From assembly GCF_018977255.1 (NCBI RefSeq), contig NW_024704742.1, forward strand, positions 37,820,001-37,884,000: a stretch of DNA of 64,000 nt, written 5' to 3'. The notes below the pieces were generated by a model. That model was not told where the DNA came from. It worked only from the letters and a program-made list of their open reading frames with translations, and ran no database searches. The translations under genes were made by a program, and so were the position numbers. Source of the stretch: Callorhinchus milii (lineage: Eukaryota). Below are positions 1 to 64,000 of the stretch, one piece after another. The number at the start of each line of letters is the position of its first letter. The first letter of the stretch is position 1.

Positions 1-281
1 TCCCTGGCTTGGGAGAGTTCATGCTTCTGACTGACTCTCTTGCCCCATTGGAACCTGAGCATGGTCACAAGATGTCAGGTAATTTTAGGGTCAGCCTTAT
101 CACAAGATTGGTCTGGATTGACAACAATCACTCTCGCTCTCAAGGCTCACTCACAAAGAATGAGCACTAATGGAGATGGAGGAAGGTAACTGGTGCCTAT
201 AGAACTGTAACCCAGCAAAGGATCACCTGAAAACAACAAAACAACAACAACAAGATAGCATTTATAGAGCGCCATTCAGCG

Positions 282-367
282 CCTTGCAGGGACCGGCCCT
301 TGCAGGGACCGGCCCTTGCAGGGACCGGCCCTTGCAGGGACCGGCCCTTGCAGGGACCGGCCCTTGC
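282..367. repeat. 16-bp GC-rich minisatellite (CCTTGCAGGGACCGGC)n, 5 units
   Basis: Read directly from the sequence. Confidence 0.97.
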
Positions 368-828
368 AAATCATTTGCTCCTCGCAGAATGATTGATGCA
401 GAAGTACGGGCCTTTGTACTGAAAAATACAAATTAAACTTTACAACAATAGTACTTGTGAGGGTTGGGTTAAACTCATTTTAAAATGTCAGCATCAATTT
501 ATACCTCACTTTTAGAAATCAGAATCTAGATCCCTTTTTCAATCACAAACATTGTGTGCACTGCTCCTGAATGAACAATACCTATTGCTTATATACTGTT
601 ATGCAAAGCAATATTCATTGCCGACTTAAACCAGGAATAGATGTGACAGTTCTACTTTCATCAGCAAACTGCTTAGATTATATTTATATGCACAACAAAA
701 TTAATCTGCATCTGTGCAGTCAATATAAAAAAAATTCAACCCCATTACAATCCCAACACCTTTTTCAATTCTGCAACACTAACAGTAACATTACAAGATA
801 CTACACTGTATACATTGGAGATAATTTT

Positions 829-958
829 TTATGTTCAGCTAATGCATTACTGAGAAGACATCAGCAAGGTCTTCAGTCACACAAGGCTGAATATTCTCTA
901 TCCCAAGCGTACAACTGCTCATGCCACAGATATTAGCAGGGCAGCAAATAAATGGGAG
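829..958 (-). ncRNA. SNORA20: H/ACA box snoRNA SNORA20 (ACA20), copy 1
   Basis: Minus strand reads CUCCCAUUUAUUUGCUGC...GAGCAGUUGUACGCUUGGGAU, close to the recalled human ACA20 5' hairpin. H box AGAGAA follows, then a second hairpin (UUCAGC...GCUGA) and ACA + 3 nt. It lies in a TCP1 intron, the known host of SNORA20. Confidence 0.88.
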
Positions 959-1311
959 TTCAGTAAGTTGTACATGTTTTTCTTACTTTTTAACAAGTAT
1001 CAGTTCATCATCGCATATCCTTTCTTGAACCACCTCCTCAGCTTGGCCCACTAAAGAGGGATCAAAACTCTCATCTCCTTCCAAGTTTGCAAGAGTTGAA
1101 CAGATAGTTGCTATAAACAAAAACAGGTAAAAATCATCAGAATAGGTTTCTCAGTCCAAGACACCCTTTTCTGATTTACGGACTTTTAACACTTCAACAA
1201 AATTACATTTGTATAGCGCCTTTCATGTCGGGAGGACGTCAGAATCACTAGGAAAATTCCAGCTGATTCCGAATGCCAACCTTTCAAAATTGAATGACAT
1301 TAATATTGGAC

Positions 1312-1792
1312 ATTAAACTCGATAGCTTGTCACTCCAAGGGTAAAGAGCTGAGCAATAAGTTATCCGGAGTAGCGAGTTTGATAAAGGTCCTCCCAGCTG
1401 CTCCGTGGCTTTTGGCCCTATCCTGTCACACGATAAGATGTAAGACAGCGTAGCAGGCCTCTGCAACGCATCTGAGCATAGGCACCCAACCTCCGCTACC
1501 AATCACAGCATCGGGCTGGAGGCCTTTGTAATGCAAGATGCCATATTACAGAACGAGTTATCAGATCAATTTTCGACTAAGAAGATAGCGAATAAGCTAT
1601 TTTCTGCTCGCTGGATTCAAACAATCTGAGTCAGTCATAGTGGCTATCACTAGCCATTATGAATGTCAGCACAGACAGAGGCTACTCAGTGCACCATTGA
1701 TCCGCGCTAGGAGTTGGGCCCACAGAATAAAATTAATGTTTTTGGTTTTGGGCCTCGTCCAACCAGGTCGGAATTCCGGATAACTGGAGTCC
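1312..1792. mobile_element. Possible degraded pogo/Tigger-type MITE inside the TCP1 intron (present in all four units)
   Basis: CpG-richer than flanks. Perfect 11-bp inverted repeat AGTTATCCGGA (1359-1369) / TCCGGATAACT (1775-1785). Left end AAACTCGATAGC...CTCCAAGGG resembles pogo-like subterminal motifs from memory. Confidence 0.3.
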
Positions 1793-1926
1793 AATAAGGC
1801 AGGGGATCACTAGTTTGAAAGTATGTATAATTCAAAACAGTAACCTAGTAAAAAAAATTGCTGCACTTACCTCCACTGGCCTTAACAATTCGTCTGAGGT
1901 CTTTCTTCAGACAACGGCGTAATGCC

Positions 1927-1973
1927 CTGCAGGGACCTGCGCTGCAGGGACCTGCGCTGCAGGGACCTGCCCT
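1927..1973. repeat. 15-bp repeat (CTGCAGGGACCTGCG)x3 at the TCP1 5' breakpoint; also at 5726-5772, 8683-8729, 11544-11590
   Basis: Read directly; it abuts the truncated TCP1 exon. Confidence 0.93.
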
Positions 1974-3158
1974 ACATCCTCCCATCACAGCATCAAGCTA
2001 ATTCTAAATATATCCAATATATCAAGCAGGAAGTACATCATCCAACCCCAGGAACTCTAAATTTAGAGTAGAGTTCCAACAGATATCTACGATTATCATA
2101 GATATACCTTTGGTCACTGGAAAAAAGTTCCCACTTTATTTCCTAAAACTAGTTTGTCCTAAAAATATAATAAATTTGAACTTGTAAAAAATATATAGGG
2201 ATGGAAATGTTTTCATACCATAAATAATCGCCCAAATAATTGTTGCATTTGATATAGTGGTTAGAACACTGAAACATCTCAAAGCACTTCACATATAATT
2301 GCTGTCAAATGTAATGACTGTATATTTGTAAATAGTTGCAACATCCTTCTGACACAGAGACAAGATTGCTACCAACTGAGCTCAGTTGACAAATAATAAA
2401 TAGAGGCCAGAAATGTTTTTAAGTTTTGGTACAGAATTCTTTGAAAGTAAAGTAACTATTGTAATTACTTTACAGGAATAAAGCTACTCCTGAGAGTTTA
2501 AATAATTATAATATTCCTTGCATTTGATATCATGCCTTTCATGTCGGGAGGTTGTCACAAAGCGTTTCACAGGATTTATTTTAAAGTATAGTGACTGAAC
2601 TGAGATCTCGAGAGCAGCTGGCAGTCAAATGACAAAGAATGGAAAACAGGTATTTAAAAACCAAAGTCAGATGATGCTCTAACGGCCCACTGGGTAAAAG
2701 TACCAACTGCCGTAGCATTAAACCTTGCATTTGATATAGTGCATTTAATATAGAATCTCAGGAATGTCACAAGTTTGATCTCAATAAGAACTACTCCGAG
2801 ATGCAATACCATGCGAAGGCTGCTATGTAAATGCAGGTTGTTGTTGTTGCTTTGGGTTATTATGACTGGTCTCAGAGTCCCTGGCTTGGGAGAGTTCATG
2901 CTTCTGACTGACTCTCTTGCCCCATTGGAACCTGAGCATGGTCACAAGATGTCAGGTAATTTTAGGGTCAGCCTTATCACAAGATTGGTCTGGATTGACA
3001 ACAATCACTCTCGCTCTCAAGGCTCACTCACAAAGAATGAGCACTAATGGAGATGGAGGAAGGTAACTGGTGCCTATAGAACTGTAACCCAGCAAAGGAT
3101 CACCTGAAAACAACAAAACAACAACAACAAGATAGCATTTATAGAGCGCCATTCAGCG

Positions 3159-4166
3159 CCTTGCAGGGACCGGCCCTTGCAGGGACCGGCCCTTGCAGGG
3201 ACCGGCCCTTGCAGGGACCGGCCCTTGCAGGGACCGGCCCTTGCAGGGACCGGCCCTTGCAGGGACCGGCCCTTGCAGGGACCGGCCCTTGCAGGGACCG
3301 GCCCTTGCGGGGACCGGCCCTTGCTGGGACCGGCCCTTGCAGGGACCGGCCCTTGCTGGACCGGCCCTTGCTGGGACCGGCCCTTGCTGGGACCGGCCCT
3401 TGCTGGGACCGGCCCTTGCTGGGACCGGCCCTTGCTGGGACCGGCCCTTGCTGGGACCGGCCCTTGCTGGGACCGGCCCTTGCTGGGACCGGCCCTTGCT
3501 GGGACCGGCCCTTGCTGGGACCGGCCCTGCTGGGACCGGCCCTGCTGGGACCGGCCCTGCAGGGACCGGCCCTTGCGGGACCGGCCCTTGCAGGGACCGG
3601 CCCTTGCAGGGACCGGCCCTTGCAGGGACCGGCCCTTGCAGGGACCGGCCCTTGCAGGGACCGGCCCTTGCAGGGACCGGCCCTTGCAGGGACCGGCCCT
3701 TGCAGGGACCGGCCCCTGCAGGACCGGCCCTTGCAGGGACCGGCCCTTGCAGGGACCGGCCCTTGCAGGGACCGGCCCTTGCTGGGACCGGCCCTTGCTG
3801 GGACCGGCCCTTGCTGGGACCGGCCCTTGCTGGGACCGGCCCTTGCTGGGACCGGCCCTTGCTGGGACCGGCCCTTGCTGGGACCGGCCCTTGCTGGGAC
3901 CGGCCCTTGCTGGGACCGGCCCTTGCTGGGACCGGCCCTTGCTGGGACCGGCCCTTGCTGGGACCGGCCCTTGCTGGGACCGGCCCTTGCTGGGACCGGC
4001 CCTTGCTGGGACCGGCCCTTGCTGGGACCGGCCCTTGCAGGGACCGGCCCTTGCAGGGACCGGCCCTTGCAGGGACCGGCCCTTGCAGGGACCGGCCCTT
4101 GCAGGGACCGGCCCTTGCAGGGACCGGCCCTTGCAGGGACCGGCCCTTGCAGGGACCGGCCCTTGC
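3159..4166. repeat. 16-bp minisatellite, about 62-63 units with A/T/G variant blocks
   Basis: Read directly. Units are TTGCAGGG, TTGCTGGG or TTGCGGGG variants, with a few 15-bp units. Confidence 0.97.
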
Positions 4167-5725
4167 AAATCATTTGCTCCTCGCAGAATGATTGATGCAG
4201 AAGTACGGGCCTTTGTACTGAAAAATACAAATTAAACTTTACAACAATAGTACTTGTGAGGGTTGGGTTAAACTCATTTTAAAATGTCAGCATCAATTTA
4301 TACCTCACTTTTAGAAATCAGAATCTAGATCCCTTTTTCAATCACAAACATTGTGTGCACTGCTCCTGAATGAACAATACCTATTGCTTATATACTGTTA
4401 TGCAAAGCAATATTCATTGCCGACTTAAACCAGGAATAGATGTGACAGTTCTACTTTCATCAGCAAACTGCTTAGATTATATTTATATGCACAACAAAAT
4501 TAATCTGCATCTGTGCAGTCAATATAAAAAAAATTCAACCCCATTACAATCCCAACACCTTTTTCAATTCTGCAACACTAACAGTAACATTACAAGATAC
4601 TACACTGTATACATTGGAGATAATTTTTTATGTTCAGCTAATGCATTACTGAGAAGACATCAGCAAGGTCTTCAGTCACACAAGGCTGAATATTCTCTAT
4701 CCCAAGCGTACAACTGCTCATGCCACAGATATTAGCAGGGCAGCAAATAAATGGGAGTTCAGTAAGTTGTACATGTTTTTCTTACTTTTTAACAAGTATC
4801 AGTTCATCATCGCATATCCTTTCTTGAACCACCTCCTCAGCTTGGCCCACTAAAGAGGGATCAAAACTCTCATCTCCTTCCAAGTTTGCAAGAGTTGAAC
4901 AGATAGTTGCTATAAACAAAAACAGGTAAAAATCATCAGAATAGGTTTCTCAGTCCAAGACACCCTTTTCTGATTTACGGACTTTTAACACTTCAACAAA
5001 ATTACATTTGTATAGCGCCTTTCATGTCGGGAGGACGTCAGAATCACTAGGAAAATTCCAGCTGATTCCGAATGCCAACCTTTCAAAATTGAATGACATT
5101 AATATTGGACATTAAACTCGATAGCTTGTCACTCCAAGGGTAAAGAGCTGAGCAATAAGTTATCCGGAGTAGCGAGTTTGATAAAGGTCCTCCCAGCTGC
5201 TCCGTGGCTTTTGGCCCTATCCTGTCACACGATAAGATGTAAGACAGCGTAGCAGGCCTCTGCAACGCATCTGAGCATAGGCACCCAACCTCCGCTACCA
5301 ATCACAGCATCGGGCTGGAGGCCTTTGTAATGCAAGATGCCATATTACAGAACGAGTTATCAGATCAATTTTCGACTAAGAAGATAGCGAATAAGCTATT
5401 TTCTGCTCGCTGGATTCAAACAATCTGAGTCAGTCATAGTGGCTATCACTAGCCATTATGAATGTCAGCACAGACAGAGGCTACTCAGTGCACCATTGAT
5501 CCGCGCTAGGAGTTGGGCCCACAGAATAAAATTAATGTTTTTGGTTTTGGGCCTCGTCCAACCAGGTCGGAATTCCGGATAACTGGAGTCCAATAAGGCA
5601 GGGGATCACTAGTTTGAAAGTATGTATAATTCAAAACAGTAACCTAGTAAAAAAAATTGCTGCACTTACCTCCACTGGCCTTAACAATTCGTCTGAGGTC
5701 TTTCTTCAGACAACGGCGTAATGCC
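4167..5725 (-). pseudogene. TCP1: TCP1 fragment, copy 2 (exon pieces 5670-5725, 4786-4909, 4167-4217)
   Basis: Same sequence as copy 1, offset +3799. Confidence 0.92.
4628..4757 (-). ncRNA. SNORA20: SNORA20 copy 2
   Basis: Same sequence as copy 1. Confidence 0.87.
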
Positions 5726-6957
5726 CTGCAGGGACCTGCGCTGCAGGGACCTGCGCTGCAGGGACCTGCCCTACATCCTCCCATCACAGCATCAAGCTAA
5801 TTCTAAATATATCCAATATATCAAGCAGGAAGTACATCATCCAACCCCAGGAACTCTAAATTTAGAGTAGAGTTCCAACAGATATCTACGATTATCATAG
5901 ATATACCTTTGGTCACTGGAAAAAAGTTCCCACTTTATTTCCTAAAACTAGTTTGTCCTAAAAATATAATAAATTTGAACTTGTAAAAAATATATAGGGA
6001 TGGAAATGTTTTCATACCATAAATAATCGCCCAAATAATTGTTGCATTTGATATAGTGGTTAGAACACTGAAACATCTCAAAGCACTTCACATATAATTG
6101 CTGTCAAATGTAATGACTGTATATTTGTAAATAGTTGCAACATCCTTCTGACACAGAGACAAGATTGCTACCAACTGAGCTCAGTTGACAAATAATAAAT
6201 AGAGGCCAGAAATGTTTTTAAGTTTTGGTACAGAATTCTTTGAAAGTAAAGTAACTATTGTAATTACTTTACAGGAATAAAGCTACTCCTGAGAGTTTAA
6301 ATAATTATAATATTCCTTGCATTTGATATCATGCCTTTCATGTCGGGAGGTTGTCACAAAGCGTTTCACAGGATTTATTTTAAAGTATAGTGACTGAACT
6401 GAGATCTCGAGAGCAGCTGGCAGTCAAATGACAAAGAATGGAAAACAGGTATTTAAAAACCAAAGTCAGATGATGCTCTAACGGCCCACTGGGTAAAAGT
6501 ACCAACTGCCGTAGCATTAAACCTTGCATTTGATATAGTGCATTTAATATAGAATCTCAGGAATGTCACAAGTTTGATCTCAATAAGAACTACTCCGAGA
6601 TGCAATACCATGCGAAGGCTGCTATGTAAATGCAGGTTGTTGTTGTTGCTTTGGGTTATTATGACTGGTCTCAGAGTCCCTGGCTTGGGAGAGTTCATGC
6701 TTCTGACTGACTCTCTTGCCCCATTGGAACCTGAGCATGGTCACAAGATGTCAGGTAATTTTAGGGTCAGCCTTATCACAAGATTGGTCTGGATTGACAA
6801 CAATCACTCTCGCTCTCAAGGCTCACTCACAAAGAATGAGCACTAATGGAGATGGAGGAAGGTAACTGGTGCCTATAGAACTGTAACCCAGCAAAGGATC
6901 ACCTGAAAACAACAAAACAACAACAACAAGATAGCATTTATAGAGCGCCATTCAGCG

Positions 6958-7123
6958 CCTTGCAGGGACCGGCCCTTGCAGGGACCGGCCCTTGCAGGGA
7001 CCGGCCCTTGCAGGGACCGGCCCTTGCAGGGACCGGCCCTTGCAGGGACCGGCCCTTGCAGGGACCGGCCCTTGCAGGGACCGGCCCTTGCAGGGACCGG
7101 CCCTTGCAGGGACCGGCCCTTGC
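6958..7123. repeat. 16-bp minisatellite, 10 units
   Basis: Read directly; 96 bp longer than the 4-unit copy. Confidence 0.97.
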
Positions 7124-8682
7124 AAATCATTTGCTCCTCGCAGAATGATTGATGCAGAAGTACGGGCCTTTGTACTGAAAAATACAAATTAAACTTTACA
7201 ACAATAGTACTTGTGAGGGTTGGGTTAAACTCATTTTAAAATGTCAGCATCAATTTATACCTCACTTTTAGAAATCAGAATCTAGATCCCTTTTTCAATC
7301 ACAAACATTGTGTGCACTGCTCCTGAATGAACAATACCTATTGCTTATATACTGTTATGCAAAGCAATATTCATTGCCGACTTAAACCAGGAATAGATGT
7401 GACAGTTCTACTTTCATCAGCAAACTGCTTAGATTATATTTATATGCACAACAAAATTAATCTGCATCTGTGCAGTCAATATAAAAAAAATTCAACCCCA
7501 TTACAATCCCAACACCTTTTTCAATTCTGCAACACTAACAGTAACATTACAAGATACTACACTGTATACATTGGAGATAATTTTTTATGTTCAGCTAATG
7601 CATTACTGAGAAGACATCAGCAAGGTCTTCAGTCACACAAGGCTGAATATTCTCTATCCCAAGCGTACAACTGCTCATGCCACAGATATTAGCAGGGCAG
7701 CAAATAAATGGGAGTTCAGTAAGTTGTACATGTTTTTCTTACTTTTTAACAAGTATCAGTTCATCATCGCATATCCTTTCTTGAACCACCTCCTCAGCTT
7801 GGCCCACTAAAGAGGGATCAAAACTCTCATCTCCTTCCAAGTTTGCAAGAGTTGAACAGATAGTTGCTATAAACAAAAACAGGTAAAAATCATCAGAATA
7901 GGTTTCTCAGTCCAAGACACCCTTTTCTGATTTACGGACTTTTAACACTTCAACAAAATTACATTTGTATAGCGCCTTTCATGTCGGGAGGACGTCAGAA
8001 TCACTAGGAAAATTCCAGCTGATTCCGAATGCCAACCTTTCAAAATTGAATGACATTAATATTGGACATTAAACTCGATAGCTTGTCACTCCAAGGGTAA
8101 AGAGCTGAGCAATAAGTTATCCGGAGTAGCGAGTTTGATAAAGGTCCTCCCAGCTGCTCCGTGGCTTTTGGCCCTATCCTGTCACACGATAAGATGTAAG
8201 ACAGCGTAGCAGGCCTCTGCAACGCATCTGAGCATAGGCACCCAACCTCCGCTACCAATCACAGCATCGGGCTGGAGGCCTTTGTAATGCAAGATGCCAT
8301 ATTACAGAACGAGTTATCAGATCAATTTTCGACTAAGAAGATAGCGAATAAGCTATTTTCTGCTCGCTGGATTCAAACAATCTGAGTCAGTCATAGTGGC
8401 TATCACTAGCCATTATGAATGTCAGCACAGACAGAGGCTACTCAGTGCACCATTGATCCGCGCTAGGAGTTGGGCCCACAGAATAAAATTAATGTTTTTG
8501 GTTTTGGGCCTCGTCCAACCAGGTCGGAATTCCGGATAACTGGAGTCCAATAAGGCAGGGGATCACTAGTTTGAAAGTATGTATAATTCAAAACAGTAAC
8601 CTAGTAAAAAAAATTGCTGCACTTACCTCCACTGGCCTTAACAATTCGTCTGAGGTCTTTCTTCAGACAACGGCGTAATGCC
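7124..8682 (-). pseudogene. TCP1: TCP1 fragment, copy 3 (exon pieces 8627-8682, 7743-7866, 7124-7174)
   Basis: Same sequence as copy 1, offset +6756. Confidence 0.92.
7585..7714 (-). ncRNA. SNORA20: SNORA20 copy 3
   Basis: Same sequence as copy 1. Confidence 0.87.
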
Positions 8683-9914
8683 CTGCAGGGACCTGCGCTG
8701 CAGGGACCTGCGCTGCAGGGACCTGCCCTACATCCTCCCATCACAGCATCAAGCTAATTCTAAATATATCCAATATATCAAGCAGGAAGTACATCATCCA
8801 ACCCCAGGAACTCTAAATTTAGAGTAGAGTTCCAACAGATATCTACGATTATCATAGATATACCTTTGGTCACTGGAAAAAAGTTCCCACTTTATTTCCT
8901 AAAACTAGTTTGTCCTAAAAATATAATAAATTTGAACTTGTAAAAAATATATAGGGATGGAAATGTTTTCATACCATAAATAATCGCCCAAATAATTGTT
9001 GCATTTGATATAGTGGTTAGAACACTGAAACATCTCAAAGCACTTCACATATAATTGCTGTCAAATGTAATGACTGTATATTTGTAAATAGTTGCAACAT
9101 CCTTCTGACACAGAGACAAGATTGCTACCAACTGAGCTCAGTTGACAAATAATAAATAGAGGCCAGAAATGTTTTTAAGTTTTGGTACAGAATTCTTTGA
9201 AAGTAAAGTAACTATTGTAATTACTTTACAGGAATAAAGCTACTCCTGAGAGTTTAAATAATTATAATATTCCTTGCATTTGATATCATGCCTTTCATGT
9301 CGGGAGGTTGTCACAAAGCGTTTCACAGGATTTATTTTAAAGTATAGTGACTGAACTGAGATCTCGAGAGCAGCTGGCAGTCAAATGACAAAGAATGGAA
9401 AACAGGTATTTAAAAACCAAAGTCAGATGATGCTCTAACGGCCCACTGGGTAAAAGTACCAACTGCCGTAGCATTAAACCTTGCATTTGATATAGTGCAT
9501 TTAATATAGAATCTCAGGAATGTCACAAGTTTGATCTCAATAAGAACTACTCCGAGATGCAATACCATGCGAAGGCTGCTATGTAAATGCAGGTTGTTGT
9601 TGTTGCTTTGGGTTATTATGACTGGTCTCAGAGTCCCTGGCTTGGGAGAGTTCATGCTTCTGACTGACTCTCTTGCCCCATTGGAACCTGAGCATGGTCA
9701 CAAGATGTCAGGTAATTTTAGGGTCAGCCTTATCACAAGATTGGTCTGGATTGACAACAATCACTCTCGCTCTCAAGGCTCACTCACAAAGAATGAGCAC
9801 TAATGGAGATGGAGGAAGGTAACTGGTGCCTATAGAACTGTAACCCAGCAAAGGATCACCTGAAAACAACAAAACAACAACAACAAGATAGCATTTATAG
9901 AGCGCCATTCAGCG

Positions 9915-9984
9915 CCTTGCAGGGACCGGCCCTTGCAGGGACCGGCCCTTGCAGGGACCGGCCCTTGCAGGGACCGGCCCTTGC
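9915..9984. repeat. 16-bp minisatellite, 4 units
   Basis: Read directly from the sequence. Confidence 0.97.
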
Positions 9985-11543
9985 AAATCATTTGCTCCTC
10001 GCAGAATGATTGATGCAGAAGTACGGGCCTTTGTACTGAAAAATACAAATTAAACTTTACAACAATAGTACTTGTGAGGGTTGGGTTAAACTCATTTTAA
10101 AATGTCAGCATCAATTTATACCTCACTTTTAGAAATCAGAATCTAGATCCCTTTTTCAATCACAAACATTGTGTGCACTGCTCCTGAATGAACAATACCT
10201 ATTGCTTATATACTGTTATGCAAAGCAATATTCATTGCCGACTTAAACCAGGAATAGATGTGACAGTTCTACTTTCATCAGCAAACTGCTTAGATTATAT
10301 TTATATGCACAACAAAATTAATCTGCATCTGTGCAGTCAATATAAAAAAAATTCAACCCCATTACAATCCCAACACCTTTTTCAATTCTGCAACACTAAC
10401 AGTAACATTACAAGATACTACACTGTATACATTGGAGATAATTTTTTATGTTCAGCTAATGCATTACTGAGAAGACATCAGCAAGGTCTTCAGTCACACA
10501 AGGCTGAATATTCTCTATCCCAAGCGTACAACTGCTCATGCCACAGATATTAGCAGGGCAGCAAATAAATGGGAGTTCAGTAAGTTGTACATGTTTTTCT
10601 TACTTTTTAACAAGTATCAGTTCATCATCGCATATCCTTTCTTGAACCACCTCCTCAGCTTGGCCCACTAAAGAGGGATCAAAACTCTCATCTCCTTCCA
10701 AGTTTGCAAGAGTTGAACAGATAGTTGCTATAAACAAAAACAGGTAAAAATCATCAGAATAGGTTTCTCAGTCCAAGACACCCTTTTCTGATTTACGGAC
10801 TTTTAACACTTCAACAAAATTACATTTGTATAGCGCCTTTCATGTCGGGAGGACGTCAGAATCACTAGGAAAATTCCAGCTGATTCCGAATGCCAACCTT
10901 TCAAAATTGAATGACATTAATATTGGACATTAAACTCGATAGCTTGTCACTCCAAGGGTAAAGAGCTGAGCAATAAGTTATCCGGAGTAGCGAGTTTGAT
11001 AAAGGTCCTCCCAGCTGCTCCGTGGCTTTTGGCCCTATCCTGTCACACGATAAGATGTAAGACAGCGTAGCAGGCCTCTGCAACGCATCTGAGCATAGGC
11101 ACCCAACCTCCGCTACCAATCACAGCATCGGGCTGGAGGCCTTTGTAATGCAAGATGCCATATTACAGAACGAGTTATCAGATCAATTTTCGACTAAGAA
11201 GATAGCGAATAAGCTATTTTCTGCTCGCTGGATTCAAACAATCTGAGTCAGTCATAGTGGCTATCACTAGCCATTATGAATGTCAGCACAGACAGAGGCT
11301 ACTCAGTGCACCATTGATCCGCGCTAGGAGTTGGGCCCACAGAATAAAATTAATGTTTTTGGTTTTGGGCCTCGTCCAACCAGGTCGGAATTCCGGATAA
11401 CTGGAGTCCAATAAGGCAGGGGATCACTAGTTTGAAAGTATATATAATTCAAAACAGTAACCTAGTAAAAAAAATTGCTGCACTTACCTCCACTGGCCTT
11501 AACAATTCGTCTGAGGTCTTTCTTCAGACAACGGCGTAATGCC
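9985..11543 (-). pseudogene. TCP1: TCP1 fragment, copy 4 (exon pieces 11488-11543, 10604-10727, 9985-10035)
   Basis: Same sequence as copy 1, offset +9617, with an intronic SNP at 11442. Confidence 0.92.
10446..10575 (-). ncRNA. SNORA20: SNORA20 copy 4
   Basis: Same sequence as copy 1. Confidence 0.87.
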
Positions 11544-12018
11544 CTGCAGGGACCTGCGCTGCAGGGACCTGCGCTGCAGGGACCTGCCCTACATCCTCCC
11601 ATCACAGCATCAAGCTAATTCTAAATATATCCAATATATCAAGCAGGAAGTACATCATCCAACCCCAGGAACTCTAAATTTAGAGTAGAGTTCCAACAGA
11701 TATCTACGATTATCATAGATATACCTTTGGTCACTGGAAAGAGTTCCCACTTTATTTCCTAAAACTAGTTTGTCCTAAAAATATAATAAATTTGAACTTG
11801 TAAAAAATATATAGGGATGGAAATGTTTTCATACCATAAATAATCGCCCAAATAATTGTTGCATTTGATATAGTGGTTAGAACACTGAAACATCTCAAAG
11901 CACTTCACATATAATTGCTGTCAAATGTAATGACTGTATATTTGTAAATAGTTGCAACATCTTTCTGACACAGAGACAAGATTGCTACCAACTGAGCTCA
12001 GCTGACAAATAATAAATA

Positions 12019-12570
12019 TTATTATTAATAATAATAATGCCTGCCCTGCCGGGGCCTGCCCTGCCGGGACCTGCCCTGTTTCAGTGGCCTGCAGAGTTCG
12101 GCGATGTTACGGAGGTGAGGGAAGGCAGAGCGGGTCATGGCTTGAATGTGGGGAAGAAGAGAGTTGAGGGTCGAACAAGACACCCAGGTTCCTGACTGGC
12201 TGGTGAGTTGTAGTGTGCAACCATGGAGGTTGATGCTGCCAGAGCCTGAGGTGCTGAGGTGCTGGCGCGAACCAATCAGGAGGGCCTCAGTCTTGTTCAC
12301 ATTCAACTGTAGGAAATTTACCCTCATCCAGGACTTGATGTTCGACAGACAGTCTGTCAGGACAGCAGTGGTCCTGGAGTTGAGGGTGGAGGCAGAAAGA
12401 TAGAGTTGGGTGTCATCCGCATACACGTGGAAGTTGACCCCATGTCTGCGGATGATGTCACCAAGGGGGAGCATGTTGATATTTAAGAGGAGAGGGCCAA
12501 GGACAGAGCCCTGGGGGACGCCAGACGTGACAGTGCGGGGGCTGGAGGAGAAACCGTTAGAGGCAACAAA
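12019..12570 (-). mobile_element. L2-clade LINE reverse transcriptase fragment, joined to an (ATT)n tail through a GC-rich 15-bp repeat (12039-12078)
   Basis: Minus strand encodes [13 protein letters not shown] and [27 protein letters not shown]...[23 protein letters not shown] (RT YADD motif, L2-type context), with frameshifts. Confidence 0.9.
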
Positions 12571-12819
12571 GACATGTTCAGACGAAGAAGGTCCTTCAGC
12601 CCATTTGATCTCACCCTTTCAGAATACTCACCTGACTGTTTTCCATTCACTTTACAGTATGATTGTGAAGTGCTTTGATACGTCTCAATGACGTAATAAG
12701 GCTCTATATCAAATGGAAGGATTATTATTATTTAGGTACAGACAACGATAATCCTTGCATTTGATACAGCACCTGATCATGTCTTCTCGATGCCTGAAAG
12801 CGCTTCACAGAACGTGCTG

Positions 12820-13900
12820 CAAAGCCAATCGAACCGATATTTCGCGGGCGAAATGAAACCCGGCAGCCCTCGGCGCGCAGCGAGCGGCGGCTCTCGAAGC
12901 GACCGAATTATCGTCGCCGACGTCCTCGAAGGGACCACTCGACGAGCACCTGGGCAGCCCAAATCCACCCCCGGAACGAGAAAAAAAAAAGACCCGCGCT
13001 CGCTCGTCGACCGAGAAAGGCGTTCGGTGCGAGACGAGCGCAGCCTGTGGGGTTGTCCTTTTTTTTTCGGTGGGTGGGTGGGTGGGGGTGACTCAGAAAT
13101 TGCAAATTTCTCCCCCCCCCCACCACCCCACAAAAAAAAAGGGACTGTGATGACCTGGCCTGAGCCGGCTACCTGCCACTTTGGCTGCAGATGGGAAGCA
13201 GGTGGAGAGGGCAGTGTTGGGGGGTTGGGCTGCAGTTGGAGCTGTGAGTGGTTGGGTTTGGGGTTGGGTTTGGGGGTGGAGGCGGCGGCTCTACACACAC
13301 AGCGCAGCAGCAGCAGCAGAAGGCGCAGCCACCACAGCCCGCAATGGCAGCGGAGTCTCGCAGCGGAGAGCCGGGCGTGTTGCTGGAGGAGCTCCTGGCC
13401 ATGGCCGCGGCCGGCGGCGTGTGGGCAGCCCTGTCCCTGGGAGTCCTGGTGGCTCTGGCCACTTGGGGCTGGTTCAAGGCGAGCAGGAAGGGCAGCGGCC
13501 CGAGCAGCCCCGACCTTCCCAGCCAGAGCGGCGCTGCGGCCACGGTCACCGCAGGTCAGGGATGGGATGGGAGGGGGGGGGTTTCGGGGGGTGTCAGCGG
13601 GTTTTACTGGTGAAACCTAATTTAAAAAAAATCAATTGGGTTTGTCTGGTTTTTGTTTGGCTGACTTTTCTCAGGGGTTGGGTGGGTGGTGTGGGGGGTG
13701 GCGGTCGGTACCGATAATCCCTGATAATAATAATAATATTGTTATCAATAAATTGAATGTTAATAATAATTCGGTCACTTGGATTTCTTCGGCCGCTGTT
13801 TGTGGGACGCTGCTGCGCGAGCCACTGGCCGCCGTGTTTCGCCCCCTCAAAGTACGCGGTCAGCTCACGCGACGGTGCGTTCTGTGAGGCGCTTCGAGAC
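12820..13900. promoter_or_regulatory. CpG island / promoter region of STBD1
   Basis: Sharp rise in GC and CpG content around the first coding exon, against an AT-rich CpG-poor background. Confidence 0.7.
13344..13554 (+). CDS. STBD1: STBD1 coding exon 1
   Basis: gcaATGG start context; ends GCAG|gtcagg, phase 1. The downstream ATG (MAAAGG) is an alternative start. Confidence 0.8.
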
Positions 13901-16193
13901 GGCTTAATGATGTGATGTCAAATGCAAGAATTATTATTATTATTATTATTAATATCATTATTGGGGCTGTGCTCCCACTTGTCCTGAAGTAACCTTTCCC
14001 TCCACACCGCCAATGTTTCAATTGAATTCAAGAATCAATTAGTTCTTTTATTTGTAGAACACATTTTTTATGCGACTGTGCTTGTTCAGCTCCTGTCACG
14101 TCGGGAGGACTTTTATTTGCACCACAAATGTCTAATTTTATCTGGTTGTTTCCTACAGCCTTCTTTTAAGTTTTTTTTGTGACCAGGTATGTATATTGTA
14201 CAATTTGGAGTTATTCTCAAGGTTTGGTGTTTAAAAACTAATCTGAACGAAGTGATTCTTCAATCAGATTGCTCAAGGGTGCCATTGAATGAATTGGCAA
14301 TGTGTATCCTGCTTTGTTACAATTTAGCCTACAATTTCTATACAGAAAGTTCAGTGATTTTACTGATACGAGAATATATCTCCCTCTCATCAAATGTTCT
14401 TCAGAATATTTGGGTTGATCTGGAGCTCTTTGAATTGCCCCCCAATTGAGCCCAAAGTTTACTCTTAATTTCTGCATTTTGGGCACTGTTAATAGTGTGA
14501 TCTAGATATGTAAGAGTACAAATTGAGCAAAGCCTGAATCCCGATTGAACTTTGAGATTACCTTGCATACACAGCATGCACTTTTCCAGTTATCAGTAAC
14601 CTTTTGGTATTTTGGGCTGTTTTTCTGCGATGGAAAGTTGGAAACCTTTACATTGACGTGAAAAGGTGCCACATCAAATGTTGTTATTATTGGCAGTTGC
14701 ACATTGTTTTATTTAGAATTGTAAGTGCTGCCCTAATGGCTTCACCTTGGGTTTAGATGAACTGACTATTGTACAGTATTTTGCTCCCAAGTTTCCAGAA
14801 GGTCATGTCCTGCACTGGAAGGGATTACATTATCTGCACATGTTGAACTGATCTATGTTTAGTTAATGATTGAGGATTTGTACATCTGATTCACAACTGC
14901 AGTGGAGTGGGTGGGGGGCAGTCAAACCAAAGTAAGCCCTAAGGTAGATCTTGCTGCCAAGAAAATAACAGCTGTGTCTCCATTTCCACTGAAGAGAATT
15001 GTGGTGAAATTTCTCGCAACTTCATTTTTCTGTAGTCTAATCATTTTTGGCAATTTAAAAAAATTAAGTTACATCTTATTTTTATAGTTTGCTTAAGTAT
15101 CCTGGGAATAGAGTTCCATTCCAGTCCACGTAAATGGATTTTCAGAGTAATTTGGAAATGACTAGCTGTAGTTTATCCTTGTTCAGGCAGTGGTCACAAT
15201 GTTTCCATCTGCTAACAATTTGACAGAACAAAGCAAAATTTGAGAATTTAAAAATTCATTCTATTTCCTACAGATGAAAAAGGGGGTGATCTAACCAAAG
15301 TGAATGAACTGGGAGCCAGTGTACCAGAGTCTCCAGTCAAAGCTGTTTCTTCATGTCTGGATGATATTTCGGACATCCGTGAAATAACTGGGAATTGCAG
15401 TGACAATCTTGTTCCTGTAATATCCAATGAGGACCTGTGCGATAGTGAACAGGTTTGTATCCCTCTGTCTGAAGATGATCCGAAGCAGTCTCAGCCTTTC
15501 AAGAATTTTATGACCAACTCATCCAGTATTGGGAAAGATCCTAACCATTGCATTGGAACCACTGAACAGAATTCTAAGGAAGAAGGGAATTATGAAAACA
15601 AAAATCAAACTGAACATTGTCAAAAGCTACATGAGTGTTCTGTTTTAAAGGATGAAGATTTAGACCATAAATATCAGTCTGAATCAGGATGTCTAAGTAA
15701 TGAAACGTTCGATATTGATAACAGCAACGATAACAATTCTGACCTACCTAAAGAGCCTACACTTCTAACTGAAATGACTAAAGATGATGAAGAATGGGAA
15801 ATCTTAGAAGAGCCGAACACCTTGGAGGTGGAAACCAAAGTAAGCCCTGAGATAGATCATGCTGCCAAGAAAATAGCAGCTGTGTCTCCATTGCCACTGA
15901 AGATCATTGTGGTGAAATTTCAAGTACACTACGTGACTGAATTGGAATCTCAAATTCTTGCAGTGATGGGAAACCATGAGCATTTGGGTCAGTGGGAAAA
16001 TTATGTGCCCCTGAAACCAGGCAAGGATGGCTTCTGGTCTGGTTCTGTTCTGCTCCCAATGAATTCCAAGATTGAGTGGAAGTTTGTTATGGTGGAAAAT
16101 GGAAAAGTCAGGCGATGGGAGGAATGCTTGAACAGATGTCTGGAGACTAGCCATGAAGATATAGCTGTACATCGTTGTTGGGGTTTCCAATAA
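13344..16193 (+). CDS. STBD1: Starch-binding domain-containing protein 1 (glycophagy receptor), join(13344..13554,15274..16193), 376 aa
   Basis: N-terminal hydrophobic anchor (VWAALSLGVLVALATWGWF), phase-1 GT-AG intron, LIR/AIM motif DEEWEIL, C-terminal CBM20 (VKFQVHYVT...VMGNHEHLGQWENYVPL...IEWKFVMVENGKVRRWEECLNR). Two-exon structure and adjacency to CCDC158 match the known vertebrate locus. Confidence 0.95.
14924..15013 (+). repeat. 90-bp diverged intronic copy of STBD1 exon 2 segment 15832-15921
   Basis: Translates TKVSPKVDLAAKKITAVSPFPLKRIVVKF versus TKVSPEIDHAAKKIAAVSPLPLKIIVVKF, with no indels. Confidence 0.9.
15274..16193 (+). CDS. STBD1: STBD1 coding exon 2 (LIR + CBM20)
   Basis: Acceptor ctatttcctacag|AT, in frame with ORF 15300-16193. 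Confidence 0.95.
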
Positions 16194-18207
16194 ATAAATA
16201 GGGTCTGACTGGCAGAATATAGCTGCACCAATCTATCACTAAAACTTGATGTGTACTCTACTACAGTGTTCAGTTTATGTTTATGGACTGATTCTACTCA
16301 AAAGGGGAACTAAACTAATAGTAAAATGACTTCAATTTATGGCGTATTTCGCCCTTGTGGGTTGTTGGGACTCTATCCTCTGTCTTACTAAAGACTGGAG
16401 CCAAGTATCTCTTCAAAAATAACACAGGAGTAGCAATCCTCTCCTCCCAGAAGTTGCCCATGGTATCACAGAAAGCACAGAATGTACTGTATCAGAGCTG
16501 AGAAATTTCTTCCCAATATCCTTTTGCAAGTGGCAAATAATGAATTATTACATCGACACTTTTTTTAATCCCGGATTAGTGAATCTGAGTAGAATGGGTG
16601 CAAAATGGTTTTAATATAAATCTCATTTTGGATTTGAATGTATGACATTTGCTGTCATTGGTGTTCCAATAACTTAGAAGTGTTTCCAATTCTGGTTTAA
16701 TTGAGGGAGTACAAAGATAGACCTACTATTGATTTCTTACTCCCAAGCTGTCCAAGTCTTATTTAATCTATTCAAACGAGATTCGTTCCCACAGTGCAGG
16801 TTGGGAAGAGTTTCCAGGCAATACCATCTTGTGATGTGGTTTTGTAATCTACTGGTGCCTTAAAACTTATCAATTTAATTGTCTGTCTCTAGTTTGAACG
16901 TGCTGTCACAAACGAATGTATTAAAGCACTTTAATTTTGTACAGAACACATCATACTTGGGAGTTAGCTCACCCTCCTTTGCACTGGTGGTGGTTCAGTA
17001 AAATTGTGGCGAATTTGAAGCCTTCTTCAAATTTTAACAGTTCATTATGACCAACTATTTTAAGTAGCTTATTTTTTTAAAAAAAATAGGTCACTCTATA
17101 AATCCAGAATGGTAGACTTCGAAGCAAGTACTACAGCAAGCAAATCATCTTCCACTAAGTAAATGATCAGGACTTGTTTTCTGACTGGCCAATTATCTCC
17201 AGAATGGTTAATAGCTAACTGAAGGATGGGGACGAATACCAGATTATTGCTTCTGATCTGAACAAATATGCAACCAGCATATTGTCTCAATGAAACCAAA
17301 TAGAAATCTTTTGGAGATTATTTTTTTCCCTCCCACCACTTCTGTTACAAAAGTGATTATTCTAATTTCAAATGACTATCTTCAAAATGGAAACCTGTAT
17401 AAAATATGAATATCCTATTTGGAATCTTCAGTAGCAAATACTGGATGACGTTTCTATATTGACTCATTAACCACCCATTTGAACTATTATAGTTTTGAAC
17501 ACGTTTGTAGGGATAAGCGGGGTCTCCTTGGAGTTGAACTGGCTCCAAGGTGATGTGCCTGGCGAATTGAGCCAGGCCTCTGTGGCAGTCTCTGTAGTCC
17601 GATTCTGGAGCCAGGAAGATCTGCAGTATTCCAGGGCACTGCTAATGACGGCACAGCCAGCCTGGTTCATTGGCAGGATCTGGAAGGGCAGACCAGTCAC
17701 TGGGGGTAGAGAGCCATCCACTCAGCTCCTGATAATCCTACAAGCCAAAGCCCTAATGGGTAGGTTGGTATTAGATGGACAAACAGCAGGAAAGCTTGCC
17801 GGACAGCAATATCAATGGCAGGCTTTGCAGTTTTAGCTGGTTAGACTCCCAACAGCCCAATGTACACTGGAGTCCCCAAGCATTAGCTCTTGTCAACCTG
17901 AACCTAATTCTTTCTGGAATTAGGTAAGCAGGATGTATTCCTCTAGGGAGAGAGTGTGCATTTCAACAATGTATCCCAGGGATTTCCATGTGTAGGTGGG
18001 ATGCATGGAATTCTCAGTTTGGTTTGGATACTCTTAAGCACGGTAATGGGTTTCCACGTGTGTCAGACACCCACCCCCAACAAATCACAGGGACTATATT
18101 GCAGCAGCAGCAGATTTTATTGACGCTTTGCACCAAGAGTCCAACATCATGCACAGTAAGTGGGGGGGGGGGGGAGGAGAGAAAGCGGGAGGAAACAAAC
18201 TTGCACT

Positions 18208-18284
18208 TCACTTCTTCAGCATTTTTTCTCTGTCTTTTACTCTCTTTATCCTCTTTTCCTGACTTCTGATCATGGAGGACATTT
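18208..18284 (-). CDS. CCDC158: CCDC158 last coding exon ([25 protein letters not shown])
   Basis: Resembles human AMSSMIRNQEKRIQKVKDQEKMLLK; TGA at 18208-18210. Confidence 0.93.
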
Positions 18285-21200
18285 CTGTAAAAGCCCAAGA
18301 TTTAAAATAAAAAGCATTCTGTAGCTATGAGTTGATGTTTTAAAGTTGTCCCATGTATTACAAATTTAAATAAAATTTGAATGTTGTTAAACCACAAGTT
18401 AATGTTTTTAAGGCTTAAAATGTGTTACTGTACCATGATTCTTCAGCTGAAGATCTTCCACTAGATTCTGCAGGCCATCCAGTTTACTCTGCAGTTTCTT
18501 ACAGGTATGTCCTGTAACTCCCACCTGGTTCGGAGCTGACAGCAGAAATAACCAATTAGCAATTCTTTTCTCAAGTCTCTTCCTCTCTCCCCTCCTCCAT
18601 AGTAATATTGCAGTTGGTAACCCATTCAAATTTGTACTTCTTTATAGCTGCATCCTTCTGGAGCACTTGATTAAAGGTTATTAAGGGGCACGACAGAATA
18701 GATAATGGGAGACTTTTTTTCCTGGTTGGAGAAACTATAACCGGGGGTCACAGTCTTTTGCACTGAGTTGAGAAAAAACTTCTTCACTCAGCGGGTAGTG
18801 AATTTATGGTATTCTCTACCCCAAAGGGCTGTAGGTGCTGAGTCCTTGAACATATTCAAGACTGAGATTGATAGATTTCTTGTGGATTAAAGGATATGGG
18901 GATAAGGCGGGTAGGTGGAGTTAGAATAGATCAGCCATGATTTTATTGAATGGTGGGGCAGGCTCGAGATGCCGAATAGCCTACTCCTAATTCTTACGTT
19001 CTTTATGTTACACGGTTGGAGGTGAAGCAGAAACTGAGAAATAACACTCTAAATTTACATTAAAGTAATTCATTTGGCTTAATTTTTTAACTGACTGAGG
19101 TCGTTTGTGTACTAGAAAATATCTAACCAATTTAATAAGTGGCTTACAGATCAAGTGGTAATGGCATCTTTTGTTTTGAAGCAAAACCAAATGATTTTAT
19201 GAAATCAAGTGCTTGAGCTATTGGGATACAGTTTTCTGGATCCAAAAACATGTGAAGACAGCTTTTGTCTTGACAGCTGTGCGAAGAGGGATGAAGTGAG
19301 ATGCACATTCAGAAGGTGGCATGTAGACAGTTTCAAGCCTAACTACTTTGTACTAAGTATGAGTTTAGTATGTGGAAGACTGCAATGGGCAATAATATTG
19401 ATCACTTTCAATAGGGAACTACATTATATAATTGAACAACCCTGTTTTTGAAAGTGGGATTGCCCCAGACAGATGATGTACACTCGTATCACATCTTCCA
19501 AACCAAAGGCTGGGCTTGTCAACCAGGAGCCTGAGCTGGGGAATGCAGTTAGTCTGGTTTTGAGACCTTTTAAAGAACTTGGACCCCTCCTTTCCTGGTA
19601 CAAATTAAATTTGGAAAAAAAANCTAGGTGAGGGTGTTTCTCTCAACCTGGTCACACATGGAAAACTGCTCACTTCATGGAGCAGTTGAACAAGATTTGT
19701 CTGGCGGTAGAAAAGAATAGTCAAAATATCTAAGGAATCCATTGCAGTGTTCTGACCAACAATTTCCTCTTCTGCTTGATGTCCTGATGTGAAAGGCACA
19801 ATTTCAAATGTAATTCTGTGAGGGCAATAAGGCACTTTTAAAATGACCGAGGATCAGATAGTTAATCATAATGCTGCACTTTGGTCATTTTATGACCCAA
19901 ATGTTCTCAATCCAGTACACACACCAAACAATTTGCTTGCAAAGTAACTTTCTTCCCATTGGCAGGAATATTTCAGGTAGGTTAGCTGGTGAGTGCAAAA
20001 GAACCTGGACTTTATATTTTATTGTCATCTTTAAATTGCTTTACAGATAAGTCATTGAAGGAATATGTGAAAACCATTATGCCACCAAATGTATGACGTG
20101 AATGAAATCAAGGATTTGACCCACTCAGCTTGAAACTTTGATTGAGCTTGTTTAAAATGACTACTGCCTGAATGAATTCTTTTTAATTCTCGGGTAGCTC
20201 TGAGACATTACCCTGTGTCAGGAGTGCTATATAACTGCTAATTGTTACTGTTTTTAGTAAGAAGGATTGAGTGATTTTTTTTNAATAAAACATGTCTGGC
20301 CAGGTCAATCCAATTTACTGGTGGTGCCTGACTAGTCTGTTTAGTTAATGAGAATTGGTCAGCTATTTAAGTTATCAGTCCTGCAAACTCAAAAGCCTTA
20401 ACTAGTAGGGCAGAGTGCTTCATACAATTAAATTGTGACAGAAAATTGCTATCTTGACAATGAATAAGTAAAGGATCTGCAGTTCTCTACCTGGCTTGTC
20501 AGCTATATCTTATCTTATACCAATAAAACGACAATGTTTGTCTGTCTGCGCTTCAAGAAGAATCTCAATAATCGATTAACGTAAGGACATGATTTATACC
20601 TCATCGGAAAGCTCTTGCATCTGGGAGTGACATGCGCATATTCCTTTTCAGGTATCTCGTATCGTTTATGAGTTATGACCTAAAATGTATCTCAGTTTTT
20701 GCATTTTTTGCTGCAATCACACCTGATGGCTGCTGAGCCAGAGAAAAGGATCGTTGTAGCATCGCTCAGTTACATCTGCTAACCTTGCCGGTTGCCCGTG
20801 GCGCTGCGATACAGAGCATACACGTAACCAAGCGGCGGCAGGAACAAATTAACACAGACAAAGCTAAGCCTCAGCAACAACAACAAAATTACATTTTTAA
20901 AGCACCTTTCACGTCAGGAGGATGTCTTAGTGATTATAAATTATACATTTATATTTACCATTATATAAAGATACCTAAGTGAAAATCAGATCATTCAAGG
21001 ATAAGTAAAAATCCTCGACAAAAGAGTGAAGGCCCATTAAATGAAACTGAAGAACAAAGAACAGCACGGCACTTCAAAATGAGTCCTCCCACAGGAGACC
21101 TCCCAGATTAGTATAGATAATCTGCATTCCATATTGGATCCTCTGGTTGGAAATATAGCTGCAATGGGTACAGCTAGCTTGATTACAGTAGAAGATGATG

Positions 21201-24200
21201 AGTTAACTTCTTTTCTTTCTCTTGCATCCCCCCCACCCAAAGTAGGATTAGTACCTGGGAAGTGAACTTCATGATCTGAACAATGTGGGGTGTAGCTGAA
21301 TCTTGTGTGATACGGATCAGGAGCTGAGGTTTCTCTTCTGCTGTCACTTAGTGTGTTTGTGAGCAATGAGGACACTGGAGATCTGTCTGGAAAATGCTGA
21401 CGCCGGGGAAATGTGCAAGAAGCAGCAAATTGCAATGAGTCCTCTGGAGGGGAACAAGTAATTTAGTTTTGCATGTGTTCAGGATTAATTTACAGTAACA
21501 TTGATTAATGTATGTGTCAGTGCTTGTTCAGATATTAAATCAATAGGTTACATTATCCCAACTGCATCTCCATGCTGGCATATTTAATGAAATTTTTGTC
21601 AGGTCTACTGTGTCAGGTCGCTGATGAGGAAACTGAGGCTTGGGACGACAACTGGAAAGCGTTACCTGGAGTCTGAGTTCATGAACACATTTGTACATCC
21701 AGTACCTGGAATCCCACTTGAATGGCCTGCAGAGAGGTAAGCAGCTGCTACTCCGTACCTCCAAATGGTGGAATCATCACTCAATGGGAAGGGACGCGTG
21801 TGTGAGCTGTGGGCAAGCAGCTGGTTGGCAATGCTCTCATGCATTTCATGCTGAGCTAATACCAAAAGGATTGATTTCAAGATCCTCACACTTGTCTTCA
21901 AATCACTTCACGCCCTGGCACCCACCCACGTTTGCTTACTCCCCAATCCATTACCCACTGCCTCCGGCCTCCTGCTTGCCCCTCGTGCCCCCCACTCCAT
22001 CACTGGCCGCACTTTCTGCCACTACACCCAAAACTCTGGAACACGCTCCCTCAAGCCTCTGCTGTGTCCCATCCTTCCCCATGTACAGATTGTGTCTGAA
22101 GACCTTCCTCTTCGACTGAGCCTACGGTCACTTCCCTCCCCCTGGCTCGACATCATGCTCTGGGTCATTACCACGTGTGAGGTATGTTTAAATAAATGCA
22201 AGTTGGTGTTGAACTGTGTTGCCCACCACAAAGAACTGCCCAACTAGGCTGGCTCATCAGCAGGACTTCAAAGGGTAGACAAGTCATGGGGGGCAGCGAC
22301 TCTTCCCACTCAGCTCCCATTACCTACCCTGCAAGCCAAAGCCCTAGTGGTTAGGGTGATCATAGCAGCAGGAAAGTTTGCCAGACAGTTCTTTCAATGG
22401 CAAGCCTATGCAGTTTTAGCTGATTAATATCCCAGTGCACACTCTGAGATCCACAATCCTTGACTCTCCAGGATTACAAGCACCTCAAAACCCCAAATAT
22501 GCTTTGTGTGCAGGAAGAGAAGTGAAATCTAGCTCTCTTACAGGACTAACGCAGGCCCAAGCCTTTGCTAAAGTGCCTCTACCTCACCAGCTAACAACTC
22601 CAATTCAAAATGTACTATAGTTACTTCCCATACAACATACTGTCATGCACTTAATTGTAAACTCACCCTTGCAAGTTAAGGTGTCATTACACGTATATTC
22701 ATTTAGTTCCTCAGTGCACGTTAGTTGATCTCTGCAGGCAAAAGAGCGGCAAGTAGCGTTCCACGTAGCAAGCACCATGCACAAGTTTAATACCAGCAAT
22801 AAAAGTTAGCAAGCATGCATGTGCTCCTTTTATCTCTAAATGGTCTACACCAGTGTGAATGGCATAAACATAGGCACCATCTGGACTTTGCTTGTCAAAA
22901 TATACAATAGGCACAATTTATAATAATCCTTGCATTTGATACAGCGCCTGGTTACATTAACAGTGATTTATAGGAAAGTGAATGTATTTGTAGGCAAATG
23001 TGGGAGCCAATTTGCATGCAGCAATGTCTCACAAACAATGTTCAAAGTCCTAATGTAACTCCTGCCTAAGAGGCCATTTTGCCCACCCCAATACTGTCTA
23101 CTCTAGTGGAGTTTTCTATTTTAATATATTGTTCCTCTTCAAACACCTCTCCAATTCCCATTTAAAGTTAACATGGACCCAGTCCCAACAGACATTTACG
23201 ACAAAGCACTTCAATAACCTCCCCCCTGAAGTCTTTCAATGACAGCCATAACTATGCCACTTATTTACAGTTTACAAGCCAGTTTACAGTTTACAAGCCA
23301 GTGGGAATATCTTTCATTATGTAGTCTCTAACACTTTCAGAATTGTGAAAATATCTACTAAAAACTCTTAATCTGTTTACTATTTCAGTGAAAAGTTGAA
23401 ACAAAGGGTACATGTGCTGTATCAATACCTGAAGGAGTCTTGCGTTCTTCTTTCCGCACAGAAATCTGTACTCAAGTCATCACTAAAATATAGAAATAAA
23501 AAGCTAAGCAAAAATCACAATACTGTTATTTCATTTATTTCCTACTAACATTATAATAAATAATAATATAATAATCCTTGCATTTGATATAGCGCTTTTC
23601 ACATCTTCTAGACATCTCAAAGCGTTTCACAGAATATATTGTAAAGTGAACTGACTGTATATTTGTGGGCGAAACGTGGTAGCCAATTGCGCACATTGGC
23701 ATATTCCCATTCCTGACTACACTGTGGGTAATTCTACTTGCTTTTCCTCAGGTGATGAAATATTTTAGGTAAACTCCATGGTGGAGGAGATAACAACAAC
23801 AACTTGCACTAGCATAGCTATACTTAGCATCTTGAAATTAGTTACAATTCTTGCACAGTTCTGCATTGCCATTCGGTTCCTAAATTACTAATAACTATAA
23901 AAACAATATAGTTCCATGTATTTCACATGGTGATTTTATAGATATTGGTTAAGTGCTATTCCGTCCTGTTCTAGCACATTTGATGAATTCTGTGTCTGTG
24001 TACTTATCATGAATGTATGCAATTTAAATTTATAATCGCATTAAATGTAATTTTTTAAAAAAAGTTTATTTCTTAACTCACTGGGACAAATTGTCCAAAC
24101 GTTACTAAACAGGACAGTGCCTGACCCATTATAAACACATGAGCTACATACAGTTCAGAGTTAAAACAATATGTAAACAATGTTTAGTTCTGAAATTTCA

Positions 24201-27200
24201 TGACCAAGCAGTGCAACCAAATGACAGAAAGTCTAGTACTTACACAGCATGCATTTTCCTTGATGACCATTCTGGTTCGCACTCATTTGTGTCATTTTTG
24301 TTTGACATTTTGCTGTGTTCATCACAGAATGTATCCTTCAGGTCCAATTGAAGATTATTCGGGTCTGAATTCAAGTCCTCTTGGAAACAACTTTTCCTGC
24401 ATACTGGCTAAAGTTCATAAATGAGAGTATGAAGAGTAAGAAGCAGTGGATTAAATATTAATTTTTAATTGTTAATTATTATTATTCTTTTTAAGGGATT
24501 ATTATCCCCCAGAAGTGCAATCTGCCAATCGACTAACAGATAAATGGAACTGGAATAGATGGCTCCAGTGCAAAGCTAACACCAGCCCAGACACTTAGGC
24601 TGAATTCCCTCTTTCGGTACTATAAACCTACGATTCCAAGAATTGGATTCCACAATACAAAATATTAAAATTTTAGATTAAATTTCTGGATAGTTTGCTG
24701 ATAAAATACAGTCATTATAATTTACATAAATTCTATGAAGCTTTTTGAGACATCCACCTGATGTAAAAGGCACTGTATCAAATGCAATTATTATTATAGT
24801 TTATTTTCCATTCGTAACTTTTCACTCCAGCCAAACAAATGATACCTTAGTCCTTAAATTTTCTTGAAGGATTAATAGAAGTGGGAAATGTCACTTGATC
24901 CCAAATTATAATGTTACCCTGAGGCTAAAGACTGGTAAATAAGCCATCAGAATGAATAAAAGCAGCACAAAGTGAAGTCACATCATTAGGTAAGTGAGAA
25001 GCTCAGATTTTAGGTATGATGGAGGAAATATTAAAGCTATGTTCTCAAAGCTGGATGGGTAGTCTTGTAAACACAATATAATTTACATTTGTACAGCTCA
25101 TTTGACGTCGGAAGGATGTCTGCTTCGTAAACTCATTCATAAGGGAACAATCAATATGTACATATGTTGACATAAATACACATCAGGAAGGTAAAAAGAA
25201 CAAACCCTGGACTGGAATCGAGGCACCCCTTTCACATTCAAGAACTTTGTTGTTGAACCTCAACAGTTGAATAGGCCCAAATATGGGGGTGGCAGTTGAG
25301 TTTCTCAGCATTAATGACAAAACCTTAATGTTCAGCTTGCAATCCAATCCAGTACAATTTCCCTTATTCTAATTTGCTGGCTGCTCGACGTGAGTACAGC
25401 ACCTCCCTGGCTACAAAGTGAATAATTGGAAATAATCTGATTGTATGGCTCTGATGGATGTGATGGAAATCCCTCAATGAACAATTTTACAACTGTTATT
25501 AACACTTTGAGGGCTATTAATATTTGAGGGCTATTTTCTGTTTTTCGCCGAAAGCCACATGGAACCAATTTGCAATTGGCTTAACTCATTTCATGACAGC
25601 TCTGACTACCATAAGAAAGATGCAACTTCCATCCATCAACTTGAGCTAGATTTAAATAGGGGATCCCAAAGGAGAAATTAGGGGGCATATTTGATTGGTC
25701 CATCAAATTTCCATAGATGTCCATTAAATTCTTAAACAAATCAAAAGCCTCAAACTGTTCTCCACCCACAAAATTAATTCTAATTTAAATGCAATTGGAA
25801 AGTAACCTAATTCCTTAGAAATCCTCTAGAAGGTTGGAATACTGCAGGCTGGAACTGAATCAATGTTGGTCTAGGACTGGTGAGCACAGTGGGGTCAATT
25901 TAGCTGCACGTTCAATGTTTATCACGTCGATGGAACTTGGATGTGCTAAAGGCAGACAACATCAAGCCATTCTCAATGGCAAAAGTCCATGATCTGCGAG
26001 GTGATAAGTATAGAATGTTTCATGGAATTCACAAAGAGGAAGAAAGAGTCATGTCTCCCATACATCTCGGTACATTCAATGTGATAAATATCAAATGTTC
26101 AATTGATGCCCAGTGTCAGTCTTATTCCCTATCCCTCACAATGTAGAAATGTGAGCACTGATGCAGCATTCTGTGAGTGACCAAATCAAGAATGGACAAT
26201 CATAGCGCGAGGAGGGATTTGAATTAATAATTTGCTTGGGATATTAGTGCTGCATTAGTGCTCGAGCATAAGCCTATTAACTGTCATGCAAACACACAGT
26301 GGTCCTGAAAAATAAAAAATCACACACATTGTGAAAACACTCACAAATGACAGGTATCCTGAGGATGGCCTGGAAGATGTCGGATTACCACTGACAGAAG
26401 AGCAATGGGGACCAGTAGAGGTTCGTTGGCCAACACCAATATTATAACCTGGACCTTGGAGCTCCTTTAACACAAAACAATTACAATGGACTGCAATGGG
26501 ATCCTGGATCAGATCAACTCAGCAACAAACTGAGAAATGAGTGACACTCAGAGCCCCACTGTGCACATGCAAGTAACACATCTCACACAAGGGAGGCAAA
26601 ATTAGCCAGCAGATTGCAACACAGCAATAAGGAAACATTTGGTGGGGAGCGGGTCAAAAAAAATAGTAACTCGCAACAGAATTGACTAATATCAAGTTAG
26701 AGTCTTAAGGGTGAATCAATCCTATGGCACAGATGAGCTGCAATTCCATAATGTTCTGGAAATTGCCAGGGGAATCACACAGTCGGCTATGATAGTCAAG
26801 CGCTCTGGGACCCTACCCCTGTGTGAGAGGCGCTATATAAGTGAAAGTTGTTGTTGTTGTGGTGCGGTGACATTTAACGGCAGGTTGACACTGCGTTTCT
26901 GTGAAAGAATCTTGTTGGGCCCCATTTTATCAACCCAATGTTGGAGCGGAGTAAAGGAACCTTTCATTTGAATTTTGTCCACAGCACTCCTGACCAGGAA
27001 GCACTCAGTGCTGACAAATGGGTACACAGATATTGGCAAGCAATCCCGTTCACCAAGATTGACATTCCTCACCTCCACTAATCCTGGGAAATCACAGTAT
27101 CAGAAATAACTTGCAAGTAAATGTGCTTTCTCAAGGTCAGGAGGCTCCAGCTCAGCTCCTAAATTCAGTTAAACTACTATGTACATTTCTCAGCTGATTT

Positions 27201-30200
27201 AAGATCCGAAGGAAGAGGATCCAAACCACCACATTATAACAAGGCAGGCCTTATAATATATATATTTATATACACACACACATGTCCATATTGCACCGGA
27301 CTTACACTCCATACTTTACGTGATATCACCATCTTCTGCCCGTCCATGCAAACTCCAGATTTCTTACACGTGCATTGCCAAAATTGGGTATTTGGAAGGT
27401 GGGGATGGGGGGGAAGACAGTCTGCCAAATTAATGTGATGTAGAGCAGAAAGTATAAATCAAGCTTGTCATTCCACATTGTTATATTTCTGGGGGCAAAG
27501 TGACTTTGTTACTAGAGGTAGAAATGAAACATAATACGGCAACCTGCATGAGTCAACCCTGAACAGCAGCATCCTGCAGATAGCATTTCTAATGTTGCAG
27601 TGCAGTCTGATCAGCTACTTCTACTTTTATGCTGTTGTCCTTGAATTCTGAACCAGGGATTAATTTGAATCCTTTCGAAATTAGTTCATTGACGATTACA
27701 TGATTAGGTGGAAGCTGTTTGATACATCTTAATCAAATGCATTGATATTCTGGGGAATTAAGCTACAAAGTACAGGTGGAATTATTTAGAATATTTCAGA
27801 TATATTACTTCAATCCTCACAGCACTAATTGCATAGTTACTGCCTCGAACCATGTATGATATACATACATGCCCTTTCTCACCATTTCCAGTTAGTTTAC
27901 CATTGGAGACCTGGATGAGTATAATCAAGTTCACGATTTTACTGGAGTGTGAATGTGAAACAACAATGTGAAATCGGAGGCAAGTTTAGGATTAAAGAAA
28001 GGCAAACACACAGAGAAAGAAACAAGAGTGTCAAAGAGAAAAAGTGTCAGACCACAATAAAGAGAATGTGTCACACAGAGAAAGAGAGTCAGACAGAGAG
28101 AAGCAAAATGATAAGCTCAGAGATAAAGAATGAAACAGTCATTGCAAGAGTCAAACAGATTCAGAAAGAAAGGGAAAGAATCAGACAGAGAGAGAAAGAG
28201 AGAGTCACTGGGTCTGGAAAAAGGCTGGCACTGTGTGGGGACACCTTTAGAGAAGGTTTTGATTAGAATTATGCATTGCATTCTGTGTCATGATCTTTTA
28301 TCACAATACTGTTTTCATAATACAATACACAGTAAGTAGAAAGTCTCATATCCCCATTGTTTGGGACCAACTACATTAACATAGTGCATTAACCAGTTGA
28401 ATTTCTATCAAGCTGTGCAGAGCAGCATAGCAACTTTTATTACGTGCAATCCCCTCCTTTAGGAGAGCTAAGATCTATCACTAGCCACAAATCTATTGGA
28501 AATTGTTATCATGCAAAATTATCATTTTAGTACCCTGTAAATTATCTAATAAAAATATGATGAAAATCACAGTACACATTAAAGGAAAATACAAATTATC
28601 TATACCTTTATTTCCAAGGCGTGCTGAAGTTTTAAACGCATGAAGTCTTGTTCTTGACGCTGAATAACTGACTGACAATCAGAAAACTGGAGACTGGTCT
28701 GTTTTGTATGGAAACCACAAGAGTCAGATCAAACTTATTACTCCATTTAATTGCTCTTCAAGCAGTCCCTGTGCAGTGTGCAATTCCCCTGTACTATACA
28801 GGAACAGGCATGCATATTTATATAAAACAATATATACCCACAACATGCAACATCATGGTGCACATTGTTAGCATGCTTTGTTTCCATGCTTTTAAGGTCC
28901 TGTGCCAGAATAGTAGGATTCAAGTTCCCAATCCTGGCAGTGATATCAGGCTAGGCATTGAGTGGAGGTTCAGTGACTATACAATGGGAGGGAAGACAAA
29001 AATAATCAGCAGACGTCTCCTCTTGTACTGCTCTTGGACACTTGCCCAGCACAAAGGATCAAGCCCAGCACTGATGGAGCTTAGTCACTTTGCCTTCACT
29101 GTCAAATGGGGATTGGTCTGTCATCTAATGGCAAAGCCAGCACACAGATTCTCAGCCATCGAATGGGGAATGGAATGTTACTTGGAGAGAATAATACAGA
29201 GATGGTTATCCTTCAAATAGGGACAGGGGTAGCCTGGAGAAGTCAGTGTAGAGACTCTGACATCTAAAGAGAAAAAAAGGTGTACAGCTTGGGGAAACCA
29301 ATTTGAAAGACTTTGTGCTGGGCTTTCCATGTCTGGAAACAGAAATTCCCACGAAAAACATTATCTGTTATTTTAGTTTTGGCTTCAAAAGAGGAGAAAC
29401 GTGGTATAAATCCTTTGTGCATTGAAGCTTACCCATTAGGGTTTGTTTCCATGTTTCATTACACCTAGAGCTTAGCGCAAAGAGAGGAAAATGCTTACTA
29501 TTTAATCATTAAAACGGTTTGATAAATATTGGTAAAACCAAGTTTTCCTGACCATCAAGGAAAGCTTAAGAAAATCACCTGTGTTGTTTTACTTGGTTCA
29601 TCTCCCTCCAAATATATAACTAGCATCACAGCCTTTGAAAAGGTTTTGGTGGGATAGATATTTTAAATTTTAAAATGCCAATATAACTATGTATTACTCA
29701 CTTAAAGCATAGTAGTCATTCTTCTACTGAAGCAAGACTCCATATACCATGGCTAGTTAAATCGTGCAACCTAGAAAAACAGAAGGATTGCGAGTTTCTT
29801 TTGCCCTGTTTATACTGCGCTTTGAATGTTAATTTGGCGCTATTTCCCACACTAAATTCATGCTCAGAGAGCAGTATACATTCTACTTGTTCTGTGATCA
29901 AGATGTGATTCACATCAGACTCCAGTCTGCTGAAACCACCTTGGGCAAGTGATTTCCTGTTTTCCACAGCTGTGCTGTTTAAAATACAGACAACCTGAAT
30001 CAATTTGGCCTCTGATTTACAAATGGATCTCAATAGCTGTGGACTGCCTAAAAACTTTTAAGAGACGATTTGTAAACTTATCAAAGAGCCAACTGCTGTA
30101 TTTTTTAAAAAAATCAGCATTGAGTGCATCTGCTGGCCAGCAAAGCCCTGGAATGCACGAGAAGAGCTCTCATCAGTGAATGTGATTGTGAATTTACAAA

Positions 30201-30405
30201 ATTAAAGGCAGCAATTCTAATAGCTTGCAGCAGTATAGAGGAGCAAGTAAGATTTTGCAACTGGAACCCAGATGAACCTTTCTTAAATGCCTTGTTCGCC
30301 AATAGTGGCATCTGATTACAGAAGTTTATCCTGGTCCAAACATATAATTATTTAAAAATGTACCCCCATCTGAATTAGAATCTACAGCTTAGGCTAAGCT
30401 AAAAT

Positions 30406-30436
<31 letters not shown>

Positions 30437-33400
30437 TCCTTGCATTTGATATAGCGCTTTTCACATCAGGAGGACGTCCCAAAGCGCTTCACAGAACATA
30501 CTGTAAAGTGTATTGACTGTATATTTGTGGGCGAACGCGGCAGCCAATTGCGCACAGCAATGTCCCACAAACAGTCATGGATTGAAAATGACCAATTTAT
30601 TATTGTTTTGGGTTTTGGAGGGATTATTATTAGGCGTGTGGAGTAAGGAAACTTGCCCAAGGTTTCGCCCTGCCTGGAATTGAACTCAGGTCTCTAGCTT
30701 GCAAAGCGAGTGCTCAACCACTGAGCTACAGGACTCCATAATAGTATGGAATTCCCCCTTCACCACCCTCCCGATATAAGAAACTGAATAAATCCACTGA
30801 AACAAACAAAATATAATAATATAATAATAATAATCCTTGCATTTGATATAGCGCTTTTCACGTCGGGAGGACGTCCCAAAGCGCTTCACAGAACATACTG
30901 TAAAGTGAATTGACTGTATATTTGTGGGCGAACGCGGCAGCCAATTGCGCACAGCAATGTCCCACAAACAGTCATGGATTGAAAATGACCAATTTATTAT
31001 TGTTTTTGGTTTTGGAGGGATTATTATTAGGCTCTGTGTGGAGTAAGGAAACTTGCCCAAGGTTTCGCCCTCTGCCTGGAATTGAATTCAGGTCTCTCGC
31101 TTGCAAAGCGAGTGCTCAACCACTGAGCTACAGGACTCCATAATAGTATGGAATTCCCCCTTCACCACCCTCCCGATATAAGAAATTGAATAAATCCACT
31201 GAAACAAACAAAATATGTGTTTTAAACATACCTTAAACTTAAATTATTGCAAGACAAAATGTTTGCATTTCGATATCCATTGTTTCGAACTTATTAACAG
31301 GTCATCAAAGAGTTAGTACAAATCAAGAACTCTGCACTGGGTTGTAAACACGCTACAGCATGTTACCAAAATACAAAATCATAGAGGGTTTTGAAAATAC
31401 TTTCACTGAAACACTGAAACTGAATACAATACACAGAAATTGTATTTAGCTGTCTCCAGTGGAAGAGCTTACACCAGCATGCATTTGATGCACTGAACAG
31501 TCAACGGCTATGCTGCAATTTCTATGATTCATTTATGTGACTGGTGCTGTTGGCAAAGATGCAGCACCTGGGTGGACAGAGAGGGAGGGGCTTCTCATAT
31601 GTGAAGGAAGAGAAAGTCAAGTGGGTTCCAGTACAAATGGTTCTTTAAGGGACAGGCGATCCTCTGCTAGGTTTCTCACTCCCCCTCCCCCAGCTGCACG
31701 ACTTAACTACAACAATATGTGAAGTACAAGGGTGATGGTCTTTTACAAAAAAACTTTGACAACGTTTGGTTTCAGAGTTAAAACTGGTGGAGGTTACCTT
31801 CTCCAGAGTGGTCTCTACTTTGATCAGTCGTTCCCGCAAACGCTTTTCCTGACATTTCATAACGTCAAGCTCTGCAGCAATTTTGTTCCTTTCTGATACT
31901 AAGCAAGAGAGTTCTTTCGTCAGCCGAACCTTCTCTTCTTTCAAATAACATTTCTCCTAACGTAAAAGCAGAAGTGGGTTAAAGGACCAAAGGAATCACA
32001 AATCTAATGCGTGTGTGTGTGTGGGGAGAGGAGAGGAAAGGGGGAGAGGAAGCGACATATCTTGATGTGCACAGGATCCAGAAAAATCCAGTAGATTTGT
32101 CTAAATTCCAATTTAATTCCTTAACAAGGTCAATCACTCATCACTGGTAAATATTTTAAGTATTGTGTTACTAGTAATTAAAAAAAATGAAAGCATCAGT
32201 AGGAAGGTTTAGCACACTGATTAAACTCATCGTCAAGTTTAGTAGACGAACATATGGCTAACTTGGGTGCAACTCCACTAAGGTCAAGCAATAGCTTCAC
32301 ACCCAGTTTCAGCAGACTAATATATTGCTAACCTGGGTGCACTCCACTAAGGTCAAGCAATGGATTAATAGTATCTGCCTCTCTACCAGCTGCTCTGGAG
32401 TGCTGTATTGCTATCCTGTTTATAGACCGGTGGCAACATTTTTAAAAATATAATCCTCATTAAGTTACACTGTTCTCAACTACTATACAACATGAAAACA
32501 GACTCAGCAAAAGACCCTTATTGGAGATCAATTGCACAAGACTGAACAGCCACAAGTAGACCTTCTCTGGACTTAAGCAGAAGACATTAGGTTGCATTAG
32601 TTATTGACTTGCATTAAACATTAGTCTTCTGGGCGTTATTGAATGATTGCCCTCAAAAGATAGGAATTCATTTGAGATGAATGAAGCATTGCAAGTCTAG
32701 ATACTTTGAATGGACAGCACCTTCCTTACAGAACTGCACTTTCAGCCCTTCATGACTGCAAGCAAATGGCACCTGAATAAATGGTGACATTATTACTATG
32801 ATTATAGTAACTTTACTTCCCCTTCCGAAAGAGATTTAATTGTTCCGTAACTAGAAGTGTTGAAATGTCAAGATATTGGAGTATCAGAAACTTTCACAAG
32901 GAATAAAATTTTAAACCATTATAGCCAAAAAATCCCCCACAAAATTCAGCGAAACAATTATAGTCCACACATTGAATAATAAATTTCAATATCATTATTT
33001 CAAATAGGATACATATTTTTGCATCACAAACATAGTGGGATATCTAGTGCTTATCTTAGACATTTTAGTTATATATTACCAAATATTATTTGAGCACATG
33101 AATAAATAGGTGTTCCAGAAATGACCAAACATTTTGTGATATTTTCTGCATCTAAAATTAAACATTACTTCAGGATGTAGTTATGAACCTGTATTAGATG
33201 CAGCAAATATCAAAGTGTCAATAAAAATAGTATCTCTAACCTTGATTTAGTACCTAAAAACGTGAAACCAACCAATGGGTTTGGCTGAATCAGAGCCAGT
33301 CCTTCTAAGGCTTTTGGCTGCCATTGAAGCCACAGGTTTGACCTGCCAAAAGCAGCTGACTGAGTGCTCAAATTAACCCACTGGCCTGTAGATACACGCG

Positions 33401-36400
33401 TGAACATAAGGTGTGTGGGGGAGGACAACTTTCCACTAGTAAATCTTTGTTAGGTGATTAAGGTGCAAAAAGTGAACATATTTCTACAAGTCTAGTCTTT
33501 TCCCTGAGATGATAGAAATCATAATTGCACAATGCATTACCCAGCTGATGGTGTCAGTCTGACTAAGAAGATAAAATCTTTTCCAATGCTTCAGTTGAGG
33601 TAGGGGCAGCGTGGAGACCCACAAGCATTGGCTGCTTTTGCAAAACAAAAGGCTAAACGGCAGTTTACTCCTTCCTTATTCTTTCCCAGTCTGTCCAATA
33701 CTGCTTCCCCCGGTTTGTGAACAAACTAAGATGAGACTTTATATAAATACTTGGTGCAGTCACGGACCTGATAAAGTCCGGTGTGAATTCTGAAAGATCA
33801 CCCTGCGTGTTTCAACCCCCACTACTACCCCTCCCTCATCAGTGGGCAGAATGATAATTATTTGAAATTGAAGGTTGTACAGCATTATAAGATTTATGAC
33901 AAAAATAAATTATAAGGTGAAAAGGTGGCAGTTTGCATCAGGATCCATGAATAACAAGTCAGCATTGCTAAACAGAGTCATGACTGTGGAATGTAAGGTG
34001 AGCAACTAGCATTTGTGACGGATCCTTTGTGCAAGGTATTTGTGGGGCTTGTGGTTGATGGGCTGGTTGAGAGGCGAGTCTTAATGGAACAGTATTACTA
34101 GTTGTTTTCTCCCATTATATTGATTCATAATTAAACAAATGGAGAATAGTAATATGTGTTTCATTAATGATGCTTGCTAAGATTTTCCATAGATTCTATT
34201 ACAGTGAATGAATTACTCTGCACCTTGTCACAATTCTCCAGACTGTCCTCCAGGAAGTGAATCTTGCTTTGTAGGGCATCTATCTGTCCCCGCTTGGCGG
34301 TGATTTGTTTTTGCATCCCCATGGCAACTTTCATTGCTGCAGGAGAGACAAGTTACTCTTCAAGTTAAGTCAAAGCAATACAAGACCTTGGTTTTAATGC
34401 CTCACTAAATGACATCACCTGCAGCAATGCAATGCTCTCCAAACTCTGTACTGGGAGTGTCAGCCTGCACTGTGAGATAAACATCCTATGGTTAGCACAT
34501 GTAGAGGAATATACATTGTAAAGAGCAGTGGTGGACTGGCTCCCGAAACAGCTTGGAAATATGATGTAAAATTCAGGGGCACTGATTTGTGGGGGTCGGG
34601 GGAGGGAGGGCAGTCCCAAAAACATAAAACATCTGCAAATTTGAAAACTTTGTCGGGCTTAAATGGATCTTCGGAATTAGGCTGCATCAGGGTGGTAAAC
34701 ATCGGGTACAATCACAGGGGCGCTCAGAAACCCTTCACGAGGGCACTTGGACATTTTTAGAGTTCCTAATTGCCCAGTCCACTGTGGATATCTTGTGACT
34801 TGCAATGCAACCCAACCAGTAGACAACAGGGCAAAGGATTGAGAGTTTGGAAGAAGATCAGATGTTCTTTTCCAATAGTTATCGTTTACATTTCAATACT
34901 GAAAACACCTACAATTGAATATGTGACTATTTTTAGCTTGTTCAGTTAGCTTCAGTAAGCAAATCCAGATTTTCAATAACTGAACATCCAAAATTATTAT
35001 ATCAAAAAACAATCCAAATTTTAAACGTACACATTATATGAATCTTAAAGGGAGAAAATAAAGTGACTGACTGTGGGATGTCGCTGTGCGCAAATTGGCT
35101 GCCATAGTTAGTCCACAAAATAGAGACAATCCACTTTACAATATATCCTGTGAAGCACTTTGAGACATATCAATGACGTGATAAGGTGTTATATCTAATG
35201 CAAGGATTATTATTATTATTACAGTAGCAATGAAGTATCTTATCTGCATTGGATACAAAATGAGTACCATGAGTATCTGCTCCTTCAAGGACCTTCATCG
35301 CCTCTCTTGCTTGCTCCAGGTCACATAGGGCAGTTTGCAACTGAGTCTTTATTTTGCTTGTGTTCCATTCATACTCGTCAGTTTTGTTGGTCAAACTCCT
35401 CTTCAACTGATTATGTTCCTCTGCAATCAATCCAAAAGTAAGCAACTGAATCACAACCATTCATAAAAGACAAAAGTGCGTCCCTCCAAGTACAGAATGT
35501 GGATTACATTCCAGACACAGGAAAATTTCCTTTTGCAAAACATATGTGGAACGCTGAGACTGGTTTGGATATTCTCAAGCTTCCTGATGGGATTTTGAGC
35601 GTGACAGACAAGCAGCTGACCAAAAAGCAAAAAGTCAGCTGCATAAAAAAGCATGTAGGTAATATCGCTTGCACAACTTGAATAAAATACCAACCAAATC
35701 TGGAGGTTCTGTAGTTTTTATAAAAACATATTTAGAGCAATGCAAGTCAATAAGTCTTATTAAAGATTATGTGAAACACTTCAAAGTTACGCAGGAAAGT
35801 TTGATTAAAAGTTCAATCATGAGCTGCAATCCCTCATTGTACTCATACCTTTTAGGCAACACATTTGGGTCTGGACAACATTCAGCTCGTTTGAAAGCTG
35901 GTCTTTATTCTGAAGAAGGTCTCTCAATTCAGACATCTTATCAGTGGCATCGTTTATTAGCTTCACCTTCTCCTTTTCCAGCTCACTCATACAAAGCTGT
36001 AGCTTTTGGATTTGCACATCTTTCCTTTCCAAATCAGCCTAACAAGAACAGACAGTTATTACATCTCGAGATGCTTCTCGATCCAACTGGATTCAGGTGA
36101 GACAATAACCATAAACCAATAAATATACTGAGATGTTACAAGGGATTGAGAAGCTATATTACATGGACAGGCTTGAAAGTTGGCTTTTTTTGTTTTGCAT
36201 TGAAACAGAAAAGCTTTAGGGTTAAAAACTCAATTGTTTTCCCAAAATTATGAATGCCTTTGATTGAGATAGTAAATAGAGAGATTATTTCCATTGACTG
36301 GCGAGCCAGTAACAACACGACCTATATAAATATTGCACTTTTCATTCAGAATAATGTCTCAGAGTGCAGGCCTCTGTTAGATGAGCGAAGAGGGGGACAG

Positions 36401-39400
36401 AGAAGTGGGGAGTGAGCAGGTCAGACAAGTATGACAAGTATACACAATTAAAATAATTCAGGTTGTTTTCATTTTACCCAGAGGGCTATCAGAATATTCT
36501 TTACCACAAATTGCTTTTGCACCAGGTCCAAAGACAATAACAGCATTGCCTCACAACGTAATTGAAACAGCCTGCTCCACCCAGCAATCTTGACAAAAAC
36601 AGACTGCACTGATTTCCTACCGCAGGTAACTATCATACTGCCCTTTGGGGTGAGCAATTCACAAAGCCACGTTTATCCAGAAGCTTCCATTTCAGAGTCC
36701 TGAAATTCATGTCCCAATACATACATTGCTTCAAAAAATTCCAATACTGATATTTTTGCAAAAGAAGTTTGTCTAAATCATACGAGGAAGATCACTGAAA
36801 TAGATTTGGGGAACCCCATGACACATCAGACACTGCACAATTATAACTTACTCCTTCTGCATATAGTGGAAATCTACAGTTTGAACACAAAGCTATGGAG
36901 TAGCACCGAGCTGTTTCAGAAAAGAACAGTTTTTTTAAAAAATATATTTTAAAACTGTTCATGGGTTTTTCCCCACATATTCTTTTTAAGCTCCTGCATT
37001 TTAATGACATGGTTTGAACTTTGCTCAAGAAAGAGACGTTTGCTGTCAGACATCTGGAAAAATAAGTTATTTCAGATGAGTATATTATGGTTGGTCCTCA
37101 TACACAAGACTGAATACAATAAAAATTGAATGTAATGGTGATAGAAAGTGGTAAGATTGAGAGTATTATAAAAAGCAGCAAAAAGAGTTCAAGTAAATAT
37201 ACCAACAAGGGGAAAAGCATGAAAATGGAGATGGCGTGACTGATAATAGCAAAGGATTTCTTATAAGTACAGTACATGACAAAAAGAAAAGAGTGATAAA
37301 CTGAGAAGTAGGCCTATTGAATAAAACAGGTTTGGGTTTGAGAATAAGAACAAAGTCTGGACACTGCTAAATAAATAGTTTGCTTTGATCTTCACAAGGC
37401 AACTTGGGATGTCCTGCTGATGTGAAAGGAGCTATATAAATGTCAATGTTATTGTATTGTAAAATCATAAGAGAGGCTTGAATGAAGAAAGCCCTTCTGC
37501 CCAATCAATTTTATTCTTCATTATTTAAATGAGCCCTGTGTTATCGCCTCTACTTTTCCTCTTGCACTGTCTCACTAAAGAGTTCCTTGACAAACCCACA
37601 GGTGGTGGATACAGGATCTAATAAATAGCATTTATTTGGATTTTCAGAATGAAATTGATAAGGTTCTGTGTAGAGATTATAGGCTAAAGCTAAGGCTCGA
37701 GGAACTCAAGGCAACATAATGCCTTGAATTAAAATGTGTTTTGTAGTAAAAATGGGTTGAGAAATGATTAAAAATTAACTACTGCTGTTCTCATGCAAGT
37801 GTGCAATATGGATCAGTATGAATATTGTTACAGTTTGCAAAGAGGTAAAGCCATTTATACCTGATTCTGGGAGGATTTCTCCTCAAAGGAAAATGATGCG
37901 AAAGGGTAAAATTCATTTTAAACATGCTGTACTTTAATCTGGTTTTTCATATCTCGTCTGCACGTACCTTTAACTCCTGAATCTTACACTTTTGAGTGGC
38001 TACTTCACTTAGAAGTTGTGTTTTTTCAGCCTGCAACTCCTCAGAAGCGTGACTCTGTTGCGAGGTCATGTCGGCAATGGTTTGCATTTCCTGCCGCAGG
38101 ACACTCAGCATTTTGGTTTTCTCGTAGAGCTCATTCTTCAGCGACTCGTTTTCTAACTGTATTTTCTGCAGCCGTGAAATCGCTTCCTCAAACTGGTCAC
38201 AGATACTTTCCTCAGCTACTTTCATCTTATGGATTTGACGGATCTTCTCCTCGAGTTCCATTTGCAATTTATTTTTGTCACAAGTCTCAGCTTCTGAACA
38301 CTTTTCCTTTTCTTTCATCTGAGTGATGCATGCCTCGGCCTTTTCCAGCTGCTGTTTTTTACGGCTTAGCTCCTCCACCATCTTGCAATGCTGCTCATTA
38401 AAGCGCTCATGTTCACTCAACAAGGATGTAATCTTTTCTTGAGCCTCATTCCTTTTCTTTTCTGCCGCTAACTACAGTGGAAGACAAAAACGGTAACTTG
38501 TAAGAACCGCACTATCCGGAGCGAGAGAACAAACACGTCAGCTAAGGACAGGATTAATTGTGATATGATGCGTCCATCTGAAGGACAACACCTCTGACAA
38601 CACAGGAGAAATGTGGGAAGAAAATTCACAAAAATAAAACTAATAGCCCTTAATCCAATCAATCAAGAATCAATACGCTGAGGGCATCAAATCGAGCTAA
38701 AGATGTTTCTGGGCCCACTGGTTCCAGGTTTGATGCCCGATGACATGTACCTGTATGCTCTCGTGACATAAGTTGGGACAAGAGTTTCTTGGTGTCATTA
38801 CACTGTAGGTCTTTCATCAGAGAAATTTCAAAGATTGTTCTGTTCTGACAGAAGAGATAAAGTATAACTGGGGCTTAAGGCAAACATTTACATGTAAGGC
38901 TTCATAATTTGTCATGTGAAACTAACTTGACACTCCAGTTGATGCTGGCACTCCTCCTTCAGGGTGTTCAAATGGCAATCTAGTCGGTGTATTTCCATAT
39001 TTTTGGAATCCAATTCCCGCTTCATGTTCTCAACATTGATACAGTTACTTGTACCACGATCTCTGAGTTGTTGATTTTTGTCTTTTTCAATCTTCAGGTT
39101 CTCTTCTACATTACAGTAATCAATCTAAAAAAAAGTTAAACACTTCATAGTACAGTATAAGAATTTAACAAAAAATCAAACGCAATTAGAAGGTTGCTGG
39201 TGAGTTGGGCGGGGGGTGGGGTGGGTGGTGTGGAGGAAGAGGAGGGAGTGCAGGTAATGTATCCCATCAGTTGGTTACTCATCCCAAAGATCTGTGACTG
39301 ATACCCAATTACATCTTTTCAGATTCCCAATCAAAGCACAGCTTCCACCAATTATCCCCAAACATTTAGCTATAAAATGAACTATAAAGACTTTTTTTTT

Positions 39401-42400
39401 NACAAAACGAAACCAAATAAATAACACCTGATAAAGTGAATCGTTCTGACGTAAACACCAACCAAGAAACCTGGAGTAAAATAATTAAGAATGCAATTAT
39501 ACTACTAATATTGGGAATCTGTTTGATGGCCCAGCGTGTCGAACATTTTTTCATAAGATTTTTAACTTCATGTTCTTCAGAGAAAATACGATCTAAATTC
39601 AACAGAAACAGGTGATGTTTCAGAAACACAAACCAGAACCAGTCTGTTATAAACAACAAAGTGGGGATAAATCGGCTAACTTGCACAAGGTGTGAAGTTA
39701 GCTGATTCTGGGGAGTGTCACTAAATCATTTCATATTTGTATATAAATAAATTCCTGATGAAATATAAATTAATAAGAATTGCCTTTTAAATGAAAATTA
39801 GTCCAGCAAATTAGAAGCGTATAACATCTTTAATATAAATAAGTATGTTATTTCTCTTGATTATTCCCTTCTATTAATTTGAAAACTAAAAATTGCTGCA
39901 CTTACCCTCAACTGTTGTACTAGATTGTTCTGAGTGTCTATTTCTTTCCTTAATTCATCTCGTTCTCTTTTTACCTCAAAGATCTCACACTGAAACTGTT
40001 CTATTTGCCTGTTCATATCCTCAGACTGTTGAAACAGCACAACAGTGAGTCAAGCCTATACATAATACTGGTTGAAAGTTATCCAAATATTCAATCATTG
40101 CCATCTTCCTATTGTGCTCATTCAATGCACTATAACTTATTGAGAACGAGACGCAGTGAAAACATTTATTTTGCAAGCTCTACAGCTAAACCTATGGTAC
40201 ATTGTTTTGTGTGTACACCTGCCTTTGTTTCTACATGTAATAAGTGTTAATGCTTGATAAGTAATCTAATTATCTGAGATTTGTGAATGACCCTCGCAAC
40301 TTGTAAAACATTTACTAAGTACAAGCAGCTGTGGGAAGGCCAGTGTCTTTTGGATATTATACACAAATCATACGAATGGTAAAACTAATTTTCATTACTC
40401 TCGAGATTTCTCTTTTTGAGTGTATTCCCATGCGTTTTTTCAAATTATACTTTATACATTTTCTTTCTACTGTTAGAAATGATGATATAAGGGAATTGCA
40501 ATCTCTCTAAGGTTATATAAAAACAATATTAATGTCAAAAACTGCGAAATTCAATAAGCACAAATCTCCTGGGACCCACCTTCGGGGAAGCAAAACACAA
40601 ACAGCAATAAAAAACAAGGATAAAGAAATGAAAAACAAATTAAACCTTTTCCCTGAATCTTTTCTAAAGTTAACCTATTGCCACCTTTTTTTACTTGTCT
40701 TGATTTGGCTATCCAGCTGTACAATGAACATTTATAAATTTCCTATATCTCAATTTTGCTCACTTGGCTTCAGTTTCTTCTTGCACCTAAAAGTCAAATC
40801 CTTCCAAATTGATATTCCATTATGCATTCTGCTTCCTCAGGAAAACTAATGTGGGCTTTTATATTCATGTGTGCATGGGAGTGGTGGACATAATGCATCA
40901 GCCTAACTGAAATGGTACCCTCGAGTAGGAAGGTTTTGAGTTGAAGCACTACGTCGGGTCATATGTTGGCTGGCACTCTAATGCAATACACTGGGGAAAT
41001 GCTGATTGTTGGAGGTGACTTGCTTCAGCTATGATGCAAAGTGAGATCCTGACTGCTTGCAAGCAGATGTTAAAGATCCCCTGGCATTATGAAGAGAGAA
41101 TGGAGTTTCCCTGGTGTCCTGGCTAATAAGGCCCCAAAATAAAATCTGGTCATTCATCACAGGGTCATTGGCTTCTATATTTGCCCACAAATGCACAGTC
41201 ACAATAAGATTCTGTGAAGCACTTTTAGACATTTTGTTATTGGATTATTATTATTGTAGAATGTTAAAATACAGAAATATGCCATTTCTCCCATTAGGTT
41301 TATGCTTTTCCTCATGGTTTTCTTCATACAAGCCACCTGATCTAATCCACTCTCCTACTTGCACTCTATTTCTTTAATATTTTTCTTTTTTTTTAAATTG
41401 TCTCAACAAATGACACTAAGCAAAGCAAAACTTTATTTGAGAGGTTTTTCTAACTGTGTAACTGTTTATACTGAAGTAATTAATATAAAGTATAAATAAT
41501 AATCCTTGCATTTGATCTAGCACTTTATCACATTGATGAGACGTCTCAAAGCACTTCACAGAATATACTGTAAATTGAATCAACTCTATATTTTGTGGGA
41601 GAGAATTAATTGGAACCACTTCCTTCTATACACATACTAAACACAAATCCTTGTATAAGCATATGAAGTACAAACCCTGTTATCTTGAATCTTTTTTACT
41701 TCCCGCAAATCACATCGCAGATGTGAGACCGTGGATTCCAATTCTGCAATCTGTTGTGTATACATTGAAGCCTGATTCTTTGCCTGTTCTCTAGATGTAA
41801 AGGAAAAAAAATTACATCTCATTTGAATGTTACAAGAATAAGAAGACATTGAGACAAGCTAATTCTCTGTGGGAACATTGCTTCTTGTGCTGAAGGCTTG
41901 TGGGTGGGGGNTAGCGGGGGGAGAAGGGAGGTGGTTATGAAGGGCAGCCAAAGGAACTATATAATGGGGACATGGGAATATATGCACAATTTGGAGTTGT
42001 GTTTGATTACTTCTGGGGATTGTGAATTGTGAATGACCTCTCTCTAATTAAATAATTAATTTGAAGTCCACATTTTGTTCTGACAAAGGAACCTGGTTTG
42101 ATACAGTGACTCACTAGTTAACCAGAGGCTATCTACCTGCATATCTACATCGGGCTTCGAAACACATGGCTACCAGAAACCGGTTACAATAAATCCAGTG
42201 TGTGTATGTGTGTGTGTGAGGTTACTCAGGATATACAATAGTCATTCTGCACAGGTAAATCACAAGTCTTGTTACCCGGTGAGGCAAATTTACACATGAA
42301 CACAACTGGATTGTCTTTGGCAGCACAAAGGTAAAGATTCATACTTTTGGATAGTTTGGGTTAGAGTCGGAGAAAGAAAAAGGTACAGAGGTAAGTCACA

Positions 42401-45400
42401 TCAAGAGCCACAGTGAGGCAAAAAGTGAAAGAGACTCAGAGAAAGAGTAAGAGAATGAGACCAAAAGCTAGCGTGAGAAAGAAAGTTAGAGAGAGAGAAA
42501 ATCGATCAGAGAGGCCTGGAACAGGGTGGAACATATAGTGACAATGTGAGGGATTATGGCAACACAAGCACTATTCTGAGAAGCTTTTGGACCAGGTCAC
42601 AGGAATACTCGGTCTGAGAATGTTGATCAACTAACACTTATTTTTGCTGACACCAGAGTCATTAAATGTGTTCACTTTACAAGTGAACAACATAAGATCA
42701 TAATAAGCCAACAGATTCAGAAAAACTGTACATTTGTTTTTCTACTGAATTTAGATCCCAAGCAAGAACTGGAGTTTTTGCAGAGCAACTAAAGTTTCAA
42801 AACAACCTACAGAAACTTAGAAAATAGAGGATGTTATCCCTCTGGCAGATTCATAACAAGAAAATCCCAAGCACACTCAATATTCAGGCGGTGGTTCATC
42901 AAACATTGTAACTATTTAACTAAAATAAAGACAACCTGAGAGATGGGTGGCTCCTATTTACTATCATAATGCATTGATCATAAAATGCCCTAGTGTCCTT
43001 AGCCTCCATTCTTGTAAAAAGCTTTGAGCCTTGACTTGTAGCTTGCCCCTGTTAGTAATAACACTGCTGAGGGCAGAATGCCAAATCCGACACTCCTCTT
43101 GTAATAGAAATTATTACTTATTGTCCACTTAGGCCACCATGATGAAAGAAACTTAAATCGGAAGCATGGTTATGAAACAATGGATCTTTGAAATAATTTT
43201 TTTGTAGGTTTTGGAACAAGAAAGGTAGGAAATGCACAAGAATTTTCCTTTCCAAATAGATCCCACTCTTGGAAGTAAATCACAAAGGTTCCATGAATCA
43301 TCCATGATCTGCTGCCAGTCATTATCAGGTTCCCCGTTAGTGACTCTGACTTGCTGTAGGTGAGTCTTGCTGTGAATTGTCCCTTTTTCGGCCCCAACAT
43401 GAAGGGAAAAAGCTTCAGATTGACCATAGACACTAAAGGGAACTTTTAAGCAATGGTGCTTTAGTTTTGATGGTTTAGTAAGAAGTGCCCCAATATGAAT
43501 GTCAAGGTAAAACATAAACCAACGGACAGTCAAATTCAACAATACCTTGGATCCCTTTCTCAGAATTTCATGGGTACATCAAACTTATACCATATCATAA
43601 TTATCCACATTCTCCAGACTGTAATTGGTAAATTAATAGTTGCTACCTGAGAGTGATCTCTCAGCTACCCATTTAACATTCAAAAAGTACTTTTGTTTCC
43701 TTAATTCAGAGTTAGAGCACTCGCTTTGCAAGCGAGAGACCTGAGTTCAATTCCAGGCCGGGCGAAACCTTGGGCAAGTTTCCTTACTCCACACACCTAA
43801 TAATAATCCCTTCAAAAAAACAAAACAATAATAAATTGGTCATTTTCAATCTACGACTGTTTGTGGGACATTGCTGTGCGCAATTGGCAGCCGCGTTCGC
43901 CCACACATATGCAGTCAATTCACTTTACAGTATATTCTGTGAAGCACTTTGGGACGTCTAGAAGTCGTGAAAAGTGCTATATCAAATGCAAGGATTATTA
44001 TTATTTTATTATAATATTCCCACCATGACCCAAAAAGGTTGTGTGACAGATCAACTGATTTGCAATTGTCACATTACAAGCTGGGGCAAGTTATCAAAGG
44101 TCCCCCCCTTTGCATTTCACAACATTTTTCAGGCATCTTTCTCTCCCTTTCTAAAAGACAAGGTGGAACTTTTCCTCAACCTAATCTTTAGGAATGCAAT
44201 CCACTGATTTTTTTTTAAAAAAATGTTCGAGAGTTCAGCACTAAAGCGTAAAAATATCTTTAAAATTTTGACACGACTCTGGAGAGGTTCTCCTCAGACT
44301 GTGTAACCATTTCTTCCTTCTGCTGCCCACACTCCACGTTTCCTCTGGTAGACATCTATGCTTACTATAGAGTTTCTAATTGGTTCTGGAAATTTGTGGT
44401 AATGTTGCGAGAATGATTTGCTTCTTTAATCATTGCTGCCACCTTCTGCTCATGTTCCCAATTTAGCTGTTCTATTCTATAGAAGAACTGTTAGTGGAAA
44501 ACCTGAGATGCACCATTTTCTTTGTAACACATCCACAAGGATGTACACAAGGACAGCAGTCAAGGAACAGCCCCCTCCCCCCCGCCACGAACATTCGCAT
44601 GATTCTAGGTACGTTTTCTAAAACCAAATAGATGAAGAATCGTAATTGACTTTGAGTATCCTTTTATTTATTTTGATTGATTTTTTCTTAATATATTTAG
44701 TGAGTGCAACCCGTGTGACCACTCAACTGGTTTGACTCCTTAAGCCATATCTAGGCACCCATTTGTTCTAAAAAAAAAGTTTGTAAAAACAGTCAAAACT
44801 CAGAAACAATGATTCAAAATGGAAGTTTAGATTTTGTCCTTGCTCAGTGAATCAAGGTAAAGTCTGCAATGCTGTAAGATGTTGAGTATTAAAGATAATG
44901 AGCTTTCCTTGATGCCGGTACCAAATCATCCTCTTGTCTAAGAACAAGGAGTAAGAGCAAGTGACTCTAAAGTTCATTTTATAATCATAATTTAGTTTGT
45001 TGTCAGACTACAGGAGTTGTTCCCTTAGCAATATGACACACCACACCAGCTGCAGCTAAAATCTACTTAGATTTCAAGTATTGTGCAGTTCCATCCATGG
45101 GCATGAAATCATGTTACCAACCAATGAAGGAAGCATCCATTGCCATAGCAAAATGATGGCCAAGCCTGCAGTGATAATAACTTGATTCATTCCATTCTTG
45201 ACTGGAGACAGTATGCAATCACTTCCTGTCCACCACAGCTCAATCATCTATTCTCAATTCTCAACAAAATCTCTGGTTAAACATCCCGCACTTTAAACTT
45301 GGTTACAATGAAACATTACACTTATGACATACAACTTGTTCTTCCAGGTTGGATTGCAGAAGGACTATGCTACACTGTGAGCAGAAATGTAGGTCAAACT

Positions 45401-48400
45401 GGAAGTAGAAATTACAACAACAACAACAAGATTCCATTTATAAAGCGCCTTTCACGTCAGGAGGACGTCCCAAGGCGCTGCACAGTTGGGTCATGACCCG
45501 AGCAGGGGGGAAATGGTCAGGGTGAGGGGAGGGAAGGGAGGGAGCGAGGAGGGGGGAAATGGTCAGGGTGAGGGGAGGGAAGGGAGGGAGCGAGGAGGGG
45601 GGAAATGGTCAGGGTGAGGGGAGGGAAGGGAGGGAGCGAGGAGGGGGAAGAGAGTCGAGAGGGGAGCTGAAGGCTCGGTCAAAGAGAAAGGTTTTGAGAC
45701 CGGCCTTGAAGGAGGAAAGGGAGGAAGCAAGGCGAAGGCACTGGGGGATGGAGTTCCAGAGCCTGGGGGCTGAGAGGCTGAAGGCCCGACCACCGATGGT
45801 AGGGCGGTTGGGGCGGGGGACGTGGAGCAGACCGGAGCCAGAGGAACGGAGGGTACGGGCAGGTAGGTAGGGGGATAGTAGGTCGGAGAGGTAGGAGGGA
45901 GCAAGGCCGTGAATGGCCTTGTAGGTGAGGATGAGGATCTTGAAATCAATCCTCTGGGGGATGGGGAGCCAGTGGAGGCGAGCGAGGGTGGGAGTGATGT
46001 GGTCCCGAAGCCTGGTGCGGGACAGTACACGAGCTGCAGAGTTCTGGATGACCTGCAGCTTGTGGAGGGAGGTGACGGGAAGGCCGGCGAGGAGAGAGAG
46101 AGAGAGAGTCAGGTGGGATTACAACAACAACTTGCATTTATATAGCATAGTTCTGTTCAGGAGTCTATGCAATTCTGTCCTCCAAAGAGTCCATAAATCA
46201 GAACTATACTTCATCCAATCCCACGCTTATTCACAAGTGTCTCAGGTTACCTGGGCTCATGCCATCTGTCAAGAACAATAGACATGCTTATGTTGATATC
46301 ATGTTGATAGCATCATACACGCAAAAAATCGCTTGAGTTGTTGATTTCAGCTTCATTTTTAAATCTTTGAGAGCAGGGGTTGCTCATCTAATGCTCTTCC
46401 TACCACCATCCCCTACCCCTCCAGTCATTCTTCAGGACCAGCAGATGAAAATGTGCAATAGCTTCTGCCCACCATAGGAATTCATTCATCTTTTCAGCTT
46501 ATAGCAGAACACTTGATTGTAATGTTTAGCATCTGTTCCTGGGGGATGACCGCCCCAGTGAAGATCAGTAATAATGAATCAATAGTTCCATGATCATGGG
46601 TGATGCAGCAGAGCAACATGGTATGCTGAATAAATTGCCCCATGAATTGTTTCATCTCCCATTTCCTATATGTTCCTAATCTTGTTCATGTAGCCAAAAG
46701 AGTTTTACTGGGCTGAAATCAGAGGCCTCGCCATAGAGAGTAAGGGGTAAGAAAAAAAAGGAGCCCAAAGCGTATAGATTGAGGATACAAACCTCTTCAG
46801 ATGCCCTCTTCCAGAGGCAAGTATTGAATAGGTAAGAAGAAAATTACCTTTCGTGTTGTTGTTTAAGCAAATATTCGGTTTTGCTATTCGTTTCAGATTT
46901 CAGGGAATTCAACTGATCCTCCATCTAAAAACAAATAACAGAGAACGAGATTTTATTTTTGTCTATGATTTTGTAACTTGCGAAGTGATTTCCACACAGC
47001 ATTGGTGAGCCACAGCATAAATCTACTGTAAACATGGCTGAAGCTTTTTTTAAAAAAAGGACAACATTCCTATATTTGCCACCAATTCATAAATTCGCCT
47101 GTCAATAACAAACTGTGTAAGCATGATAGCTCCATGGATGTGACAGTAAGGTGCCCAAACCAGATCAAGCTGAATTTGATTTACAGTCTGTATTGTTAAC
47201 TGGTCTCAGCCCTGGTGGAGGGGAGGGACAGAAAATAATATAATTGGTGTCCTCTACCAATGGTGAGAAAACCAGCTAAGACTCCTGATCCCAAACACCA
47301 TCTGGGGGACCACGACTACTACAAGATACAAAGCTACCGCGCTGCTTTGCAGAACTAAAGCAAGAAAGGCATCACACTTGTGAAATGGTATAGAAATTGA
47401 AAACTGATCCCTACATCTACAATTTCACACCACTAATACGGGGTTCTCTCCCAGAGTATGCCAGCACTAACCGTTTAGGCAATAACACTTTCAATTATGT
47501 AAACTCTGCATTGTTTTTTATTATCCCATGCTTCTACGAAAGGGGACACCAAGAACAGTTCCAGGCAACCCAAAGTGCTTATATCAGAAACCATTGTAAA
47601 GCAAAGAGACCATTAGTCACTTACTGGACAAATTCTTGCTTTGAGGCAAGCGATATCACCTTCCAAGTCCCTCAGGACTTTTCCCACCGCTGTACCCATG
47701 TTCTGCACATGAATGTTGCAGATGTTTTCGTGTTCATACACCTTCTTGCCAGTGTTCTCTTCGTACCCCATTAGCGACTGTCGAATTTCGTTCAGCACAC
47801 CATCAAATACTTGGGCCTTTTTCCTCAGTTGCTCAATCTGACAGTTGGCATCTCTGACAGTCTCATCTTGCATCCGATTCACGGTCTCAAGGTCCTGAAC
47901 AGCGGTGTGCAGTTTGTTTATCAGTTCTCCGTGGTCCTGGCTCTCTTTTAGTCTGAAATATAATCCATACCTCCACTAATTTCAGCAATGGTTTCGGCAA
48001 GGTTCCATTAATCCTTAACCTGCCTATTCACTGATTTCTACTGTATTCAAGTGGATTTTCAGGTTTTCAGCAGGCTGAAGGTTAATATGTTCAAATCAAT
48101 ACCGGGCAAACAGACAAATGCATCACATTAAACTAGAGCTAAACAGAATCCTAGTGACTCAATGCTTCAAAAGATTTCCCACACGCAGCAAGCTCTCATC
48201 TGGGCAGCTATGCTGTGGGAAAATTCTCAGCAGAAACCAGGAGCTCCCACACAAGGAGGAAAGAAAACAATCACAGAGCCACTTGCTTTGTGATACTCTG
48301 CGTCTCCTAGCGGCTTGCAATAAAACAGCAATGATAGATGGCTGCGAACAATCATCTCAGTACCAGGCCAATACATATATGTATTTTGGGGAGGTGAAGA

Positions 48401-51400
48401 GTGAAAGAGAGGACATTTGGGGAGCTTGGCAATATTAATAGAAGTATAATGTACTTTCTCATCTCCAGAGAAAATTGCCAGGTTTGGTTAGAAATATTTA
48501 ATGAACTCCAATTTGGCTGATCTGGTTTCCATACAGAGCAGACAAAGTGATAGACATAACATTAAATCTATTGAATACCACTGTGCCTCCAAATCGTCTA
48601 TCAAAACATATTTGACCAGCCTGTCTGCTCTGCTAGAAGTTAATTTATTACATAATAAATTCCTTGTGCACAAAAAGGACTGCAAGCCATCGATCCCAAT
48701 GAGAATTTTGAATTATGTCAATTACAAAGAACAAAGCTTGAGCAACTTATTGTCATCCAGATGCCAAAATGACAGTTAAAATTAGTGCCTTGGAACGATT
48801 ACAGTGCATCATGCGATTTTACGTTTTAAAAAAAGGTAATGTTGACCCAGAGGTAATCATCAAGTGGAACTCATTTGTATTGCAACTCACACCCCCTTCA
48901 CTAGTGGTGCACTTGGCAAATCTACTGCTCCATGTGCTCCAGGGTCTGTTATTGGTAGATCTGGAATTCAACTTTCTTCCCTTTGTTTTCCTTTTGCAGT
49001 GAAAGAAATCATACAAACACTAGCAAAAGACAGACTTATCCCAGCATCCATGCAGCAAATGAAAGTGTTGTATTGAAACCCTAGGATTTAGAACTTTAGT
49101 TCAATAATTAGCCCTTTAGAACACACACACACACACACATTTATATACCATACACATAATTATTTTCTAGCCAGAAAGAATCTGAGCTCAATTTGGGAAG
49201 CACCTGTGGTGGAATTGCTGAGGTCATCTTAACACATTTTGTCCATCACTCCACAGTGCAGTTGGTTGGTACATTTTCTTGAATAGCTCTCGTACAGGAG
49301 TGGGAGTGGGTAGCAAGTGGGATTTTTGGGCCGTGATAAAAGTGAGCAACACTGCTTTGAAGTCTATGGCCTGACATTTTGGGTGTGTTTCTTTTTGTTA
49401 GTAGAAGATGTCAGGGTCAATAGACTCAAATGTAAATAAAGGCCTAATAATTGTGAGGAGGCAGGAAAGAGAAAGGAGAGAGAGAAAACCAAAATAATGA
49501 CAGTGAATGTACTTTGGAAACTATTTTTAACTGCACTTACCTGACATCAACAAGATTATCTCTCTCTGCCTGTACGTCCTGTAGTTTATTCTGCAAGTCC
49601 ATCATTGATTGTCGAAAGCTAAGTTTCTGCTGTCCGTGACATTCATCATGCTGCAAAGAGAGCATACAAATAGACAGGATCTCGTTGTATACGATTGGTT
49701 CATACTTTTCGTAATTCAAGGTAAGTACAAAGAACATGATTTTTCAATAAACAATGAACCCAAGAATAACAGATCCATATGATGTGTCAGCTGCAATACG
49801 AAGGATTGAAATATTAGATAGGGCAAAACAATCGATCAGAAGTCATCATTAAAATCTTGCAAACGGGTGTGTTTGTGTCATGTCTCAAAATCTGGATCCA
49901 TTCAACGATGCGTGCGAGAAAGATTCTGCCAGAGGAGGATCGCATTGGCAGTAAGAAGCAGAATCTTATTTCTGGTCCAAATGATACTCTTGTGCATCTC
50001 CTAGTGGCTGGCAATAAAACACCACTAGCAGAAAACAACACCAACAGAAGCAACCAGCCCATCTGGGTCAGACCAGGGCAATACATACACGCAGAGGAGT
50101 TTTGGAAGGGGAAGGGAGAGAGACAAATTTGTACAATATTCAATGCAATTTTACATAGTCAGATAAATGGCCAGGTAATTATTGTTTATTTTAAATTTCC
50201 TTTGCTGTTTCTCTCTTTCTCGTTTCCATTTCTCATTGCAACTGAACTTTCATTCTTTCACTTTGGTTTTGTCACCATTTCTTTTACCTCTAAATACCTT
50301 CCAGAATCCCTACTGCTGCCATACCATACCACAAACGGATGTTGTTTCCACATGGTCGTGCAATTATGCATTAGCAGAGTTATTTGTTTTAACTGCACAA
50401 CATGTGAGAGAACAGTTTCAGACCAAAGAGTTCTTTATTGTCCTACATCAAACATTTTTTTAAAAAGAAATAACTATGTGAATTAATAGTGTGAATGACC
50501 ACAAGAACCAGCATGTGGAATCCAGATATATCATGAAGCAGCAACTAATAACGATTTTTTAAATTAAAGGTTAATTACAGTTTACCCTGAATATCAACCA
50601 GAATTTATCTTTTAAAAATCCTTTGGAATTTTGACTGGGCAAGATTAGAAATTGGAGTATGGAAGATTAGGTAGGCCAGTGTATTTGCACATAGTCCTTT
50701 TATATCTGGAACTGAGATTTGATCTAATTGATGGGATGAAAGACCTCTCAGGTTGTAAAGGATCATTATGTAATAAGTGTTTGGGCATAATGTCAATTAA
50801 GAGCTCAATACAATCCCAGTGGCCATAGCAACATATGCCTCAAGAACATTTAGATGGTATAAAGCAATGGTTTACTGGACTAATCCTCGCCTGAAGGGGT
50901 TCAGCTAGGCTGAGAGACTGGGTCGACTGGTGTTATATTCCTTAGAGCAAAGGAGGTTAATTGAACCTGGGGACGTCCTCCCGATGTGAAAGGCGCTGTA
51001 CAAATGTAACTTGTTGTTAAGGGATAATATGATTGTCACATTTAAAGGAATTGACAGGTAAAATATTGAATGACTCTTTCCCTTTAGTTCTAATTGCGTC
51101 AGCTCTGATTTTAAGGCTATATTCCTTATAATTCTCCTTGGTACAAAGGGTATAGCCTTAAAATGAGAACTAACTTAGTTAGAACCGAGGTCAGGAAGAA
51201 TTTCTTTACACAGAGAGTTGTGAAGCTGTGGATTGCTCTGCTGCAGGAAAGCTGTAGACATGAATACCTCAATAATGGTGGTGTAAAGCGGCAAGGCATT
51301 GGGATTAAAAGATCTGCCAAGAATAGGCTCAATGGGCTGAATGGCCCTTTTCCTGTTCCTTTATGGACTTCACCCGTGGCAGAATTTTCCTAGACCTACA

Positions 51401-54400
51401 CGATTCTTGTAAACTGCGGAAATCCTGACTCAAGAATAAATGTGGATAATATTTATCATAAAGGCTCATTCTCCTATGGCATTTCCAAAATATCTGCCCT
51501 CAGTTCTCAGCTGCTATTATGTTGCAAGGTATGGTGCAGTCGCGAGGAGTAAGGAGAAACAGATAAAATCAGATACAAACTGAGAAAAGAAGCAATGAAA
51601 AGAAAATGGTAAATTGCTCTACTTTTGTTCCAAACATTTTCCTCCATCCATAATCTCATACTGGATGTATTTCCATAAACCATACCCTGTACAAATGAAT
51701 CAGGTTGCATTTCATCATCCATACACAATTCATATTAATAAATTATTATGTTTATAAAGTCAAATAAATATTTGAGCGCTAATTTACTTCACTTAATCTG
51801 CTTTGTAAATGTTGTACCTCATGTTCGTAACTGTCTACTGATTTATCTAGACACGTTGCTCCTAAGGATGGCATATTCTTTCTGGATACAAAAAAATCCA
51901 GGTCATATTTAGTTGACTGTGGAGATTTAGAGAAGGGACATTTTGAGACAGAAGCCTGAAGCACTGAGCTGCGGTAAGGAGATCTCAGGTTTTGGAAGGT
52001 TGAGGTGATAGAACCTGAAAAAACAATTTTAAAGTAAGTTTACATCCACAATCATATTGTACATTATTAAAACAATCTTCTGCCAAACCAATCACACCAC
52101 CAAGTACAACCTTTGATCAGTTCACAATATCACAAGGGAGGTCAGATGAAGAAGTCTCTTTGCCCTATTTGATCTTATCCTTACATAATATCCACCCTAC
52201 CATTACACCATAAAGATGTGTCAAACAAATCCATCATCTGGCCTCAAGTACCCTTCCTGGTAATGAACTCCAGTTGTTAATTACCCTCTGTATAAATAAA
52301 TAATTCCCAGTACCTGCTTTGAAATTACCCTTCACAACCCTGAACCTGAGTCCTCTTGTTCGGTGGTCTTGTCATATCAGAAAGTATTATTCTGGGTTTA
52401 CTTTCTCAATCCCATTTAAAATATGTAAACAATCGGTCACCGAAAGGGTCTAAAGAAAACATCTACCATACCGAGTTCCCATTAAGTTAAGAGTTCCAAA
52501 CTGTTCTTAAATTTGCTTTGAACACCTGTTTATGAGTAAGATTCACTTGTTTTTGGTTAAAACATATTGTAAACCCCAATGGTCTTGTGAGCAAAGCCAA
52601 TGAGGTTATGGCAAATTGTCCTCAGCACCCGGGATTAGGCAGGATGTATTCACATAAGGTTCAAGCCCCTAATCACAATCCAGTAACCATATATGTAGAA
52701 TTTAACTGAGGACAAGATCCGGAAATCACAAATAAAAGCATGTATTTTAATAAAACAGGGCATCATTTTTTTAATATAAATTGGACGTGGTTTCCCCCTG
52801 TATGTGAAGGCAATATCCAATAAAAATAAAAGGTGAATACAATCAATTTCTCATATCTTTACAATGTCGTTTTGGGCTTAAAACTAAGTTCTATAAGGTC
52901 TCCTAAAGTTCAAGCGTGTTCACCAAAATGTTAACACAGAACCTTTCCTTCCTTCTGACCACAAAAAGCATGAGCACTGTACATGCAAATAACCCATTAT
53001 AAATATATTAAAGAATCAAGACTACCTCCCCCAGAGGGAGAGAGTGCACATTCCATTCCAAACATGGGAATTTCCATGTAAAGGTGGTACATAACTCTCA
53101 GTTTGATTTGGATACTCTTAAGCATTGTGATGAGTTTTCCACATGTGTCAAGACACCCGGCTGACCAAAAGAAAATCCCATGGGAAATTGGACACGTCAG
53201 TACGTACGTTCTGCTGATGGTGTGTCATTGAGGCTACTTGATAATTCATCAAGATTGCAATCTCTAGCCTTGTTAAATGTCCAGCTGAATTTGTCCATTG
53301 TTAACTTTGAAGCACGTTCCACCTCTTCCTGGAGTTTTTTCGTTTCTTGGGTTTGCCTTTCCAGTTCTTTTCTGTTGACAATGAGAATAAAAATATGGTG
53401 TATAATGTGAAGCTGAAATTGTTTGTTAGAAAATGCAACTTGCATTTCCAGTGATGGAATTCCACTTTGGAGAGAACTTGAATTTTGACACTTGCTATCT
53501 AAATCCAGCTCTGAGAACCAGGTTGAGAACGCCAATAGGCTGAGGAGACTGACATAACCAAAATTAATTTCAAACTCTAGAAGTAAAACAACTTACCAAG
53601 CAAGTCTAGACTCCATAGTCTTGTGCTAAATTGGTAGTTTTCATACCGAAAGATATGGATTAGCAGACTAATGTCAGGGCTATTCTTCATTCTATACTGT
53701 AGTACAAATGTCATTGATGCGAATCAATTTACCCAGTTGTTTAATAACATAATCTAACTGGCATTTCCTCAATGATATCTCCGAACCAAAGGAATTTGGA
53801 GCTGGCAACATCAAACAGCCTAATTACTTTATTGAAAATAAACCTCTGTCATAACTTTGATGATCTCAAATAGGAGGAAGCTGACACAACATAACTAAAT
53901 TAAGAATCTATGATAATTGTATCAAATAGATCAGTGAATACCCTCCTTGGAATGTAAAAGTAAATATGCATAAAACTAAAAACAAATATTTTTCTCACTG
54001 AGATCCTACGTAAAGGGCTGAGGCCCATAGTCAGTGTACCAACGAAGTTGAAACTTGCAAAAAATAGCATACAAGTGAAGAGGTGGTATTAGTAGTAGTT
54101 AGATAATTCTAACCTTGGGTAAGAAGATTGTAGCAGGAAGTTCTACAGTTTTGAGGTCCTATAATAGTTAGAGCTAAGAGTAGGAGAGAGTGCAATGAAT
54201 CTTCTTTTTAACACAGCGAGGATGAAAGAAAAGTGTCACCTCAGCAAGGAAGAACATGAATGTTGATAGCATCTCAAAATGATAACACCTTTTGAATTAC
54301 TCTCTAGTAACCGTTTTTGTAGAAAAATGTGACAGTCATTTTGCTCCAACAAAGTTCAACCAACAGTTAAAAGATGAATGATCACGCTTATCCAAGGAAT

Positions 54401-57400
54401 ACTGGGAAAAACTCCCTTCTATTTTCACATAGGGTCATGGCATCTTTAACGTCCTCCTGATCAGGCAGACAGGTCGAAGCACGATGTGGAACTTGAACCC
54501 ACAACGTTCTGACTTAGAAGGAAGAAGAAGGAGTACTAGCACCCGAGCACAGCTGACATTTGAATACCGAGTGGAAGAGGTCATTGATGTAATTAATGTA
54601 ACCTTAATTTAATAACCACCTCTGGGTAAAGTATGCAATTAATTTTTCTTTTGGGAGAAGGGCTGTGCGGGTTAGCATAAGGTTTCCTTCAGATATTCAG
54701 ATGGCCTTATAAGAAGTAAATCACGTGTACAGTTTAGAATCAAACTAACCCTGAAACGCCACAGGTGTATTTGCACATGGTAATTGAACCCAACACTAAC
54801 CTCAGTTCCAATAGATTCTTGGCTGGTCTTGGGTTGGCGCATAAATCTGGAAAGAAAAAAAAATTGATTATTTACAACTGTTTACTTTGGCATTACAATT
54901 GCATTTGTAATGGATCTGACCCCTAATTTACAAATTTTAATATAAGCTCCTCTGATGTCTCAGCGGGTTTATTCAATGAGCAGCTCAGCCCTACAAATCA
55001 AACAGTCCCAGGCTTCAGGGTTGGGAAGAAATAAACCAAGTTGGCTTAGCAATAATCAAGATGGCAACCAAATGTTCTCAATTGGGCTTCAGACCAAATT
55101 ATTGTAAGGAAGTTGGGCGGGTGGGGGGGAATGGGATGGGGAGGTCAGTGTCTCAGCCAATCTTTAGATGGATAGAAAGATGTTATGTTTCATAATTAAC
55201 TCATGAATAATCATAATTATTACACTGAATCTGTTATGAAACATTATATTGTTTTTAGCAAGGCTTGATTCCATCTTAAATAGATTTGTATGTAAATTCA
55301 ATGTTTCTGCAATTCTGAAAGTGTAAGATTACAAAGAATATACTGTAATATGGAATAATTACATAGCACTGGAAATAAAATGTCTTTACCATTGATACTG
55401 TAAATAGGACACATATTTTCTAAATTAAAACAATGTGATCGAGCTGCACCAGATGAATGTGACACTTCAGCTCATAATCAGGCAGAACCACCAGAGGCCT
55501 CGTCCAAAGTGCTTCACAGGATTTTACTGTAAAATGCAGCGACTGAGAGATTTGTGAATGAACACAGCAGCCAAGTTGTTCAAGTATTCTCCACAAACAG
55601 CCAATTTTATCTGTGGGGAATTGTTGGCCAGGACACAGGGCGATACTCCTTTCTCTTTTGAATAGTGCCATGGGATGAGATCTTTAACATCCACATGAAC
55701 AGGCAGACAGGGTCTTGGTTTAATGTCTCTAGATCATATCTACTAGATATAATTTGCTTGAGATTTTCAAAAGTTTGACAACTGAGGCTGTTTTCAAAGT
55801 AGCAAATTAGATAGCTGGAATTGAAAATTCCCTTAGTGTCTGGAAGAGGAGGGTAACTAAAATTGTTGTGTATTTACAAAATAAAAACCTGGGTATTTTT
55901 TCCATGGTCAGGGAGAAAAATCAAAGGAATTTACCTCCATCCCCAAAAAACACCTTGCTCCAATGTAAATTCTGTCAATAAACACATTATACAACGCAGA
56001 TAAGATGGTCCCAGCATTACAACACATTCCCAGAACTGGCATTGCAACCAGGCAGGATTTGAGGTGTATGTGTACCATCACAAAAACCAAATAAAATTCT
56101 GGTGAAAATAATTGTTTTACTGATTTTTTTTCACCAAAGAGGTGTGTATTGGTAACAAACAACTAAACGGTCCTAAGAAGAAACTAATGATAATTGAGTC
56201 AAACTGTCTTGGTTAGCGCAGTGATGAGTGGTGTTATACGGGTATGTTCTGGGTGCCTTGCCATTTGCACTACAGTAATCACAGACAATCACAAGGCAAT
56301 GTCTGTATGAAATGTACAAAAATACCAAAGGGTAGACTGACAGTGTTCAAAGCTAAGTGTATGAGCTACAAAGCTAAAGATGGATTGTAATGCGGAAATT
56401 CACACTGTAACAGATTACATTATGAATAGCACACAATAATGGAGCAATTATTGGATTGGTAAAGTTAGAAAAGAGAATTGTTTACAGATTGGTTTGAAAA
56501 TATTCAAGAAAACATAAAGCAGCAACCAATGATGCTAGACAAAATACCAGGGTGCCCCTCAAGGTCATATGTAACAAGATATTTTAAGCTTGTATTGTTT
56601 ATTTCTGAAGCCACAATTGAATGCAGTGGTGGAGACTCTCCCTTCAAAAGAACATTGAAGCATTGGAGAAAATTAAGAGAAGAGGGGCATAGATGATTTT
56701 GTGACTTAAAAATTCATACGAGGCTATAGAGCTGAACATATATTCACTGTAGAGGAGACACACAAATGAGCACAAGGAAGACAACTGAGATAATTGAAAT
56801 ACTAAATGGTATGGACAATCCAAATGTATGCGCCTTATTTATTGTTGAATAATTGATGAACTGGAGGACACAAGTAGAAAGCTAGAAAGCTTTCAGGCTG
56901 GAGATTAGGGGGAAAAAATCCTCTTTTAGAAAACAGCAGATATGTGGGACAGATTCCCAACAAAAAGTAATTATTACCATGCTGACTGACTCCTTCACTA
57001 GATATTCACATAGCTGCTTTTAAAGAGCAGGATTAAGTTATTCGGATGAATAAAATAAATATTTGAGTAAATTCAGAACATTATGAGTGAGGTTCCCCTA
57101 CTGTTGGCCCAAGGAAATGCAATTTGTGGAAGTTGCATAATTTGCTTCAGTGAATAACATAGTATCATTGAAAGTTATTTGCATCCCAAGGGGGTGGAGG
57201 AGGAGAGGAATTTTACCTACTTGGTTCCTGATTGCCCTGAAAACTAACGTCTTAACAGGTAGGCTAGGCCAGACTTTACAAATGGCATTGGAGGAACAGA
57301 ATGCTAATGCTGCTAAATTGTGAGGAAACATGCAGAAAGTTGCAGGAGAGCAAAAAATAATTATCATTAATGGGCAATTCATAGTTGAGAAATGTAAAAT

Positions 57401-60400
57401 AAATAGCATTTTGGTAAAAACAAGAAAGAAATGTTATACTTCTTAAAAATGTTGAGGAACAGAGACATCTATATAAGAATAATCTTTGCACTGGAATGTG
57501 GTGTACTGGAAGTGAAAAACTAATTGGTCAGTGGTTCTTTCCATGGGAAAACTGATGGGCTAATGGCCTTTTCCTTTCATGACCTGTTGATAGGTTGCTT
57601 ATTCAGCTGTACAGAGCCTTGGTCTGACCTAATCTGGAGTGCTGTGTTCAGTTTTGGGCACCCCACCCCAAGAAAGAGATACTGGCCCTATAAGTGGTCC
57701 AGTGCAGATTCACTAAAATTGTAACAGGGCTTAAGGGCTTAAATTATGAGGACAGGTTGCATACACTTGGTCCAAGTATTCTCTTCTGTTTAGAAGATTG
57801 AGGGATCATCTGATTGAGGTGTTTAAAATAAAAAAGGGATTCAAGAGGGTTGATTCAGAAAAAAACAATTTCCTCTGGTGGGGGAATCCAGAATGGGGGC
57901 ATAATTTAAAATTTAGGAGTGAAATCAGGAAGCATTTTTGTGGAAAGGGTAGTGGAAATCAGGAACTCTCTCCCCCGAAAGCCTGTGGATGCTGGATCCA
58001 TTCATATTTTCAAGACCGAGGTTCGATGCAATTGAATTAAAAGAAGGCTTGCACCGGTGTAGCATGTGCATAAAAGCTACAGCTGAGTGGGGAGCTCCCT
58101 GGTTCAAATCAGTGCTGAGTTTCCTCGTCTCAGCCAGGAGTGCACGAGGAGGTTAAATGGGTCCTGGCCTCAAGGTTAGAGAGAGGAAAACAGCCAGGTT
58201 TCCTGTGGTTTCTTTACTGTGCAGGTGTGCAGCAGTTGGGCGGGGAGAGGCTGGGCTACCTTCTACGTTGAGTGTCCGGCTGCCAAGATACATACATGAA
58301 CAATGACCACATAGCAAAGTATCAGACAACTAGTAACTCACAACTGCACCCCAACAAGTGGAGGCCAAAATAGGAGCAAAGAAAGATGTGTATGCCAGTG
58401 GAGAGAAGATTAGAAAAATAATTTATATTACTAAGTTTATATAACATTACATTTATATTTAAAAAGCCACACAAAACTGGAGGATTTCCTGGGCATAATC
58501 TTAGTTTTCTTTACAATTCATATTTTGCTTAAAAGACGATGGCGCTAGTCGATGGGCAGCTGCATTAGCAGCAACTGAAGAATGGGAGTCAACTATCCTT
58601 AAAGAGAGGAAATAATCAATTTGTGTATTAAACTAGGATGTCACCCTAGTTGTTAAATCAATACACCATCTCTCATGACCTCTCTCATAACCTCTTCCTC
58701 TTTGTTCGATATTATTGCCAAAGTCTCAGTGATTCACTGGCAAATGCGCAGGATAAACACAGCATTCGGTGATTTCAATCAGCAGCTAAAATGTGGCAAA
58801 ATAATAATCAAGGCACTCGCTCACCTTTAGCTTTATATGGGGTAATTCCTTCCTTTCCTGTTTCTGAGGCATGTAGACTGGGCTGACAAGAGTCAACAGA
58901 TGATAATAAACGTCCACTAGCCCCTAGTAAATGAACAGCAACATAAAATTGGATTTGTTACAGTATAGACACCATTGTACTTTCTCAGTATCAAACCGGG
59001 TTATAAAATGTTATGTATACAACAACAACAAGATTACATTTGTATAGTGCCTTTCATGTCAGGACACAAAAACAAAACAATACGTAGTTTCCTTCTAAGC
59101 AGTAACATGCTCTTTCTTAATGAAATTCATACAAAATGGATGTAATGGTTTAGCAAAAAACAGAAACTGGGCTTGAACACTGAATTGGTTCCAAAGTCCA
59201 CACATCCTTCATGTGATTTGGATCTACAGGAAATATTAATCTCGATTAGACCAGTGAGGAAAGGCAAAGAAGTAAATGATGGATGGGTTATTTGTACAGT
59301 ATGAATCTGATGTAAGCGGTCAATAGTTTATCAGCAATCTCCGATGATGGGAATTGAGTATTGCCAAAGTAGTGCTGAGAAATACTGAGAAATCATGAGT
59401 ACAACCACAAGAGATGACAGAGGAAATAATCAAAGAAAAATCAAACACAAGGGAAATGTAAAACTCAGGAGAATGACTTAATAGTTAGTGTATAGCACAA
59501 AGAAGGCACAAGCAAAAGGCAAAGGTGAATAAGATGGTCAGGGAGCCAGTCAATCCAGTATATGCTTAATCCAATATTTGGTAAAAAAAAAGTATTGCCT
59601 TTGCCAGAGGCCTGGGTACAGCTCTATTGGGTGAGGAATGTTGTGCACTCAGGGAAAAAACATTCAATAGAGAAAATGTTTGAATTGCAAGGTGTACTGT
59701 ACACTACAATGACGCTATCATCACTACTAGTTCTTTAGTTCCAACTCACTTAAGCGGCAAGACTTCAAAAGCTCAAACTAGCAAATTATAAATACATAGT
59801 ATAACATCCACTTACACTGTAATTGTAAGCCCTACCCATTTCCAACACAAATCACATTTTCAGCGACAATGCTCAAGTCTGTAAAATCGGGACAATGTTA
59901 TATTTCTAAGTCTGAATTATGTTTTTTTTGATCACGGAACATAAAGGCCTCAATTTTTTTTAAAAAAACCTTAATATATCTTTTCTTTCCTCATTAGCTC
60001 TCTTTCCTGACCCTATGCATCTCCCCAATGCATAATAAAGGGGTTCTACTCAAAGATCACCCTGGCAAAGAGTTGCTCGAGAATGGTTTGGGGACACTGG
60101 TCTGAGTCCCCCTTCCCACAACACACAATTACCCCATAGAAGAATTAGGGGAAATCTTATTGAAACATATAAGATTCTTAAAGGGCTGATAAAGCAGCCA
60201 CTGAGGGTCTGTTTCCCCGGTAGGAGAATCTATAACCAGGGGTCACAGTCTTAAAATTAAGGATCAGCCTTTTAGAACAGAGTTGAGGAAACATTTCTTC
60301 ACTCAGAGGGTAGTGAATTTATGGAATTCTCTACCCCAGAAGGCTGTAGATGCTCAGTCCTTGAACATATTCAAGACTGAGATTGATAGATTTTTAAAAA

Positions 60401-63400
60401 ATAGAGGGATTAGGGCATAGGGCAGGTAATTAGAGTTAGGTCTGAAGATCAGCCATGATCTTATCAAATGGCGGGGCAGGCTCGAGGGGCCGAATAGCCT
60501 ACTCCTGCTCCTAATTCTTATGTTCCTATGTTCTTATATTAGCAAGTCTATTGAGTGGTCGCGCTTATCAAAATAACTCTGGACCAATATAGCCTATGGG
60601 ACAAGATAGGTCATTCATGGATCTGTTCTATTATCGGAGTTTCTTCATCTTTTGAGGAATGATTCTGCAAGCATTTCCCTACCCCAATAAAAGTATATCA
60701 ACTATATTTCAGAAGGATTAACTTTGTGACACTTCGAGTTAGTGGTTTTATTTATTTTAAATTAAGTGTTAAACTTTACAAAATATTGTGATGTTCACAT
60801 ATAACTCTGCCCATTGACTACTACAGTTCAGACCATGACTTCATATCTTTGTGACATCAACAAATTGAGGGGACTTATTCTCAATCCTCATATATCTCAT
60901 CTTCAGCAGGGAAGATCATTCTCCAACCAATCTCATTTTAGAACTTAAATCAAGGTTGTCACATCAGTTTCACATTGAACAGAATAATTCGGTGCAGGAA
61001 TGACAATAAGGGTGTCATAGTAAATAGTGAACTTCAGATGGTGGAACTTGAAAAATTAAGCTGGAGTTTTATTTTTCTAGTTTTTAATGCATGTTAAAAA
61101 TAAAAAAACAGGTATTTCTTACCGTTATAGTTGGACTGCAATGGCAAAACGTGGGGGACAGGGTGCAATGATGGGGTTGTGACATTGTGACATAGTTCAT
61201 AAAAATAATCAGGTCATGCAATTAAACAGCAGAGTATAACAAGGGAATTATTTTTACTTGGGAGGTAAATGCTGAAGTTTTCATTTAGTATACACAGTGA
61301 TGGTAACTTTGTTCAGTTACAATTGTAAATTCATGATAGGATGTTTTTCATGCTCATCCTATTTTTAAAAAAGAATTCCCCTCCCAGGTCTTTGTACACA
61401 GGATGCCATTCTTGGCCAGTCAGCGAATGACTTGCTCATAATCCTCTGTTTTTACATCCCTTTCTTTTCATTCAACATCCTCCAGAAAGCACAATTTATT
61501 TTGTTTATAAAATATCTCTCTGTCTGTGCCTTTGATCAGTATCTTTGTTTCAGAATGAAATATTCCTTCAGATACAATGTTTGTGGGTTGCTCATATGGT
61601 CTTGACATGAAATCTATTGAACAGTAATCATTTTCAAGCAATCACTGGAAAATTAAGCTGAAAACATTTGAGCTGATGTTTCAAAAATATTTTCCCACAA
61701 CTTGAACTCCTATGCACTCCACATAAATTTCAGTAAAGAGTTCATGGCTTAGAATTAACTTTTCCAAAATCATCCGAGCAATCATTCCCGTAATAAAGAG
61801 CATAAATACATGTCTCAAGACCTACTATCTCTTTGACCGCCCTTTCAGTCATCTCTCCCCTCCCCACCTCTCTTGGCTCCCATCCCAGCTCAGGTGCCCA
61901 GACCGTAATGTTGAGTGCTTTGGGATGACCTCCCGACATGTGAGGCGTAAATTTGTATTGGTTATACAATTAATGCACCATATTTTATAGCTCTTGCTCT
62001 GCTCAGAGACCTGAGTTATTCTCTTACCACAACCATTGACAATTGGTCTCAGTATCTCTCTTTTGAGACGAAGGGGTGGGTGGGGTGGAGCAAAATTAAG
62101 ATTCTAGCTCTGATCTCTATAGTGATCTCTCTCTAACAACAACAACAACAACTCGTATTTATACAGCGCCCCTCCCACAGGGTAGTGCCCCAGAGCGCTT
62201 GACAGTGGCTGAGCACAACACCGAGCCGGGGTGGGGGGTGGGGGGAGGTGACTGTAAGAGCGGTTGAAGAGAAAGATCTTCAGGTGCAACCTGGAAATGG
62301 GGACGGAGAGAGGGAAAGCGCGGCCGCCGACGGTGGAACTAAGGGCACGAGGGACAAGCGGAGGCCGGGGCCGGAAAACCGTTAGCATAAGCCATGAACC
62401 CCCCCCCTCTCCCTCTTTACTGGAAACTGGGATGAAGCCCATCACACCGCGGATACAAAGAAAAAAAAAGTTTGTGGAACAAACGGGAGGAGCTGTTCAC
62501 TGGGGGGGACTGACTGATCGGCAGCGACATCACTCATCTGTTGGAGCGCTTCCCCCTCGGGGTGTGGGGGGGTGTGGGGGGGGGGGGACCATCGCGCCTT
62601 TCACCCACCATCACTAGCGCTGGGCATTTCGAAAGTAACGACCCCCCCCCCTCCCCGGGCTCCCTGCCCCCCCCCCCCCCCGGGCTCCCTGACCCCCCCC
62701 CCCCCCCCCCCGGGCTCCCTGACCCCCCCCCCCCGGCCGGCTGCCCCCCCGGGCTCCCTGTCCCCCCCCCCCGGACTCCCTGACCCTCCCCCCCCCGGGC
62801 TCCCTGACCCCCCCCCCCCGGCCGGCTGCCCCCCCCCCGGGCTCCCTGCCCCCCCCCCCGGCTCCCTGCCCCCCCCCCCGGGCTCCCTGACCCCCCCCCC
62901 CCGGGCTCCCTGTCCCCCCCCCCCGGACTCCCTGACCCTTCCCCCCCCCCGGGCTCCCTGACCCCCCCCCCCGGGCTCCCTGTTCCCCCCCCCCCGGGCT
63001 CCCTGTCCCCCACCCCCGGGCTCCCTGACCCCCCCCCCCCCGGGCTCCCTGTCCCCCCCCGGGCTCCCTGACCCTTCCCCCCCCCCGGGCTCCCTGACCC
63101 CCGGGCTCCCTGTCCCCCCCCCCCCCGGGCTCCCTGTCCCCCACCCCCGGGCTCCCTGTCCCCCCCCGGGCTCCCTGACCCCCCCCCCGGCCGGCTGCCC
63201 CCCCCCGGGCTCCCTGTCCCCCCCCCCCGGGCTCCCTGTCCCCCCCCCGGGCTCCCTGTCCCCCCCCCGGGCTCCCTGACCACCCCCCCCGGCCCTGCCC
63301 CCCCGGGCTCCCTGTCCCCCCCCCCGCCGGCTGCCCCCCCGGGCTCCCTGACCCCCCCCCCCCCCGGCCCTGCCCCCCCCGGGCTCCCTGCCCCCCCCCC

Positions 63401-63789
63401 CCGGGCTCCCTGCCCCCCCCCCCCCGGGCTCCCTGTCCCCCCCCCCGGGCTCCCTGTCCCCCCCCCCCCCGGGCTCCCTGTCCCCCCCCCCCCCGGGCTC
63501 CCTGTCCCCCCCCCGGGCTCCCTGACCCCCGGGCTCCCTGTCCCCCCCCCGGGCTCCCTGCGCACCCGCTAAACAAACACAGCGAAGCGAAGGGGCCACC
63601 TGTGCAGTGGCTGCGGGACCCGCCCGACCGCCCCGACTCACTCTGTGGGAAGCGGGGGGTCGGTTTGTGAAACTCGGGGGCGGTGCCGCTGACGGGCAGC
63701 CCGGCCTTTATGAAGTTGTAGCTGCTCCTCAGCCGGGCCAGGGTCTCACTGTCCGGCCCGCTGGCTTTGCTGGATTCCGACGACGACAT
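18208..63789 (-). CDS. CCDC158: Coiled-coil domain-containing protein 158, 24 coding exons assembled by hand, 3615 nt, ~1204 aa
   Basis: All introns GT-AG with compatible phases. Hallmark peptides match recalled human CCDC158: [97 protein letters not shown]. Syntenic with STBD1. The 5'-most three exons are less certain. Confidence 0.92.
18434..18535 (-). CDS. CCDC158: CCDC158 penultimate exon ([27 protein letters not shown])
   Basis: Resembles human [27 protein letters not shown]; phase 1-1. Confidence 0.93.
18670..19008 (+). mobile_element. CR1-like LINE 3' end remnant
   Basis: Similar to 60135-60540 (TTCTTCACTCAG.GGGTAGTGAATTTATGG...GATCAGCCATGAT...GGCTCGAG..GCCGAATAGCCTACTCCT) with a TATGTTC-type tail. 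Confidence 0.75.
20505..20870. mobile_element. Possible non-autonomous Helitron-like element
   Basis: Starts TCTTATACCAATAAAA...GTTTGTCTGTCTG, is CpG-richer than its flanks and has a GC-rich 3' part. Termini not confirmed. Confidence 0.3.
21255..21443 (-). CDS. CCDC158: CCDC158 exon ([10 protein letters not shown]...RSPVSSLLT...)
   Basis: SPVSSLLT resembles human KSPVHSLLT; phase 1-1. Confidence 0.85.
21850..22212 (+). mobile_element. Degraded L2 3' end
   Basis: AGGATTGATTTCAAGATCCTCA matches the reverse complement of the L2 at ~45930-45952; ends ATAAATGCAAGTTGGTGTTG. Confidence 0.65.
22667..22731 (-). CDS. CCDC158: CCDC158 exon ([21 protein letters not shown])
   Basis: cttttgcctgcag acceptor, gtgagt donor; phase 2-1 is what is needed to link its neighbours. 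Confidence 0.65.
23429..23482 (-). CDS. CCDC158: CCDC158 exon ([18 protein letters not shown])
   Basis: Strong acceptor, CAG|gtattg donor, phase 2-2. Confidence 0.62.
24244..24407 (-). CDS. CCDC158: CCDC158 exon ([15 protein letters not shown]...)
   Basis: Open frame, gtaagt donor, phase 0-2; weak homology. Confidence 0.72.
26345..26464 (-). CDS. CCDC158: CCDC158 exon ([10 protein letters not shown]...SGYLSF)
   Basis: ELQGPGY motif, gtgagt donor, phase 0-0. Confidence 0.9.
28606..28698 (-). CDS. CCDC158: CCDC158 exon ([31 protein letters not shown])
   Basis: Resembles human ASLQFAECQDIIQRQEQESVRLKLQHTLDIK; phase 0-0. Confidence 0.93.
30410..30737 (-). mobile_element. tRNA-Ala-derived SINE, full length, copy A
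   Basis: Head GGAGTCCTGTAGCTCAGTGGTTGAGCACTCGCTTTGCAAGC...GAGTTCAATTCCAGGC (Pol III A and B boxes, TGC loop). L2-type tail GCGCTATATCAAATGCAAGG(ATT)n. Confidence 0.88.
30813..31139 (-). mobile_element. tRNA-Ala-derived SINE, full length, copy B (tandem duplicate of copy A)
   Basis: Matches copy A apart from a handful of SNPs and small indels. Confidence 0.88.
31798..31956 (-). CDS. CCDC158: CCDC158 exon ([17 protein letters not shown]...VETTLEK)
   Basis: Resembles human EKHFLKEEKSKLSQELS; phase 0-0. Confidence 0.92.
34224..34336 (-). CDS. CCDC158: CCDC158 exon ([38 protein letters not shown])
   Basis: Near-identical to the recalled human hallmark segment; phase 1-0. Confidence 0.95.
35268..35420 (-). 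CDS. CCDC158: CCDC158 exon ([10 protein letters not shown]...LEGADTH)
   Basis: Phase 1-1; overlaps ORF 35170-35460. Confidence 0.9.
35849..36038 (-). CDS. CCDC158: CCDC158 exon ([14 protein letters not shown]...[11 protein letters not shown]...)
   Basis: Phase 0-1; overlaps ORF 35817-36032. Confidence 0.9.
37968..38471 (-). CDS. CCDC158: CCDC158 large coiled-coil exon ([14 protein letters not shown]...KIQELK)
   Basis: 504 nt open, overlaps ORF 37947-38423; phase 0-0. Confidence 0.9.
38927..39124 (-). CDS. CCDC158: CCDC158 exon ([23 protein letters not shown]...[14 protein letters not shown]...)
   Basis: Resembles human LEKEQNKRLWDRD...RRELDNRNMEVQRL; phase 0-0. Confidence 0.9.
39906..40025 (-). 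CDS. CCDC158: CCDC158 exon ([10 protein letters not shown]...LVQQLR)
   Basis: 120 nt, phase 0-0, gtaagt donor. Confidence 0.85.
41676..41790 (-). CDS. CCDC158: CCDC158 exon ([25 protein letters not shown]...)
   Basis: Resembles human EQARNQNSMYMRQLSDLESTVSQLR; phase 2-0. Confidence 0.9.
43714..44013 (+). mobile_element. Same SINE family, slightly 5'-truncated
   Basis: GAGCACTCGCTTTGCAAGCGAGAGACCTGAGTTCAATTCC...CAAATGCAAGGATTATTATT. Many tail-only remnants also occur (e.g. ~12650, 22920, 23565, 35070, 41490). Confidence 0.88.
45411..46095 (-). mobile_element. 5'-truncated L2 LINE (ORF2 C-terminus + 3' UTR + (TTG)n tail)
   Basis: Minus frame [51 protein letters not shown], the classic L2 C-terminus. 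GC-rich with CpGs retained, suggesting a young copy. Confidence 0.9.
45505..45648. repeat. 46-bp purine-rich unit x3 inside the L2 3' UTR
   Basis: GGGGGGAAATGGTCAGGGTGAGGGGAGGGAAGGGAGGGAGCGAGGA starts at 45505, 45551 and 45597. Confidence 0.92.
46848..46924 (-). CDS. CCDC158: CCDC158 exon ([26 protein letters not shown])
   Basis: Resembles human VEDQLEALKSESQNKIELLLQQHQDR; phase 0-2. Confidence 0.9.
47625..47952 (-). CDS. CCDC158: CCDC158 exon ([14 protein letters not shown]...LKARICP)
   Basis: Open frame, phase 2-0, gtaagt donor. Confidence 0.9.
49541..49650 (-). CDS. CCDC158: CCDC158 exon ([24 protein letters not shown]...)
   Basis: Resembles human HEKQKFYLRQSVIDLQTKLQ; gtaagt donor; phase 0-2. 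Confidence 0.9.
51030..51365 (+). mobile_element. Degraded CR1-like 3' fragment
   Basis: ORF relic [20 protein letters not shown] and tail AATAGGCTCAATGGGCTGAATGGCCC. Confidence 0.65.
51788..52014 (-). CDS. CCDC158: CCDC158 exon (...TKYDLDF...[15 protein letters not shown])
   Basis: Phase 1-0; resembles recalled human EYSHQVKDLQRRLNE. Confidence 0.85.
53208..53371 (-). CDS. CCDC158: CCDC158 exon ([22 protein letters not shown]...)
   Basis: Coiled-coil peptide, caacag acceptor, gtacgt donor, phase 2-1. Confidence 0.8.
54801..54846 (-). CDS. CCDC158: CCDC158 exon ([16 protein letters not shown])
   Basis: Strong polypyrimidine acceptor, gttagt donor; phase 1-2 bridges its neighbours. Confidence 0.7.
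57630..58030 (+). mobile_element. Degraded CR1-like fragment
   Basis: Peptide relics ([19 protein letters not shown]) and GGAGTGAAATCAGGAAGCA, typical of the CR1 ORF2 end. Confidence 0.6.
58825..58923 (-). CDS. CCDC158: CCDC158 exon ([15 protein letters not shown]...PYKAK)
   Basis: ttactag acceptor, AAG|gtgagc donor, open frame, phase 1-1. Confidence 0.6.
60135..60540 (+). mobile_element. CR1-like LINE 3' end
   Basis: C-terminal CR1 ORF2 peptide [19 protein letters not shown]...[23 protein letters not shown], 3' hairpin region and (TATGTTC) tail. Confidence 0.85.
62135..62375 (-). mobile_element. Short L2-like 3' end remnant
   Basis: (AAC)n tail + TATTTATACAGCGCC; peptide relic STVGGRAF...HLKIFLF. 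Confidence 0.6.
62640..63560. repeat. C-rich (G-rich on minus strand) variable minisatellite: (C)n-GGGCTCCCTG-[A/T] units of ~18-25 bp
   Basis: Read directly; about 40 units with variable C-run lengths and variant cores (GGACTCCCTG, GGCCGGCTG, GGCCCTG). Confidence 0.95.
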
Positions 63790-63840
63790 CTTTCTCCCTC
63801 TCTCTCTCCCCCCCTCTCCCTCCCTCTCTCTCCCCCCTCC
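63560..63840 (-). promoter_or_regulatory. CpG island at the CCDC158 5' end, running into a CT-rich tract and the gap
   Basis: High CpG density around the putative first exon. Confidence 0.55.
63642..63789 (-). CDS. CCDC158: CCDC158 putative first coding exon ([11 protein letters not shown]...PRFPQ)
   Basis: aagATGT start in a CpG island, donor gtgagt, phase 1 fits the next exon. No homology recalled. Confidence 0.65.
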
Positions 63841-63993
63841 NNNNNNNNNNNNNNNNNNNNNNNNNNNNNNNNNNNNNNNNNNNNNNNNNNNNNNNNNNNN
63901 NNNNNNNNNNNNNNNNNNNNNNNNNNNNNNNNNNNNNNNNNNNNNNNNNNNNNNNNNNNNNNNNNNNNNNNNNNNNNNNNNNNNNNNNNNNNN
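63841..63993. other. Assembly gap (N run)
   Basis: Run of n characters. Confidence 0.99.
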
Positions 63994-64000
63994 CCTCTCT

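Follow-up and report, generated by a model that had tools for sequence, protein, structure and literature searches.

GC-rich 15/16-bp repeat arrays at junctions of a TCP1 gene-fragment composite in Callorhinchus milii

Eichler, Archidiacono and Rocchi reportedly linked primate segmental duplications to CAGGG and GC-rich repeats in 1999. The CAGGG repeat proper forms long arrays of a short CAGGG-based unit, and hypervariable GC-rich minisatellites provide a more general class for comparison. In core duplicons, satellite repeats mark integration points (PMC5088589), and SVA elements act as providers of break points (PMC9132208). Among retroelements, tumour deletions and translocations can be spanned by bridging L1 fragments (PMC10760644), and the extra nucleotides found at L2 5' junctions derive largely from the flanks (PMC4245944).

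We analysed 64,000 nucleotides of the holocephalan Callorhinchus milii (contig NW_024704742.1; hereafter the window), in which a sequence-only reading had placed one GC-rich motif family exactly at three unrelated rearrangement junctions. Like primate segmental duplications and core duplicons (PMC2566985, PMC5088589, PMC9132208), this locus involves intron-bearing gene fragments on several chromosomes, a mosaic structure with GC-rich repeats close to or at its junctions, and the repeated reuse of one duplicon. Unlike them, it carries mostly 3-10 units of a 15/16-bp quasi-palindrome instead of pentamer repeats (the periods are 15 and 16, and no long array of a short CAGGG-based unit was found), and the arrays coincide exactly with breaks inside exons, at either end of fragments. 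As at L2 and L1 junctions (PMC4245944, PMC10760644), sequence foreign to the flanks separates a broken end from a retroelement tail, and the flanks are unrelated; however, the insertions described there are largely flank-derived and show no recurring tandem motif, whereas here introns are kept and other tails lack the motif. Helitron and Helentron capture (PMC12001565) shares the repeated capture of gene pieces, tandem arrays and an association with minisatellites, but Xenopus Helitrons capture mostly 5' gene ends with a unit of 166 bp, and no Helitron termini were seen here. What this locus has in common with hypervariable minisatellites is the 16-bp unit, a copy number that ranges between 4 and about 63 in otherwise almost identical tandem units, and the blocks of variant repeats; the short members here, in contrast, mark rearrangement junctions.

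Organisation of the composite and its tandem array

The motif does sit exactly at the three breaks, but these are not unrelated: all three motif junctions belong to one composite of 2.2 kb that adjoins STBD1. Tandem units of about 2.9 kb occupy 1..12018 on the minus strand (9159-12018, 6202-9158, 2403-6201 and 1-2402, the last running off the window). Read along the minus strand, to which the following features also belong, the composite is preceded by a fragment of an L2-type ORF2 (12095..12590; reverse transcriptase, Pfam RVT_1, E=1e-14), which we take to be L2 from its conserved peptides. It is broken at both ends, its 5' limit is approximate, and the motif stands at its 3' break only, not at the 5' one. 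The array m3 (12039..12094) forms the 5' edge of the composite, between the reverse transcriptase ORF and an (ATT)n/(AAT)n run (12008..12038), inside which the tandem unit starts at 12018. The junction had thus been described correctly as joining a broken L2 ORF to an (ATT)n tail; beyond the roughly 2.7 regular 15-bp units (12039-12078), one degenerate upstream unit extends the array to 12094.

Segment A (11591..12018), of unassigned origin, includes an old SINE-like piece, shows no TCP1 coding match and gives the ATG of chimeric models starting MGGC. It is followed by m2 (11544..11590 in the first tandem unit, repeated at 8679-8726, 5722-5769 and 1923-1973), which stands in place of the exon upstream of TCP1 residue 310. 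The TCP1 piece itself consists of an exon remnant for residues 310-327 (11488..11542; donor site intact), an exon for residues 328-368 (10606..10727; 100% identity to the C. milii TCP1 protein) and a remnant for residues 369-386 broken mid-codon (9985..10035). Its two introns are kept with intact splice sites, and one encloses a SNORA20-like H/ACA snoRNA sequence (829..959 in the last unit; 39.7 bits, E=3e-4, under the gathering score of 60), present once per tandem unit as judged by unit identity. The array m1 (9915..9984; four 16-bp units and a partial one) ends the TCP1 piece and is directly followed by an L2-type 3' tail (5-bp stem, 4-nt loop) with a (GTT)n run (9863..9914), then by the non-TCP1 segment C (9159..9862). 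The junction of C to A (9159/9158), which joins one tandem unit to the next and is the newest, is free of the motif, as are its equivalents (such as 2403/2402). The GC-rich repeat occupies three of the four internal junctions of composite and array. A STBD1-like gene with a CBM20 domain flanks the composite (13344..16193, plus strand), with CCDC158 exons further right; these neighbours show the TCP1 piece to be ectopic, on our assumption of the gene name STBD1 and of the usual neighbours of TCP1.

Motif arrays and their surroundings

Because the composite was amplified in tandem, m1 and m2 recur and each occurs four times in the window. The remaining m1 copies, all on the minus strand, are found at 6958..7124 (10 units), at 3159..4167 (about 63 units in variant blocks, one variant accounting for 29, another for 26, a 15-bp form for 3 and singletons for 5) and at 282..367 (5 units). 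The last is the copy cited in the sequence-only reading, whose coordinates mixed the first and last tandem copies; its statement that m1 begins mid-codon at 367, after AAT GAT TT, was verified and corresponds to TCP1 residue 386. The m2 unit that it quoted as a triplet, at about 1927-1973, fits two of the three units; the first has GGG, not GCG. Outside m1, three tandem units are identical, whereas 5 differences, close to the edge of the array, set the first one apart. The series of 4, 10, about 63 and 5 units, together with the variant blocks, supports growth of the motif family into a hypervariable minisatellite.

Scanning the whole 64 kb on both strands at an edit distance of up to 2, we found motif units only in the three arrays and their tandem copies, apart from one isolated 2-edit match to the 14-mer consensus at 34617. 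A GC-rich array at 62646-63561 was set aside, not being within 2 edits of the motif units. The three arrays are related to one another (cyclic edit distances 2-4), beyond chance: for the five pairs compared, shuffles of the same composition came as close in 8, 158, 23, 1 and 22 of 4000 trials. In four of these pairs the same-strand distance was below that for opposite strands, and m1 against the C-variant of m3 gave a tie; the claimed common orientation is therefore real as a polarity, although the units are quasi-palindromic and one pair does not discriminate. The classical minisatellite core GGGCAGG, said to be part of the motif, is missing from m1, and a 7-letter match is uninformative. No telomeric hexamer occurs in the arrays, whose units are 15/16-bp GC-rich repeats.

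The impression that the motif was not obviously copied from adjacent flanks held for the retained flanks: within 150 bp of the arrays, the longest common word was 3-6 nt, except for an inverted 9-10-mer match of the degenerate m3 unit, which we regard as weak, the word occurring at three flank places. Alignments of the arrays to the 50-kb flank scored no better than 40 shuffles each, with only 7-14-nt matches to a window SINE, and none of the window's SINE and L2 copies includes the motif. As single-stranded DNA, m1 and m2 fold better than shuffles (z -4.8 and -2.8), while m3 does not (z +0.5). The left junction of m1 has about 1 nt in common with the repeat. Both m2 and m3 end in GGCATTA, although TCP1 reads A-V at this place and not A-L; this is a hint of a donor made of an array plus (ATT)n.

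A retroelement tail had been seen after two of the three arrays. This is accurate for m1, with its stem-loop and (GTT)n, which resembles the tail of an L2 copy at about 45410-45490; m3 is followed by (ATT)n only and m2 by no tail. The chance of a tail after an array is about 0.001 within 5 nt and 0.01 within 40 nt, and tails follow two of the three arrays. A 7-mer common to m1 and tails occurs 13 times in the flank (4.3 expected), 7 of them in tail context. The motif accompanied none of 13 other L2/SINE tail matches and none of the tails and junctions of the 50-kb flank. No target-site duplication was found at the composite ends (longest common word 6 nt, not at the ends). Flanks are unrelated at all three arrays. 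Rfam gave only two tRNA-like SINE heads at gathering level, with hairpin matches to m1 far below threshold; in Rfam and the window alignments, no template RNA for the motif was found.

TCP1 fragments elsewhere in C. milii

TCP1 fragments are present on at least six C. milii scaffolds, as named protein models that are 96-99.6% identical over the aligned parts, except P0005, which lacks internal exons. These dispersed copies are known here as protein models, introns being seen in the window copy. Most share a common TCP1 C-terminus and vary at the 5' end. Motif peptides occur in nine of the 18 TCP1 models, always in sense orientation, at four distinct break points: residue 270 (P0139, m1-type units), 308 (P0133, m3-type units), 310 (P0003, P0122 and P0126-P0130, including P0128) and 386 (P0128). 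Two of the four lie outside the window, which bears out the idea of one motif family from one source at independent TCP1 break points. The three 5' break points cluster at one exon, and this fits one nearby array better than random addition. The motif peptide of P0133 has the same variant order and register as m3, suggesting by sequence that both descend from one array; its 3' break is motif-free.

The m2 junction was inherited and predates that of m1, so one cDNA cannot have made both. It occurs with diverged variants in many models, both RefSeq XP_0421 models and the UniRef-only A0A4W3GR57, which presumably come from different assemblies; the motif is thus no obvious artefact. The copies show an order of events: the m2 junction formed on full 3' TCP1, SAGPC and A323V variants arose, m1 broke the gene at residue 386, and tandem amplification followed without the motif, slippage expanding m1.

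All known motif cases are tied to the TCP1 duplicon, the search having been keyed on TCP1 and hence blind to others. The best 120 of 344 protein matches to P0133 held no new named C. milii fragment, and a cluster look-up gave the same 15 of 26 members again. Comparison of the sense m1 translation with 8000 candidates of 99-2000 residues gave no match at E<=10; the antisense one had 109 (best identity 64%), none exact, so that no long antisense m1 array exists among the 50% cluster representatives. In the literature searched, we found no description of TCP1 fragments dispersed with in-frame chimeric ORFs and a snoRNA, and six motif strings led to one unrelated paper only.

Origin of the junctions

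The observation of a shared motif at the breaks is confirmed, and its interpretation partly supported. Copying that switches template at the repeat is the most likely process, rather than a new enzyme writing the repeat. We give about even chances to a mobile TCP1 segmental duplicon that reuses a pre-existing, hairpin-prone minisatellite as a template-switch hub. Interspersed near-identical copies with exon-intron structure (at least six scaffolds; introns in the window) and a GC-rich repeat at the junctions are both found here, as in segmental duplications. On this view, the 3' half of TCP1 was duplicated at the DNA level in this lineage, and the composite is one of the descendants of that duplicon. 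A GC-rich quasi-palindromic minisatellite would already have lain in or next to it, perhaps on the upstream side of the exon that begins with residue 270. DNA ends that were broken or stalled may have switched repeatedly into and out of such an array via short homologies, by microhomology-mediated break-induced replication or Pol-theta-type joining, each switch leaving a few units between two unrelated sequences. Tails may follow arrays because the array core resembles a 7-mer common in SINE/L2 tails. Against this duplicon stand the left junction of m1 with its single common nucleotide, the folding of m3, the tails, the GGCATTA ends and the uniform sense; the first origin of the repeat is also left unaccounted for.

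Some of these features suit an unlikely scheme in which a small L2-mobilised retroposon has the array and tail as its 3' end, and its cDNA bridges two unrelated broken ends while reverse transcription stalls in GC-rich hairpins. Tails after m1 and m3 and the 7-nt end of m2 and m3 agree with it. So does the uniform polarity, since an RNA route predicts sense orientation relative to both TCP1 and the L2 pieces; in another window L2, moreover, a 46-bp tandem repeat immediately precedes the tail. LINEs and SINEs dominate the elephant shark genome (PMC4350176) and bridging is known for L1 (PMC10760644). However, three arrays in 2.2 kb contrast with no free copy in the 50-kb flank, the tails differ among arrays, and L2 extra nucleotides are largely flank-derived (PMC4245944), which these are not. 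Kept introns, absent target-site duplication and 13 motif-free tails argue against it as well, and against routine addition by L2 reverse transcriptase. Healing by this enzyme or a telomerase-like one as a general step is not supported, given the introns, the precedence of m2 over m1 and the motif-free tails and junctions. Copying of a shared template in trans, each array being newly written by L2 reverse transcriptase, a telomerase-like enzyme or Pol theta, is very unlikely: events separate in time would give related yet different units, and short arrays exactly at breaks, fixed polarity and flanks without a template fit, but motif-free junctions exist in the same composite and in P0133, a single exon takes all the 5' cases, P0133 and m3 seem to share an ancestral array, and no template RNA was found.

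A rolling-circle Helitron or Helentron could have captured and spread 3' TCP1 DNA, the arrays being its internal or subterminal minisatellites; this would explain intron-bearing fragments at many loci with variable 5' ends, the head-to-tail array and the hairpin-forming unit, and Xenopus Helitrons are minisatellite-bounded and capture gene pieces repeatedly (PMC12001565). We consider this quite improbable, since neither TC...CTRR ends nor end-pairing inverted repeats (among 25 of 37 inverted pairs listed) occur at the unit and composite ends, the outer ends of the larger duplicon lying outside the window, and DNA transposons are few in this genome (PMC4350176). Independent local origin of each array, by Pol-theta templated insertion from flanks now deleted and with mere convergence of the units, is highly improbable; the native exon, which encodes D-A-G-A-M-A-V at the m2 and P0133 breaks, could, judging from protein, resemble the repeat in DNA, yet m1 and m3 match at other sequences, and P0139 and P0133 repeat m1-type and m3-type units elsewhere. 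An assembly, polishing or adapter artefact is hardly credible. The identical tandem units and the single-unit indels of the long array, which may be read errors, could suggest one, but the diverged m2 variants across both model sets, the block-structured variants and the differing sites of the first unit do not, and a plasmid search with the m3 region gave 140 records with weak partial matches, none covering 80%.

Several further schemes find no support. A single chimeric cDNA for the whole composite was rejected for the age of m2 and the introns; a TCP1 RNA retrocopy or transduction does not fit the two introns with their intact splice sites, one holding the SNORA20-like sequence; simple L2 target-primed insertion does not fit the unrelated flanks and the absence of a target-site duplication. 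A PRDM9 hotspot model was likewise rejected: the elephant shark orthologue is partial, lacks SSXRD, is not rapidly evolving and had no detected expression (PMC5519329), making a link unlikely.

A bolder proposal, to which we give little credence, is that a retroelement reverse transcriptase or host polymerase of holocephalans repeatedly copies one GC-rich template in trans, with fixed polarity, onto broken ends genome-wide, TCP1 being just the visible example. If true, freshly synthesised repeats would act as linkers that stitch unrelated sequences together, and these linkers would in time expand into minisatellites. Break-point choice in interspersed segmental duplications and the birth of dispersed minisatellite families are open questions studied mostly in primates. 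In this locus of a cartilaginous fish, a succession of young junctions can be put in order and read to the base pair, and one array is seen in the course of expansion from 4 to about 63 units.

Composition of the amplified composite

We confirmed, by reading the minus strand, that the GC-rich arrays m1, m2 and m3 (15/16-bp units) occupy the sites claimed by the sequence-only reading: m1 starts in the middle of a codon (TCP1 residue 386), the TCP1 exon upstream of residue 310 gives way to m2, and m3 sits where a broken ORF for reverse transcriptase (Pfam RVT_1) meets an (ATT)n run. In a whole-window scan (at most 2 edits), units were confined to these arrays and their copies, the flank outside the composite containing only an isolated match at 34617. 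Unit likeness was above chance (the observed distance was reached by 1 to 158 of 4000 composition shuffles, five pairs). The orientation claimed as common was retained, same-strand likeness exceeding opposite-strand likeness in four of the five pairs, with one tie; the retained flanks, from which copying had been doubted, hold no template for the arrays. The "three unrelated junctions", however, are not independent loci, as all lie in one composite. At 12076-12086, the degenerate m3 unit holds a 10-mer whose reverse complement lies about 150 bases away in segment A (non-TCP1); the word is also found three times in the flank.

The minus-strand order is: L2 fragment, m3, (ATT)n, A, m2, TCP1 310-386 (with two introns), m1, L2-type tail with (GTT)n, and C (non-TCP1). 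The A-to-C stretch is present four times head to tail up to the window end. Outside m1, three tandem units are identical and the first has 5 differing sites, within its first 578 bases; m1 comprises 4, 10, about 63 (built of variant blocks) and 5 units. The C-to-A junction between tandem units does not contain the motif. Splice sites of the TCP1 piece are intact and one intron contains a SNORA20-like sequence scoring below the Rfam cut-off; this snoRNA candidate (829-959 (-) and equivalents) is co-amplified with the tandem unit. Because the neighbouring genes carry CBM20 and CCDC158 domains, and the usual neighbours of TCP1 are presumably others, the piece is ectopic. At 11471-11600 (-), and in protein models P0003 and P0126-P0130, the 15-bp m2 unit is in frame with an upstream ATG, opening predicted chimeric ORFs that would end in the C-terminal half of TCP1.

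Other repeats were observed in the window. A second GC-rich minisatellite (62646-63561), in which a 22-bp unit with C runs of variable length is repeated about 43 times, is more than 2 edits away from the motif; a GC-rich gene start is close by, as is an N gap. Within an L2 copy, directly ahead of the tail, the 3' region holds a 46-bp tandem repeat (45499-45647; 3.2 copies, 99% identical). Two tRNA-derived SINE copies (30415-31216; 97% identical, head to tail), both preceded by ~90 bases of common sequence, suggest a small tandem duplication, and a 90-bp piece of an STBD1-like coding exon is duplicated in the preceding intron (14924-15013 and 15832-15921; 92% identical).

TCP1 fragments and order of events

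The intact TCP1 exon of the window matches Callorhinchus milii TCP1 at 100% identity, and named C. milii models put pieces of this gene on at least six scaffolds; the full-length model is located on a 12.7-kb scaffold. Most fragment models (P0001-P0005, P0121-P0142) keep the C-terminus and vary at the 5' end. In a search keyed on one TCP1 exon, where intronic junctions are invisible at the protein level and 15 of the 26 members of one protein cluster were among those listed, array-encoded peptides were found in 9 of the 18 named C. milii models examined. They occur at four TCP1 positions (DNA deduced from protein): 310 in seven models, of which P0128 corresponds to the unit of the window; 386, again in P0128; 308 in P0133 (m3-type, with the variant order of the window m3); and 270 in P0139 (m1-type phase). 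Residue 270 is probably an exon start, so the P0139 array may sit anywhere upstream. The peptides are in sense orientation throughout, the final word of P0139 fitting antisense too; at the 3' break of P0133 (residue 396), no motif peptide was seen at the protein level.

P0003 and P0122 combine an m2 junction of RAGPC units with A323, V323 is found in P0126-P0130 (window type included) and SAGPC in the three-unit models; all m2 models except P0122 and P0128 reach the TCP1 C-terminus. From this variant pattern and C-terminus retention, the m2 junction arose first, followed by m1 and finally by the tandem array.

Proposed template switching and its alternatives

A simple L2 insertion and telomerase healing both failed their tests. 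For a simple L2 insertion, no target-site duplication was found at the composite and 0 of 13 other tail matches (~10 resembling true tails) carry the motif; a TCP1 retrocopy is rejected by the retained introns.

Beyond the demonstrated recurrence, polarity, event order and intron retention, we give about even chances to a pre-existing repeat having been a template-switching hub at TCP1 breaks, an existing GC-rich array serving repeatedly as template. This reading is drawn from the clustering of 5' motif cases at one exon, the resemblance of the P0133 array and m3 to copies of one array, the hairpins predicted for m1 and m2, and the match of the array core to a 7-mer enriched in SINE/L2 tails (13 observed vs 4.3 expected), a likeness which would account for tails after arrays without any RNA step. 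The prior existence of the repeat is what we infer. Against the hub stand an array-tail adjacency improbable by chance, a 7-letter end common to m2 and m3 at a point where TCP1 differs, an array polarity matching the transcription direction and the predicted absence of folding in m3. Together with the unseen parental array, these points keep three rivals alive: retro-bridging, which is unlikely, a Helitron, quite improbable and with no ends found within the window, and, with only a slight chance, arrays newly synthesised on a template that they share.

Relation to known duplications

Eichler et al. (1999) reportedly dealt with CAGGG/GC-rich repeats of primate duplications; the motif of the composite is not of the CAGGG type. 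Primate duplicons with GC-rich or satellite repeats at junctions are similar to our composite (PMC2566985, PMC5088589, PMC9132208), and further literature serves for comparison (PMC5519329, PMC10760644, PMC12952989, PMC3814877, PMC11925013, PMC4350176, PMC12001565, PMC4245944). Among the top-listed records of the open literature, none gave an account of the motif or of elephant shark TCP1 dispersal; supplementary repeat libraries could contain the motif. The arrays at TCP1 breaks are a real feature, and one apparently undescribed so far.
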